64,000 nucleotides of DNA, taken from positions 4,340,001-4,404,000 of the forward strand of contig CM059432.1 of the NCBI GenBank assembly GCA_030390025.1, written 5' to 3'. Origin of the DNA: Squalus acanthias (Eukaryota). This document shows positions 1 through 64,000 of this stretch, in pieces. The first letter of the stretch is position 1. The number at the start of each line of letters is the position of its first letter. The notes under the pieces were generated by a model. That model was given only the letters and a program-made list of their open reading frames with translations, had not been told where the DNA came from and did not search any database. The position numbers were made by a program, and so were the translations under genes.

Positions 1-655
1 GCATCAATTGATTGCGGAGAAGGATGGCGTTGTTGTTGGTGCTGCTGGTGTGCCTTGTGCTGCTGGTGTTGGGGCTGATCGTGGTGGGATTCTGAGGACC
101 AAGGTGAGAGAGTATAAAGGGCACCCATGCTGATGGAATAGATGGCAGGCGAAGTAGAGATGACAGAAGTGATCTGTCAATGGTGAGAGAGGTAATGAGG
201 TCAGACTGGATGGAGACTTGTGGAAAGACTTGCAGTGTGCTGAATCTGTTGTGGAAATGCAGTGAGGAAGAGCTTGTGGCTGAGGGAAGATATCTCTGTA
301 AGGTGGGAGCTTTTACTGTACATTTGAAGCTGTCAACTCAACAGCTGATTCAATGGCCACTGCACTCCCGCCTCAGCTTCACAGACGTGGTCCACGACCA
401 ACGTGGACCCTGTGGGCGAGCTGTCAAATGCAGAAGGTGAGCTGAAATTCATTCTCAAGTGGCTCTAAACAAGTCACTAACGACCTGAATTGGGTTCCCC
501 CGCCGCTGCCTGTTGGGTCTGCTCAGCGCTGACAGACCCGCCATCAGGGAAAGGTGTGTGGTGGTGTGTTCACAGCGGGGGAAAAAAAACACTTTCCCAC
601 CCGACCTGCCACCGATCATGCCCGTTGACCCCCCCCCCCCCGCAAAATTCCGGCC
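1..655 (-). mobile_element. Terminal part of a Harbinger-like element running off the window start
   Basis: Ends in ...AAAATTCCGGCC, a TIR like other Harbinger ends here. The minus strand from ATG at 128 reads MGALYTLSPWSSESHHDQPQHQQHKAHQQHQQQ, Q-rich like the transposase N-terminus at 27726. Confidence 0.5.
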
Positions 656-1962
656 ATAGACTGTTTGCTGTGAGTCTGGCGATAAGTCCCGCCCCGCCTC
701 CACCTCATTGGCTGCCACAGTGGTCAATAGACACTCTGGTGGAAACCCAATAACAGGTCTCCAACCCTTTTCCTCTTCCTGGTGTCCCTGAAACAGACAC
801 ACATAGGGTGTTGGCTGAGGAATATTGCGGCTTCTATCTTCTGTCAGTTGGCTGTAAAGACCCTATGAGAATTCTCAATCTAGATCCTAGTAACCATTGG
901 CTATTGGCACAAAATTGCCACAAATTGGGCAGAAATCTTCCTAAATCGGTAATCTTGCACAAAAGAGTTGCAGGATGGACGAGATGGGGAAAATACAAAA
1001 TTGTCACAGTTGTGTGGGTGGGCCTTGCTGTTCTGAAGTCGGGACTGAAACAGAATAGAAGTTTGTGCATCATAACTGTACTGCACATGACCTCGGAGTG
1101 GCTGATGCTCACACTGGGAGTCAAAAATGGAAAAATTTCAATTCCCAAGGAATAATAGCCTTCAACTTGATTTACCAAAAAATGGTTAAAAATGAAATGT
1201 TTCTCGAAAATAGGAAAGGTGAGAAAACGCGACAGGACAATAACAAGACGAACATTTTGAATGATTCTAAAATTGTTTTCACCAGACAAATTCGCAGAAT
1301 TCAGTTTCCATTATTTGGAGGATTAGGAGTTGCTTCAAGGTTCATGAAGAAAATGGAGCCAGTCCTTTAATAGAATCATAGAATCATACAGCACTGAAGG
1401 AGGCCATTCGGCCCATCGAAAGAGCTATCCAATTAGTCTTTGAAAGAGCTATCCAATTAGTCCCACCCTCTTGTACTTTGCCCTTAGTATATATTGTTAG
1501 TATCCAAGTATTTATCCAATTCCCTTTTGAAAGTTACGATTGAATCTGCTTCCACCGCCCTTTCAGGCAGCGCGTTCCAGATCACAACAACTCGCTGCGT
1601 AAAAAAAAATTCTCCTCATCTCCCCCTCGGGCCCTTTTGCCAATTATCTTAAATCTGGTTACTGACCCTCCTGCCAGTGGAAACAGCTTCTCCCCATCTA
1701 CTCAATCAAAACCCCCTCATAATTTTTGAATCTCTCTTTAACCTTCTCTGCTCCAAGGAGAACAATCCCAGCTTCTCCAGTCTCTCCACGTAACTGAAGT
1801 CCCTCATCCCTGGTACCACTCTGGTAAATCTCCTCCGCACCCTCTCCAAGGCCTTGACATCCTTCCTAAAGTGTGGTCCCCAGAATTGGACACAATACTC
1901 TAGCTGAGATCTAACCAGTGATTTCTAATGCTTTACTATAACGTCCTTGTTTTGTACTCTAT

Positions 1963-2229
1963 GGGCTGGATTTTGATACTGGGGCGGGTTGGGGTCGTGT
2001 CATCTGCATTTCGTGTTATCCACCCGACTGCAATTGGATGTGGGAGATTGATGCAATTTTCACCTAATTGGGCAATTGAGTTCCAGCATGTGGGAACCCA
2101 TGAACCAATTAGTGGTTTCAGTCTGAACGTCGCCTCTGATAATGTCATCATTGCTGCTGCATTGAAGGTCTTCAGAGACTGCCTGGCCTTTGGTGTGAGT
2201 GGACCTGGATGCAAAATGAGCAGCAGCTC

Positions 2230-2268
<39 letters not shown>

Positions 2269-2293
2269 AAGAGAAAGAGAGAGAGAGAGAAAT

Positions 2294-2329
<36 letters not shown>

Positions 2330-2775
2330 TTTTTTTGCATCCAGGTCCTCTCACAGCAAAGGCCAGGCAGTCTCTGAAGACATTCAATGCAGCAGCATCA
2401 GAGGCGACTTTCACACCTAATACTACTACCTTCATCACATCTCCGTTGTAATAGTGGACCTGCAGCTGATAGTCAGCTATCCACTTGTGCTCCCGCCAGG
2501 TTTCACTGGCGTGTTTCACATCAGGCGTGCTTCACGTCGGAAAAGGGTTAAACTAGCTAAAACGTTTCAAAATGGCATTACAAAGCCAATTTAGGGCTTT
2601 AATGGCCTCTCCCGCCTCTTGGAGGCGGGACAGAGTCGGGAACACTGCACACGATTTTATCAAAATTGCGTGGAGGCGGAATGGAGGCGGGATCAGGTCC
2701 GCCCGCCACTTTTCGCAATTTTAACCCCCCACACGCCTCCAAACCCACCTCCACGGTCCTATGAAAATCCAGCCC
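1963..2775 (-). mobile_element. Non-autonomous Harbinger MITE, family A
   Basis: TIR GGGCTGGATTTT...AAAATCCAGCCC with imperfect 3-bp TSD tat/aat. Homologous to 10989-11661, 34488-35173 and the ends of 27240-31219. Confidence 0.85.
2229..2325. repeat. (GA)n microsatellite inside the MITE
   Basis: About 97 bp of imperfect GA repeat. Confidence 0.95.
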
Positions 2776-3027
2776 AATGCCTCTATTTATAAAGCCAAGG
2801 ATCCCCTGTGCTTTTTTAAAGCTTTATCAACTTAATGATCATGAAAGACTGTTCAGCTATTCATACGGCAACAGAATCAGATGGAATGCCTTAACGAATA
2901 CTGCAGTATGTCTTTTATTTTCAGCTCATTAAATATAGGGCTGCAATGGGGAGATTGGAAATTAAAAGAAAGAACGAAAGATTGGAAATGAGTGAATGTT
3001 ACTCCATTTTTAAAGGTTAAAAGCATC

Positions 3028-3320
3028 GGCCCTGAATTCGCGGTCGGCGGCGTAGACGACATCCGAACAAAATCCACACTTGCCTCGTGCGACGCCTACC
3101 CCCCACCCCCCTTCGAAAAGTTGCTTCGAAACGTTGCGGAGTTGTGCGCAGCACAGTGGCCCACGGATCCCAGCGGCGCACCGTTGTGCGGAAGCGTACC
3201 TGGGATCACGCGGGGCGGCGCTCCTTTCACTTCCTGACTCTTAGCCAATCAGGAAACATAGAAATATCCGATGGGACAGCATTAAGCTTTGCAGAAAGTC
3301 CATCAAATTGCCCCCCCCCC
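3028..3320 (+). mobile_element. Fragment of a Harbinger-type MITE related to 25971-26722
   Basis: Starts GGCCCTGAATTCG and shares the internal CTGGGATCACG...AGCCAATC block. No right TIR seen. Confidence 0.4.
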
Positions 3321-4707
3321 ACCCCACCCCACCACCGCTGTCTCGGAATGATTATTGAAGAGCCTGTCCGTAGTTTGTGGGTGTCCATGACTTTGTGCAT
3401 GATATTAAGCATTCACATTTTCATTTAATAACGTGCATTGTGAATCACAAAAGAAGTGAATGTGATTAGTAAACGCAAATTATATGCGTTTTGTTTATTT
3501 ATACAATGGTTTGTCTTCTGTTTGGCACAAAGCCTATCCAAGGACAGATGGTCCCAAGGTGACCTTGTTTTATTTTTACTATTCCCACTGCACTTTCCAA
3601 AAGAAGTTTCACCTAACACAGTAAATTGAAGTTATTTTGATTTGCACAGTCTGGCCTAAATGCCGAGATATTAAAGTAATTATTAATACTTTAGTGCACT
3701 TTAGCAGATAGTTAAATGTTTCTGGCCTCTGGATAGGAACCATAAAACTCGATTAGGATGCTTTTTATGAGCCGTTGCATATTCCTAGCTCAAAATTTCT
3801 CATCCCCATCCCTCCCCACCCACCGTCCCTTTACGACATGCAACAGGCTCCTGTGCCTGATTGCACCAGCCATAAACATGTTCAGGGTAATTAATGCGCA
3901 GTAGGTGGGAAATTAGCTCAACCTCTTTGCCAGCACATCATTTGAATGAAGAGTCGAAAGTCGCAGTAGATCATCTGTCTAGTTGGAACTTGACAGATCG
4001 CAAGTTCAGGGGGAAATCCAAGGGCAGTACGACGGCGAACTCTGAGAGTACGCCGTCATACGACCGCAAATGCCAAAGTATCTTGAAATTATAGACCTAT
4101 TAGCATAAGGTATTGTCAGGAACATTGGTTCCAAGTGCCTTTAATAAGGGTGAAAACAATCATTGCGGCACAGCACGACGTTTGTGACAAGCCATGCTGA
4201 CCAAATGTAATCACATTTTGTGCTTTGAGCCGACGAGTGCAGATTGTTTATCCCTGACCTTCAGAAAGTATTTAATTAGGAGCTCACAAGAATGTTACGG
4301 CCTAAAGTGGTTGCTCTTGGGATCAAAGGTGTAGATTAATATCGATTGATTAAATAATGGAGAACAGAGCCTGATGATGCGTGACAGCACAGTCCTACCC
4401 ATTGGACACGCTGTGGTCAGCAGAGCGCACAAGGATCGGCCGGGGGACCTTTGCAGTTGCCGACAAATGAAAATACGAGGTTTATGTGAGAAAGCAAGGT
4501 GAGAAAGAGGGAATGCATACAGTTCAAAAGGATCCACCCAGATTTAGCCGCTGGGTTAAAGGTTCACAAAAGCTATGAGGGAGGTCATTTGAAATCTACT
4601 AACCTCTCCCTTTGTTCTTTGCCTGACAATTTTAAATTAACGTTGCTCAGTTATGACCATTTGATCTTATCAAAATCCATCATAATTTTGAACAGCTCCT
4701 AGTATTA

Positions 4708-5175
4708 TATAGAATTTACAGCACAGAAACAGGCCCAACCGGTCCGTGCCGGTGTTTATGCTCCACACGAGCCTCCTCCCACCCCTCTTCAACTCACCCC
4801 ATCACCATATCCTTCTATTCCTTTCTCCCTCATGTGTTTATCCAGCTTCCCCTTAAATGCATCTATACTATTCACCTCAACCACTCCCTGTGGTAGCGAG
4901 TTCCACATTCTCACCACTCTCTGGGGAAAGAAGTCTCTCCTGAATTCCCGATTGGATTTATTAGTGACTGTCTTATATTGATGGCCCCTAGTTCTGGTCT
5001 CCCCCCAACAAGTGGAAACATATTAGCCTAGAAATTCATCTCAGGCAGTGATGCAAACCGGACGCTACCGACTGCAATGGAACTGAATATCAGCCGCTGC
5101 GTACAATGGGCGGCCGATTCGATACCGCCTGCTTTGCACCACAGCCCGAGTCAAATTTCTAGGCCCTTCTCTACC
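4708..5175 (-). mobile_element. CR1 3' end fragment
   Basis: Typical CR1 3'UTR (cagcacagaaacaggcc...) and reverse-strand ORF end (FF-QRVVRMWN-like). Confidence 0.8.
5025..5165. mobile_element. ~140 bp MITE with Harbinger-like TIR inserted in CR1
   Basis: AGCCTAGAAATT...AATTTCTAGGCC, flanked by att/ctt. Confidence 0.65.
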
Positions 5176-6150
5176 TAGAATCATAGAATCATAGAATGGT
5201 TACAGCACGGAAGGATGCCATTCGGCCCGTTGAGCCCGTGCCGGCTCTCTGCAAGAGCACTTCAGCTAGTCCCACTCACCCACCCCTTCCCCATAGCCCT
5301 GCAAATTTCTTTCCTTCAGGTACTTATACAACTCCCTTTTGAAAGCCACGATTGAATCTGCCTCCACCACCCTCGCAGGCAGTGCATTCCAGATCCTAAC
5401 CACTCGCTGCGTGAAAAAGTTTTTCCTCATGTCGCCTTTGGTTCTTCTGCCAATCTCCTTAAATCTGTGTCCTCTGGTTCTCGACCCTTCTGCCAATGGG
5501 AACAGTTTCTTTCTATCCACTCTGTCCAGACCCCTCATGAGTTTGAACACCTCTATCAAATCTCCTCCCAACCTTCTCCGTTCTAAGGAGAACAGCTTCT
5601 CCAGTCTATCCACGTAAATGAAGTCCCTCATCCCTGGAATCATTCTTGTAAATCTTTTCTGCACCCTCTCTAAGGCCTTCACATCCTTCCTAAAGTGCGG
5701 TGCCCAGAATTGGACACAATACTCCAGTTGAGGCCGAACCAGTGTTTTATAAAGGTTCATCATAACTTCCTTGCTTTTGTACTCCATGCCTCTATTTATG
5801 AAATTGAGAGGTCGCACAACACCAGGTTATAGTCCAACAGTTCTATTTATGAAGCCCAGGATCCCGTATGCTTTTTTAACCGCTTTCTCAACCTGCCCTG
5901 CCAACTTCAACAATTTGTGCACACATACCCCTAGGTCTCTCTGTTCATGCACCCCCTTTAGAATTGTACCATTTAGTTTATATTTCCTCTCTTAATTCTT
6001 TCTACCAAAATGTATCACTTAGCAATTTTCTGCGTTAAATTTCATCTGCCATGTGTCCGCCCATTCCACCAGGCTGCCTATGTCCTCTTGAAGTCTATCA
6101 CTCTCCTCCTCACTGTTTGCTATACTTCCAAGTCTTGTGTCATCGGCAAT
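5176..6150 (-). mobile_element. CR1 LINE 3' part (RT C-terminal region)
   Basis: ORF 5266-5817 reads LYKTLVRPQLEYCVQFWAPH...NFFTQRVVRIWNALP, followed by a (CATAGAAT)n tail. Confidence 0.92.
5803..5841 (-). mobile_element. 39-bp Penelope terminal micro-insertion
   Basis: Matches the start of the Penelope piece at 9858. Flanked by a 12-bp direct repeat TCTATTTATGAA (5791-5802 and 5842-5853). Confidence 0.7.
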
Positions 6151-6154
6151 TTTC

Positions 6155-6560
6155 TACCCTATCAAACTCTTTCATAATTTTAAAGACGTATTTTAGGTCA
6201 CCGCTCAGCCTTCTCTTTTCAAGAGAATAGAGACCCAGCCTGTTCAATCTTTCCTGATATGTAAAACCTCTCAGTTCTGATATCATCCTTGTAAATCTGT
6301 TTTGCACCGTCTCCAGTGCCTCTATAGTTTGCGTAATACGGAGAACAGAAATGAACCCCAGTGCTTTGCTTGCAACTTTTTCATGGCCTTGTTAAGTTTT
6401 ACAAGGAGTATGTAGCCTCCTTATCCTCCTACCAAAATGCACCACCTTACACTTATCTACATTGAAATTCATTGGCCATTTACACACCAATTCTGCAAGT
6501 CTATTAAAGTCTTCTTGTATTTTGTTACAGTCTTCCTCAGTATTAGCTACACCCCCAGTT
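6155..6560 (-). mobile_element. Older CR1 fragment with internal deletions
   Basis: ORF 6392-6577 reads ...IQEDFNRLAE...MNFNVDKCKVVHFGR. Confidence 0.75.
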
Positions 6561-6589
6561 CGATCCGATCTCTTCATCTTTTCAGTTCT

Positions 6590-7032
6590 AAAAAGAAAGA
6601 AAGACTTACATTTCTATACCACCTTTCACGACCTCAGGATGTCCCCAAGTGCTTTACAGCCCAATCAAGTACTGTTTTTGAAGTGTAGTCACTGTTGTAA
6701 TGTAGGAAACGCAGCAGCCAATTTGCGCACAGCAAGCTCCCACAAACAGCAATGTGATAATGGCCAGATTAATCTGTTTTTTTTAGTGATGTTGATTGAG
6801 CAATAAATATTGGAAATAATGCCATGGGATCTTTTACATCCACCTGAGAGAGCAGACGAGGCCTCGGTTTAACGTCTCATCCGAAAGACGGCTCCTCCGA
6901 CATTGCAGCACTCCCTCAGCACTGCACTGGGAGTGTCAGCCTAGCTTTATGTGCTCAGGTCCCCAGAGTGGGACTTGAACCCACAACCTTCTGACTCAGA
7001 GGCGTGAGTGCTGCCCACTGAGACACAGCTGA
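6590..7032 (-). mobile_element. tRNA-derived DeuSINE (SacSINE1-like)
   Basis: tRNA head (TGGCTCAGTGG / GGTTCAAGTCCC-type boxes), Deu-domain core CCGTCTTTCGGATGAGACGTTAAACCGAGG and L2-like tail. Confidence 0.85.
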
Positions 7033-7057
7033 CAAAATGAGCACCAGTTTCTCTCAT

Positions 7058-7279
7058 ACGATAGCAAAATACTGCGGATGCTGGAAATCCGAAATAACAA
7101 CAGAAAACGCTGGAAAAACTCAGCAGGCCAGGCACCATCCGTGGAGAGAGAAAGAGAGTTAACGTTTCAGGTCGATGACCTTTCTGATGAAAGGTCATCG
7201 ACCTGAAACGTTAACTCTCTTTCTCTCTCCACGGATGCTGCCTGGCCTGCTGAGTTTTTCCAGCGTTTTCTGTTGTTAT
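7058..7279. mobile_element. Palindromic Penelope-derived mini-element
   Basis: 91-bp inverted arms (7094-7184 and 7189-7279, one mismatch) and a 15-bp TSD ACCAGTTTCTCTCAT (7043-7057 and 7280-7294). Confidence 0.85.
7182..7214 (+). ncRNA. Minimal hammerhead ribozyme core with truncated stem I
   Basis: CTGATGA-A-AGGTC atc GACCT-GAAA-CG-TT, with only 2 bp of stem I remaining. Confidence 0.55.
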
Positions 7280-7524
7280 ACCAGTTTCTCTCATCTCCCC
7301 TTGTAAGTAAAGCCTCTGATCTCTGCTATCATCTTAGTAAATCTCTGTCTCTTAGTGACCTCAATGATTCTTCCTAAGTTGGAGATAGGATACAACTGGA
7401 CACAGTTACCCTGATTTTCCGAGCCATTTAAACCTGTTCTGGGATGGGCTGGGCGCAGGAAATGCAACAGGGAGCCAGTCAGCTGGCTTCACATCGTCCA
7501 CCCCTTCCTGGTTTTCCTAGAAAT

Positions 7525-7885
7525 GATGTAGTAAAACGTCCCAAGACGCTTCACACAAACAAAGTTCGACACCGAGCCTACATAAGAAGTATTCGGACCG
7601 GTGACCAAAAGCTTGGTCAAAGGCGTAGGTTTTAAGGAGGGTCTTAAAGGAGGAGAGAGAGGTGGAGAGGCGGAGAGGTTTAGAGAGGGAATTCCAGAGC
7701 TTAGGGCCCCAGCAGCTGAAGGCACGGCCACCAATGGTGGAGCGAAGGAAATCGGGGGATGCTCAAGAGGCCAGAATTAGAACAGCGCGGAGATCTCGGG
7801 GGGTTGTAGGGCTGGAGGAGGATACAGAGATAGGGAGGGGCGAGGCCGTGGAGGGAATTGAAAACAAGAATGAGAATTTTTAAAT
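7525..7885 (-). mobile_element. L2 LINE 3' fragment
   Basis: Reads KILILVFNSLHGLAPPYL, followed by the L2 3'UTR. Confidence 0.85.
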
Positions 7886-8024
7886 TGATCTGAGAGCCCG
7901 GCTGTCTGTTCAGGTGGACAGAGAAGGACCTCATGACACCTTTTTAAAGAAGAGCAGTATCCAGGGCAACAGTCATTCCTCAACCAACACCTAGATTAAT
8001 CAAATCAATTAGATCATTAAAATG

Positions 8025-8940
8025 TCATGAACAGGTACAGAAAATAATCAGAAAGGCTAATGGAATGCTGGCCTTTATATCGAGAGGACTAGAATACAAG
8101 GGGTAGAAGTTATGCTGCAGCTGTACAAAGCCCTGGTTAGACCACACCTGGAGCACTGCGAGCAGTTCTGGGCACCACACCTCAGGAAGGATATATTGGC
8201 CTTGGAGGGAGTGCAGCGCAGGTTTACCAGAATGATACCCGGACTTCAAGGGTTAAATTACAAGGAGAGCTTACACAAACTAGGCTTGTAGTCCCTAGAA
8301 TTTAGAAGGTTAAGGGGTGATCTGATTGAAGTTTTCAAGATTTTTTTTTACTCAGCGAGTGGTTAGGATCTGGAATGCACTGACTGAAAGGGTGGTGGAG
8401 GCAGATTCAATCGTGGCTTTCAAAAGGGAGTTGGATAAATACCTGAAAGAAAAAAATTGCAGGGCTACGGGGAAAGGGCGGGGGAGTGGGACTGGCTGAA
8501 GTGCTCTTGCAGAGAGCTGGCACGGGCTCGACGGGCCGAATGGCCTTCTTCTGTGCTGTAACCATTCTATGACATGATTCTATGATTAAGGGGAACAGAC
8601 GGGGTAGATCGAGAGAAACTATTTCCGCTGGTTGGGGATTCTAGGACTGGGGCATAGTCTAAAAATTAGAGCCAGACCTTTCAGGAGTGAAATTAGGAAA
8701 CACTTCTACACACAAAAGGCGGTAGATGTTTGGAACTCTCTTCCGCAAACAGCAATTGATGCTAGACCAATTGTTAATATTAAATCTGAGATTGATAGAT
8801 TTTTGTTAACCAAAGGTATTAAGGGATATGGGGCAAAGGCGGGTATATGGAGTTAGATCACAGATCAGCCATGATCTCATTGAATGGTGGAGCAGGCTCG
8901 AGGGGCTGAATGGCCTCCTCCTGTTCCTGTGTTCCTATGG
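8025..8940 (+). mobile_element. CR1 3' part with a second CR1 3' end nested at ~8343-8585
   Basis: LYKALVRPHLE and KHFYTQKAVDVWNSLP motifs, with two 3' tails. Confidence 0.85.
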
Positions 8941-9023
8941 TCCTAAATCAAATATAACTTGGTGATTGAACCCCTAACACTTTTGGCCAACTTGCACCGC
9001 AAGACTGAACTCCCGCTGAGTCT

Positions 9024-9195
9024 ACACTCCGCTGGCCCCTCACACTCCACTGGCCCCTCACACTCCACTGGCCCCTCACACTCCGCTGGCCCCTCACACT
9101 CCACTGGCCCCTCACACTCCGCTGGCCCCTCACACTCCACTGGCCCCTCACACTCCACTGGCCCCTCACACTCCACTGGCCCCTCACACTCCACT
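9024..9195. repeat. 18-bp minisatellite, about 9.5 copies
   Basis: Unit ACACTCC(A/G)CTGGCCCCTC. Confidence 0.95.
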
Positions 9196-9856
9196 AGCCT
9201 GTCACTGCTCATCCATCGAAACCTACAGTCCTCGCAACTACCATACAATCCTGTTGCCCCCCTCACCACCAGCGTGGCGTTTACTGGATTCATTTCATAC
9301 GGTTAATACTCAGCTTTAATCCGAGTAATGAATTATATTATTTTACTAGTTTTATTAGTTAAAGCTAATGGGTGACAAGTATTTGATTTTGTCACCGTTC
9401 CTGAAAATGACACGTTATATGGAGAAATCTCAGGTATCGAGCATTCGGACAGAGGCAGCTTTAGCAACATGGCAAGGCGACTTTTGCTTTGCATCGATAG
9501 TAAGGTGACTGCAAAACCCTGGATTCAGCTTCTGACCTGACTCCAAAGCAGGTTTCCAACTCTGGTTAGACGTATACCTGGAGGTTTCATAAGAACATAA
9601 GAATTAGGAGCAGGAGTCGGCCATTCGGCCCCTCGAGCCTGCTCCGCCATTCAATAAGATCGTGGCCGATCTTCAACCTCAACTCCACTTTCCCGCCCGA
9701 TCTCCATATCCCTTGATTCCCCTAGAGTCCAAAAATCTATCGATCTCAGCCTTGAATATACTCAATGACTCAGCATCCACAGCCCTCTGGGGTAGAGAAT
9801 TCCAAAGATTCACAACCCTCTGAGTGAAGAAATTCCTCCTCATCTCAGTCTTAAAT

Positions 9857-10190
9857 GTGAGAAGTCGCACAACACCAGGTTACAATCCAACAGCTTTATT
9901 TGAAATCACAAGCTTTCAGAGCGCTGCTCCTTCGTCAGGTGAAGTGAAGAGATGCATATAGGCACAGCATATATAGTCAGAGAACACTGCCAGATGATTA
10001 CAGTTAATCTTTCTAACTGCCCTTTATCACACCTCGGCAGAGAGACAATCACGGCAATCAAAGGTGTGGATGGTGTCCAAACAGGTCAGTCAGGAAAACT
10101 TTACATCAAAGACAATGTGGCAGATGCTGGGGTCTGGATGGAAAACAAAAACCTTTTTTTGCTGGAAATCACAGCAGGTCCGGCATCTCC
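9857..10190 (-). mobile_element. Composite Penelope insertion (two different terminal fragments)
   Basis: Family-B end (cacaacaccaggtta...) followed by a family-A-like end (gcagatgctgg...cagcaggtc). Flanked by an imperfect cagtcttaa duplication. Confidence 0.65.
9906..9942 (-). ncRNA. Minimal type I hammerhead ribozyme (Penelope family B)
   Basis: Minus strand reads TCAC-CTGACGA-A-GGAGC agc GCTCT-GAAA-GC-TT-GTGA, with stem I, stem II and palindromic AAGCTT at stem III. Confidence 0.75.
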
Positions 10191-10988
10191 ACATCAGTCT
10201 TAACTGGCTGACCCCTTATCCTGAGACTATGCCCCTTAGTTCGAGACTCTCCAGCCAGGGGGAAACAACCTCTCAGCATCTACCCTGTCAATCCCCCTCA
10301 GAATCTTATACTATTCAATGAGATCAACTCTCATTCTTCTAAACTCCACAGAGTATAGGCCCAATCTACTCAATTTCATCACATGATCTCTCGCCTCTAA
10401 CCGCCTCGCCCGCACATTCCCGCCATTGGTCGCCCGACACGCTCATCGTCGCGGCGACCCGCCTTCCCGCACCAAGTGTCAGGTGACCCCGAGCTGAATT
10501 GCCACTCGATTGGATGATTCATGACCGTCAGTCAAACAACCAACGTTTCCCATCCCCAAAGTTTTAACAACTAATAACTGAAAGCGCTCAAAAGAAAAGG
10601 GAACAATTTTGTTTTAACGTCCCTATGATTGTTCTCCCGGGGTTTTTTTTTGCTCGCAGCCGTGTGCTGGAGATTCATCGTTAATTCCTGGAGACTCCAG
10701 GCCAATCCTGGAGGCTTTGACAACACTACTCTCGAAGGAGGTTGTATAAGAGTCCCCGGAGGAGGCTGTCTCTCACTGCTTGGATTTGATACCACGTGGA
10801 GTGGTGTCTTACATGGTTTAAATAAATCATTGAACGGAATTGCCCGATCTTCCGCCTCACTTTTTAAAATTCATCCAGAGCTTTATTTAAACGGACTGAG
10901 AGTGCAGGTTCCCCCTTGGGTGTAGAGCTCTGTGATAGTGTCTATATATACATGCATGTGCAGCGTTCTTTCCTGACTGGGAGACCAA

Positions 10989-11661
10989 GGGCTGGATTTT
11001 CATTGACCCGTGGAGGCGGGTTTGGAGGCATGTGGGGGGTTAAAATTGCGAAAACCGGTGGGCGGGCACAAGCCCGCCTCCATCCCACCTCCACACAATT
11101 TTCATTAAATCGTGTCTGCTGGTCCCGACTCCGTCCCGCCTCCAAGAGGCGGGATAGGCTGTTAAAGCCCTTAACAAGCACTAAATTGCCTCTATAATGC
11201 CATTTTGAAAGGCCTTTGTGATTTTAACACTTTATCTACGTGAAGCACGCCTGTTCTGAACCACGAATGTGAAACCTGGCAGGAGCACATTTGGATGGCT
11301 GGATGGATGGATGGATGACATATCTGGGAGTGGTGGTGGATGGGAGACATATCTGGGAGTGGTGGTGCAAAAATATCTGGGAGCAGACTTAGGGCTGCTG
11401 CTGCTCATTTTGCATCCAGGTCCTCTCACAGCGAAGGCCAGGCAGTCTTTGCAGACCTTCAATGCAGCAGCAATGATGACATCATCAGAGGCGACTTTCA
11501 GACTGAAAACACTAATTGGTTCATGGGTTCCCACATGCTGGAACTCAATTGCCCAATTAGGTGAAAATTGCATCAATCTCCCACATCCAATTGCAGTCGG
11601 GTTGATAACACGAAAAGTGGATGACATGACCCCAACCCGCCCCAGTATCAAAATCCGGCCC
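10989..11661 (+). mobile_element. Non-autonomous Harbinger MITE, family A
   Basis: GGGCTGGATTTT...AAAATCCGGCCC with a perfect 3-bp TSD CAA. Confidence 0.9.
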
Positions 11662-11914
11662 CAAGAATCAAAGCCCACAGTGTTAAATGATCTACTGTCC
11701 AGCTATCACAGTGATGGGGACAGGAAGACTGGAACCTTGAAGTGAGTTGAATGTCTAGTTCTACACGGAGGTTGCACTCTCCATATTCTGGTTACGCACA
11801 GTACCCATTGTTTTCTAAGTGGATTTCAGAAGACAACGCAAACAAAATGTGTTGTCTCAGTATCATGGGTGGGCTAGCCACTAGGAACAAAACTTTGCAC
11901 AGTAACTGTATTCC

Positions 11915-12724
11915 GACGCTCTCCTGGCCGGCCTCCCACCTTCCACTCTCTGTGAACATCAGCTCATCCAACACTCTACTGCCCCGTGTCCTAACTCGCA
12001 CCAAGTCCCGTTCACCCATCGCCCCCTGTGCTCGCTGACCTACATTGGTGCCCGTTCCAACAACGCCTCGATATTAAAATTCTCATCCTTGTTTTCAAAT
12101 CCCTCCACGGCCTCGCACCTCCCTATCTCTGCAACCTCATCCAGCCCTAAAGCCCTCCGAGGGGGCATAGTTTCAGAATAAGGGGTCTCCCATTTAAAAC
12201 GGAAATGAGGAGGAATTTCTTCTCTCAGAGCGTCGTGAATCTTTGGAATTCTCTTCTCCAGAGAGCTGTGGAGGCTGGGTCATTGAATATATTCAAGGTG
12301 GAGATAGACAGATTTTTGAATGATAAGGGAGTCGCGGGTTATGGAGAGCGGGCAGGGAAGTGGAGTTGAGGCCAAGATCAGATCAGCCATGATCTTATTG
12401 AATGGCGGAGCAGGCTCGAGGGGCCGAATGGCCGACTCCTGCTCCTACGTCTTATCTTCTATGTTCTTATGAGATCTATGCGCTCCTCCAATTCTGGCCT
12501 CTTGCGCATTCCATGGTTTCCATCACTCCACCATTGGCGGCCGTGCCTTCAGCCACCTCGGCCCTAAGCTCTGGAATTCCCTCCCTGAACCTCTCCGCCT
12601 CTCTACCTCTCTCTCCCTTTAAGACGCTCCTTAAAACCTACCTGTTTGACGCCTGTGAAGTGCCTTGGGATGTTTTACGATGTTAAAGGCACTATATAAA
12701 TGCAAGTTGTTGTTGCTTTGTTGT
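11915..12724 (+). mobile_element. L2 3' part interrupted by a CR1 3' end (~12161-12470)
   Basis: L2 ORF remnant (..PVLADLHW..KIL..), a (TTG)n tail at 12706-12724, and CR1 RRNFFSQ sequence in the middle. Confidence 0.85.
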
Positions 12725-12758
12725 ACCTGGGACATCGGCATGAATCCCAGGAGAGTTT

Positions 12759-13382
12759 GGGGGGAAAATTCGGTTGCTTTGCGCCTCCCGTTAGCACCCT
12801 AAGAGGGCGCTAACGGGGCGCAAAGCAACTAGCGCCCGGGTGCAGCGCCGTCAGTACCTCCCGCAAAATTCAGCGAGAGGTTAGCAGCGGCGGTAACCGT
12901 TAGCGCCCCGCACTATGTCCAATGGGGTCAGGGGGGGGCCTACCTGCGGCCGGGACGGCACAAATTAAAGGGGAGGTGGCGGGCGGCCATTTTTGTTGCT
13001 GGCTGCCTGCCAGCACCTGCCCCCGTTGCCGTCCCCGGCCCCCGTGAAGCCCCCCCCCCAATGCGGGGTGCCGGCTGCTCTCCGTGAGCCCAGCACTCCT
13101 CTTGAGTGCCGGGCTCGTTTGCCAACACTCCCGATCCCTGGTGGCCCAGCCGGGCGCCGTAACGCGCTACGCAAGGCCCCTCCCCTTTATGAAGGGGAGG
13201 ACGGCCTGCAGTACTGCGGCACCTAGCGCCATGATATTCCCTCGCAGCGCCCCAAGAGGGAGGCGGGGCACTTCCAGTAGTGCCCCACTTCCCTCTTGGG
13301 GTGCTACCACTCAATTTTGGCCACGGGGGCGCTAATTTATTCAGGGCGCTAGAAGTAGCGCCCCGGCGAAGTTAGCACCCCC
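12759..13382 (+). mobile_element. GC-rich Harbinger-type non-autonomous element, family B (right end truncated)
   Basis: Starts GGGGGGAAAATTCGGTTG and is rich in TAGCGCC motifs. Homologous to 15842-18212, 40280-40690 and one end of 43579-44472. Confidence 0.7.
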
Positions 13383-13745
13383 TTTATATTAACTGAAATA
13401 ACATTCAAAACTCAAGTTTGTAACAAATATCAATCAATTGAAGAAGAAGGATAGGAATCGGGACACCCCTTCCCAAATTTCCCTTCCCTTTAAGTGGATA
13501 TTTTCTCTCAAGTTTATTAAACCTAAGAATTACACAGCAGGAATCTAGATTGAAACGTGACCAATCTCCAAGGGCTGACTGACGATGCATAAAATGAGTT
13601 AATGTTTGGGCAAGTGTTGTGCATTGTACATGTACAAATCTCCAGCACTTACACCATACGAGCACGTGTTAGCAGTGGCGAACCTCATCTGCTGCCAGCG
13701 CAGATCAGAAGACGCCAACATACACATTATTTTCCAAAATAGTTA

Positions 13746-14560
13746 TCAGCCTATAGTGGCTCAGTGGGTAGAACTCTCTGAGTCGAGAAAGCAACTTCAG
13801 AGCAAAATCTAGAGCAGAGAAGGTTAAGGGGAGATTTGATAGAGGTGTGCAAAACCTTGAAGGTTCGTGATAGAGTAGATAAGGAGAAACTGTTTCCAGT
13901 GGTAGGAGGGTCGGTAACCAGAGGACACAGATTGAAGGTAATTGGCAAAAGAACAAGAGGCGATGCGAGGAACAATGTTTTTATGCTCGGGAATGCGCTG
14001 CCTGAAAGGGCGGTGGAAGCAGATTCAATAGTTACTTTCAAAAGGGAATCGGATAAATACATGAAAAGAAAAAATTTGCAGGGCTACGGGGAAGAAGCAG
14101 GGGGGAGTAGGATTAATTGGAGAGCTCGGCCACAGGCGCGATGGGCTCAATGGCTTCCTTCTGTGCTGTGTGATTCTATGTTTCTATGACACTCCCAGTG
14201 CAGTGCTGAGGGAGCGCTGCACTGTCGGAGCTGCCGTCTTTCGGATGAGACGGTAAACCGAGGCCCCGTCTGCCCCCTCAGGTGGAGGTAAAAGATCCCA
14301 CGGCCACTATTTCGAAGAAGAGCAGGGGAGTTCTCCCCGGTGTCCTGGCCAATATTTATCCCTCAATCAACATCACTAAAACAGATTATCTGGTCATTAT
14401 CACATTGCTGTTTGTGGGAGCTTGCTGTGTATAAATTGGCTGCCGCGTTTCCCACATTACAACAGTGACTCCACTTCAAAAAAGTACTTCATTGGCTGTG
14501 CAGCGCTTTGGGACGTCCGGAGGTCGTGAAAGGCGCTGTAGAAATGAAACTTCTTTCTTT
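13746..14560 (+). mobile_element. DeuSINE interrupted by a CR1 3' fragment (~13810-14187)
   Basis: Degenerate tRNA head, CR1 ORF 13836-14189, then the Deu core and tail. Confidence 0.8.
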
Positions 14561-14931
14561 AATAAAGTTATGAAACTAAATGGAAGTTATTAAGATTGCT
14601 TCTAAGAACTAACAAGACATTGAATTTAAGAACTGATGTTGTACTCCCCTCCCCTCCCCTTTATCACTGCCTTGTATTTAAGGAACTAATTGATCGATGC
14701 TGTTACAGCACAGAATGGTTGACTACCTCACACAGACCATCTGTTAGTCCAGTAACACCATCGTGAGAGGAATAAGAAAAAGCTGGAAATTCGAGATAAA
14801 AAAGACAGAAAATGCTGGCATTACACAGTAGTTTTATCCATTTTTTAAAAAAAAGGGGGAAAATGGATAAATATTTTGGGGATAGGCCCAAGGTGCTATG
14901 CTAGGTTTGATCCAATTATTTTGCTTTTTAC

Positions 14932-15192
14932 ATACATTACATAGGATTACACAGGATATACGGTTCAGAAACAGGCCATTCGGCCCAACCAGTCCATGCC
15001 AGCGTTTATGCTCCACTCGAGCCTCCTCCTGTCTTTCCTCATCTAAATCTATCAGCATAACCCTCTATTCCCTTCTCCCTCATATGCTTATCCAGCTTCC
15101 CTTTAATTGCGTCCATACTATTCCCCTCAACCACTCCCTGTGGTAGCGAGATCCACATTCTCACCACTCTCTGGGTAAAGAAGTTTCTCCTG
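14932..15192 (-). mobile_element. CR1 3' end
   Basis: Same 3'UTR type as 4708-5020. Confidence 0.75.
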
Positions 15193-16140
15193 ATACCGAT
15201 GGACCTGCTCCCAGCACGTTCTGCTTCTCACTTTCTGAATTTAATTGAGGACGAATCAATGGGACTATCCCTCTGTAGTCATTATTCATTGCACTTGCTC
15301 CTTTGAAGTTTGGTTCTAGTCTGAAAAGTCAAGTGCTATTTTTTCCCTCTCCTCCGTGATCATGTATTATCTCCTTGGCTAATTGGGGGCATTAATTAAA
15401 GGAGTGAAATTGTTCCTTATCATCAGATTCGGCAGGTAGCTAACCATGGGGGTGGGGGTGGGGGGACTGAGGCCTCACCTTCCCCCTCGTCACAGGTCCC
15501 GGGACCCCCGTCAGAAGGCCGTTCCTGGTAGTGCGTCAGTTTTGAATTCAGGGTAGACCAGATCAGCATTGCCGTTCACCTCTTCCTATCTCTCCGTTGG
15601 ATACACTCTTGCTGTGCAGAAGCCAACCGAGCCTGTCGAAAAGCACCGCTGGGGCTGGACTTGGCTTTAGGTGATAAAACAGCACAGATATAATTAGGCT
15701 CATCTGTCACTGCTCATTAGTGCGTGCTTGAAAAGTTTGAGGTTCAAATCCAGGCCAGCAAGATTTTGTTGGCTGCCAAACACATTACATGTGCTGATAA
15801 TTCCTGTTTCTCTGTAATCGCACTATTTTATAAACCAAATCAGGGAGAAATTGGGTTGATTTGCGCTTCTCATTAGCGCCACCTGCGGGGGGGGGGGGCG
15901 CAAATCCCCTAGCGCCCGGGCGCGGCACCGCTAACGCCTCACGTGAAATTTAGCGGGAGGTTAATGGCGGCGGCAGCCGGTAGTGCCCCGCTGCGCTGCG
16001 CCGCCGGCAATGACATCATTGCCGTGGGCAGCGCCCCGGCTGCAAACTTCAGCTGCGTCTCCTGACCTATCGCTGGACGATGTGTCCGCCAGGGTCAGGG
16101 GGGCGTTTTTGCAGCTGCGGCGGCGCAAGTAAAAGGGCAA

Positions 16141-17767
16141 TCGTGTCCGTAATCGTCACCATCTTCAAGAAAGGTGACAAGTCCGATTGCGGTAATTACA
16201 GAGGAGTCTCCCTGCTGTCTGCCACAGGGAAAGTAATCGCAAGAATCCTCCTCAATCGCCTTCTCCCAGTGGCCGAAGAGCTCCTCCCAGAGTCGCAATG
16301 CTGATTCCGCCCACTAAGGGGCACAATGGACATGATCTTCACCGCACGTCAATTACAAGAGAAATGCAGGGAACAGCACCAACCGCTGTACATGGCCTTC
16401 TTTGATCTCACAAAGGCCTTTGACACTGTCAACCGTGAGGGATTATGGAGCGTCCTCCTCAAATTTGGCTGCCCTCAAAAGTTTGTCACCATCCTCTGCC
16501 TGCTTCACGACGCCATGCAAGCCGTGATCCTGACCAACGGTTCCACCACAGACCCAATTCACGTACGAACCGGGGTCAAGCAAGGCTGTGTCATCGCACC
16601 AACGCTCTTCTCGATCTTCCTTGCTGCAATGCTCCATCTCACCCCCAGTAAGCTCCACGCTGGAGTGGAGCTAATCTACAGAACAAATGGGAAACTGTTC
16701 AACCTCCATTGCCTCCAGTCCAGATCCAAGGTCGTTCCATCCTCTGTCGTTGAATTACAGTATGCAGACGACGCTTGCGTCTGCGCTCGCTCGGAGGTCG
16801 AACTCCAAACCACCGTCTACACCTTCACCGAAGCGTACGAGAGCATGGGCCTCACACTAAACATCCGTAAGACAAAGGTCCTCTACCAACCTGCTCCCGC
16901 CACACAGTACTGCCCCCCGATTATCAAAATCCACGACAAGGCCTTGGACAACATGGACCAATTTCGATACCTCGGGAGCCTACTGTCAACAAGGGCAGAC
17001 ATCGATGACGAAGTCCAACACCGCCTTCAGTGTGCCAGTGCAGCCTTCGATCGCCTGAGGAAGAGATTGTTTGAAGACCAGGACCTCAAACCCGGCACCA
17101 AGTTCATGGTCTACAGAGCAGCAGTGATACCTGCCCTGCTGTATGCTTCAGAGACATGGACCATGTACAGCAGGCACCTCAAAGCACTGGGGAGGTACCA
17201 CCAACGCTGCCTCCGCAAGATCCTGCAAATCCATTGGCAGGATAGGCACACCAACGTCAGTGTTCTCGCTCAGGCTAACATCCCCAGCATGGAAGCTTTG
17301 ACCACGCTCGATCAGCTCCGATGGACAGGCCACATCGTCCGCATGCCCGATACGAGACTCCCAAAACAAACGCTCTACTCGGAGCTCCGACACAGCAAGA
17401 GAGCCCCAGGTGGGCAGAGGAAAAGTGTCAAGGACACCCTCAAAGCCTCCTTGAAAAAGTGCAACATCCCCACCGACACCTGGGAATCCCTGGCCCAAGA
17501 CCGCTCAAAGTGGAGGAGAAGCAGCCGGGAAGGCGCCAAACACCTCGAGTCTCTTCGCCGGGAGCAAGCGGAAGCCAAGCGCAAACAGCGGAAGGAGCGC
17601 ATGTCAACCCAAGCACCCCGCCCACCCGCCCCTTCAACCACCGTCTGCCCCACCTGTGACAGAGACTGTAGATCCCGCATTGGACTCATCAGTCACCTGA
17701 GAGCTCAATTTTAGTGTGGAAGCAAGTCATCCTCGGTTCCGAGGGACTGCCTAAGAAGATGAAGAAG
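16141..17767 (+). mobile_element. 5'-truncated RTE-clade LINE, young
   Basis: RT ORF, short 3'UTR, (GAA)n tail and perfect 10-bp TSD AAAAGGGCAA (16131-16140 and 17768-17777). Confidence 0.95.
16149..17714 (+). pseudogene. RTE reverse transcriptase ORF (endonuclease missing, one in-frame stop at 16302-16304)
   Basis: IFKKGDKSDCGNYRGVSLL, DLTKAFD, GVKQGCVIAPTLF, YADD, and a C-terminal CPTC...H zinc-finger-like motif. Confidence 0.93.
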
Positions 17768-18277
17768 AAAAGGGCAAGGGTCGGGTGGCCATTTATTTTT
17801 GGCCGACTGCCAGCACCTGCCCCCTTCCCCTTTTTTCCTCGGGGTGCCGGCTGCGATCGCTCAGCCCGGCGCTCCTCTTGAGTGCCGGGCTGTTTTCACG
17901 GCACCCCGCTCTCCGGTGGTCCAGCAGGGCCCCGGTGCGTGCTGCGCTAGGCCCCTCCCCTTTAACCAGGGGAGGGAGGGCTGCAATGACGCGGTGCTAC
18001 ATGCCGGCCCACGTGACGCTGTTACACGTAGTGCCGCGATATTCAGTTGTAGCGCCTCGGAAAGGAGGTGGAGCGCTTCCAGTAGCGCCCTGCCTCCTGC
18101 TTGGGGCTCTACAACTGAATTTCAGGCGGAGAGCGCTAATTTTTTCAGGGCGCTAAAATTAGCGCATCGGCGACATTAGCGCCCCAAAAGGGGCGACACT
18201 CAATTTTCACCCTCTGAATTTGAAGAATTAAGTGGAAATAGAAACTGTAGAAGTTTGCAGTATGGAAGAAAACCATT

Positions 18278-18662
18278 CTTTTTTTTTATTAGTTTATGGG
18301 ATGTGGGCGTCGCTGGCGAGGCCAGCATTTATTGCCCATCCCTAATCGCCCTTGAGAAGGTGGTGGTGAGCCGCCGCCTTGAACCGCTGCAGTCCGTGTG
18401 GTGAAGGTGCTCCCACAGTGCTGTTAGGGAGGGAGTTCCAGGATTTTGACCCAGCGACGATGAAGGATCGGCGATATACTTCCAAGTCAGGATGGTGTGT
18501 GTGACTTGGAGGGGAACTTGGAGGTGGTGGTGTTGCCATGCGCCTGCTGCCCTTGTCCTTCTAGGTGGAAGAGGTCGCGGGTTTGGGAGGTGCTGCCGAA
18601 GAAGCCTTGGCGAGTTGCTGCAGTGCATCTTGTGGATGGTGCACACTGCAGCCACGGTGCGC
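18278..18662 (-). mobile_element. 3' fragment of a CR1-group (Zenon-like, tentative) LINE
   Basis: Reads RRSFIVAGSKSWNSLP...RFKAAAHHHLLKG, with a poly(A) tail seen as poly-T at 18278. Confidence 0.8.
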
Positions 18663-18972
18663 TGGTCCCATGTGCCTGTGCCAGCTCTTTGCGAGAGCAT
18701 TTCCAAATCTAATCCCACTGCCCTCTTCTCTCTGCCCATCGCGTTGTATTTTCCTCTGCTTCGAGGGGTTGAATTCCCCCGTGGGACCGCCCACTCATCC
18801 ACTGTAACTTAGATGGAAGATCCACAGGAACCTTTTAGCTCCAGTGATCTGCCCATCGAGTCCCGCGAGCCCTCGTTTACATGTATTATATTGAGGACCT
18901 GTGGCACCACAGCTACTAGTCTATCCCTTAACCAACGTCACTAAAACAGATTACCCGTTCATCATTTATCTC

Positions 18973-19438
18973 AGTGTCGGCTGTGGCTCAGTGGGTCGCA
19001 CTCTCACCTCTGAGTCAGAAGGTTTTGGGTTCGAGTCCCACTCCAGAGACTTGAGCACAAAAATCTAAGCTAACACTCCCAGTGCAGTACTGAGGGAGTG
19101 CCGCACTGTCAGAGCTGCCGTCTTTCGGATGAGACATTAAACCGCGGCCCTGTCTGCCCTCTCAGGTGGATGTAAAAGATCCCATGGCACTATTTTGAAG
19201 AAGAGCAGGGGAGTTCTCCCCGGTGTCCTGGCCAATATTTATCCCTCAACCGACATCACTAAAAAACAGATGATCTGGCCATTATCACATTGCTGTTTGT
19301 GGGAGCTTGCTGTGCGCAAACTGGCTGCCGCGTTTCCTACATTACAACAGTGACTACATGCCAAAAAGTCTGTAAAGCGCTTTGGGACGTCCAGTGGTCG
19401 TGAAAGGCGCTATAGAAATGCAAGTCTTTCTTTCTTTC
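18973..19438 (+). mobile_element. Full-length DeuSINE (SacSINE1-like)
   Basis: A box TGGCTCAGTGG, B box GGTTCGAGTCCC, Deu core and (CTTT)n tail. Confidence 0.9.
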
Positions 19439-20004
19439 ATTGCTGTTTGGTCGCTCTGTCGATTTGCATGATTTCCTATATAACCTTCGCTGGATCTGAC
19501 AAGGTATAATGGGGAAGACAGAAGCACGCAGCCTGGAGCAGCTGGTTGACCGTCACTAAAACAGATTATCTGGTCATTTATCTTATCCGAGGTCATGAAA
19601 GGTTGCTCTTTAAATGCAAGTTCCTTCTTACTTCTCTCCTCGTGCTGCACTCACAAAGCACGCTGGCTAACTGAGTCACAAGACCAAGCTGCTGGCAACA
19701 CCGGCTGAGACAGGCACAGGCGGGCAGCTTTTCGAGACGGACGAGTGTGGAGAATTTCATTTGCAATTTCTGCTGCTGTGAATCAATTTTGCAGCGATTT
19801 TTTTTTCTTCCCCCTTGCCATTCCGCCTGTATACACAAACGGACCTCTCACTGCTTCCGGCAGAGTAACATCACCGGCAGATCTTTTGTGACCCCCTCCC
19901 CCTATCTACACTGAGGAAATCTCAGGAGCAGGTATGGCATTCCCTGCGGAACTCCCTTGCGTGCCGTTATCATGGAGGAGGAAGTGTAACAGTACAGAAG
20001 AGTC

Positions 20005-20480
20005 TGTGTCAGCCGTGGCTCAGTGGGTCACTCTCGCACCTCTGAGTCAGAAGGTCGTGAGTTCAAGTCCCACTCCAGAGACTTGAGCACAATAAAGCTA
20101 GGCTGACACTCCAGTGCGGTGCTGAGGGAGCGCTGCACTGTCGGAGGTGCTGTCTTTTGGATGAGACGTTAAACCGAGGCCCCGTCTGCTCTCTCTCAGG
20201 TAGATGTAAAAGATCCCACGGCACTATTTCGAAGAAGAGCAGGGGAGTTCTCCCCGGTGTCCTGGGGCCAATATTTATCCCTCAATCAACATCACTAAAA
20301 CAGATTATCTGGTCATTTATCACATTGCTGTTTGTGGGAGCTTGCTGTGCGCAAATTGGCTGCTGCGTTTCCTACATTACAACAGTGACTACACTTCAAA
20401 AAGTACTTCACTGGCTGTAAAACGCTTTGAGACGTCCGGTGGTCGTGAAAGGCGCTGGAGAAATGCAAGTCTTTCTTTTC
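20005..20480 (+). mobile_element. Full-length DeuSINE (SacSINE1-like)
   Basis: Same structure as 18973-19438. Confidence 0.9.
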
Positions 20481-20482
20481 CA

Positions 20483-20660
20483 GTCCCACACCAATGTGGT
20501 TGACTCTAAATTGCCCTCTAAAGTGACCTAGCAAATCACTCAGTTGTTTCCAACTGTTGCCGGCAGTTCAAGAAGAAGCCCCACCACCACCTTCTCAGGG
20601 TAACTAGGAATTGGCAACACATGCTGGCTTTGCCAGTGGCACCCACATCTCAGGAAAGGA
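20483..20660 (+). mobile_element. 3' fragment of the second tRNA-SINE family
   Basis: Matches the 3' half of 36459-36876 (aatgtggttgactct...ccaccaccttctc). Confidence 0.6.
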
Positions 20661-20689
20661 TAAAGTTCCCATGAAAGTAAATAACCTTA

Positions 20690-21242
20690 AAATTCAGGGG
20701 AGATGTCAGGAAGCACTTCTTCACACAAGGGATAGTGGCAATCTCTCCCCCAAAATGCTGCTGAGGCTGGGGGTCAATTGAAAATTTCAAAAACTGAGAT
20801 TGATAGATTTTTGTTGGGTAAGGGAATTAAGAGTTACGGAAACCAAGGTGGGCAGATGGAGTTAAGATACAGATCAGCTCATGATCCAATTGAATGGCAG
20901 AACAGGCTCATGAGAACATAAGCATTAGGAGCAGGAGTTGGCCATTCGGCCCCTCGAGCCTGCTCCACCATTCAATAAGATCATGGCTGATCCTCGACCT
21001 CAACTCCACTTTCCCAACCAATCCCCTCGATTCCCCTAGAGTCCAAAAATCTATCGATCTCAGCCTTGAATATACTCAACGATTCAGCATCCACAGCCCT
21101 CTGGGGCAGGGAATTCCAAAGAATCACAACCCTCTGAGTGAAGAAATTCCTCCTCCTCTCGGTCTTAAATGGCCGACCCCTTATCCTGAGACTGTGATCC
21201 CTCGAGGGGCTGAATGGCCTGCTCCTGTTCCTATGTTCCTAT
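20690..21242 (+). mobile_element. CR1 3' end with an opposite-strand CR1 3' end nested (~20910-21200)
   Basis: The 3'UTR is split at caggctc|gaggggctgaatggcc. Confidence 0.8.
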
Positions 21243-22261
21243 GCTCCAATGGCAGGGTTACCACTAAAACATTAACAACCTATCTTTCTCTCGGTGAATT
21301 TTCTGCTTTTGTTTCAGATTTCCAGCCCCTCTCTAAGGCAACTGCCTTCAAGTGTAGGAGCTTTGATTTAGTTCCGCAGGAGACACCCCACCTGAAAACG
21401 ATGCGGGACAAGTGTGAGACTAATGTCAATCTAACAAAATATCAACCTTTTACGGAGGGAGAGATTGGCCACCTTTGACACACTCAGATAAAATGGGTCC
21501 ATGGAGGTTGCCTTCATTTGAATACAATGCACAAACATCTAATTCAGAACTCTCTGTCGAATTAGTGCTCGTAATGAATTAACATGAGTGTTTTGTTTTA
21601 ATTGGATAGACTAAATTATAAAAAATTTCCATCATTATTTGCTACGGTTCGTTGTATTTTAAATTAGCCTCATTTTATGTGAGGGGACTATATTTTTTGT
21701 ACTGCGTTGCGGGAAATGATTGTCGAGCTCACTCAAGCTTCTTTGCTCGATGATGTGACTGGCTGGGGATTATTTTTCCAACGAAATGACGATGGTCCGG
21801 AACTTGCGATCCTGATGGCGGCGAACGGGCAGCGTGCGCCATCATTTCGCGCCCTAACGCGGAAATCCTGAAGCTGTGGTCAGTCATTCACTGCTCTGAC
21901 ACCGGCTGCGCTGTGCCTCCCCCCACACCCCCTCGCCCTCCCTCACCCCCAGAGCCGACAATCATTGTAGTCACTGATCTGCCAAAAACTTCCCCTTTTC
22001 CGAACAAATATCGCTGTTAGAAACCCCATAAAAAGTTTGACCATTTCAAATGAGGTGTAACTGGGTTTTTAACGAGGCTCTGAGTAATAACTACTGATAC
22101 ACAACCGTTCTGGCCTTGAAAAATGAATTTTATATTGGTGGAATGTCAAATTTCTCCATTAAGTTAAAAATTATTAGATTTTTATAATGAATACATTATT
22201 TTTTATTTTATTTTCAAAGTTTGTTCATGATATTTCAGCTTCGACCTTAACCCAATGTGTA

Positions 22262-23418
22262 TTTTTTTTTATTCGTCCCTGGGATGTGGGCATCACTGGC
22301 AAGACCAGCATTTATTGCCCATCCCTAGTTGCCCCTTGAGAAGGTGGTGGTGAGTCACCTTCTTGAACCGCTGCAGTCCGTGTGGTGAAGGTACTCCCAC
22401 AGTGCTGTTAGGGAGAGTGTTCCAGGATTTTGACCCAGCGACGATGAAGGAACGGCGATATATTTCCAAGTCAGGATGGTGTGTGACTTGGAGGGGAACT
22501 TGGAGGTGGTGGTGTTCCCATGCGCCTGCTGCCCTTGTCCTTCTAGGTGGTAGAGGTCGCAGGTTTGGGAGGTGCTGCCGAAGAAGTCTTGGCGAGTTGC
22601 TGCAGTGCATCTTGTAGATGGTACACACTGCAGCCACGGTGCGCCAGTGGTGGAGGGAGTGAATATTTAAGGTGGCGGATGGGGTGCCAATCAAGCGGGC
22701 TGCTTTGTCCTGGATGGTGTCGAACTTCTTGAGTGTTGTTGGATCTGCACTCATCCAGGCCAGGTATTCTGTGGCAAGTGTCTCACCTCCTGACTCCCCA
22801 AAGCCTTTCCACCATCTACAAGGCACAAGTAAGGAGTGTGATGGAATACTCTCCACTCGCCTGGATGAGTGCTGCTCCAACAACACTCAAGAAGCTCGAC
22901 ACCAGCCAGGACAAAGCAGCCCGCTTGATTGGCACCCCATCCACCACCTTAAACATCCACTCCCTCCACCACCGGCGTACCGTGGCTGCAGTGTGTACCA
23001 TCTACAAGATGCACTGCAGCAACTCGCCAAGGCTTCTTCGGCAGCACCTCCCAAACCCACGACCTCTTCCACCAAGAAGGACAAGGGCAGCAGGCGCATG
23101 GGAACACCACCACCTCCAAGTTCCCTTCTGAGTCAAACACCATCCTGACTTGGAAATATATCGCCGATCCTTCATCGTCGCTGGGTCAAAATCCTGGAAC
23201 TCCCTCCCTAACAGCACTGTGGGAGTACCTTCACCACACGGACTGCAGCGGTTCAAGAAGGCGGCTCACCACCACCTTCTCGAGGGGCAATTAGGGATGG
23301 GCAATAAATGCTGGCCTTGCCAGTGACGCCCACATCCCATAAAGGAATTTAAAAAAAAAATCACACTCCTGACTTGTGCCTTATAGATGGTGGAAAGGCT
23401 TTGGGGAGTTAGGAGGTG
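22262..23418. mobile_element. Zenon-like LINE (-) interrupted by a copy of the same family (+, ~22760-23360)
   Basis: ORFs 22293-22886(-) and 22733-23131(+) encode the same peptide. The minus copy resumes at 23361. Confidence 0.88.
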
Positions 23419-23519
23419 CCTTTCCTCCTTTTCCATTCCATTCCACTCTGGACATACAATTCACTTCTCTCATTGCTGTGGTAAGACTTCAAAATCTCCC
23501 CCTTCAATTACACTCATTA

Positions 23520-23850
23520 TGCCGTCTTTCGGATGAGACGTTAAACTGAGGCCACGTCTGCCCTCTCAAATGGAAGTAAAAGATCCCATGGCACTATTTC
23601 GAAGAAGAGCAGGGGAGTTCTCCCCGGTGTCCTGGGCAATATTTATCCCTCAACCAACATCACCAGAACAAATTATTTGGTCTTTTTCACATTGCAGTTT
23701 GTGGGAACTTGCTGTGCGCAAGTTGACTAACAGGTTTCCTACATTACAACAGTGACTCCACTTCAAAAAGTACTTTGTTGGCTGTGAAGCGCTTTGGGAC
23801 ATCCTGAGGTCATGGAAGGCGCTGTAGAAATGCGAGTCTGTCTTCTTTCA
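23520..23850 (+). mobile_element. 5'-truncated DeuSINE
   Basis: Deu core and tail. Confidence 0.85.
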
Positions 23851-24732
23851 TTAACACTGAATCTGACCTCAAGCAAAATATTCATTTATCAAGTAGAATA
23901 CTCACCTGTGTGCTTGTTCGGAATGAAGTGACTCTGCAGCTACAGAGTGCTGCACACGTTCATCGTTACTTATCTTTAATAAGGCCTTTAACAAGTTAAA
24001 GTTACCTTTTTCTTACTTGAGGCCACTCTTACTCTTGTTCACCAGCGTAAGAATGTTTAGAACAGCGCTAAGCACGGATGAATCATGTGCGGCCGCTTTC
24101 TCCTGGCTACACATTGTTATTCATGCTTCAGCTTGTCCTAAGTTGCATGAGTGCAGGAAGGTAAGGCCCCCTCATGAATAGATTCATAATGAGTCAACAA
24201 GGAAAGACCAGTGGAAATATTTGATTCTCGCAGCCTCTGTGTAAGTAGCTCGACTGATGCACAATTCCCTTTGCATTACTCTCAACTGACATTTCCCAGC
24301 AACCGGTTAATCTGTACCGTAAATTGGGTCGACCCAATCTATTTTTTTAAGCTTGACCAGAAACAACACTAAAATGTATTTAAATGGTATCTGTCATTTT
24401 TTTATAGTGCAGATCAATTCACTGCGACTACTATTGAGTTGGAAGACAACAGCCGAGAATGGCCAGTGAAAAATGTATTTCCCTCACCGACCAGGGCAGG
24501 AGGGGAGCCTTCGGCACTCGCATCCCTTCAGGAATTTCTGAATTAACAAATTACCAGCAGCTTTTCAAAGTAGAACAGAATCTCCATCAATCTGTTAGCT
24601 GATGTAATCAACCTGTTTTTTTAATTTTGGACTGGAATTGAATGTTTTCAAGGTTCAATTTAATTTTTAAATATGGGTCGCTTGTGATTTAAGCATATTG
24701 TAAACTACTATCGTAGCGTTTTTCATATTGAT

Positions 24733-24880
24733 TTTTTTTTTAAATTATTGGTTTATGGGATGTGGGCGTCGCTGGCAAGTCCAGCATTTATTGCCCATCC
24801 CTAGTCGCCCTCGAGAAGGTGGTGCCGAGCTGCCTTCTTGAACCGCTGCAGTCCGTGTGGTGAAGGTACTCCCGCAGTGA
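24733..24880 (-). mobile_element. Zenon-like LINE 3' tip
   Basis: Poly-T followed by atgggatgtgggcgtcgctggcaa. Confidence 0.8.
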
Positions 24881-24899
24881 TTGAAATTATTTGGTCTAA

Positions 24900-25252
24900 T
24901 CTCAATCGTAGCATTTCAAAAAAGGGAATTGGATAAATACTTGAAGGGGAAAACAATTTGCGGGGCTGTGGGCATTGCTCCCGTTCATTTCTTATTTTGG
25001 GTGCGCGGCCCCTTTAAGCGGCCCGTTCAAAATAACACGCGTGCGCGGTCTTTCGCATTGAAAAGCGGGCCAGCCGGCTGCGCGGGAGGTCCAGAGAGGC
25101 GCGCGGCCATGCGGCTTAAAAGGAACATTGGCTATGGGTGAAGAGCGGGCGGGGGGGGGGGAGGGGAGTGGGACTAATTGGAAAGCCCTTTCAAAGAGCC
25201 GGCACAGGCACGATGGGCCGAATGGCCTCCTCCTGTGCTGTGAGATTCTATC
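24900..25252 (+). mobile_element. CR1 3' end containing a hAT MITE
   Basis: FKRELDKYLKG-type ORF end and 3'UTR. Confidence 0.75.
24973..25130 (+). mobile_element. ~160 bp hAT-type MITE
   Basis: CATTGCTCCC...AGGAACATTG ends with an 8-bp TSD GCT(G/A)TGGG. Confidence 0.8.
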
Positions 25253-25970
25253 ATTAAATTTAAAAAAGTAGCGCTGTTGCCATCATATCATTAGAATGTT
25301 CTAACTGAATATGATTATGTGGTATTAATAATAAATCTTTCTGCCTTTGTGCCAGATTCCAAGCGAGCTCTCTGTAAGCGGGTTTTGTCCATTAGTGCTC
25401 CAGCTTTCAGAGGCCTCAGTAATTGACGTGCGCAGCCAGTAATACTCGAAAGCCCAAACGGGAAATTGAACTGCCAACGTAGAAAGCTTAATTTGACATA
25501 ACGTGCGGCCAAAAATTACTCTCTCAGTTTCTGGGACGGCGGTGTGGAGAAAAAAATAAATGCGGAAATAAATGAACTGCTCCCTTATTTAACTGGCCTC
25601 GGCTCCAGTGAGCCTTTCTTCTAATAGGCCCGTTAATAATGGTTGCTGACTGGGCCGTGCGCTGGTAAAGCTGGACACACAAAGCAGAGATCCTTCATCT
25701 CATGACTTCCTGGCAGCTTTAGAAACCAGGTTATAAATGGTTGATGCCTTTGGTGATATTGGCCGTCAATAGGCAGCTTCATGCTAACAGTACATCAATG
25801 CATTTCACTATTCTCCTGGGCTTCGGAGGCAAGAGGAAAACTAATAAATAACACCACACAGCCACACGATTCCTCAGTCCAATAAATCCAATTAGGCGTA
25901 ATAAAAACAGAAAATGCTGGAGATACTCAGCAGGTCAGGCAGCATCTGTGAAGAGAGAAACAGAGTTAAT

Positions 25971-26722
25971 GGGCCAGAAATTCGTCTCTCCGGCTTCCCG
26001 CGGGTGCACGTACTTGCCTACCGCGCCTGCCGTTGTGCTTCGGGCTCGCGTGGAATTCGGATCCTGGGCCTCCTGCAGCTGCCGGAGCGCAGTGCTTGCG
26101 TATCCCAGGGGCGCAGTTAGTTCAAAGCGTCCCCTGGGATCACGTGGGCCATGGAGAGCCAATCGGAGCAGGGAATCTCCATTCATAGATTTGACAGGAA
26201 GACCTGTCAAATCTATGAATAGAGATCGGCCCCAAAATCTCACTAAAACTTCAAGTAAATTTTTTTTTAAAATCACATTTTTAAAATAACTATAACTTAC
26301 ATAAATTAACTACTTTAAACAAAAATTTAAATTTTTGAAAAAATTAATTACACTTTTTAACGGTGCTAAAAATAAACTTACCTTTCTTTAAAGTATGTAA
26401 AAAAGATAAACCTGCTGAAAAAATGTTTAAATTGTACTTAATTCACCACTTACCTTGTTAAAAGCAGGCCTTGCGCCTCCTTTTTCCCCGCGCAGCTTCT
26501 CCGTACTTACCCTCACGGAGAAACCTGAAAAAAAAACAAAGTTCGAGGTCTAGGCGCTGCCTCTCCGGCGCACGCGTTCAACCTCTGAACCCCTTCCTTC
26601 AGGGGAACGGAAGTTCCGGTTTCCAGCGCATGCGCAGTGCATGCACGAAACCGGCACTTTCGTTGGGTCTACGGGTGAGTACCCAGCGCGTACTCACCCG
26701 TGGGGACCCGAATTTCTGGCCC
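25971..26722. mobile_element. Harbinger-type MITE, family C
   Basis: Perfect 14-bp TIR GGGCCAGAAATTCG and perfect TSD AAT. Confidence 0.9.
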
Positions 26723-26752
26723 AATGTTTCAGGTCGATGACCTTTCGACAAA

Positions 26753-26789
26753 AGTTCTGACGAAAGGTCATCGACCTGAAACGTTAACT
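26753..26789 (+). ncRNA. Minimal type I hammerhead ribozyme (Penelope family A), intact core
   Basis: AGTT-CTGACGA-A-AGGTC atc GACCT-GAAA-CG-TT-AACT. Confidence 0.8.
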
Positions 26790-26984
26790 CTGTTTCTCTC
26801 TCTCCTCACAGATGCTGCCTGACCTGCTGAGTATCTCCAGCATTTGCTGTTTTTATTTCAGATTTCCAGCATCTGCAGTATTTTCTTTTTGTAAATCCAA
26901 TCAGTCGTTATGCTACAGCTCAGGAGGTTTCTCAAATTGGGTATCAACTGCCCATTAACTGGGCAACATTTCTGGTTTCCATAT

Positions 26985-27227
26985 TACAAAAAGGGACTTA
27001 GAGGCCCTGGAGAAGGTGCAAAAAAAAAAGATTCACAAGGATGATGCCAGAACTGAGAGGATATACTTATCAGGAAAGACTGAACAGGCGGGGGCTCTTT
27101 TCTCTGGAAGTGAGAAGGCTGAGGGATGACCTGATAGAGGTCTTTAAGATTCTGAAAGGGTTCGATAGGGTAGACGTAGAGAAGATCTTTCCACTTGTGG
27201 GGGAGACCAGAACTAGAGGCCATAAAT
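26985..27227 (+). mobile_element. CR1 fragment
   Basis: ORF 27041-27232 reads YQERLNRRGLFSLE...TRTRGH. Confidence 0.85.
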
Positions 27228-27725
27228 CATAGAGTCATGGGGCTGGATTTTACCAGCCCTGAGGAGGCGAGTTTGGAGGCAGGACTGGTGGGAAAGTTGG
27301 AGAAAATGACGGCGGGTTCCGATCCCGCCGTCAACCCGCCTCCGCGCAGCTTTGCCAGAGGCGGGCTTGCAGAGTCCGTTTCAGTTGCGCCTCCAGGCGG
27401 CGGGATAGGCCCTTAACTATCACTTAAGTACCTCTATAATCCCAGTTTCAGAGGTCTTTCAAATTTTGCCACATTTCCAGCGTGCTGCACGTCTCTCCTG
27501 GAACACGCCAGCTAATCCTGTCGGGTTGGCAAGTGGCTGGCTTCCTAACAGCTGCAGCTCCACCATAAAAACGGAGCTCTCAACAAGGCTCAGTTGCAGG
27601 TGGCAGAACTTTGTTTTTTCAGGTCTTGGAGAACTTTTTGCAGATCCACTGATCTTGGAAGTGGTGAAGCTGAGAGCCATCTCCACTCTGACCTCCTGGG
27701 AAAACCCTCTCCCCACATTGACTGA

Positions 27726-28972
27726 GTGCTTCCTCAACAGAGATATCTACCATCAGATTCGGAGGACGAGCAGCCGCGGCAGCAGCAGAACCAGGAACAA
27801 CAGCAGCAGCAAAAGCAGCAGGAGCGCCAAACTCCTGCTCAGTCACCTGATGGTGCACAGGGCAGAAGATGCCAGTGCAGGGAAGCACGTCGCCGCAGGA
27901 GATACCCCAAAAACAGGGATTACAAGATGAGGATGAGCTTCCTCAACATGACCGAGCAGCAGTGCCAAAGGAGGCTGAGACTTTTGCGAGAGGTTGTCTG
28001 AGAGATCTACTCAATGCTGCACCAACACCTGGTGCCCAGAGGAACAGGTGGACACCCATTACCAGTGGCTGTCAAAGTCACCACCGCACTCAACTTTTTT
28101 GCTTCAGGCTCCTTCCAGGGCTCATCAGCAGACATCAGCGGCATCTCCCAGTCGGCCGCACACAATTGCATCACGCAGGTTACCGATGCCCTCTTTGCAA
28201 AGGCGCACAATTACATCCACTTCTCCACGGATCAAGCAAGTATAACCGCGCGTGCGGTTGGCTTTGCAAATATGGCAGGCTTGCCAAGGGTGCAGGGCAT
28301 CGTAGACTGCACACATGTGGCCCTTAAAGCACCCCATCACAATCCAGGTCTATTTGTCAACCGCAAAGGCTTCCACCCCTCAACGTGCAGCTGGTGTGTA
28401 ACCACAAGAAGGACATTTTGCATGCTTGCGCCAAGTACCCTGGCAGTTGCCATGACTCCTTCATCCTGCGCCAGTCTAGTGTGCCTCTGCTCTTCAGTCT
28501 GCCAAACCAACTTTGTGGATGGTTACTTGGAGACCAGGGCTATCCCCTGAAGACATGACTAATGACGCCATTCAGGAGGCCATCCAACGAAGCTGAGGAG
28601 CGCTACAACTCCAGCCACATTTTGACCAGATCCATCATCGAGCAAACCATCGGCTTGCTGAAGATGCGATTCAGATGCCTTGACAGATCAGGTGGTGCCC
28701 TGCAGTACTCAGCAGCCAGGGTCTCCAGAATCATCATGGTCTGCTGTGCACTGCACAACATCGCACAGCATCATGGCTTGTAGCTGTCTGAGGAACAAGT
28801 GGCTCAGCGCATAGCCTCCTCAGATGAGGATGAAGAGGAGGAGGAGGAGGAGGAGGAGGAGGAGAACGAGAATGAAGACCGTGCTGATGCGCATCAACCA
28901 GCTGAAGCAGCACGTTAGCACATTGCTGCCCAGGATGCAAGGGATGCACTCATCTTGGCCAGATTTGCTTAA
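27726..28972 (+). pseudogene. Harbinger (HARBI1-like) DDE transposase, disrupted; true start uncertain
   Basis: Motifs [63 protein letters not shown] and an acidic tail. Stops at 27999, 28556 and 28781 plus one more in the tail, and a frameshift at ~28377. Confidence 0.93.
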
Positions 28973-29209
28973 GTTTCCCATTCAAACACATGTGCCTAGC
29001 ACCTTCTTACCATACCATAGACAATGGACACTCTGACCACCATCATGACAAATACAATTTGCCATGAGCCCTCAATGTGGAACTTCCATTTGCGAAATGA
29101 CACAGCCCAGAACTTCAACAGTTTGCCATCACTTCATTTTAATACATTGACTAAAGGATGGCATTTAACAATTAAACACAACAGAACACCCAAGTGACTA
29201 CCCTTGTGA

Positions 29210-30932
29210 CTACTTGTGCTTTATCTTCCTCTTATGCGTGCTTCTACGTGGTGCCTCCCCTGTGGCTTCAGCAGATGTGGAGGCACCTTGCTCACTTTCA
29301 TGCTGCTCCTGCTTCGACACCTTTGGCGGGCGTCCTTGGGTTTGCGAGCCTGTGAGGGCTCGCCAACAGTCTGCTCCTCCTGCGGCTGTGCAGGGGCTGA
29401 GACGCCCATCTCAGTTGGGTGAGGACTCTGGTGGGGCTCTGACCAAGGGCTCCGCAGTGGCAGGGGAGTGTGAGCGCTTGGAGAGGAGCCCCACTTCAGT
29501 GCTAGCAAGTGGCTTGACAGCACCTTGCTGCACATCATGGGGGCCATGAGGACCTGTTTCTGCACTGGCAGTCCTACTCCAGAGGACTTCCATGAAGGTC
29601 TGGTTTCTCTGCTCAATAGCTGTCCATCGCTCCTCCAGAGATGTCAGTCTATTCTGAACATTCACCATGTTTTCCACACACTGGCGACTTAGCTCCTCCA
29701 TCCGCTCCACACTCACAGTGACCCTGGAGACAAAACCTGCCAGAGACTCCTGCACCTGTTCCTGGAGTTCCAGCACCGCTCTCGTTCTGGATGGACCCGG
29801 GGGCACAGGGTCAACATGCAGCTCAGCCGAGCTGGCAGAGTCCTGTGCCCTCCGACGAGGACTCTCCACTGCTGTCCCTGTCTCCACCATCTGCTGATGC
29901 TCACTTGTGAGCTGTGATACACAAGGTGACAACTCTACTCTATCTCCCGAAGGTCCCACCAAGGTGTGTGTGTCTGCGCTGGTGCTGGGTGCGCTTAATT
30001 CTGCTGACGCTGCGCCCTCAGAGGTTGCAGGTTCCTCTGAGGAGTCTTCCAGCTCAGCCTCTTCCTCCTGGACAGTGGGGAGGGGGGCTGTCGATGGTCC
30101 TGTGGAGGAGTAAAGGAATGAGTTAGACATGTGATATAAACGTTGCATGCACATGGAATTGTGCAGATGATCAAAACTATTCTGTCACCAGCTTGCTCTG
30201 ATGTGCCTGTCTGTCCGTCCCCCACTTCCACATCCTCCTCAGCGCCAGCGATCTCTAGGGTCGCCTCCACTGTGCTGGTAAGATGGACTATTGAGGGTGG
30301 CCCTCCTCCAGTCTTTGTCCTTTCCCTCTTATTGTGGGCTCTCTTTTCCTGCAATGAGGGACACAAGTGGAGTTTGAGTGAGAATGATGGAGTGAGTGTA
30401 AATAATCCATAGCATAGATGCTTAGAAGAACACAAAGATGGAGTGAGGTCCCAAGACCAAGGGCCCTCCCTGTGTGTTGTTAGTTGTTGTCATAGCATAA
30501 CAGCGATAGTGAGTGTGAGGGCAGCATAGTCGAATAGTTAAGTGATTGTGCACATAGAGAGAGAGGGAATGGTTAAGGGTGCAAGGGATGTAAGGGTAAA
30601 GTGGGATGTGTAGGAATAGGTTGATAATGCAGTGTGATGGTGCTGAGAGGAGATGGGGAGCAGAATGAGGTTAAAGGTGATGGTATACTCACTTTGTCTG
30701 TTCGGACAAGGTCATTGAACCTCTTTCGGCACTGCAGCCAGGTTCTGCTGCACATCGATGTGGCATTCACCTCCTGGGCAACTTGCAGCCACACAGCTTT
30801 GGTCTGCTGAGGAGGTTTTTTCCTCCCAGAGGATGGAAACAACACCTCCTTTTGTGCTCTGGCTCCCTCCACCAGAGCATGGAGTGAGTCATCATTAAAG
30901 CGAGGTGAGGCCTTGGGCCTTGAAGTAGACAT
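29210..30932 (-). pseudogene. Harbinger Myb/SANT-like DNA-binding protein, 3 exons (30693-30932, 30189-30348, ~29210-30099)
   Basis: Exon 1 reads MSTSRPKASPRFNDDSL...W...RTWLQCRKRFNDL. GT-AG introns in phase 0 and 1 join it to EKRAHNKRERTKTGGGPP and to ORF 29411-30154. There is a stop at 29411-29413 before a basic C-terminus (RRSTHKRKIKHK*). Confidence 0.85.
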
Positions 30933-31219
30933 TCCACTAGCTCCAAAAACGATTTTCAACAGAAGCAAACACAAGTGTTTCGGCACAAAATGAACCAAGG
31001 CTGCTTGGAGCCCTTAAATACAGCTGGAGAAATGACGTCATCAGAGGCGAGTTTCAGGCACAAAAAACTCATTGGGCCAGGGGTTCGCACACGCTGGGAA
31101 TCAATTGCCCAATTAGGGCAAAATCGCAATTTTTTCTCGCCCGACAGTGAAGGCGGGATCAGGACCTGCCGACCACCTGACCTGCACCCAACCCGCCACC
31201 AATGGCAAAACTCCAGCCC

Positions 31220-31715
31220 ATAGAGTCATACGGCACCGAAGGAGGCCATTCGGCCCATCGAGTCCGTGCCAGCTCTCTGTAGAACATTCCAGTCAGTCCC
31301 ATTCCCCCGCTCTATCCCCGTAGCCCTGCAAGTTTATTTCCCTCAAGTGCCTATCCAGTCTCCCCTTGAAAACATTGAGTGTCTCCGCTTCCACCACTTC
31401 CGTCAGCAGCAAGTTCCAGGTCCTCACCACTCGCTGCGTAAAAAAGTTAAGATATAGGGAATTCAGGAGAAACTTCTTTACCCAGAGAGTGGTGAGAATG
31501 TGGAACTTGCTACCACAGGGAGTGGTTGCGGTGAATAGTATAGATGCATTTAAGGGGAAGCTAGATAAACACATGAGGAGAAAGGAATAGAAGGACATGC
31601 TGATGGGGTTAGATGAAGAGGGGTGGGAGGAGGCTCGTGTGGAGCAGAAACACCGGCACGGACCAGTTGGGCCGAATGGCCTGTTTCTGTGCTATAGACT
31701 CGATGTAACTCTATG
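31220..31715. mobile_element. Two CR1 3' ends back to back (- 31220-31447, + ~31447-31715)
   Basis: FFTQRVV motif on both strands, with tails at each outer end. Confidence 0.8.
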
Positions 31716-32214
31716 CAACTATTACACAAAAGTATAAATATCTGAACCCTTGGATAGCAGGCTAATATCCGTCACCCAACAGAAGGAAATCAAACCGCAA
31801 TCTCGAGTTCCAAATGTATTAATTCTGGTTTATCAATAAATCAACTGCTTTTTGCCATCAGCAGAATTTGACTAACCCTCTCTGAGGAGAGTTTGCAAAT
31901 CGTTACATGAATTGTAAAATAAAGATGGATCTGTTTCATATTCCAATACAAATTATACGGCGAGATTGTGCAAAGTATGTCTTTGCAAAAGTGCTTATAA
32001 ACTGTTTACTTCAATAAAAATTGTTAATTGCAAACTAATTGCATTTACTTGATGACATACAATAGTATAGATTTCAGCTAATAGGACCGAATTGCTCTTA
32101 ACACCGCTTGAACTAAGGCAAAACAAAATTGTATTCATGTGCAGAACCAGAGACAACTTAATTTTCCTTTTAGCCGAGATCGTGAATGATTTTGTGGGGT
32201 TTTTTTTGTTTAAT

Positions 32215-32955
32215 CAATAAGGAGAAACTGTTTCCACTGGCAGCAGGGTCAGTAACCAGAGGACACAGATATAAGGTAATTGGCAAAAGAACCAGAGGGG
32301 GAGATGTGGAAAAACATGTTTTAACGAAGCGAGTTGTTGTGATCTGGAATGCGCTGCCTGAAAGGGCGGTGGAAGCAGGTCGGATATATAGTTAAAAAGG
32401 AGAAATTTGCAGGACTATGGGCCAATGTTCCCTTTAATTTTAATTTGGGTGCGCGGTCCCTTTAACTGCGCAGCCCACTCAAATTTTCGCACATGCGCAA
32501 TTTCTTGCATTGAAAAGCCGGTGAGCGGCCTGCGCGGGATCCCCCAGACCCGCCACGCGACCGCATGGCCGCTCAGCTTAACGGGAGTGTTGCTATACAA
32601 CAACAACAACAACTTGTATTTATATAGCGCATTTAACGTAGTAAAACATCCCAAGGCGCTGCACAGGAGTATTTTAAGACAAAGAAATTTGACACCGAGC
32701 CACATAAGGATAAATTAGGGGCAGGTGACCAAAAGCTTGGTCAAAGAGGTAGGTTTTAAGAAGCGTCTTAAAGGAGGAGAGAGAGGTAGCGAGGCGGAGA
32801 GGTTTAGGCAGGGAATTCCAGAGCTTAGGGCCTAGGCAACAGAAGGGAAAGAGCAGGGGGGAGTGGGACTAATTGGAGAGCTCTTTCACAGAGCCGGCAC
32901 AGGCACGATGGGCTGAATGGCCTCCTTCCGCGCTGTATCATACGATGATTCTATT
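32215..32955 (+). mobile_element. CR1 3' end containing a hAT MITE and an L2 3' fragment (-, ~32597-32845)
   Basis: Reads KLFPLAAGSVTRGH. A (CAA)n L2 tail lies at 32597, and the CR1 3'UTR resumes at ~32845. Confidence 0.8.
32423..32592 (+). mobile_element. hAT-type MITE, same family as 24973-25130
   Basis: CAATGTTCCCTTTAA...TTAACGGGAGTGTTG. The right TSD is cut by the L2 insertion after CTAT. Confidence 0.75.
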
Positions 32956-34035
32956 TAGTTCAAATACTCAACAAAGGATGTTGCTGAAATTTAGAATTTA
33001 AATAACAATCGGATAACTTCCTTTAAAAACAATTTAACTATATGTACCAACCTTGAGATTAAATATTAATAATGGAAAGGTGAAGTCATAAGAATTAGGA
33101 GCAGGAGTAGGCCATTCGGCCCCTCGAGCCTGCTCCGCCATTCAATAAGATCATGGCTGATCTTCTACCTCAACTCCACTTTCCTGCACTATCCCCAAAT
33201 CCCTTGATTCCGTTAATATCAAAAAATCTGTCTTGAATATACTCAACGACTGAGCCTCCACAGCCCTCTGGGGTAGAGAATTCCAAAGATTCACCACCCT
33301 CTGACTGAAGAAATTTCTCCTCATCTCAGTCCTAAATGGCCGACCCCTTCGGCCTAGTCTACTCAATCTCTCCTCATAGGAAAATCCCCCCATCCCAGGA
33401 ACCAGTCTGGTGAACCTTGCACTCCCTCTATGGCAAGTATATCCTTCCTTAGGTAAGGAGACGAAAACTGTACACAATACTCCAGGTGTGGTCTCACCAG
33501 GGCCCTATATAATTGCAGTAAGATGTCTTTACTCTTACACTCAAATCCTCTTGTGATAAAGGCCAACATACCATTTGCTTTCCTAATTGCTTGCTGTACC
33601 TGCATGTTAACTTTCAGTGATTCATGTACAAGGACACCCAGGCCCCTCTGAACACCAACATTTCCCAATCTCTCACCTATTAAAAAATACTCTGCTTTTC
33701 TATTTTTCCTACCAAAGTGGATAACTTCACATTTCTCCACATTATATTCCATTTGCCATGTTCTTGCCCACTCACTTAGCCAGTCTATATCCCCTTGAAG
33801 CCTCCTTGCATCCTCCTCACAACTTACATTCTCACCCAGCTTTATATCATCAGCAAACTTGGATGTATTACATTTGTTCCCCTCATCCAAATCATTGATA
33901 TAGATTGTAAATAGCTGAGGTCCAAGCACTGACCCTTGCGGTACCCCACTAGTTACAGCCTGCCAACCCGAAAATGACCCGTTTATTCCTACTCTCTGTT
34001 TTCTGTCCGTTAACCAATCCTCAATCCATGCTAGT

Positions 34036-35439
34036 TGTAGCACTTTCTCTTACTACTGTTTGGACCTCGAGAATTACGAATTAGCTTAACAATGACAGAC
34101 AAGGATGTGATCAATAAAATTGATCTTTTAATCAGACTATAGTTCACAATTCAAGTGTACATAGAAGCACCTTTGGCAACAAATTCAAAGAACTCCCGGC
34201 AATAAATATGCCGGCAACTTATCAATTCAAAGTATATAAAAGTGCCCCTTTAATGATTCAAATGTACATAAAGTACCCCCTTTAACAACATCTAAGCCCA
34301 TGTCCAATTTTCATACATACTCCTTCATTTCTGGGTGATCGGTCAAAGGAAACTGTGAGTCGAAACATGAACTGGCCAGCTTTCTCACTTCAATCTTCCT
34401 CCTGCTTTGTCTTCTCTGTTCTCCTTCTTATCTCTGAAAACTCCCGCCACTGGGTTATAAGGCCTCGTTGATCGTAAATTACTCTCTGGGCTGGATTTTC
34501 ATTGACCCGTGGAGGTGGGTTTGGAGGCGTGTGGGGGGTTAAAATTGCGAAAACTGGCAGGCGGGCACAAGCCCGCCTCCACGCAATTTTTATTAAATCG
34601 TGTCTGCTGGTCCCGACTCCGTCCCACCTCTAAGAGGCGGGATAGGCTGTTAAGGCCCTTAACAAGCACTAAATTGCCTCTATAATGCCATTTTGAAAGG
34701 CCTTTGTGATTATAGCCCTTTTTCTATGTGAAGCACACCTGTTCTGAACCACGAATGTGAAACCTGGCGGGAGCACTTTTGGATAGCTGGCTAGCAGGCA
34801 GGCTGGCTGGCCGGTTGGATGGATGGATGGATGGATGATCTGGGAGTGGTGGTGGATGGGAGACATATCTGGGAGTGGTGGTGCAAAAATATCTGGGAGC
34901 AGACTTAGGGCTGCTGCTGCTCATTTTGCAGGTCCTCTCACAGCAAAGGCCAGGCAGTCTTTGCAGACCTTCAATGCAGCAGCAATGCTGACATCATCAG
35001 AGGCGACTTTCAGACTGAAAACACTAATTGGGTCATGGGTTCCCACATGCTGGAACTCAATTGCCCAATTAGGTGAAAATCGCTGCAATCTCCCACATTC
35101 AATTGCAGTCGGGTGGATAACACGAAAAGCGGATGACACGACCCCAGCCCGCCCCAGTATCAAAATGCAGCCCTCTGCCTCCCTTGGATAGGTCAGTTCC
35201 ACTCCAAACCTTCCCTAATTGGAGTTCCATCCGCATGACACATTCCTGTTCCTGTCAGATGTATCTTCTCCCCTTCTTGTCCAGGTGGCCTCTACTGACC
35301 ACCATTTTGTGTCTTCACAAACAAAGACCACCTGCTGATTTCTTACATTTTAAATCCGTCCGTTATCATCTCACAGTTCGTTCGCAATTTCGATCTCCAC
35401 ACGGTCGCAGCGTTTTATTACACTTTTCAGAATCTTACA
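34036..35439 (-). mobile_element. Solo LTR (~715 bp without the nested MITE); orientation tentative
   Basis: TGTA...TACA termini and perfect 4-bp TSD TAGT (34032-34035 and 35440-35443), cleanly interrupting the CR1. Confidence 0.8.
34488..35173 (+). mobile_element. Non-autonomous Harbinger MITE, family A
   Basis: GGGCTGGATTTT...AAAATGCAGCCC with perfect TSD TCT. Very similar to 10989-11661. Confidence 0.9.
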
Positions 35440-36458
35440 TAGTATATTACCCCCAATCCCATGAGCCCTAATTTTGTTTTATAACCTCTTGTGTGGCACC
35501 TTATCGAAAGCCTTCTGAAAATCCAAATACACCACCACCACTGGTTCCCCCTTATCTATTCTGCTAGTTACAAGTTCAAAAAACTCTAACAGATTCGTCA
35601 AACATGATTTCCCTTTCATAAATCCGTGTTGACTCTGCCCAATCCTGTTATTATTTTCTAAGTGCCCTGTTACCGCGTCCTTAATAATAGATTCCAGCAT
35701 TTTCCCTGCTACTAATGTCAGGCTAACTGGTCTGTCGTTCCCCGTTTTCTCTCTCCCTCCTTTCTTAAATAGTGGGGTTACATTTGCTACCTTCCAATCC
35801 GCGGGAACCGTTCCAGAATCTATGGAATTTTGGAAAATGACAACCAATGCATCCACTATCTCTATAGCCACCTCTTTCAAAACCCCAGGATGTAGGTCTC
35901 TCAAGAGCACATCTTGGTTCATCACTATTGCTTTTTTCTGAACCCTGTCAAACATACTAATATCCTAAAGAGCTGGCTTACTTTGTGTGAAAAAAATTAG
36001 TTTCGACTAAATTGACTACATTAATTTCTTCAGCTAAGCAGTTTTACTGTTTTTCATGATATAACGTTTTCATTAAAGTGCGCACTTCTATTATGAACAT
36101 TTCATTACAGCGACACAAACATAAGGTTCTCACGAGCCTCTTTTAGACAAATTAACACCATTAGAAGGGAAAGTACTGGAAAGTCATCCACATAATGTCA
36201 GACGCTTAATTCATTTTCATTAAGGTAAAATATTGGTTGGTGCCGTAGGAATCTGGTGTGGCCGTCAAGCATCGCCGAACCTATAACATTAGGACAGGTA
36301 GTCAATACAAATAAGTAGGTCCCCCTCAATCGGGCTATTCTTAAAAACATAAGAAAGAATCAAATGAGAAATTACATCGAGGCCATTTTACATAGAATTA
36401 GCAGCACCGTAACAGGCCATTCGGCCCAAGCCGGTGTTTACGCTCCACACAAGCCTCC

Positions 36459-36876
36459 TTTTTTTTTTATTCATTCCTGGGATGTGGGCGCCGCTGGCAA
36501 GGCCAGCTTTTATTGCCCATCCCTAAATTGCCCTTGAGAAGGTGGTGGTGAATGTCTTGCTCGGCCATTTCAGAGGGCAGTTAAGAGTCAACCACATTGC
36601 TGTAGGGTCTGGAGTCACATATAGGCCAGACCGGGTAAGGACGGCAGATTTCCTTCCCTCAAGGACGTTAGTGAACCAGATGGGTTTCTACAACAATCCA
36701 GTAGTTTCATGGTCATCATTACTAAAGCTAGTTTTTTTTATATTCCAGATTTATTTAATTAACTGAATTTAAATTCCCCAGCTGCCGTGGTGGGATTTGA
36801 ACTCACAGCTCTTGGATCATTGGTCCAGGCCTCTGGATTAATAGTGTAGTAACATAACCATTATGCTACCGTACCC
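36459..36876 (-). mobile_element. Second tRNA-derived SINE family sharing the Zenon-like LINE tail, inserted in a CR1 3' end (~36390-37032)
   Basis: Minus-strand A box TAGCATAATGG and B box GTTCAAATCCC. The last ~85 nt match the LINE 3' end at 18278. Confidence 0.8.
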
Positions 36877-37459
36877 TCCCGGCCCTTTTGATCTCACCCC
36901 TATCAACATAACCCTCTATTCATTTCTCTCTAATGTGCTTATCTAGCTTCCCCTTAAATGCAGCAATACTATTCACCTCAACCACTCCCCGTGGTAGCGA
37001 GTTCCACATTCTCACCACTCTCTGGGTAAAGAGGTCTCACCAACCCATTGTGAACCATCCACGCTATATAGATGACTCCACGACCAGCCTTCTACTGTCA
37101 GAACTGGGAGTTTACAGATTATTCAAATCATACGTCACTATTAGTGGACGGGCCGGGGAAGGAAGAACTCCACGGCCGGTATCACACACCCCCTTTCCCA
37201 GCTTCCTTTATTGTACCCAGTTTTACTCTGAACGCACCTGCAATACTGCGCAGCTAAAGAAACGTGGCTTCAAAACAAAATGTTTGAAGAATTTAAGATT
37301 TAAGGTGCTCCATCAAACCTGTTCCTTGTTTATTCCAAGGCCTATCCCATCAGTTATGTTTCTTTAAGCCTTTCAAAGTTGAATAAAACAAAGTTCTAAA
37401 ATACCTACCTTACTGTACGCACTAGATTATTCATCTGGATTGACTTCCTGGTTTAAGAA

Positions 37460-38070
37460 TATCAGAATAGGAGCAGGAGTAGGCCAATCGGCCCCTCGAG
37501 CATGCTCCGCAATTCAATAAGATGCTTATCTTCGACCTCAACTCTACTTTCCCACCCGATCTCCATATCCCTTCATTCCCTTAAGAGCCCAAAAATCTAT
37601 CGATCTCTGTCTTGAATGTACTCAACGACTGAGCATCCACAGCCCTCTGGGGTAGAGAATTCCAAAGATTCACCACCCTCTGAGTGAAGAAATTTCTCCT
37701 CATCTCAGTTCTAAATGGCCGACCCCTTATTCTGAGACTGTGACCCCTGGTTCTAGACTCCCCAGCCAGGGGAAACATCCTCCCTGCATCTACCCTGTCA
37801 AGCCCTGTAAGAATTTTGTATGTTTCAATGAGATCACCTCTCATTCTTCTAAACTCTAGGGAATATAGGCCTAGTCTACTCAATCTCTCCTCATAGGACA
37901 ATCCCCCTGCCATCCCAGGAATCAATCCAGTGAACCTTTGTTGCACTCCCTCTATGGCAAGTATATCCTTCCTTGAGTAAGGAGATCAAAATTGTGCACA
38001 GTACTCCAGGTATGGTCTCACCAGGACCCGATATAATTGCACTTCTTTACTCTTATACTCCAATCCTTTT
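37460..38070 (-). mobile_element. CR1 3' part
   Basis: ORF 37581-37946. Confidence 0.9.
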
Positions 38071-38150
38071 AGAATGCAATCCCAGCATTTCAGGAACCAT
38101 CTGCACAGTATTCAACCATATGTACTGGTATAGACTCTTATAGAGTCTTA

Positions 38151-39026
38151 GGCTGCGATTTTGTCATTGGATACGGCTTGGGAGCGAGTCAGCTGGTTTC
38201 TGGGTTCCAGTCCCGCCCCCAACTGCATCCGGCCAACGGACGTGATTTTACGTCGATTGACCGTGTTAACCCCGCCCTGCGGGCTTGCCGGCCAATTAAG
38301 AGGAAGCCGGTCAGATGATGTCATTTGATGACACGACATCTGCCGGTGTTCTTAAAGGGACCACGCACAATTGTTCTTTGACAACTCATTTCTCAGTGTT
38401 TGACAGCCTTGAGGTGCTGCAAACACGGACAATGACTGTTCACAGGTGAGCTCTTGCACCCAGGCTCTCCAGTGACTCCCTCCTTAGGCTAGAACAGATG
38501 GCAGCTGCAGGTGAGGTTACAGAAGCAATCTGTGACTGGTGAGAGAGGTTCTCCCGATGAGGTGGGACTAGACAGCCAATTCAAAACTTGTTACCGACAG
38601 AAAAGAGTAAATACATTAAAAATGATTTTCCCAACATTTCCTTACCTCTGAAACTCACCAGTGCACCATTGGATCCTTCACACCACTTATGCAGCTGTCA
38701 TCAATGCAGAAACATTACAGCAGACCCACAACACGCCAGACTTACCTGGCGTGGTGTCCGGACGTCGGGGAACCCGAGGCAGAAGTGGCAAAATAGAAAA
38801 AGAGCCTGTTAACAAGTATCAAGTAACTGTTAACAGCCAGGTAAGTGGCTTTAATCCTCTTCCCGCCGCTAGGTGTCGGGTCCATGCGCAAATCAGGGAC
38901 CCAACACTTGGGAAGATTGATTGGAGGAAGGTTGACAGCGGGTTTCCTGCCCGCCGTCAATCTTTGCGATTTTGACAGCGGTCCCGCCTCCAATCCCACC
39001 CTCCGAGGACTGGCAAAATCCCGGCC
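38151..39026. mobile_element. Older Harbinger-type non-autonomous element
   Basis: GGCTGCGATTTTGTCA...TGGCAAAATCCCGGCC (3 mismatches), inserted in a CR1 (GAGTCATA)n tail. Confidence 0.7.
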
Positions 39027-39658
39027 AAAGAGTCATAACGGCACAGAAGGAGGCCATTCGGCCCATCGAGTCCGTGCTGGCACTCTGCAGAGCAATCCAG
39101 TCAGTCCCATTCCCCCGCTCTATCCCTGTAGCCCTGCAAGTTTATTTCCCTCAAGTGCCTCTCCAGTCTCCCCTTGAAAACATCGAGTGTCTCCACTTCC
39201 ACCACTTCCGTCGGCAGCGAGTTCTAGGTCCTCACCATTCGCTGCGTAAAAAAGTTTATCCTCACATCCCCACCCCCCTGTATCTCTTGACCTAAACCTT
39301 AAATCTGTATCCCCTAGTCCTTGTACCATCAACTAGTGGGAACAGCCTTTCCCCGTCTAGCCTATCCAAACCCGTCATAATCTTGTACACCGCGATCAAA
39401 TCACCCCTCAACCTCCTTTGCTCTAATGAAAACAAATCCAGCTTCTCCAAACTGTCCTTCTGGCTAAGATCCCCCCATCCCCGGAACCATTCTGGTAAAT
39501 CTCTGCACCCTCTCGAGGGCCTTCACATCCTTCCTAAAGTGTGGTGACCAGAACTGGACGCAATACTCCAGTTGTGGCCTAACCAACGCGTTATAAAGGT
39601 TCAGCATAACTTCTCTACTTTTGTACTCAATACCTCTATTTATGAAGCCCAAGATCCC
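39027..39658 (-). mobile_element. CR1 3' part
   Basis: Reads LYNALVRPQLEYCVQFWSPH. Confidence 0.88.
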
Positions 39659-39965
39659 AAAAGCAAAATACTGCAGATGCTGAAAACCTGGAATAAAAAC
39701 AGAAAATGCTGGAAACACTCAGCAGGTCGGGCAGCATCTGTGGAGAGAGGAACAGAGTTAATGTTTCAGGTCGATGACCCTTCATCAGAACTGCAAGAAG
39801 TTTTTAAGCAGGTGCAGGTGCAGGGGCAGCGAGGAGGGGGGAGGAAAGAACAAAGGGGAAAGGTCTGTGACAGGGTGAAAGTCAGGAGTGATTAAATGAC
39901 AAAAGAGACGATGGTACGAGGCAAAAGGGGCTGACAATTAAAAAAACAAAAGATGGGGCTGGACG
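39659..39965 (-). mobile_element. Penelope 3' region with a hammerhead motif at 39756-39792
   Basis: Homologous to 53049-53400. The minus strand reads AGTT-CTGATGA-A-GGGTC atc GACCT-GAAA-CA-TT-AACT. Confidence 0.8.
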
Positions 39966-39969
39966 TCAA

Positions 39970-40690
39970 GGGGGCTAAATTGTGTGGCGCCTGATTTTTA
40001 GGCGCTAAACCGCCACATAAGGATCGTAAATGGTGGCCGAGAGGCTTGTGCACACTTCTGTCGGGAAACGCGCCGGACGCCATCTTGGTAAAGGAGTTTG
40101 CGCGCACCTAACGACCGTCGGCAACATGCAGAGCAGCAAGATGATGGCGCAAATTAGCGTGCAACGCTGATGTGACACCAGCGCTGCAATTTACAAGCTC
40201 CACGCTCCAGCCAATGCCCTGTCTTAACCTCGCACAGCTGAACACGGCGTTAAATGGAACGAAGGACCACCCCCCCTTGTTTTTGCGGCCGCGGCGGCGC
40301 AAATTAAAGGGCAGGTGCTGGGCACCCATTTTTTGTGGGCCGCTTGCCAGCACCTGCCCCCTCTCGCTTCCTTCTGCGGGGTGTCGGCCGCGATCGGTCA
40401 GCCCGGCGCTCCTCTTGAGTGCCGGGCGCTTTTGCCGGCACCCCGCTCCCCGGTGGTCCAGCAGGGACCCGGTGCGCGCTGCGCTAGGCCCCTCCCCTTT
40501 AATCAGGGGAGGGAGGCCTGCAGTACCGCGGCGCTACGTGCCGGCTCGCGTGTCGCTGTTGCACGTAGCGCCGCCATATTGAACGGGAGCGCCCCGAGAG
40601 GGAGGGGGGAGCGCTTCCAGTAGCGTCCCGCCTCCTGCTTGGGGCGCTACCATTGAATTTCGGGCGCGGGGGTGCTAACCTTTTCCCCCA
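39970..40690 (+). mobile_element. Composite GC-rich DNA-element fragments (family B part ~40280-40690)
   Basis: Starts GGGGCTAAATTG. The second half matches 12945-13340 and 17780-18150. Confidence 0.6.
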
Positions 40691-41074
40691 GTGTGTCTTA
40701 GTTCAACTGCAATATAGCTCGTATGGTTTTAGTTTGTTTGTCCCAATTTAACCCAACCACATGTTCAGGTTCTTTCACTATCCCATAATGAGCAGGATAG
40801 GATATTCAATACATGCGCTTAAACCAAATTACATTTTTGATTCCGGACATTAACTGTAATTATACCGCATTACAGACAGAGAGAAAACATTAAGGGAGAA
40901 TTGATTATATTGATTTCGAACGAAGATTCAGGGGGGACGTGGAACAGACCTTCGGTTGTAGGAAGAGAAAGAACGAAAGTTTCAGCCACCGAACAAAATA
41001 ATGCCGAGCTCAGGAGGCAAAAAATCAATGATTTCAAAGAAGCAAAACTCTTGAAAGTAACTGGCGAAGTAGTG

Positions 41075-41820
41075 TAACCAGGGGGCAGAGATTTAAAGTA
41101 ATTGGTAGAAGGATTCGAGGGGAGTCGAGGAGAACTTCTTCACCCAGAGGGTGGTGGGGGTCTGGAACTCACTGCCTGAAAGGGTGGTCGAGGCAGAAAC
41201 CCTCATCACATTTAAAAAGTACTTGGATATGCACTTGAAGTGCCGTAACCTGCAGGGCTACGGACCAAGAGCTGGAATGTGGGATTAGGCTGGGTGGCTC
41301 TTTGTCGGCCGGCACGGACACGATGGGCCGAATGGCCTCCTTCTGTGCCGTAAACTTCTATGATTCCATGAAAATGGAAGTTAGGAGAAGTGAAAAGTGA
41401 TACAAGCATCTCAACCAATATAAGAGGTCTTCCATACTTATTCATTCAAAAAAAATGCTGGTCGTGTTATCATCGAATGATACAGCACAGGAGGAGGCCA
41501 TTCGGCCCATCGTGCCTGTGCCGGCTCTTTGAAAGAGCTCTCCAATTAGTCCCACTCCCCCCCTGCTCTTTCCCCGTAGCCCTGCAAATGTTTTCCTTTT
41601 CAAATATTTCTCCAATTCCCCTTTTGAAAGTTACTATTGAATCTGCTTCCACCGCCCTTTCAGGCAGCGCGTTCCAGATCACAACAACTCGCTGCGTAAA
41701 GAAAATTCTCCTCATCTCCTCCACCCCCCTGGTTCTTTTGCCAATTACCTTAAATCTGTGTCCTCTGGTTACCGACCCTCCTGCCAGTGGAAACAACTTC
41801 TCCCTATCTACTCTATCAAA
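41075..41820. mobile_element. Two CR1 3' ends (+ ~41075-41370, - ~41468-41820)
   Basis: FFTQRVV..WN motifs and 3'UTRs. Confidence 0.8.
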
Positions 41821-41824
41821 ACTA

Positions 41825-42375
41825 CACTGTCCACCGATCAGCTCTGTGCTATCACCTGCACGACGCACTTGTCTGCTATCCAGTCTTGGATGAGCCACAG
41901 TTTCCTCCAGCTAAATGTTCAGAAGACCATCTTCCTCAGACTTGGGCACAAACTCCATACCCTTGGCACTAAGTCTATCTCCCTTCCTGGCCACTGTCTC
42001 AGGCTGAACTAAGCTGTCCCCAACCTGAGCCTCCTGTTCAACCCCGAGCTGACTTTTTTGACCCATTATTCTCTCCATCACAAAGACTGCCTACTTCCTC
42101 CTCCATAACATCACCCACCTCTGCCCTGACCTCAGTCCCTCTGCCACTGAAATCCTCATCCATTCCTCTCTCACTTCCAAAGTCAACTATTCCAATGCTC
42201 CTTCTGGCCGGCCTCCCGTCCTCCACCCTGTCAAGACTTCAGCTCATCCAAAACTCTGCTGCCCGTATCCAATCCCACACAAACTGCTGCTCACCCATCA
42301 CCCGTGTCCTCGCTGACCGACATGGGCTCCTGGTCCCCCAGTGCTGCAAATTTAAAATGATCATCCATGTATTTA
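41825..42375 (+). mobile_element. Diverged L2 ORF2 fragment
   Basis: Reads WMSHSFLQLN and LAGLPSSTLSRLQLIQNSAARI. Confidence 0.8.
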
Positions 42376-42514
42376 AGAGAGCAACAGACCCTGCAGGAAG
42401 TAAAACAGGACTAAGTTCAGCATGACTTTCTCGTTGGGAGTGCAAGATTACAAGACTGTCGACTCGTCCCATATGTCTCAACCACACACAAAAAAAGTTC
42501 ACTTCATAGGCAGG

Positions 42515-42806
42515 TTTTTTTTTATTCATTCACGGGATGTGTGCGTCGCTGGCAAGGCCAGCATTTTTATTACCCATCCCTAATTGCCCTTGAGAAGGTG
42601 GTGGTGAAGGTACTCCCACAGTGCTGTCAGGGAGGGAGCTCCAGGATTTTGACCCAGCAACGATGAAGGAACGGCCGATATATTTCCAAGTCAGGATAGT
42701 GTTTAACTTGGAAGGGCAACTTGGAGGTGGTGGTGTTCCCATGCGCCTGCTGCCCTTGTCCTTCTAGGTGGTAGAAGTCGCTGGTTTGGGTGGTGCTGCC
42801 GAAGAA
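42515..42806 (-). mobile_element. Zenon-like LINE 3' fragment
   Basis: Same 3' end as 18278-18662. Confidence 0.8.
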
Positions 42807-43139
42807 ATGTAGATGCAGAGGATCACTTTGGGACGTTTTACTACGGTAAAGGCGCGGTATAGATGCAAGTTATTGTTGTTGAGATAGTCTCATTTTGACA
42901 CTGTTAGATCTAAGAGCACTAAGGGCTGTTACCAACATGACTAACGTGAAGTTTGCCAACAAGGCGAAACCTTTGTCCCTGATTCCCCTCGATGGATAAA
43001 AACTTTGGAGAATGCAATGGACCAGAATGGAAAGGATTAATCAAGTCAGCTGCAGGATTCCCGCGGCTATCCTAATTAATCCTTTCTATTCTTCAAAGTT
43101 CCCCCTTCCTCCCCACCGAAGTCACGGGTGAGATCTGAA

Positions 43140-43535
43140 AGTTCAACAAGAGGTGACCTAATAGAGGTTTTCAAGATGATGAGAGGTTTGGATCGAGTAG
43201 ACGGAGAAAAGCTATTCCCCCTGGCGAGTGGGTCAATAACCAGAGGTCATCGATTCAAAATCATTGGCAAAAGATCTCGAAGGGAGATGAGGAGAAATTT
43301 TTTCACTCAGCGAGTTGTGGGGATCGGGAACGCTCGACCTGAAAAGGTGGTGGAATCTGATTCCATCAATAATTGTAAAGGGAGTTGGACGGGTTCTTGA
43401 GGATGAGGAACTCAGAGGGTTACAGACTAAAAGCGGGGGATGTGGGACTGAGCACGACTGATCTTTCAAAGAGCCAGCACAGGCAACGACGGGCCGAATG
43501 GCCTCCTTCTGTGCTGTAAGTTTCTACGATTCTAT
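43140..43535 (+). mobile_element. CR1 3' end
   Basis: ORF 43128-43400 reads RGDLIEVFK...NFFTQRVV. Confidence 0.85.
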
Positions 43536-43578
43536 GAAGTTTCCAAAAGTACAAAGGTTAACCAATATTAAAATATTA

Positions 43579-44472
43579 GGGGGAAAAATTCAGTATCGCC
43601 CCGTTTTGGGGCGCAATTATCGGCCGGACGCAAAGATTAGCGCCTGGCGTTAATTATCGTCTCCGACTGCAAACTTGACTTTTATCGCCCCGTGAGGTGA
43701 TTGGAACGCTAAATCAGGCGCTACACATCTGTCTTAAGACGAAAAGGCCGAGGAGCGAGGCACTACCTCAGAGCGCTGGCGAAGCTCATGTGATGTCAGT
43801 CAGCAATGGAACACACACACAATAGCGCCGGCCAGTTCTTAAAGGGGAGGGTTGATCTTGCTTTCCATCCACATCCTGCTCATTGCAGCCTTGAATCTCG
43901 GCCTGGAGAGACCTGTACATCAAATCTGCTGGAAAGAACAATGGAGAGAACCAGGGAAAGAGCTCAGAGTGCAACCCCCACAGTCTCTTCTAAATCAATG
44001 CAAGGAAGGTCAAATCAAAATGAACCTGCAAAGTGCTGCTCAGTACCCAAAACTCCTTCACACTGCGTTGAATCTCTCCAGAAGTCTGTCTCTCTCTCTC
44101 TTAGAAAGCGTGGTTCAAAAATGTCACCAACAAAAAAAGGCAGGAAGCGGTCGCCTTTAAATAGCGCTCCCCCAGTCCCTTCCTGACTGCAAAACGCTCC
44201 CCTCAACCTGTCGTTGCTAGCGGCAGGCAGTAAGGCAGGGGGCGCCACTCAATATCCGCTCCGGGGCGCTACCGGGGCGTTGCGCACTCGACTGACGTCA
44301 CAATCTGCCGGCGCAGGAAATCGTGGCGGTAGTGTTTAGCGCCATCGCAAAATGTCTGGTTAATTTCGCGTGCGGCGCAAACATCACCGCGCACGGGCGG
44401 TAGTTGCTTTGCGCCCCATTAGCGCCCTCTTAAGGTGCTAACGGGAGGTGCAACCAACTGAATTTTTCCCCC
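43579..44472 (-). mobile_element. Harbinger-type non-autonomous element (family B ends, different interior)
   Basis: Perfect 16-bp TIR GGGGGAAAAATTCAGT, flanked by tta/ata. Confidence 0.85.
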
Positions 44473-45008
44473 ATAGAAACATAGAAAAATAGGAGCAGGA
44501 GTCGGCCATTCGGCCCTTCGAGCCTGCTCCGCCATTCAATATAATCATGGCTGATCCTCTATCTCAATACCATATTCCCGCTCTCTCCCCATACCCCTTG
44601 ATGCCTTTTGTGTCTAGAAATCTATCTATCTCCTTCTTAAATATATTCAGTGACTTGGCCTCCACAGCCTTCTGTGGTAGAGAATTCCACAGGTTCACCA
44701 CCCTCTGAGTGAAGAAATTTCTCCTCATCTCAGTCCTAAATGTCCTACCCCGTATCCTGAGACTGTGACCCCCTCGTTCTAGACCCCCCCCAGCCAGGGA
44801 AAACATCCTCCCTGCATCCAGTCTGTCTAACCCTGTCAGAATTTTATACGTTTCAATGAGTTCCCCTCTCATTCTTCTAAACTCTAGTGAATACAGGCCT
44901 AGTCGACCCAATCTCTCCTCATACGACAGTCCTGCCATCCCAGGAATCAGTCTGGTGAACCTTCGCTGCACTCCCTCTATGGCAAGTATATCCTTTCTTA
45001 GGTAAGGG
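44473..45008 (-). mobile_element. CR1 3' part
   Basis: ORF 44564-45043. Confidence 0.9.
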
Positions 45009-45679
45009 GTGAAAGGACCGAGATGGACAACAATATGTACCAAGCTGCTCGTAGTGTTAGCTTATACAATTTACCCACGAAATGTTGCATTAAACTTGAT
45101 AAATTCATGCAAATATGATATGGCAGTTGGAATGAATATGCAGATGAAATACAAACAGTGTAAACAGTCACATGTGGAGAAAACAACCTGGATGTTATTG
45201 TAACTTCACATTTGTAAGCAAATCGGAGACTTTGCACTGAAGCTCTCTGAAAATGGAGGGGGAGCTGGTCTATATATATCGGTAGAAACTCTCACCCACA
45301 TCCTACATTTGAGTGGTGTGAATGAATTGGTAAGCTCCGTGTAGGAATGAGCACAGCAGGCATCAATGGTTGGGTGTTTCAAAAAGTGCTACCCTGACCC
45401 ATCCATGCAGGTGAAACAGCTGTGACCCTGCACCTCCCTCAATCAGCAACATCTGTTGGAATGGAACCTTGCGCTCACCTCAGGCCGGTTTGCAATGGGG
45501 GAGTCAGAAGCAGCACCGAATGGGGAACGGGTTCTACGGGAGCATCTCGCCGCCGTGCGGGTTTAGTGCCCGGAAGACAACTACAGGAGCAGCCCCTTGC
45601 TCCCACAACCTCCCAAGGTATGTGCGTGTCTACATGTGCTGATCACAGGACATCTGTGACAAGTATCATAGCGTGTGAT

Positions 45680-46125
45680 TAGTGCAGTGCTGCCATGTCA
45701 GAGGTGCTGTCTTACAAACGAGATGTTAAACCGTGACTCTGCTGTTCAGGTGGAAAGAAAAGAAAGACTTGCAATTCTATAGCGCCTTTCATAACGTTCC
45801 AAAGTGCTTTACAGCCAATGAAGTACTTTTTGAAGTGGAGTCACTGTTGTAATGTGGGAAACGCGGCAGCCAATTTGCACACAGCAAGCTCCCACAAACA
45901 GCAATGTGATAATGACCAGATAATCTGTTTTTAGTGATGTTGATTGAGGGATAAATATTGGCCCCAGGAGACCGGGGTGAACTCCCCCCTGCTCTTCTTC
46001 AAAATAGTGGCCGTGGGATCTTTGACCTCCACCTGCGAGGGCAGACTGGGCCTCGGTTTAACGTCTCATCTGAAAGACGGCAACTCCGGCAGTGCAGCAC
46101 TCCCTCAGCACTGCACTGAGAGTGT
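45680..46125. mobile_element. DeuSINE fragments (short + piece, then - copy 45756-46125)
   Basis: Deu core on both strands. Confidence 0.8.
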
Positions 46126-46435
46126 CATAAAAGATAACATGGGTAAGACTATTGGAGGAATACCTCTCCGTCCTGAGATCTGAAAAGCAACAATTGCTAC
46201 CCATTGTGGTACATAGTGCAGCAGCTTCAGTTAATGAGACCAAATACCTTGTGAGCATCTCACTTGCAATAACATTGCAACTCTAAGGTACAGAAGATAC
46301 AGTATGAGGCTCCAGTGACTGAGACCGGGTGTCTCAGGGTGGCTCATAACTGGAGTCCGAAAGCCTTCTGGTTCCATAGAAGCAGACAGGGATATTTCAG
46401 GTAAAAATCTTCAAAAAAATCTTCACATCCATTTT

Positions 46436-47115
46436 GATAGAATCATACAGATCTCCCACTCTCCCCCTGCTCATTCCCCATAGCCCTGCAAATATTTCCT
46501 ATTTAAGTATTTATCCAATTCCCTTTTGAAAGTTACTATTGAATCTGCTTCCACCGCCCTTTCAGGCAGCGCATTCCAGATCGTGACGACTCATTGCTTA
46601 AAAAAAATGTCTCCTCATCTCCCCCTGGGCTTGACAGGGTAGATGCAGGGGGGATGTTTCCCCTGGCTGGGGAGTCTAGAACCAGGGGTCACAGTCTCTG
46701 GATAAGGGGTCGGCCATTCAGGACTGAGATGAGGAGAAATTTCTTCACACAGAGGGTGGTGAATCTTTGGAATTCTCTACCCCAGAGGGTTGTGGAGGCT
46801 CAGTCATTGGGTATATTCAAGACAGAGATCGATAGATTTTTGAATATTAAGGGAATCAAGGGATATGGGGATAGTGCAGGAAAGTGGAGATGAGGTAAAA
46901 GATCAGCCATGATCTTATTGAATGGCGGAGCAGGCTCGAGGGGCCGAATGGCCGACTCCTGCTCCTATTTCTTACATTCTTATGTTCTTATGTTATTTTT
47001 GCCGATTATCTTAAATCTGTGTCCTTTGGTTACTGACCCTCCTAGTTTCTCCCGATCTATTTTTATCAAAATATCTCATAATTTGGAACGCCTCTATTAA
47101 ATCTTCCCTTAACCT
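46436..47115. mobile_element. CR1 (-) with a nested CR1 3' end (+, ~46627-46992)
   Basis: ORF 46594-46893, with minus-strand CR1 sequence on both flanks. Confidence 0.8.
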
Positions 47116-47357
47116 ACTTGATGATAGTAATATCCCCCAAAATTAATTACATCAACATAAAGGCATTTTTTTCCAGTCCTAGTTTCCTGTCACCTAATTT
47201 GTCACACGATTTTACAGTGATGTCCCATCAGGTTACCTCATTTTCTAATTATAAAGTTCCCAGTAAATTAATAATCCAACTACTGCCATCACGTTGGGGA
47301 AAAAAAAACTTAATCGTAATTAAGTGTTACGGAGAGATTGATCTGTCGTAGTTCTTT

Positions 47358-47966
47358 CTTCTCCTTCTTCTTCTTAGGCAGTCCCTCGGAACCGAGGATG
47401 ACTTGCTTCCACACTAAAAATGAGTTCTCAGGTGACTGATGAGTCCAATGCGGGACCTACAGTCTCTGTCACAGGTGGGGCAGACGGTGGTTGAAGGGGC
47501 AGGTGGGTGGGGTGCTTGGGTTGACGTGCGCTCCTTCCGCTGTTTGCGCTTGGCATCCGCTTGCTCCCGGCGAAGAGACTCGAGGTGTTCGGCGCCTTCC
47601 CGGATGCTTCTCCTCCACTTTGTGCGGTCTTGGGCCAGGGATTCCCAGGTGTTGGTGGGGGATGTTGCACTTTTTCAAGGAGGCTTTGAGGGTGTCCTTG
47701 AAGCATTTCCTCTGCCCACCTGGGGCTCTCTTGCTGTGTCGGAGCTCCGAGTAGAGCGCTTGTTTTGGGAGTCTCGTATCGGGCATGCGGACGATGTGAC
47801 CCGTCCATCGGAGCTGATTGAGCGTGGTCAAAGCTTCGATGCTGGGGATGTTGGCCTGAGCGAGAACACTGACGTTGGTGCGCCTATCCTGCCAATGGAT
47901 TTGTAGGATCTTGCGGAGGCAGCGTTGGTGATACCTCTCCAGTGCTTTGAGGTGTCTGCTGTACAT
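47358..47966 (-). mobile_element. RTE 3' fragment, same family as 16141-17767
   Basis: ORF 47469-47966 is nearly identical to the RTE C-terminus. It has a (GAA)n tail and TSD GTA(G/A)TTCTTT. Confidence 0.92.
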
Positions 47967-48257
47967 GTAATTCTTTAGGACTGGCTCCAGTGACAGTGAA
48001 AGGTAACTGCATCAAATATCTCAGCCCCAAATCTGTGAGCTCCCGATAACTGGAAAATGACACGCCGGGGAGTTCACAGGGAACATGTCATTAGGTTCGA
48101 GTCTTGAAGATTCATTTGAGTCAAGTGGGCACATCAAACCTACGCCAAAATGTTCCCACTGCGATTCACCCATGAACTGGCCAGCAATCTCACGGCATAA
48201 TCAGATTTCCATCCCTTAATGTGTAGATGCTTTGCACCCTCTACCTAACAACAGGTA

Positions 48258-48515
48258 TTGGCCATGGCTCAGTCGGTAGCACTCTCGCTCTCTGAGTCAG
48301 AAGGATGTGGCTTCATAGTCCCACTCCAGAGACTCGAGCACAAAAATCTAGACTGGCAATCCCTGAGGGAGTGCTGCACTGTCAGAGGTGCCGTCTCTCG
48401 GATGAGATGTTAAACTGAGACTACACTTCAAAGAAGTACTTCATTGGCTGTAAAGTGCTTTGGCACGTCCTGAGGTCGTGAAAGGCGCTATAGAAATGCA
48501 AATTCTTTCTCTCTT
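48258..48515 (+). mobile_element. Internally deleted DeuSINE
   Basis: tRNA head and tail with most of the core missing. Confidence 0.75.
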
Positions 48516-49228
48516 TTCTATAAGGCCTGTGAGCAAAGCTGAGAGTTGGGGGTTGGATGCCATCCAGCAGCGTACTTGCATCTGAGTGGAGTGGTGACCT
48601 TCACCAGCCCCCCTACCATCACGTGGAGCCACCAGCCCCTGGTGCACCCACAGGCTGTATTCTCAAACATTTATGATTACTTTTTTGGCAATAAAAAGAC
48701 AGATGATTTCAATCAATTATGAATCAAAGGTATCTTGCAACATTAATCTGAAAATCTGTTTGACCGTAATATGATCATTTTTTGCCGTACAGAAACTAAG
48801 TGACTTGATCATTGAACAACATTTGAGGCTGTCAAGAACATCATCATCAGAATGTTTAGAAATTGGATATTTAAAAAAAAAAGTTGGTAATCCCATTTAT
48901 AGAATAAATGTTTTCAGAATCTGGCACCTGAATTTAGGGACACAATGTGGGGGGTGGGGGGGGGTGCAGGGGGGGTTGCGGGAGTACATGTTAACTTAGG
49001 GCGATAGTGTAAAATGGGCGAGAGTGGATCAGGCATCCATTATAAAGTCAATGGGAACTCGGGCGGTGTGTGTATCGGGCAGTTGATTTGCTATTGCCCG
49101 CTTTACACCCTCGTTCAATGTTAAAATTATCACACCCCCACCCCCACCCCACGCCCTGACCCCCGCCATCAGTTGGAGTTTCCACCTGTGTCCTTAGAAC
49201 TACTAGTTCTGTGATAGAAGCCCTGCAG

Positions 49229-49285
49229 TGGTCCATGAAACAATGACTGGTCCATGAAACAATGACTGGTCCATGAAACAATGAT
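49229..49285. repeat. 19-bp tandem repeat, 3 copies
   Basis: Unit TGGTCCATGAAACAATGAC. Confidence 0.9.
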
Positions 49286-49287
49286 TC

Positions 49288-49920
49288 ATTTTTTATTCGC
49301 TTATGGGATCTGGGCGGCGCTGGCAAGGCCAGCATTTATTGCCCATCCCTAGTTGCCCTTGAGAAGGTGGTGGTGAGCCGCCTTCTTGAACCGCTGCAGT
49401 CCGTGTGGTGAAGGAGCTCCCACAGTGCTGTTAGGGAGGGAGTTCCAGGATTTTGACCCAGAGATGATGAAGGAACGACAATATACTTCCAAGTCAGGAT
49501 GGTGTGTGACTTGGAGGGGAACTTGGAGGTGGTGGTGTTCCCATGCGTTGCTGCCCCTGTCCTTCTAGGTGGAAGAGGTCACGGGTTTGGGAGTGCTGCC
49601 GAAGAAGCCTTGGCGAGTTACTGCAGTGCATCTTGTAGATGGTACACACTGCAGCCACGGTACGCCGGTGGTGGAGGGAGTGAATGTTTAAGGTGGTGGA
49701 TGGGGTGCCGATCCAGGGGGCTGCTTTGTCCTGGATGGTGTCGAGCTTCTTGAGTGTTGTTGGAGCTGCAACTCATCCAGGCAAGTGGAGCGTATTCCAT
49801 CACACTCCTTACTTGTGCCTTATAGATGGTGGAAAGGCTTTGGGGAGTCAGGAGGTGAGACACTCGCCACAGGATACCCAGCCTCTGACCTGCTCTTGTT
49901 GCCACAGTATTTATGTGGCA
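49288..49920 (-). mobile_element. Zenon-like LINE 3' part
   Basis: Reads GILWRVSHLLTPQSLSTIYKAQVRSVMEY. Confidence 0.88.
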
Positions 49921-50033
49921 ACAAGAACACTGATGGTACCAATGCAGCAAAAAGCAACCCCGCCCACCCCCGCAGAAGTATAAGAAGTAGCGTTGATTAA
50001 ATCTTAGAATTCTGATTCGAATTCAAAGGATCT

Positions 50034-50316
50034 GGGCTGGGAAATTGGACCCATTTGCGCCGGACGTCACGGCCGGTTTAGAAGTAAAGATGGCAGACGC
50101 CTCGCTTCGGCCCGCTTCCAACGGGTCCCGCGGCAGCCAAACTTTATTGGCCAGTTAACTGCACCCGATATTGCCCAGCCCCCCACCAACCCCCTCCCCA
50201 TTCAGCACTAAGCCAATCAGCAGTGCGTTTAGTGCTAAGATCAGCGCTGCAATCATTAGAACGAGCAGGCAGCTCGAATTTTGCTGCTTTTCGGGGCTTA
50301 TCCAATTTCTGGGCCC
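50034..50316. mobile_element. Small Harbinger-type MITE
   Basis: GGGCTGGGAAATTGGA...TCCAATTTCTGGGCCC. No clear TSD. Confidence 0.6.
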
Positions 50317-50439
50317 CAAAGTTTGGCTTTGTTGGATTTAATTTCCAAAAGCTGGCAATTAAGGCAAATATTTCCTAACCTGCGTGGGACACAGTTGCAT
50401 TCGATGTAAACTATACAAGAGTCGGAATAGACTGGATGT

Positions 50440-51290
50440 TTCGAGTAGTGCGCCTCTGGAATGCGTTGCCGCTTGGTGTGGTGGGTGCTGACTCTCTGTA
50501 TCCCTTCATGAGAGAGCTGGACCGGTTCCTGATTGGAGCAGGGATCGCATCATATAGAAGGTAAGTGTCTTTATAGATATTACACGGTCCGTGTGATCAC
50601 CTGGACTGGTTTCCATCGCCTGAGGGAGTTGGAGAGGAATTTTCCAGAGTACATTTTCCCCTCATGTGTCAGCTGTGGCTCACTGGGTCGCGCTCTCGCC
50701 TCTGAGTCAGAAGGTCGTGGGTTCAAGTCCCACTCCAGAGACTCGAGCGCAAAAATCCCAGCTGACATTCTCCAGTGCAGTGCTGAGGAAGCGCTGCACT
50801 GTCAGAGGTGCCGTCTTTCGGATGAGACGTTAAACCGAGGCCCCGTCTGCCCTCTCAGGTGGACGTAAAAGATCCCATGGCCACTATTTCGAAGAAGAGC
50901 AGAGGAGTTCTCCCCCGGTGTCCTGGGCCAATATTTATCCCTCAATCAACATCACTGAAGCAGATTATCTGGTCATTTATCACATTGCTGTTTGTGGGAG
51001 CTTGCTGTGCGTAAATTGGCTGCCGCGTTTCCTACATTACAACAGTGACTGCACTTCAAGAAGTGCTTCATTGGCTGTAAAGCGCTTTGGGATGCCCTGT
51101 GGTCGTGAAAGGCGCTATAGAAATGTGAGTCTTTCTTTGTTATTGGCCCTGGGGTTTCTGCCTCTCCCAGGATGTTACGTGGCTGCGGAGGAGGGGGAGG
51201 GGGTTGGAAGCGTCTCGTCACGTTGCTCCGGCCATCATGAGGTGCGGGGCAGGCTTGATGGACCAGCTGGTCTTTTCCTGCCCGTGTGTT
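50440..51290 (+). mobile_element. Distinct CR1-like 3' end with a long UTR, interrupted by a DeuSINE
   Basis: RVVRLWNALP..RELDRFL-type end, homologous to 55990-57240(-). Confidence 0.65.
50665..51140 (+). mobile_element. Full-length DeuSINE (SacSINE1-like)
   Basis: tRNA head, Deu core and tail. Confidence 0.9.
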
Positions 51291-51684
51291 GCTGTGCTCA
51301 TTCAATGACTGACAGACACCGACTCTCCCCGATAAACTACCAGTGACAAGACTGCACGGTACAGCGTTAGACTAGCAGACGTCAGAGATCTGCATACGCG
51401 CCACAAAACTATATTATGCCCTTCTCACTAGGATGTCAGGAATGAGATGAATACCCATTATAATATCATCTCTCCATCCTAGCATAGATTGAAATTTAAT
51501 TTAGAATTGGTACCCAATTTAGGTATTATGCCTCGAGGCAAAGTCACGTTAATGGGGAAGAAGCATGTTGGGATGGCAACCATCTGATTTACATTGGACG
51601 TGTACAGAGGAACTCATGCTTTTACGCCGCTATTTTATTTAAAGTGACAGACGTATCAAAAAATTAATTTGGAAAATATGTAAA

Positions 51685-51985
51685 GGGTCGGTAACCAGAG
51701 GACGCAGATTGACGGTAACTGCCACAAGAACCAGAGGGGGAGATGAGGAGGAGGTTTTTTTTCCACACAGCGATTTGTGATCTGGAACGCGCTGCCTGAA
51801 AAGGCGGTGGAAGCAGATTCAATAGTAACTTTCAAAAGGGGAATTGGATAAATACTTGAAAAGGATAAATGTGCCGGGCCTATGGGAGAAAGAGCGGGGG
51901 GGGAGCGGGACTAATTGGAGAGCTCTTTCAAAGAGCCAGCACAGGCAGGATGGGCCGAATGGCCTCCTTCTGTGATTCTACGATT
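51685..51985 (+). mobile_element. CR1 3' end
   Basis: gggtcggtaaccagagga...gggccgaatggcctcc. Confidence 0.8.
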
Positions 51986-52091
51986 TTCTTTTCACACTAA
52001 TTCAAAATGTGAACCTGTTTAAACTCATACTTCAGAATTTGGAACTAACCTTTATTAGCAGTTAACAACAAAATCAATTCCTGTGTAATAC

Positions 52092-52800
52092 ACCCATCGC
52101 CCCCTGTGCTCGCTGACCTACATTGGCTCCCGGTCCGGCAACGCCTCGATTTTAAAATTCTCATCCTCGTTTTCAAATCCCTCCATGGCCCTCGCCCCCC
52201 CTCCCTATCTCTGTCACCTCCTCCGGCTCTACAACCCTCCGAGATATCTGCGCTCCTCCAATACTGGCCTCTTGCGCAGTCAGGATTTTAACGTAGTAAA
52301 ACTTCCCAAGGTGCTTCACAGGAGCGCTAGCAAACAAAAATTGACGCCGGGATATTAGGACAGGCGGCCAAAAGCTTGGTCAAAGAGGTAGGTTTTAAGG
52401 AGCGTCTTAAAGGAGGACAGAGAGGCGGAGAGGTTTAGGGAGGGAATTCCAGAGCTCGGGGCCCAGGCAGCTGAAGGTACAGCCACCAATGGTGGAGCGA
52501 TTAAAACTGGGGATGTGCAAGAGGCCAGAATTGGAGGAGAGCAGAGATCTCGGAGGGTTGTCGGGTTGGAGGAGATTACAGAGATAGGGAGGGAGCGAGG
52601 CCATGGAGGGATTTGAACAACAAGATGCGAATTTTAAAATCGAGGCGTTGCCAGACCGGGAGCCAATGTAGGTCAGCGAGCACAGTGGGAGTGATGGGAG
52701 AACGGGACTTGGTGCGAGTTAGGACACGGGGGCAGCAGAGTTTTGGATGAATTTACAGAGGGTGGAAGATGGGAGGCCGGCCAGAAGAACGTTGGAATAA
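52092..52800. mobile_element. Two L2 3' fragments in inverted orientation (+ 52092-52280, - 52285-52800)
   Basis: LADLHWLPVRQRLDFKIL on + and the same region on -. Confidence 0.85.
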
Positions 52801-53048
52801 TATAATGAAGGTTTCACCTTAAAAATTTTAATGCTAATTTTCTGTCCCTAACCACAGCCACCATTTTTTTATTTCAGAGAAGCTCAGAGAAACAATCAAT
52901 TGTTAGCCATTATCAAGACTCATGCTAGAAAATGCTAAAAAAAATATATAAAATAAGAAGCATTCACAATTTAAATTTAATTTTGGAAGAAGACAAATTT
53001 TTTTTTAACTGTATTAGATATACCTAGGTGGCGGACATAATATAGTTA

Positions 53049-53660
53049 CAAAAGCAAAATACTGTGGACGCTGGAAATCTGAAATAACAACAGAAAATGC
53101 TGGAGACACTCAGCAGGTCAGGCAGCATCTGTGGAGAGAGAAACAGAGTCAACGTTCCAGGGCGATGACCCTTCGTCAGAACTGGAAAAAGTTAGCGATT
53201 TAACAGGTTTTAAGCAAGTGTAGTAGCAGGGAGAGGGGGGAGGGGAGGAAAGAACAAAAGGGAAGGTCTGTGACAGGGTGGAAGGCAGGAAAGATTAAAT
53301 GACAAAAGGGATGATGGTGCAAAGTGAAAGGGGATGGTAATGGGAAAAGTTAAGAAACAAAAGATGGGTCTGGAGGAGGTGTCAATGGGAATGGCAGAAT
53401 CAACAACAGCTGCTGTCGTCTGGAAAAATGGGGGCAGAGGTTATGGTCTGAAATTGTTGAACTCGATGTTGAGTCCAGAAGGCTGTAAAGTGCCTAATGG
53501 AAAGATGAGGTGCCTTCCTCGAGCTTACGTTGAGCTTCGTTGGAACAGTGTAAGAGGCCGAGGACAGAGAGGTCAGAGTGGGAGTGGGGCGGAGAATTAA
53601 AGTGACAGGCGACAGAAAACTCGGGGTCGCGTTTGCGGACTGAACGGAGGTGCTCAGCAA
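53049..53660 (-). mobile_element. Penelope-like element 3' part with GIY-YIG endonuclease C-terminus (53441-53660)
   Basis: The minus strand translates AEHLRSVRKRDPEFSVACHFNSPPHSHSDLSVLGL...LGTLQPSGLNIEFNNFRP* with one frameshift. The hammerhead at ~53146-53183 has GAAA mutated. Confidence 0.9.
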
Positions 53661-53869
53661 TAACATAATATAGTTAATGGGTATAGCCTGTAGTGTTTCC
53701 AATATGGTTTAAGTATATTATTAACTAATTTAAACAAAACATCACTCACGCAACTGGAAATGACAGGTTAAAAGATTTATTTAACCAAATCAAATTCAGA
53801 TTCTTTCACTTACTATACTTTGGTAATGAAAATCAAATAGTAAATCATTTTATTGTTAGCACAGTGTGA

Positions 53870-54495
53870 AAGAAAAAAGTCTTGCATTTCTATAGCGCCT
53901 TTCACGACCTCAGGATGTCCCAAAGTGCTTTCCAGCCAATGAAGTACTTTTGAAGTGTAGTCACTGTTGGAATGCAGGGAGACAGATGCTCTATGAATAG
54001 AAACACTAACTGTGTTGTATTATCTCAGGATTTAGGAGGTGTGGTTGCCTTGGTTGGCCACCGATTACTCTCACTGGTGTCGAACTGAAGTTGTAACCGG
54101 GGGGCTCTGGTCGTGCTGTATCATGCCATATATCTATCCTGAATGTGCAAAAATCCATGGCTAAGGATCGTGTGAGCAGCAGGTACCTAGCAACCACATT
54201 GCTTAACCTTACAGCTCCTTCAAACCTACCTCTTTGACCAAGCTTTCGGTCACCTGTCCTAATATCTCCTCATGTGACTCGGTGTCAAATTTTGTCTGAT
54301 AATCGCTCCCGTGAAGCGCCTTGGGACATTTTACTGCGTTAAAGGCGCTGTATAAATGCAAGTTGTTGTTGTTGTTATGGAATGATACAGCACAGAAGGA
54401 GGCCATTCGGCCCAGCGTGCCTGTGCCGGCTCTTTGAAAGCACTACCCAATTAGTCCTGCCCCTCCTGCTGGTTTCCCCATAGTCCTGCACATTG
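53870..54495. mobile_element. Cluster of short tails: DeuSINE (-, 53870-53975), L2 (+, 54215-54376), CR1 (-, 54378-54495)
   Basis: Matches to the family tails seen elsewhere in the window. Confidence 0.7.
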
Positions 54496-55213
54496 TTCCA
54501 ATAAGATAAGACAGCTGGGATAGTAAAGTGTTAAAGAAACACAGTAATTGGAATAAGGTCAGATGAAAGAGCTAAAAGATATCTTGGGAGAGCTCTTACT
54601 TTAATAATGCAAGACCATCCCTGAGATACATCACAGAGATTTAAGGGTTATGAGGTTTGCTTTTAATTTGATTATTCTGTTGTTTTTGATTGGAATACTC
54701 TTTCTTTGACGGGGAGATTAGATCCGGGATAGAACTTGACACCATTGAAAGTTGATTGCACGTTTACGTTTCGAATAACAATGGTTGGCACAATCTGCTA
54801 CTTTGGTTAATTAAGTTACATCATTAAGTTATAGTCGTCCTTTCATTAGTGCGGTCAATTTCAGGCAGTTTGTTAATGTTAAACAATTGCAAATAAGCAT
54901 TCTTCGACTCGACTCCGACTTGATCCAAATCCATCATCCTTTAAGACTCGGCTCGTGAATGCAAATTGCGAGGGGATAAAGCAAAGGATTTGATGGCATC
55001 AGCTTAAAATCCTTTTGACACTGAAAGGGCTTTCAAGATCACATCGAAATTGTCAAAGGACAGTGTTTCCGAGTGTTGTATGGCAGAAGCCCAAGGTTTG
55101 AAGCTTGTGTCCAAGCTGGAGTTCAAAATCTCTGCATCACATCAAAGTAAAAAAAAACCCAGCTAAGTTAATGACTTTGTTTCTAATCCAGCCCCGAGTA
55201 AGTGAATGTGACA

Positions 55214-55627
55214 ATGCCTGAGGAGTAAAAAGCAACTCCCAAGAAGGGCGCTAGGAAAGCGTTGAATGAAGTGGCAGCAAAGGGCCGCAAGAAACAGAGG
55301 AGGTGGAGGATGGAGAGTTCCTCCAACTACATCTACAAAGCGAGGAAGCACCTTCACCCGGACACCAGTTTCTCCTCTAAGGTCACGAGCATCACAAAAT
55401 CCTTTGTCAACGATACTTTTGAGAGCATCTCGGGGGGGAGGGTGAAGCTTCCCGCCCGGCCCTTTACAACAAGCATTCGACCGTCAGCTCCCGGGAGATC
55501 CAGACCGCCGTGCGTCTCGCTGCTGCCCGTGATTGGGGGGGGGGAGGAGGGCGGGGGGGAGCTGACCAAGCACAACGTGTCGGAAAGGGACAAAGAACCA
55601 GTGGCCAAGTGCACCAGCTCCAAATAA
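55214..55627 (+). pseudogene. H2B: Histone H2B pseudogene
   Basis: MPEE*KATPKKG...YIYK...HPDT..SSK...SFVNDTFE / EASR..YNK.ST.SSREIQTAVR / LLP..GELTKH.VSE...KCTSSK*. It has a stop at codon 5, frameshifts and G-rich insertions. Confidence 0.92.
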
Positions 55628-55989
55628 AACTCCACAAAGCACTGATGAAACACGACGGGACACATCAGTTGTAAGTATGCTGGGGGGGGTGGTGATGGAG
55701 TGCTGTTGCAGGCACAGCATGGAAGGTGCTCCTTGCTATTTAACATTAATGAGTTCTTCATTAGATCACACGTGGACACCATCTGGCAGATTGAAAACCA
55801 GCTCAAGCTTAAAGCTGCAGAGGTCCCTTTTGCTGGTTGGTGTTACCGCCCATCAAAAGCCTGCTGTTCCTTTCCTAAAGTAAGTACAGTTTTTTAAAGT
55901 GCATCGTAAAGGTTATTTCAAATTGGTTGAAAGTTGTAGACATTGCGAAAATGCTATTAAAGGAACATGTTGTGAACAAGCTGAGGACG

Positions 55990-57240
55990 AAATTGAGGGG
56001 CAGGAATAGACAAGCTGGTCCATCGAGCCTGCCTTACGAAGGATGAAACATCATGACGAGACCCATCACCCATTCCATTCCCACCCGCAAACCCCCCCCC
56101 CCCACCACCACCCCCACCCCACAGCCGTGTAACCTCCTGGGAGAGGATAAAAAACCAGCTCAAACCCAGGGCCAATAAGGCTGCAACACTCTGGAAAATT
56201 CCTCTCGCACTCCCTCAGGCGATCGGAACCAGTCCAGGAGATCACACGGGCCAAGGGGTGAATTTTAACCCCCAGGAATGGGTGGGTTGGGGTCTGGTCA
56301 GGTGTAAAAAAAAAAAAAAAATTTTTAATCTGAAACCCAACCCCCAATTCGCCTCCATCCTGCCCACTTCCGGGTTTAACGGAGGCGGGACACGGGGCGG
56401 GCAGCCAACCCGCTCGCAGGAGGTTGGGTTGGCAATTTAAGTATGTTAATGAGGCTGGCAGTAATGTTCCCTGCAAGCTGCCCGGTCGAGCAACGCTCCG
56501 GGGATCCCGCACAGCCGGCTTGCCGTCTTTTCAATACAGAAACCGCGCACGCGCAGTATTTTGAGTGGGGCCCACGCAGCCCCTGAAAGGAGCCGCGAGG
56601 CGCCAAAAAAAATCGGATGGCAGCCTCGGATTTAACCTGCTTTGCCGGTTTCACAGTGGCCGGCCCCGTTTCCCAGGCCTCGGGAAACCCGGCAGCTGAA
56701 GGGAGGCGAGAACAGCTTTGGGCAGAAGGTAAGTGCCTTCACAGCACTGGTTGTGGGCCAGGAGAAGCAGGAGCGCTTCCCCCCCGGCTCTCCCCCCCGC
56801 CCAAGCTCCTCCCCATCAGACCTCCCCCCATACAGAGACCCCCGGGGTCTGGGATCGGACGCCTCCCTGCCCCGGATTGGGGATCAGACCCCTCCGGGAT
56901 CCCAGTAGCAGCTTTAGGCTCCCGACCTGCTCCTGCGGCCTGCTTTGAAGTCCCCCCCGCCCAACTGGAAGCCAAGCCTGTCAATCAGGGCAGGTTACCT
57001 GTCAAGGAGAAAGGTTGCATGTAAACTCCACAGCAAGTGTACCAGTCAGAAACTCCAGCCCCCCCCCACCCAGCCTATGTAACCCGCCCCTGTCAATATC
57101 GGCACCCAAGCGATATCTGTAAAGACGTTTACCTTCTATATGATGCGATCCATGCCCCTGTCAAGAATCGGTCCAGCTCCCTCTTGAAGGGAGACAGAGA
57201 AATTGCTCCCAACACACCAGCTGGCAATGCATTCCAGAGG
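55990..57240 (-). mobile_element. CR1-like 3' end (family of 50440-51290) interrupted by nested DNA elements
   Basis: The sequence is continuous across 56254/57110 when compared with the uninterrupted segment at ~50570-50600. Confidence 0.7.
56255..57106. mobile_element. Harbinger-type non-autonomous element containing a reversed hAT MITE (~56462-56615)
   Basis: TSD CAA on both sides with degenerate TIRs. The internal piece TAATGTTCCC... is related to 24973 and 32423. Confidence 0.6.
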
Positions 57241-58485
57241 ATCTCTGCACTCCTCCAATTCTGGCCTCTTGCGCATCTCTGATTCCCTTCACGCTTCGTG
57301 CCTTCAGCTGCCTGGGCCCTAAGCTCTGGAATTCCCTCCCTAAACCTCTCCGCCTCTCTCTCCTCCTTTAAGACGCTCCTTAAAACCTACCTCTTTGACC
57401 ATAAGAACATAAGAAATAGGAGCAGGAGTAGGCCATTCTGCCCCTTGCGCCTGCTCCGCCATTCAATAAGATCATGGCCGATCTGATCTTGGCCTCAACT
57501 CCACTTTCCTGCCCGTTCCCCATAACCCTTGATTCCCCTGTTTTTCAAAAATCTGTCTATCTCCGCCCTGAATATATTCAATGACGCCGCCTCCACAGCT
57601 CTCTGGGTAGAGAATTCCAAAGATTCACGACCCTCTGATAGAAGAAATTCCTCCTCATCTCCGTTTTAAATGGGCAACCCCTTATTCCGAAACTATGCCC
57701 CCTGGTTCTAGATTCCCCCACGAGGGGAAATATCCTCCCTGCACCTTTTTTTTAAATTCACTTATGGGATGTCGGCGTCGCTGGCAAGGCCAGCATTTAT
57801 TGCCCATCCCTAATTGCCCTCGAGAAGGTGGTGGTGAGCCGCCTTCTTGAACTACTGCAGTCCGTGTGGTGAAGGTACTCCCACAGTGCTGTTAGGGAGG
57901 GAGTTCCAGGATTTTGACCCAGCGACGATGAAGGATTGGCCAATATATTACTAAGTCAGGATGGTGTGTGACTTGGAGGGGAGCATCTACCCTGTCAATC
58001 CCCCTCAGAATCTTATATTTTTCAATAAGATCACCTCTCATTCTTCTAAACTCCAGTGAGTATAGGCCCAACCTGCTCAACCTTTCCTCATAAGACAACC
58101 CCTTCATCTCAGGAATCAACCTAGTGAACCTTCTCTGAACTGCCTCCAATGCAAGTATATCCCTCCTTAAATAAGGAGACCAAAACTGTACGCAGTACTC
58201 CAGGTGTGGTCTCACCAACGCCCTGTACAGTTGTAGCAGGACTTCCCTACTTTTATACTCCATCCCCCTTGCAATAAAGGCCAACATTCCATTTGCCTTC
58301 CTGATTACTTGCTGCACCTGCATGCTAACTTTTTGTGTTTCATGTACGACCAGGCTTTTGGACACCTGTCCCAATATCTCCTTATGTGGCTCGGTGTCAA
58401 ATTGTGTCTGATAATCGCTCCTGTGACGCGCCTCGGGATGTTTTACCAGATTAAAGGCGCTGTGTAAATGCAAGTAGTTGCTATT
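57238..58485. mobile_element. L2 tail (+) split by a CR1 (-, 57400-58348), which is split by a Zenon-like fragment (-, ~57745-57982)
   Basis: L2 ctctttgacc|caggcttttgg continuity across the CR1, and chimeric ORF 57892-58671. Confidence 0.8.
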
Positions 58486-58584
58486 GGGGTGTAATACGGG
58501 TTGCCGATTCGTTATCGTCCGTTTAGCTCGCCGGCAAAGACTGAGTTCACCCCCCGATGTGAATTTAAGGGTTGGCAGCGTTCT

Positions 58585-58992
58585 AGCCAATGAAGTACTT
58601 TTTGAAGTGTAGTCACTGTCGTAATGTAGGAAAACACGGCAGGCCAATTGCGCACAGGCAAGATCCCACAAAAAGCAATGTGCTAATGACCAGATAATCT
58701 GTTTTAGTGATGTTGGCTGAGGGATAAATATTGGCCCCAGGACACCGGGGAGAACTCCCCTGCTCTTCTTCGAAATAGTGCCCGGGATCTTTTACATCCA
58801 CCTGAGAGGGCAGACGTTAATTAGTTAAACATTTCATCCGAAAGACGGCACCTCCGACAGTGCGGCACTCCCTCATCATTGCACTGGAGCGTCAGCCTAG
58901 ATTTTTGTGCTCAAGTCTCTGGAGTGGGACTTGAACCCACAACCTTCTAACTCAGAGGCGAGGGTGCTGCCCACTGAGCCACAGCTGACACC
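58585..58992 (-). mobile_element. DeuSINE (SacSINE1-like)
   Basis: tRNA head at 58992 and Deu core. Confidence 0.88.
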
Positions 58993-59199
58993 AAGATTAT
59001 AGAACACGTTACAAACAGATTTTGGGGCAAAAACCCGAGTGAATATTCTAAACCAAAACATCCACCTCAACGAAAGTAAAATTTCTATCAGCAGAAAAAG
59101 CATTCCACCAATCGAGAATTAAGATATCCAGTTATTAATTATCAGACCTGAAGTTATTACCTTTGGGCCCCTACCCAATCTTTTCCCCCGCCAATGATT

Positions 59200-59570
59200 C
59201 CATCACCCCTCCTCTCCAGCCACACTCTCAGGCTGCACCAGACTGTTTGCCACCTCGGCATCCTGTTTTACCCTGAGCTAAACTTCAAACCTTCCTCCCC
59301 CATCCTCTCCCTTACAAGGACCACTTATTTCCAAAGTATTACCTACCTCAACCTCTCTTCTAATGAAACCCTTTGCTATCTTCAGACTCAGGCAGTCCAA
59401 AATTCTCCTTTACTAGTATCCCATCTTCCACTCACCATAGACTCCAATTTGTCCAAATTCCCCATCCACGTATCCTGTCCTGCACTAAGCCCTGCTCGCC
59501 CATCACACCAGTCCTCGTTACGTTGACTCCCTTCCCTGAAAACCACAAGTTTAAAATTCCTCATCCTCAT
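59200..59570 (+). mobile_element. Highly diverged L2 fragment
   Basis: Similar to 41985-42365. Confidence 0.55.
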
Positions 59571-59571
59571 C

Positions 59572-61260
59572 ACAGAATCATACGGCACGAAAGGAGCCCA
59601 TCATGCCTGTGAAGGAATTATCCAATTAGTCTCACTCCCCCTGCTCTTTCCCCAGAGCCCTGCAAATTTCTCCCATTCAACTATTTATCCAATTCCCTTT
59701 TAAAAGTCACTATTGAATCTGCTCCCACCGCCCTTTCAGGCAGCGCATTGCAGATCACAACAACTCGCTGCGTAAAAAATATTCTCCTCATCTCGCCCTC
59801 TGGTTCTTTTGCCAATTACCTTAATTCTGTGTCCTCTGGTTACCGACCCTCCTGCCAGTGGAAACAGTTTCTCCTTATTTACTCTATCACAACCCCTCAT
59901 GATTTTGAACACCTCTATCAAATCTCCCCTTAACCTTCTCTGCTCCAAGGAGAACAACCCCAGCTTCTCCAGTCTCTCCACATAACTGAAGTCCCTCATT
60001 CCTGGTGCCATTCTGGTAAATCTCCTCTGCACCCTCTCCAAGGCCTTGACATCCTTCCTAAAGTGCGGTGCCCAGGATTGGACACAATACTCCAGCTGGG
60101 GCCTAACCAGTGATTTATAAAGGTTTGCCTTAAATTCTTTGCTTTTGTACTCTAATCCTCTATGTATAAAGCCAAGGATCCTGTGTGCCTTTTTAACAGC
60201 TTTATCACTTGTCCTGCCATCTTCAAAGATTTGTGTACATACACCCCCAGGTCCCTCTGTTCCTGCACCCCCTTTAGAATTGTACCATTTAGTTTATATT
60301 GCCTCTCCTCATTCTTCCTACCAAAATGCATCACTCCACACTTCTCTGCATTAAATTTCATCTGCCGTGTGTCCGCCTGTTCCACCAGTCTGTCCATGAC
60401 CTCCTGAAATCTGCTACTGTCCTCCTCACTGTTTACTACATGTCTGAGATTTGTGTCATCTGCAAACTTTGAAATGATGCCCCGGCTACCCGAGTCCAGG
60501 TCATGAATATATATGAAAAAGAGCAGTGGTCCTAATACTGACCTCTGGGGGACACCACCGCACACTTCCCTCCAGTCTGAAAAACAACCGTTCACCACTA
60601 CTCTCTGCTTTCTGTCGGTTAGCAAATTTCGTATCCACACAGCCGCTGTCCCTTTAACCCCATGAGCTTCAATTGTGCTAACAAGACTATTATGCGGCAC
60701 TTTATCAAACGCCTTTTGAAAATCCACAAACACAACATCAACTGCACTACAGTCATCAACCCTCTCCTATACTTCCTCAACAAACTCAATCTATGGCTGG
60801 CTATTATTGGTTAACCCATGTTTTTCCAAGTGACAATTAATTAATTATTTTAGGCTGACTCTCCTGTCGTGAGCTGGTTTATCCCTCTCCCCTTTTTTGA
60901 ACTGCAGCGTAACATTTGCAACCCTCCAGCCCTCTGGCACCACTCCCGTATCTAAGGAGGATTGAAAGATTGTGGCCAGAGCCGCCACTATTTACATTCT
61001 TACTCCCCTCAGCAACCTAGGATGCATCCCATCCGGACCGGGTCACTTTTCTACTTTGAGCACTGCCAACCTTTTAAGTATCTCCTCTTTATCTATTTTT
61101 ATCCTGTCCAGTTTCTCCACTACCTCCTCCTTTACTGTGACATTGGCAGCAATCCTCTTCCTTTGTGAAGAAAGATTTAAAATTCTCATTCAGTACCTCA
61201 GCCTCCATGAGAAGGTCTCCATTTTGGTCCCTAATCGGCCACACCTTTCCTTTAACTATC
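59572..61260 (-). mobile_element. Long CR1 RT fragment with internal deletions
   Basis: ORF 60152-60733 (DFQKAFDKVPH, GVPQ.SVLGP, FADD) and ORF 59736-60041. Confidence 0.9.
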
Positions 61261-61287
61261 CTTTATACTATTTATATATTATATGGA

Positions 61288-61740
61288 AAGAAAGAAAAAA
61301 AGAAAGAAAGAAAGCACTTACATTTCTACAGCGCCTTTCATGAACTCAGGATGTCCCAAACCACTTTACAGCCAACGAAGTTCTTCTTTCGGATGAGACG
61401 TTAAACCGAGGCCCCCTCTGCTCTCTCAGGTGGACACAAAAGATCCCGTGGGCACTATTTTGAAGACGAGCAGGGAGTTATCCTCGGTGTCCTGGGGCCA
61501 ATATGTATCCCTCAATCAACATCACTAAAAACAGATTATCTGGTCATTATCACATTGCGGTTTGTGGGAGCTTGCTGTGCGCAAAATGGCTGCCGCGTTT
61601 CCTACATTACAACAGTGACCACACTTCAAAAAGTACTTCATTGGCTGTAAAGCGTTTTGGGACGTCCGGTGGTCGTGAAAGGCGCTATAGAAATGCAAGT
61701 CTGTCTTTTTACCTTTGAAGTGTAGTCACTCTTGTAATGC
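61288..61740. mobile_element. DeuSINE tail (-) interrupted by a truncated DeuSINE (+, ~61385-61710)
   Basis: Deu core on +. The minus tail resumes at tttgaagtgtagtcact (~61714). Confidence 0.8.
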
Positions 61741-62444
61741 CAGAAACAGTACTGTAAATAGTGAGAATGTTCTGGGTCGGAATTGTTCTGGTCACTACGT
61801 GTAGCAACAATGTAAATGTATTCAAAATGAATTTGTTCCACAATTTTCCTACAAATAACGAGCAGAAAAGGATCTTTCCAAGAAATATTAGAAAGAGAAA
61901 TCATGTGACTCCTCCCTTCGTCCCCTTCTACTCCTCTGGGGAAGCAGCTTGCCTTCAGGATAGAGCGACGAGGGCAATTCTAAGATTTAAAATTCTTCAG
62001 AGGCCAAGCACACAAAACGGAACTTCTTTTTAATTGGATTAAAGAAGATTAAAGGGGGAACAGTGTGCAGGTCTTCAAAGTGCCGAAAGGCATAGATATT
62101 GTAAGTAGATTGTTTAACTTGGACTGTGATTGCAGGGCTGCAGAACACAAGGGCAAAATTAACAAGCTTCAAACGAGACAAGAGATTAGAAGAAAGTACG
62201 TTTGTGTTGTTAGAGGCTCGAAAAGGAAGTTATGTATCTTGATGAGCAGCTTTTAAAAGGCGGGGTGACGCACAGCTCCTTCAGAATGAATTGTAGATTA
62301 TGGAGATAAGTGTCAGAGGTGATCAAATAGTTAGAATGTAACAGAATCCAAAGCAAGAAAAGACTATTCATTACAGGAAGACCACTCCATCCAGAGACCA
62401 TGTACGATTAGAAGGACATGTTGATGGGGCTAGATGAAGAAGAG

Positions 62445-62800
62445 CAACAACAACTTGTATTTATACAGCGCCGTTAACGTAGTTAAACGTCCCAAGGTGT
62501 TTCACAGGAGCGATTATCAGACAAAATTTGACACCGAGCCACATAAGGAGATATTAGGACAGGTGACCAAAAGCTTGGTCAAAGAGGTCGGTTTTAAGGA
62601 GCGTTTAAAGGAGGAGAGAGCGGTAACGAGGCGGAGAGGTTTAGGGAGGGAATTCCAGAGCTCGGGGCCCAGGCAGCTGAAGGCACGGCTGCCAATGGTG
62701 GAGCGATTGAAATCGGGGGATGCCCAAGAGGACAGAATGAAGAGGAGCGCTGATATCTCGGGGGGTTGTGGGGCTGGAGGAGATTACAGAGATAGGGAGG
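62445..62800 (-). mobile_element. L2 3' fragment within a CR1 3'UTR
   Basis: (CAA)n tail and L2 UTR. Confidence 0.85.
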
Positions 62801-63379
62801 GAGGAGGCTCATGCGGAGCATAAACACCGGCACCGACCTGTTGGAGGTGAACGGCCTGTTTTCTGCGCTGTAGATACCTTGTGATACTTTGATTATTTGG
62901 TTCGTGGAATTCTGTGGTTCCAGTCCAGTTGAGTTCACGAAAAAGCCATCTGTGCGATGCGATCGTTTGACGTTGAATAATGCAAGTTGTGATGTGAGAT
63001 TAATAGCTGAGAGTTTTGCTAGGTAGGTCAGGGAGAAATGTCACCGAGGTGGGGGTGGGGGTTTATCTTTATGTAAAACGTCCCAAGGTGGTTACTGACT
63101 ATATGATGATGTGAATGACACAAGGCCCTGTTGGAAGGAATGGACTTGATGGACCAAATAGCTGTTCTTTTCCCCCTTGTTTCCCATAATATTTTCATGA
63201 GAAAAACCTCAGACCCCATACACAGGACCCCGATTGGCATTTTAGGCCATAACCGGCCATGCACTCTGCACCCAGTCTCGCCGGCGATGCTCCCAAGGAG
63301 GCCTCGTAAAGGTAAGTTCGAAATGGTTTTCGCGGAACCAGGAGGGAGCGTAACCGGTCTTCTGTCCCTCGCAACATTA

Positions 63380-64000
63380 CTACAACAACAACAACAACAA
63401 CAACAACTTGTATTTAGATAGCGCCTTTAACGTGGTAAAACGTCCCAAGACGCTGCACAGGAGTATTTTAAGACAGAAAAATTTGACACCGATCCACATA
63501 AGGAGAAATTAGGACAGGTGACCAAAAGCTTGGTCAAAGAGGTAGGTTTTAAGGAGCGTCTTAAAGGAGGAAAGAGAGGTAGCGAGGCGGAGAGGTTTAG
63601 GCAGGGAGTTCCAGGGCTTAGGGCCCAGGCAACAGAAGGCACGGCCACCAAAGGTTGAGCGATTATAATCAGGGATGCTCAAGAGGGCAGAATTGGAGGA
63701 GCGCAGATATCTCGGGGGGGTTGTGGGGCTGAAGGAGATTACAGAGATAGGGAGGGGGGCGAGGTCATGGTGGGATTTGAAAACAAGGATGAGAATTTTG
63801 AAATCGAGGCATTGCTTAACCGGGAGCCAATGTAGGTCAGCGAGCACAGGGGTGATGGGCGAATGGGACTTGGTGCGAGTTAGGACACAGGCAGCTGAGT
63901 TTTGGATAACCTCAAGTTTACGTAGGGTGGAGTGTGGGAGGCCAGCCAGGAGTGCGTTGGAATAGTCAAGTCTAGAGGTAACAAAGGCATGGATGAGGGT
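63380..64000 (-). mobile_element. L2 3' part running off the window end
   Basis: ORF 63509-63847 reads LADLHWLPVKQCLDFKIL...WNSLP, with a (CAA)n tail. Confidence 0.92.

Follow-up and report, generated by a model that had tools for sequence, protein, structure and literature searches.

Does a short palindrome that carries a hammerhead ribozyme at its centre represent a self-copying element, or a trace left by the landing of a larger retrotransposon? The question is raised by an insertion at positions 7058-7279 (locus 1) of the 64-kb window, i.e., the whole stretch of DNA analyzed here. Our analysis identifies locus 1 as ordinary retrotransposon debris that follows an old and familiar pattern, "inverted copy plus tail"; it was most likely formed anew at landing, as opposed to being a new self-copying ribozyme element. 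Self-priming and two-strand priming continue to compete as accounts of how Penelope-like elements (PLEs) integrate, and minimal hairpins can decide between the two once counted genome-wide; a clean TSD, tail and junction make them usable footprints of PLE integration.

Anatomy and affiliation of the palindromic insertion

Locus 1 is composed of the following features:

7043..7057 (+): left TSD copy, 15 bp, perfect (direct-repeat match)
7058..7093 (-): PLE tail, 36 nt, only on the long arm; its final 5 nt differ from other copies
7094..7184 (-): long (tailed) arm, a pLTR 3' end truncated at hammerhead position G8; strand without the catalytic core
7182..7191: junction, where a 3-nt TTC/GAA microhomology flanks the loop TGAT; this mini-palindrome is natural to the element and covers hammerhead positions 2.2 to 9
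7184..7212 (+): minimal type I hammerhead core with a 5-bp helix II, an extra A and a palindromic CG helix III
7185..7279 (+): tail-less (short) arm, which stops at the internal 3' end
7280..7294 (+): right TSD copy

The first-pass annotation had described an insertion of ~220 bp with 91-bp arms, one mismatch, a 4-nt loop and a 15-bp TSD, and this outline holds in every part. The palindromic arms (7094-7184 and 7189-7279, 91 bp each) differ at a single position (7135/7238) and enclose the loop TGAT; because the left arm extends another 36 nt (7058-7093) that have no partner on the other arm, the insertion measures 222 bp. The TSD is a perfect direct repeat (7043-7057 = 7280-7294) expected by chance with a probability of ~3e-6 over 40x40 offsets. 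The predicted RNA fold reaches -186 kcal/mol (z -28), and 0 of 200 shuffles were as good. Since the 36-nt unpaired extension leaves one terminus outside the inverted repeats, the insertion does not have the layout of a MITE or DNA transposon. A known microRNA precursor was considered and rejected, as the best Rfam score was 41 bits against a gathering score of 95.5. A SINE directed away from locus 1 (recognized by eye, with promoter-box-like motifs) has its tRNA-like head a few bases from the insertion.

BLAST located the same 3' end elsewhere in the window, as single arms at 39.7 kb and 53.1 kb and as a 28-bp scrap (21298-21326) that matches the boundary between short end and tail of the family:

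39659..39963 (-): single-arm family copy, cut short by another (GC-rich repeat) insertion
53049..53662 (-): single-arm, 5'-truncated family copy, 614 bp, with a 14-bp TSD

No TSD was found for the former copy in a search up to 40760. The latter contains the C-terminal part of a GIY-YIG endonuclease in a broken frame, a 3' UTR, a decayed hammerhead and a tail; the endonuclease end can be read in two frames on the hammerhead strand. This coding strand fixes the sense strand, and the hairpin arms are therefore oriented head to head. A 49-aa endonuclease piece of the 53-kb copy retrieved 78 homologues (best 1e-13, 73% identity), and gave no Pfam match. A word-indexed protein search yielded 0 of 4 candidates. 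A CxxC-YIG motif is present in 20 of the 78 homologues, and 8 of these 20, the best match included, carry a CX2-5CxxC linker upstream (13 of the 20 have at least 45 residues upstream), counts that come from the homologues alone as the 53-kb copy is truncated short of the linker position. Four of the nine homologues scanned match Pfam GIY-YIG with E values of 6e-4 to 8e-3, below the curated cut-off. One RVT_1 match, in homologue P0003, may reflect a chimeric gene call and was left out of the counts. Within the 64-kb window we saw no full-length copy and no RT of the family.

These data support the assignment of the family to endonuclease-bearing (EN+) PLEs as these are characterized in passages of PMC8557442, and by its homologues the family is probably Neptune-like. 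Locus 1 combines a variable-length TSD, an inverted, 5'-truncated head-to-head pLTR and a tail of 30-40 nt at one end; its pLTR contains a minimal hammerhead motif, and a GIY-YIG domain at the C-terminus, with CCHH, is linked to it through the homologues of the 53-kb copy. The TSDs of four other PLE-type insertions in the window measure 17, 14, 13 and 12 bp. Judged from its sequence features, locus 1 is thus supported as a short pLTR 3' end-piece of an EN+ PLE in head-to-head arrangement. The initial identification as a Penelope 3' end with minimal hammerhead, inverted partial pLTR and TSD is thereby corroborated by the 53-kb copy, the ribozyme descriptor (see below) and the direct repeat.

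Sections of PMC3846280 describe PLE insertions with an inverted pLTR, an optional 31-bp tail, 8-10-bp TSDs and palindromes at head-to-head junctions, and PMC8557442 places a 30-40-bp tail at one end. Locus 1 resembles the complex EN+ PLE insertions in the parts of both papers that treat them: head-to-head pLTRs, a 30-40-nt tail on one arm, a TSD around the whole unit, a junction palindrome and a GIY-YIG partner. It differs in that there is no ORF between the arms and both are cut at the hammerhead, which leaves a 222-bp hairpin, and TSDs are 15-17 bp here versus 8-10 bp in the rotifer PLE (PMC3846280, in part). In a mostly open-access literature, with Repbase and Dfam outside the scope, we found no paper on ORF-less hairpins with hammerhead junctions, although supplements may show such copies; PMC12910113 and PMC8969392 contain nothing on junctions in the parts covered.

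Two hairpins and their junctions at the hammerhead

A minimal type I hammerhead descriptor hit three sites in the window (7184, 26757 and 9938, the last in a different family from loci 1 and 2) as compared with 0 in each of 60 simulated windows, while Rfam returned no hammerhead match up to E 1. The motif resembles the minimal type I hammerheads of metazoan PLEs, as presented in portions of PMC4209133, in its core, the extra nucleotide before helix II, the palindromic helix III, the 4-bp helix I of locus 2 (below) and the occurrence of opposite-strand pairs, which in PLEs lie 100-700 bp apart (PMC4209133). It departs from them in a helix II of 5 bp with A-U or G-U at 10.1-11.1, versus 7-8 bp with G-C, and, at locus 1, in the loss of helix I and a core on one strand only.

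The predicted cut at locus 1 falls after 7212. Its helix I has only 2 bp, the opposite strand lacks a core, and the pairing probability of helix II is ~1e-17 in the full hairpin versus 0.6 in the 39-kb single-arm copy. As helix I is lost and the core buried, the locus 1 ribozyme is probably dead. The junction is located 23-30 nt upstream of the predicted cut site, a position that rules out ribozyme cleavage as its origin; the template would have been uncleaved, as in the in vitro system described in PMC11167929 (sections on the RT reaction).

In both long copies a pyrimidine tract ending in CAG stands just upstream of hammerhead position 2.2 (53175-53200 and 39785-39805, - strand). The tracts resemble a 3' splice site, and no donor site was seen; in D. 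virilis, helix I has at its 5' end the terminus of an intron, according to a passage in PMC4209133.

The descriptor site with C3 at 9938 belongs to a copy of a second Penelope-like family (9858-10193, - strand) that has its own minimal hammerhead and a 13-bp TSD with one mismatch. This copy sits in another repeat, and a diverged scrap like the 3' end of the first family occurs near 10100-10185. A ~40-bp stub of the second family at 5803-5841, flanked by a perfect 12-bp TSD (5791-5802, 5842-5853), is an extreme 5' truncation.

A second hairpin (locus 2) has these parts:

25883..25899 (+): left TSD copy, 17 bp, 2 mismatches
25900..26747 (-): short arm, reaching hammerhead N7 and interrupted at 25971-26722 by a TIR element that came later
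26748..26752: central linker, 5 nt, assigned to neither arm
26753..26891 (+): long arm with an intact hammerhead motif, C3 at 26757, 4-bp helix I
26858..26891 (+): tail, 34 nt, part of the long arm
26892..26908 (+): right TSD copy

An independent insertion at 25900-26891 had been noted before as having the same design, and its anatomy agrees: a 17-bp TSD with 2 mismatches (25883-25899 / 26892-26908), a 34-nt tail on one arm only and a unit of ~237 bp, compared with 222 bp at locus 1. The short arm also stops, as had been claimed, at the same site as in locus 1, to within 1 nt. What does not carry over is the centre, which differs between the loci, and the locus 2 short arm is in addition interrupted. 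The interrupting element (752 bp, non-coding, perfect 14-bp TIRs, 3-bp duplication) sits exactly at the hammerhead cut site of the short arm.

Around the start of the hammerhead core the element carries a natural 3-bp stem. At locus 1, G8 is the last position of the tailed arm, and the tail-less arm starts from U4 (from 2.2 if it is given the shared TTC); at locus 2, the tail-less arm stops at N7, the 5-nt linker follows, and the tailed arm begins at 2.4. The core is thus kept by the tail-less arm in locus 1 and by the tailed arm in locus 2. An alternative reading of the linker, a junction that was symmetric and then acquired two substitutions, weakens the argument from asymmetry. Templating of the linker from upstream element sequence was rejected (an 8-mer match is present, with a chance of 7%), and an origin as the end of a spliced exon is not supported, since inspection by eye of the upstream sequence displayed showed no clear donor.

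The first-pass annotation placed the meeting point of the arms at the hammerhead core, and both junctions do lie at the 5' edge of the core, neither of them at the cleavage site. It further proposed a stereotyped breakpoint. The two loci agree within 10 nt, for which simple null models give a chance of 4-7% (n=2), and such a sample does not establish a family-wide pattern. Within the window, the distance from the short end to the arm end is 91-100 nt in the hairpins, compared with 579 and at least 264 nt for the single arms.

Comparing arms by locus versus by side, a check suggested together with these claims, separated the loci: the arms differ by one substitution within locus 1 and by two substitutions and one indel within locus 2, as against 8-10 substitutions between loci. 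Both loci (2/2, n=2) differ at the centre and their arms cluster by locus, which favours formation at integration over a propagating hairpin family; no shared hairpin lineage of the two was seen. The variants catccgtgg, aaagagag and aaacgctgg, earlier singled out as peculiar to locus 1, are indeed present in both of its arms and in none of the four other arms in the window, and they continue into the unpaired tail. With 6 CpGs kept, compared with 2-3 in other copies, these variants in the tail mark locus 1 as a young copy of a distinct subfamily, and both arms may derive from one source subfamily.

Ends of the family in assembled contigs

To the single-arm 53-kb copy we aligned contigs from four runs (two of Squalus acanthias, two of other organisms), 304,853 records in total with 47,566-93,543 contigs per run; runs with only a small share of the sampled words were left out. 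The figures below come from the 15 of 553 joints, 24 of 3585 loose ends and 40 of 466 other letters listed, and depth bins in this survey cannot rank parts of the element. All four runs show loose-end clusters at two places: the tail end, at 53047-48 with 675-1124 per run, and the short end, at 53089 with 429-622 per run. A common variant at 53088 displaces the latter from 53084. The family has two preferred 3' ends, as these clusters support. Among the loose ends listed, a third cluster at 53070 in two of the four runs is probably caused by private mismatches of the reference. In run X9, 285 loose ends fall at the place, 53149, that matches the insertion site of the interrupting element in locus 2, and their low-agreement consensus starts like the TIR of that element, which suggests that this site is a recurrent target.

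No strand-switch joint near the hammerhead occurred among the 15 of 553 joints listed. Perfect hairpins tend to break contigs. The 53-kb reference has private mismatches at 53150, 53157 and 53162, i.e., near the hammerhead; together with the partial list of joints, they leave the survey neutral, neither for nor against a clustering of junctions. The only opposite-strand joint among those listed connects the tail end to the short end (53047/53084; 9 contigs, three of four runs). Hairpin units arranged in tandem, circles, or insertion of the element into its own 3' end could each give rise to it, and it is the best hint of a propagating family. Pattern scans at the DNA level gave no match in viral contigs or prokaryote genomes, and metagenome scans gave none either, one of the patterns being able to fit neither variant.

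Formation of the hairpins and remaining repeats

We favour, with moderate confidence, an explanation in which the palindrome was made de novo during a single integration of a 5'-truncated, Neptune-like EN+ element through the joining of two cDNAs. Its observed starting point is the combination of head-to-head pLTR 3' ends, a 15-bp TSD and a one-armed tail. Nicks staggered by 15 bp would prime two antisense cDNAs, one starting from the tail end and the other from the internal site, both on RNA of one source subfamily. Both would stop at the 5' edge of the hammerhead, the TTC/GAA microhomology would serve to join their ends, and fill-in would then complete a hairpin whose integrated form should be inert as a ribozyme. 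Two-cDNA joining accounts for the TSD, the one-sided tail, near-identical arms and a core on either arm. The model rests on two hairpins, and its in vitro counterpart is a lizard element of the Poseidon clade. In the experiments reported in parts of PMC11167929, the purified PLE protein nicks and extends both target strands; its RT uses RNA that has not been cleaved, starting at two internal positions separated by roughly the length of a tail, and ribozyme cleavage is not needed. This Anolis element, PAc, would share with the family here two RT starts one tail apart and ~90-120 nt downstream of helix II, both strands nicked and extended, and uncleaved RNA; PAc belongs to Poseidon, whereas the present family is Neptune-like by its homologues. 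As an internal RT start is already described for PAc, the shared end of the short arms is not a new feature. Inverted junctions are not treated in the parts of PMC11167929 covered.

L1 twin priming likewise produces an inversion from cDNA primed on both target strands. L1 inversions join non-overlapping parts of one RNA, whereas the arms of locus 1 cover the same segment.

Why both cDNAs would stop at the same edge admits several readings. The edge may be the 5' end of a pLTR-initiated RNA, a tentative proposal that we hold on a par with RT stalling at the hammerhead stem-loop combined with local microhomology; chance or ascertainment is a doubtful third. We are also doubtful of the joint proposition that the RNA 5' end is where the junctions lie and that they are a record of integration by two cDNAs, with no re-mobilization. 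Should junctions prove to cluster at the hammerhead 5' edge, the position of the RNA 5' end or of an RT stop would follow, along with a hint that the ribozyme fold has a role independent of cleavage. The family is large enough (47,566-93,543 contigs per run) to make a genome-wide hairpin count feasible.

Of the two origins first proposed, a fold-back step during integration or a propagating family, de novo formation at integration is favoured and the propagating family is disfavoured. Fold-back proper, to which we give a modest chance, holds that an antisense strand that ends immediately beyond the core folds back at the TTC/GAA stem of 3 bp and is extended to a full hairpin, with one tail trimmed by the endonuclease at integration. 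The junction offers just such a ready-made stem with a 4-nt loop, the locus 1 arms are almost identical, and passages of PMC3846280 put forward a self-priming model for head-to-head PLE palindromes. Yet the folding strand at locus 1 would be the tail-less arm, so that a tail on the copy needs extra trimming, and at locus 2 it keeps the tail, so that trimming must act at either end. Because the locus 1 loop belongs to the tail-less arm, simple fold-back cannot yield it. Target priming on both strands would also give a more direct account of the 15-bp TSD than a free hairpin does. The related suggestion that one arm was copied from the other is not demonstrated, given the private variants in the unpaired tail and the loop on the tail-less arm; with tail and loop on different arms, two joined cDNAs fit better than copying. 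Later gene conversion could account for the near-identity of the arms.

It is very improbable, in our judgement, that the entire palindrome behaves as a non-autonomous hairpin retroelement, being transcribed and then re-inserted by Penelope protein acting in trans, perhaps via end-joined tandem or circular forms. Such an element would explain two units of similar size in one window and the 53047/53084 joint, which tandem or circular units would give, and it has precedents in the trans mobilization of pLTR sequences (PMC3846280, in part) and in PLE-derived retrozymes (bioRxiv 10.64898/2026.07.22.740005, in part). The differing centres and by-locus arms speak against it, however, as do a locus 1 ribozyme that is buried and without helix I, the absence of a tandem array of the unit among the 10 rows listed, and RT start sites that would be double-stranded in the -186 kcal/mol hairpin. 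The joint itself amounts to 9 contigs among 304,853 records and is also explained by nested insertion into a pLTR end. Non-LTR retrozymes, in the portions of the preprint that define them, are likewise short, non-coding, PLE pLTR-derived and hammerhead-bearing, but they form head-to-tail tandems with a ribozyme per unit, whereas locus 1 is a single head-to-head unit with a disabled ribozyme: its helix I has 2 bp, the core is unfolded and no head-to-tail array accompanies it. Equally remote is the broader notion that a short pLTR-initiated RNA has a fixed boundary at the hammerhead 5' edge and that hairpins derived from it, re-mobilized by Penelope protein through end-joined tandem or circular intermediates, constitute a class of palindromic non-autonomous retroelements.

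Least probable of all, we consider, is that the palindrome is an assembly artefact, or that it arose or was homogenized after insertion, whether by gene conversion between the arms or by an inverted duplication during repair. Conversion and mis-assembly readily affect long hairpins, the best runs contain 0.86 of the sampled words and not all of them, and the contigs were aligned to the 53-kb copy and not to locus 1. Against this, the unit in its entirety lies within one TSD, the internal end that the family prefers in all four runs is also where the short arm stops, the arms differ at one base, and a second, older locus has the same anatomy.

Further repeats in the window include a large inverted repeat at 22256-23365, with 502-bp arms that are 93% complementary and 92 nt apart and that are unrelated to the Penelope end, and an 18-bp minisatellite at 9024-9199 (9.8 copies, 96% matches).

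Follow-up and report, generated by a model that had tools for sequence, protein, structure and literature searches.

Harbinger elements of one clade (clade A) in the shark Squalus acanthias occupy a palindromic 13-bp site, and the GAGTCATA tail of CR1 retrotransposons, which spells this site exactly, is likely targeted through its sequence alone. The sample was one 64-kb stretch of genomic DNA, referred to here as the window, with six clade-A elements (at 27240, 38151, 655, 1963, 10989, and 34488). The element search was seeded with the terminal inverted repeats (TIRs) named in an earlier, sequence-only reading of this DNA, and the resulting catalog holds 14 elements. The clade-A motif is far above chance and is not circular, that is, it does not depend on the tail insertions themselves.

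Clade A includes a defective autonomous-type Harbinger (E4, 27240..31219; 3980 bp) with 12-bp TIRs, GGGCTGGA(T/G)TTT, and two convergent genes; a nonautonomous element in the second GAGTCATA tail (E6, 38151..39026); and an element truncated by the window start (1..655), the right flank of which, ATA-GACTG, is outside detected repeats. The clade-A MITEs at 10989..11661 (GAGAC-CAA-GAATC) and 34488..35173 (TACTC-TCT-GCCTC) have exact target site duplications (TSDs) and nonrepeat flanks. A further MITE, at 1963..2775, lies within a CR1-type body repeat at TACTC-(T/A)AT-GCCTC and was placed in clade A by homology to the elements at 10989, 34488, and 27240. The flanking pentamers of the MITEs at 1963 and 34488 are identical. 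Among the other families, the element at 25971..26722 (TIR GGGCCAGAAATT; GAGTT-AAT-GTTTC), within another abundant repeat, fits the motif in part (rank 296); the one at 43579..44472 (TIR GGGGGAAAAATT) lies against a ATAGAAAC CR1 tail with TSD copies TTA/ATA and does not fit; and the one at 56255..57106 (CGGGC-CAA-GCGAT), in a repeat, fits at +1 G and +3 S only (rank 6413). A short MITE at 5025..5165 in a CR1 body (TSD ATT/CTT) has half-sites that match +3 S and +4 T but not +1 G. For the short MITE-like element at 50035..50315, a matching TSD was absent in both registers tried. Three elements had been omitted by the sequence-only reading: 12759..13381, related to the element at 43579, with its right end apparently lost; 15841..18213, also related to that element and interrupted by a LINE that carries an RT domain (~16140-17768); and 39970..40689, related to the preceding one, with an empty paralogue for its left junction and a putative right end. 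Boundaries were confirmed by a single 3-nt copy in empty in-window paralogues for 1963-2775 (three paralogues), 25971-26722, 56255-57106 (paralogue at ~50580-50650), and 5025-5165.

The information content of the flanking positions, read outward from the TSD, was high at +1 to +5. The 17 ends of the sequence-only reading gave 4.04 bits compared to a null mean of 0.68, all 26 cataloged ends gave 2.75 bits compared to 0.43, and the 20 ends left without the three tail elements gave 2.55 bits compared to 0.57; in each case, 0 of 4000 random sets was as high. For these 20 ends, positions +6 to +10 were flat (p 0.52). In clade A, +1 G and +4 T were found at 11/11 ends, +3 S at 10/11, and +2 A and +5 C at 8/11 each, and without the tail elements +1 G and +4 T were still found at 7/7. 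Other families had +1 G at only 5/15 ends. Motif ranks were computed over the 51,283 positions of the element-free window with matrices that rest on 7 to 16 ends, in six settings (three training sets by two pseudocounts); four ends of uncertain register (the right end of 39970..40689, the left end of 15841..18213, and both ends of 50035..50315) are within the 26-end count but outside a 22-end count and the matrices. Leave-one-element-out ranks were 10, 65, 1, 10, and 1, and the other families ranked 296 to 8953 under the clade-A matrix.

These results bear on the consensus proposed earlier. All nine quoted junctions are present, with G after the right TSD copy in 9/9 and C before the left copy in 6/8, and the information content and the exact TSDs bear out an extended palindromic preference around a variable, AT-rich, non-TWA 3-nt TSD. 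However, the full GA(G/C)TC half-site was confined to one clade (6/14 elements) rather than to several families, as had been claimed, and the remaining families share mainly +4 T. The two MITEs (5025 and 50034) had been set aside as misfits; together with the three omitted elements they have +1 G at only 1/9 ends but keep +3 S and +4 T at 8/9 each. The TSDs themselves are degenerate. The exact ones, in four elements, are CAA, AAT, TCT, and CAA; TWA, the narrow PIF/Harbinger criterion, and TNA were both absent from these four, and CWG was found in 0/9 two-ended elements having a TSD. The copies mismatch in 4/8 two-ended elements of the sequence-only reading (for E6, TTA/AAA, 2/3 bases differ), and TTA was seen only as a single copy in two mismatched pairs. 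At one putative end (18213), CTG comes next.

E4 shows the insertion in most detail. Its HARBI1-like DDE transposase remnant (28002..28780, plus strand) is in pieces, with a frameshift at ~28376, internal stops, and an N-terminal part from ~27700. Two pieces are above the cutoff for Pfam DDE_Tnp_4 (E 2.2e-09 and 4.8e-13), catalytic-type motifs (VDCTH, LGDQGY, and IEQTIG) are present, and the closest relatives are shark and ray proteins named "putative nuclease HARBI1" (identity ≤70%). The first coding part of the Myb/SANT-like gene (30690..30938, minus strand) matches Myb_DNA-bind_5 (PF13873; E 2.2e-10), and more of its coding sequence is likely in 29411-30489; a Pfam search of 29414-30094 gave no match. 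To the left of E4 is a remnant of a (GACTCTAT)n CR1 tail (27228..27239, minus strand; TSD copy ATG at 27237-27239), and to the right (31220..31452, minus strand) are the TSD copy ATA, the remaining tail, and the 3′ end of a 5′-truncated CR1 of the GAGTCATA-tailed subfamily. This CR1 is nested inside a plus-strand CR1. Contigs from four runs connect 27227 to 31454-31459, which means that the outer CR1 is unbroken in other copies. The contigs of these 4 of 21 listed runs were aligned to 27100-35260, and the joints and loose ends listed for them were nearly all CR1, with none at a Harbinger end, the contigs having 5723 further joints and 22821 further loose ends beyond those listed. They therefore yield neither element flanks nor a tail share, and their summed depth does not give a copy number; runs with small shares, from fish gut metagenomes, were left aside. 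Neither the element-end pattern, scanned for in contigs from viruses and metagenomes, nor the CR1 3′-end pattern, scanned for in contigs from viruses, metagenomes, and prokaryote genomes, had any match (0 in each). The CR1 3′ end beside E6 (39027..39270, minus strand) is of the same subfamily as that at 31220-31452, with 93% identity between the two hosts over 149 nt; the E6 end at 39026 and the E4 end at 27240 are 71% alike over 99 nt.

The window contains 26 homologous CR1-type 3′ ends with octamer tails, of which the end at 33094 has an RT domain (Pfam RVT_1) upstream of it. We provisionally take these ends to be CR1 from octamer tails such as those in PMC2612034 and from a similarity to the C terminus of ORF2. 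On the CR1 strand, the tails vary by subfamily (GACTCTAT, GATTCTAT, GTTTCTAT, GTTCTTAT, and GTTCCTAT), and only GACTCTAT is a perfect clade-A target. Both CR1-tail sites (GAGTC-NNN-GAGTC) ranked joint 1 of 51,283 under six of six matrices trained without tail elements, and the element-free window contains just two perfect GA[GC]TC-NNN-GA[GC]TC sites, those that hold E4 and E6. By tail variant, the ranks were 1 for GAGTC, 35 for GAATC, 816 for GAAAC, and 11133 for ATAAGAAC; tails of the ATAAGAAC and ATAGGAAC types have background-level scores. Thus, the earlier claim that the CR1 tail perfectly matches the preferred target holds for the GAGTCATA tail, even with tail insertions excluded from training, but not for abundant CR1 tails in general, as this variant is found at only 2/26 CR1 ends. 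Likewise, of three elements described as in or against CR1 tails, those at 27240 and 38151 are in GAGTCATA tails, whereas the one at 43579 adjoins its tail at a site ranked ~7,000 to 14,000 of 51,283. In a check of whether the CR1 beside 43579 postdates the element, a matching flank was not found at the far end of that CR1.

The geometry of the site suggests how the tails come to be hit. The transposase complex likely reads the two half-sites of GA(G/C)TC-NNN-GA(G/C)TC, with a 3-bp AT-rich duplication between them. Each 8-bp tail repeat consists of the 5-bp self-complementary GANTC plus 3 bp and so recreates the order half-site, 3 bp, half-site, once per unit, with the result that any two neighboring units form a full palindromic target. 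A complex of DDE transposase and Myb-like protein would then insert via a 3-nt staggered cut, as presumed from other PIF/Harbingers. Insertion into a dead CR1 end would be a by-product, maybe a harmless one, for which neither a targeting factor nor selection would be required.

Whether tails are hit beyond this prediction was assessed by count. Against uniform chance there is an excess of tail insertions (P ~0.002). However, the expected tail share rises from 2.0% under uniform chance to 4 to 26% under the matrices, and with the clade-A matrix the probability of 2 or more of 6 is 0.09 to 0.48; the tail insertions are therefore largely expected given the motif match. Softer matrices leave a residual: in three of the six settings, the probability of 3 or more of 14 is 0.018 to 0.058, and the weakest matrix gives 0.022 for 2 or more of 6. 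It is in part from this residual that an adaptive safe harbor could be argued, in which specificity was selected for a co-active CR1 tail, or chromatin or tethering acts at CR1 ends, so that tails are hit beyond sequence prediction. Both GAGTCATA tails are filled, by different elements in opposite orientations (2/2 compared to 1/24 for other tails; Fisher p 0.009), and 2/2 (lower 95% bound, 16%) is high for a passive preference. In addition, a third family adjoins another tail, and where the clade differs from zebrafish Harbinger3_DR, at +2 A and +5 C, it agrees with the tail. We nevertheless consider this reading unlikely, since 4/6 clade-A elements are outside tails, the motif is found again without the tail elements, the matching tail is a minority variant, and both intact GAATC-ATA-GAATC tail sites (1378 and 5183; rank 35) are unoccupied. 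In this one window, 2/6 clade-A elements and 3/14 overall are in or against tails, so that most copies are not in one host repeat position, as they would be in a safe haven, and with more than half of the window being repeat, no special refuge is needed. Adaptive safe-harbor targeting, the mechanism suggested by the sequence-only reading, is thus unsupported. An extreme form of it, in which the clade half-site moved from G-T-S-T-T to G-A-S-T-C to match a co-active CR1 tail and GACTCTAT tails act as a sink that is highly occupied throughout the genome, is a long shot; if true, the specificity of a cut-and-paste transposon would track the replication signal of a LINE.

The same residual could come from survival, if insertion is guided by the motif and longer retention in dead CR1 ends inflates the tail share. 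Longer retention is the standard expectation for neutral DNA. Yet 6/14 elements lack any flank within a detected repeat, and the 8/14 that have one are at background level (54% of bases; P 0.53). No ORF resembling a host gene was found among the 31 ORFs listed for the window, so selection is probably weak throughout it, which makes survival bias an improbable source of the tail share. It is more improbable still that hand-picking and misplaced boundaries in a small sample generated both the motif and the tail link. The sequence-only reading had itself cautioned that its sample was small and hand-picked, and it left out three elements and set aside two MITEs without +1 G; the mismatched TSD pairs and the misfit at 43579 point the same way. 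But the signal persists with all 26 ends and without tails, it stops at +5, the empty paralogues fix the boundaries of four elements, and the omitted ends retain +3 S and +4 T. We therefore favor a sequence match between the clade-A site and the GAGTCATA tail.

Comparison with described systems indicates a known target preference in altered form: a Harbinger with a degenerate TSD and a GA(G/C)TC half-site. E4 has the features of the PHIS superfamily (DDE_Tnp_4, though the gene is broken, a Myb/SANT second gene, short G/A-starting TIRs, and a 3-bp TSD) and those of NuwaI (a GGG-starting TIR within the class range of 12 to 61 bp and DDE plus Myb_DNA-bind_5), and its anatomy, as predicted from sequence, is that of NuwaI minus the CWG duplication. 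Zebrafish Harbinger3_DR, listed as NuwaI-2_DRer in Table S5 of Han et al. 2015 (PMC4482050), has the target AAACACCWGGTCTTT with half-site G-T-S-T-T-T, according to the available part of PMC3016246. Like E4, it has DDE_Tnp_4 and Myb_DNA-bind_5 genes, a 12-bp TIR, and a length of ~4 kb (4204 bp compared to 3980 bp), and in both the 3-bp TSD lies within a longer palindromic target with +1 G, +3 S, and +4 T. Unlike Harbinger3_DR, the shark elements have a variable, AT-rich TSD (CAA, AAT, TCT, or ATA-like), never CWG, and clade A has the half-site G-A-S-T-C, a signal of ~13 bp rather than 15, and a best target that coincides with a LINE tail. The 22 ends of settled register, from clade A and other families, match the Harbinger3_DR half-site at +1, +3, and +4 in 15, 17, and 19 cases, respectively, compared to 5, 4, and 8 at +2, +5, and +6, which is no better than chance. 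For this reason, we only infer common ancestry of the two motifs: the core +1 G, +3 S, and +4 T was likely inherited from a lineage that includes Harbinger3_DR, and +2 A and +5 C would be clade-specific drift. NuwaII, in the available text of PMC4482050, has a conserved C|TNA|G around its 3-bp TSD, TIRs starting with GG, and DDE and Myb/SANT genes. The C before and G after the clade-A TSD, the pair pointed out in the sequence-only reading, resemble this, but the vertebrate NuwaII families listed there carry Myb_DNA-bind_4, and that description gives no preference at +2 to +5. Plant PIF/mPing elements also have a preference extending past the 3-bp TSD, of 9 bp, called general to characterized PIF/Harbinger elements; unlike the shark elements, they have a TWA-type TSD and a shorter motif, and the available portion of PMC2836001 describes no link to LINE tails. 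The shark CR1 3′ ends bear a short 8-bp terminal repeat in 1 to 4 copies, as do bird CR1s with their octamer tails NATTCTRT/TTCTGTGA (PMC2612034), but the shark variants are subfamily specific, and the first of them (GACTCTAT) is the sole perfect clade-A target.

The GA(G/C)TC-half-site variant with its degenerate TSD extends the short list of target motifs described for animal Harbingers, and a classification of PHIS groups based solely on the TSD (TWA, CWG, and TNA) breaks down for these shark-type elements. A transposon adapting to another transposon would be a new case only if occupancy exceeded the sequence match. In annotation, CR1 tails split by Harbinger ends are to be expected. The nesting has a simple geometric reason, in that a 5-bp palindrome within each 8-bp repeat remakes the full target with each unit, and one LINE subfamily thereby spreads perfect sites for a DNA transposon.

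The target flanks of the Harbinger-like elements carry a palindromic motif. All flank/TSD/flank junctions quoted in the sequence-only reading were present in the window exactly as written, and its counts of G after the right TSD copy (9 of 9) and C before the left copy (6 of 8) were reproduced. Counted outward from each element end after the 3-nt TSD, positions +1 to +5 held 4.04 bits of information in the 17 ends of that reading (null mean, 0.68), 2.75 bits in all 26 ends (null mean, 0.43), and 2.55 bits in the 20 ends left without the three tail elements (null mean, 0.57); for each set, none of 4,000 random sets was as high. Positions +6 to +10 gave no signal once the tail elements were left out. 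The motif was sharpest in clade A, six elements joined by sequence homology (the one ending at 655 and those at 1963-2775, 10989-11661, 27240-31219, 34488-35173, and 38151-39026): all 11 ends had G at +1 and T at +4, 10 had S (G or C) at +3, and 8 each had A at +2 and C at +5. Of the 15 ends outside clade A, only 5 had the +1 G and 11 had the +4 T; this T, not stressed before, is the strongest of the shared bases. Among the nine ends outside the earlier count, with register unverified in four, +1 was G in one, whereas +3 was S and +4 was T in eight each. This means that the MITEs (5025-5165 and 50035-50315), said not to fit, indeed depart from the motif at +1 but fit a looser core.

Elements were sought by TIR patterns and by homology within the window, which gave 14, including three new ones at 12759, 15841-18213, and 39970; because the search started from the TIRs already noticed, the catalogue is not fully unbiased. 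Empty paralogous sites in the window confirmed the 3-nt duplication and the boundaries of the elements at 1963-2775, 25971-26722, and 56255-57106 and of the 5025 MITE. A TSD could be read at both ends of nine elements, with exact copies in four (CAA, AAT, TCT, and CAA), none of them TWA, TNA, or CWG, and differing copies in five (1963, 5025, 27240, 38151, and 43579), four of which mismatched at the first plus-strand base. In this small sample, the mismatch rate is higher than expected from the 5 to 12% divergence among MITE copies.

Several further arrangements were observed. The independent MITE copies at 1963 and 34488 lie in opposite orientations between the same pentamers, TACTC and GCCTC, and an empty site with these pentamers occurs at 5785 within a repeat body of CR1 type; high-ranking targets are therefore dispersed by CR1 bodies as well. 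The insertion site of the element at 25971, GAGTT-AAT-GTTTC, belongs to an abundant repeat (paralogues at ∼7160-7210, 26785, 39760, and 53150). The element at 15841-18213, related to that at 43579-44472, is interrupted by an RT-bearing LINE at ∼16140-17768 (RVT_1, E 3.7e-26) flanked on both sides by an apparent 10-bp duplication, AAAAGGGCAA. At 5025-5197, a CR1 body contains a 141-bp MITE ∼10 bp from the start of a second CR1 tail, the two insertions being near each other; a short palindromic MITE-like stretch similar to this MITE, its ends obscured by runs of G and C, is found at ∼48990-49135. Long inverted repeats at 22262-23357 (502-nt arms, 93%, 92 nt apart), 7094-7279 (91-nt arms, 99%, 4 nt apart), and 52100-52689 (multipart arms, 83 to 92%) each appear to be one repeat paired with its inverted copy.

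The claim that the motif equals the CR1 tail repeat was borne out for one tail variant. Non-tail insertions supplied the training ends (7, 11, or 16) for scoring matrices at two pseudocounts, and all six matrices put the sites of the tail elements at 27240 (E4) and 38151 (E6) in a tie for first place among the 51,283 positions of the element-free window. Since the training ends came from non-tail insertions, the match is not circular. A small-sample artefact as the source of the motif and the tail link is very improbable. These two sites are also the only perfect GA[GC]TC-NNN-GA[GC]TC sites in the element-free window. Leave-one-element-out ranks were 10, 65, 1, 10, and 1 for clade A, compared to 296, 6413, 7094, and 8953 for sites of other families. 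The tail is the top target because GAGTC is self-complementary but for its centre and 5 plus 3 gives the 8-bp period; any two adjacent 8-bp units make a full palindromic target. Instead of the 8-bp unit, the left remnant of the E6 host tail (38129-38150) repeats with a period of 10 bp (TATAGACTCT / TATAGAGTCT).

Three of the 14 elements lie in or against tails, which make up ∼2% of non-Harbinger bases, and this exceeds uniform chance (P 0.0014 to 0.0038), although the one at 43579 is from a different family with a site off the motif. The tails were described as abundant, but only 2 of the 26 CR1-type 3′ ends in the window, from one subfamily (93% identical), carry GAGTCATA, the variant that spells the target. 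Both of these are occupied, compared to 1 of the 24 others (Fisher p 0.009). No element occupies the two intact GAATC-ATA-GAATC tail sites (rank 35), and the scores of ATAAGAAC and ATAGGAAC tails do not rise above background. With positions weighted by the matrices, 4 to 26% of insertions would be expected in tails, and P for two or more of six is 0.09 to 0.48 with the clade A matrix and 0.02 to 0.19 with the others. Most of the tail excess is therefore explained by the motif, and a small residue may lie beyond it. Of the proposed interpretation, the extended palindromic target is supported and a safe-harbour mechanism is not. Adaptive targeting of tails, to which the residue might be ascribed, is unlikely, and survival bias among the insertions is equally so. 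There is no general pull to repeats, since a flank lies in a repeat detected in the window for 8 of 14 elements, and such repeats hold 54% of bases (P 0.53).

In E4, an autonomous-type Harbinger that is now broken, 12-bp TIRs enclose a fragmented DDE_Tnp_4 transposase gene on the plus strand and, convergent to it, a Myb_DNA-bind_5 gene. The best named among 23 protein relatives are from sharks and rays (identity, ≤70%), which supports the earlier label of a shark lineage. Its host site is the (GACTCTAT)n tail of a 5′-truncated minus-strand CR1-type end, itself inserted within a plus-strand CR1. Position 27227 is joined to 31454-31459 in contigs of all four sequencing runs compared, so the outer CR1 is intact in other copies. 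In these runs (X1, X2, X16, and X19; three organisms; interval 27100-35260), summed contig depth of the E4 interior is on the order of 1e5 to 1e6 and nears that of CR1 pieces; such depth, which is not copy number, points to a very large family of E4-like elements common to related species. External contig searches yielded no usable element-end flanks from outside the window.

PIF/Harbinger transposition requires both proteins, and target preferences in the group extend over 9 bp in plants and 15 bp in vertebrates (PMC2836001); the portions seen of PMC8151067 and PMC9710019 held nothing further on targets. The Harbinger3_DR target is given as AAACACCWGGTCTTT (PMC3016246, in part). Its half-site, G-T-S-T-T-T, agrees with our 22 verified ends at +1 (15/22), +3 (17/22), and +4 (19/22) but not at +2 (5/22), +5 (4/22), or +6 (8/22). 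The text and tables of Han et al. (PMC4482050) place Harbinger3_DR in NuwaI (CWG TSD, GGG-starting TIR, DDE_Tnp_4 plus Myb_DNA-bind_5) and give NuwaII as C|TNA|G, and the figure logos there may bear on flanking preferences. Compared with these, E4 has NuwaI anatomy without the CWG TSD and NuwaII-like flanking C and G without the TNA TSD. It belongs to the PHIS superfamily and would act like Harbinger3_DR; judged from anatomy and TSD, it can be placed in neither Nuwa group. The motif, its clade limit, the 3-bp duplication, and the rank of the tail sites were observed directly; a transposase complex would recognize a half-site on each side of a 3-nt staggered cut and would choose the tail as the best of the available sites. 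That CR1 elements can end in octamer tails is already known (PMC2612034, in part), and no report of Harbingers in CR1 tails was found in titles and opening abstract lines on Harbinger with sharks, CR1, target specificity, or LINE tails, a set including few subscription papers or repeat databases. The target preference of this clade is a known kind in a new form, and its match to the tail of one CR1 subfamily is neat and probably incidental.
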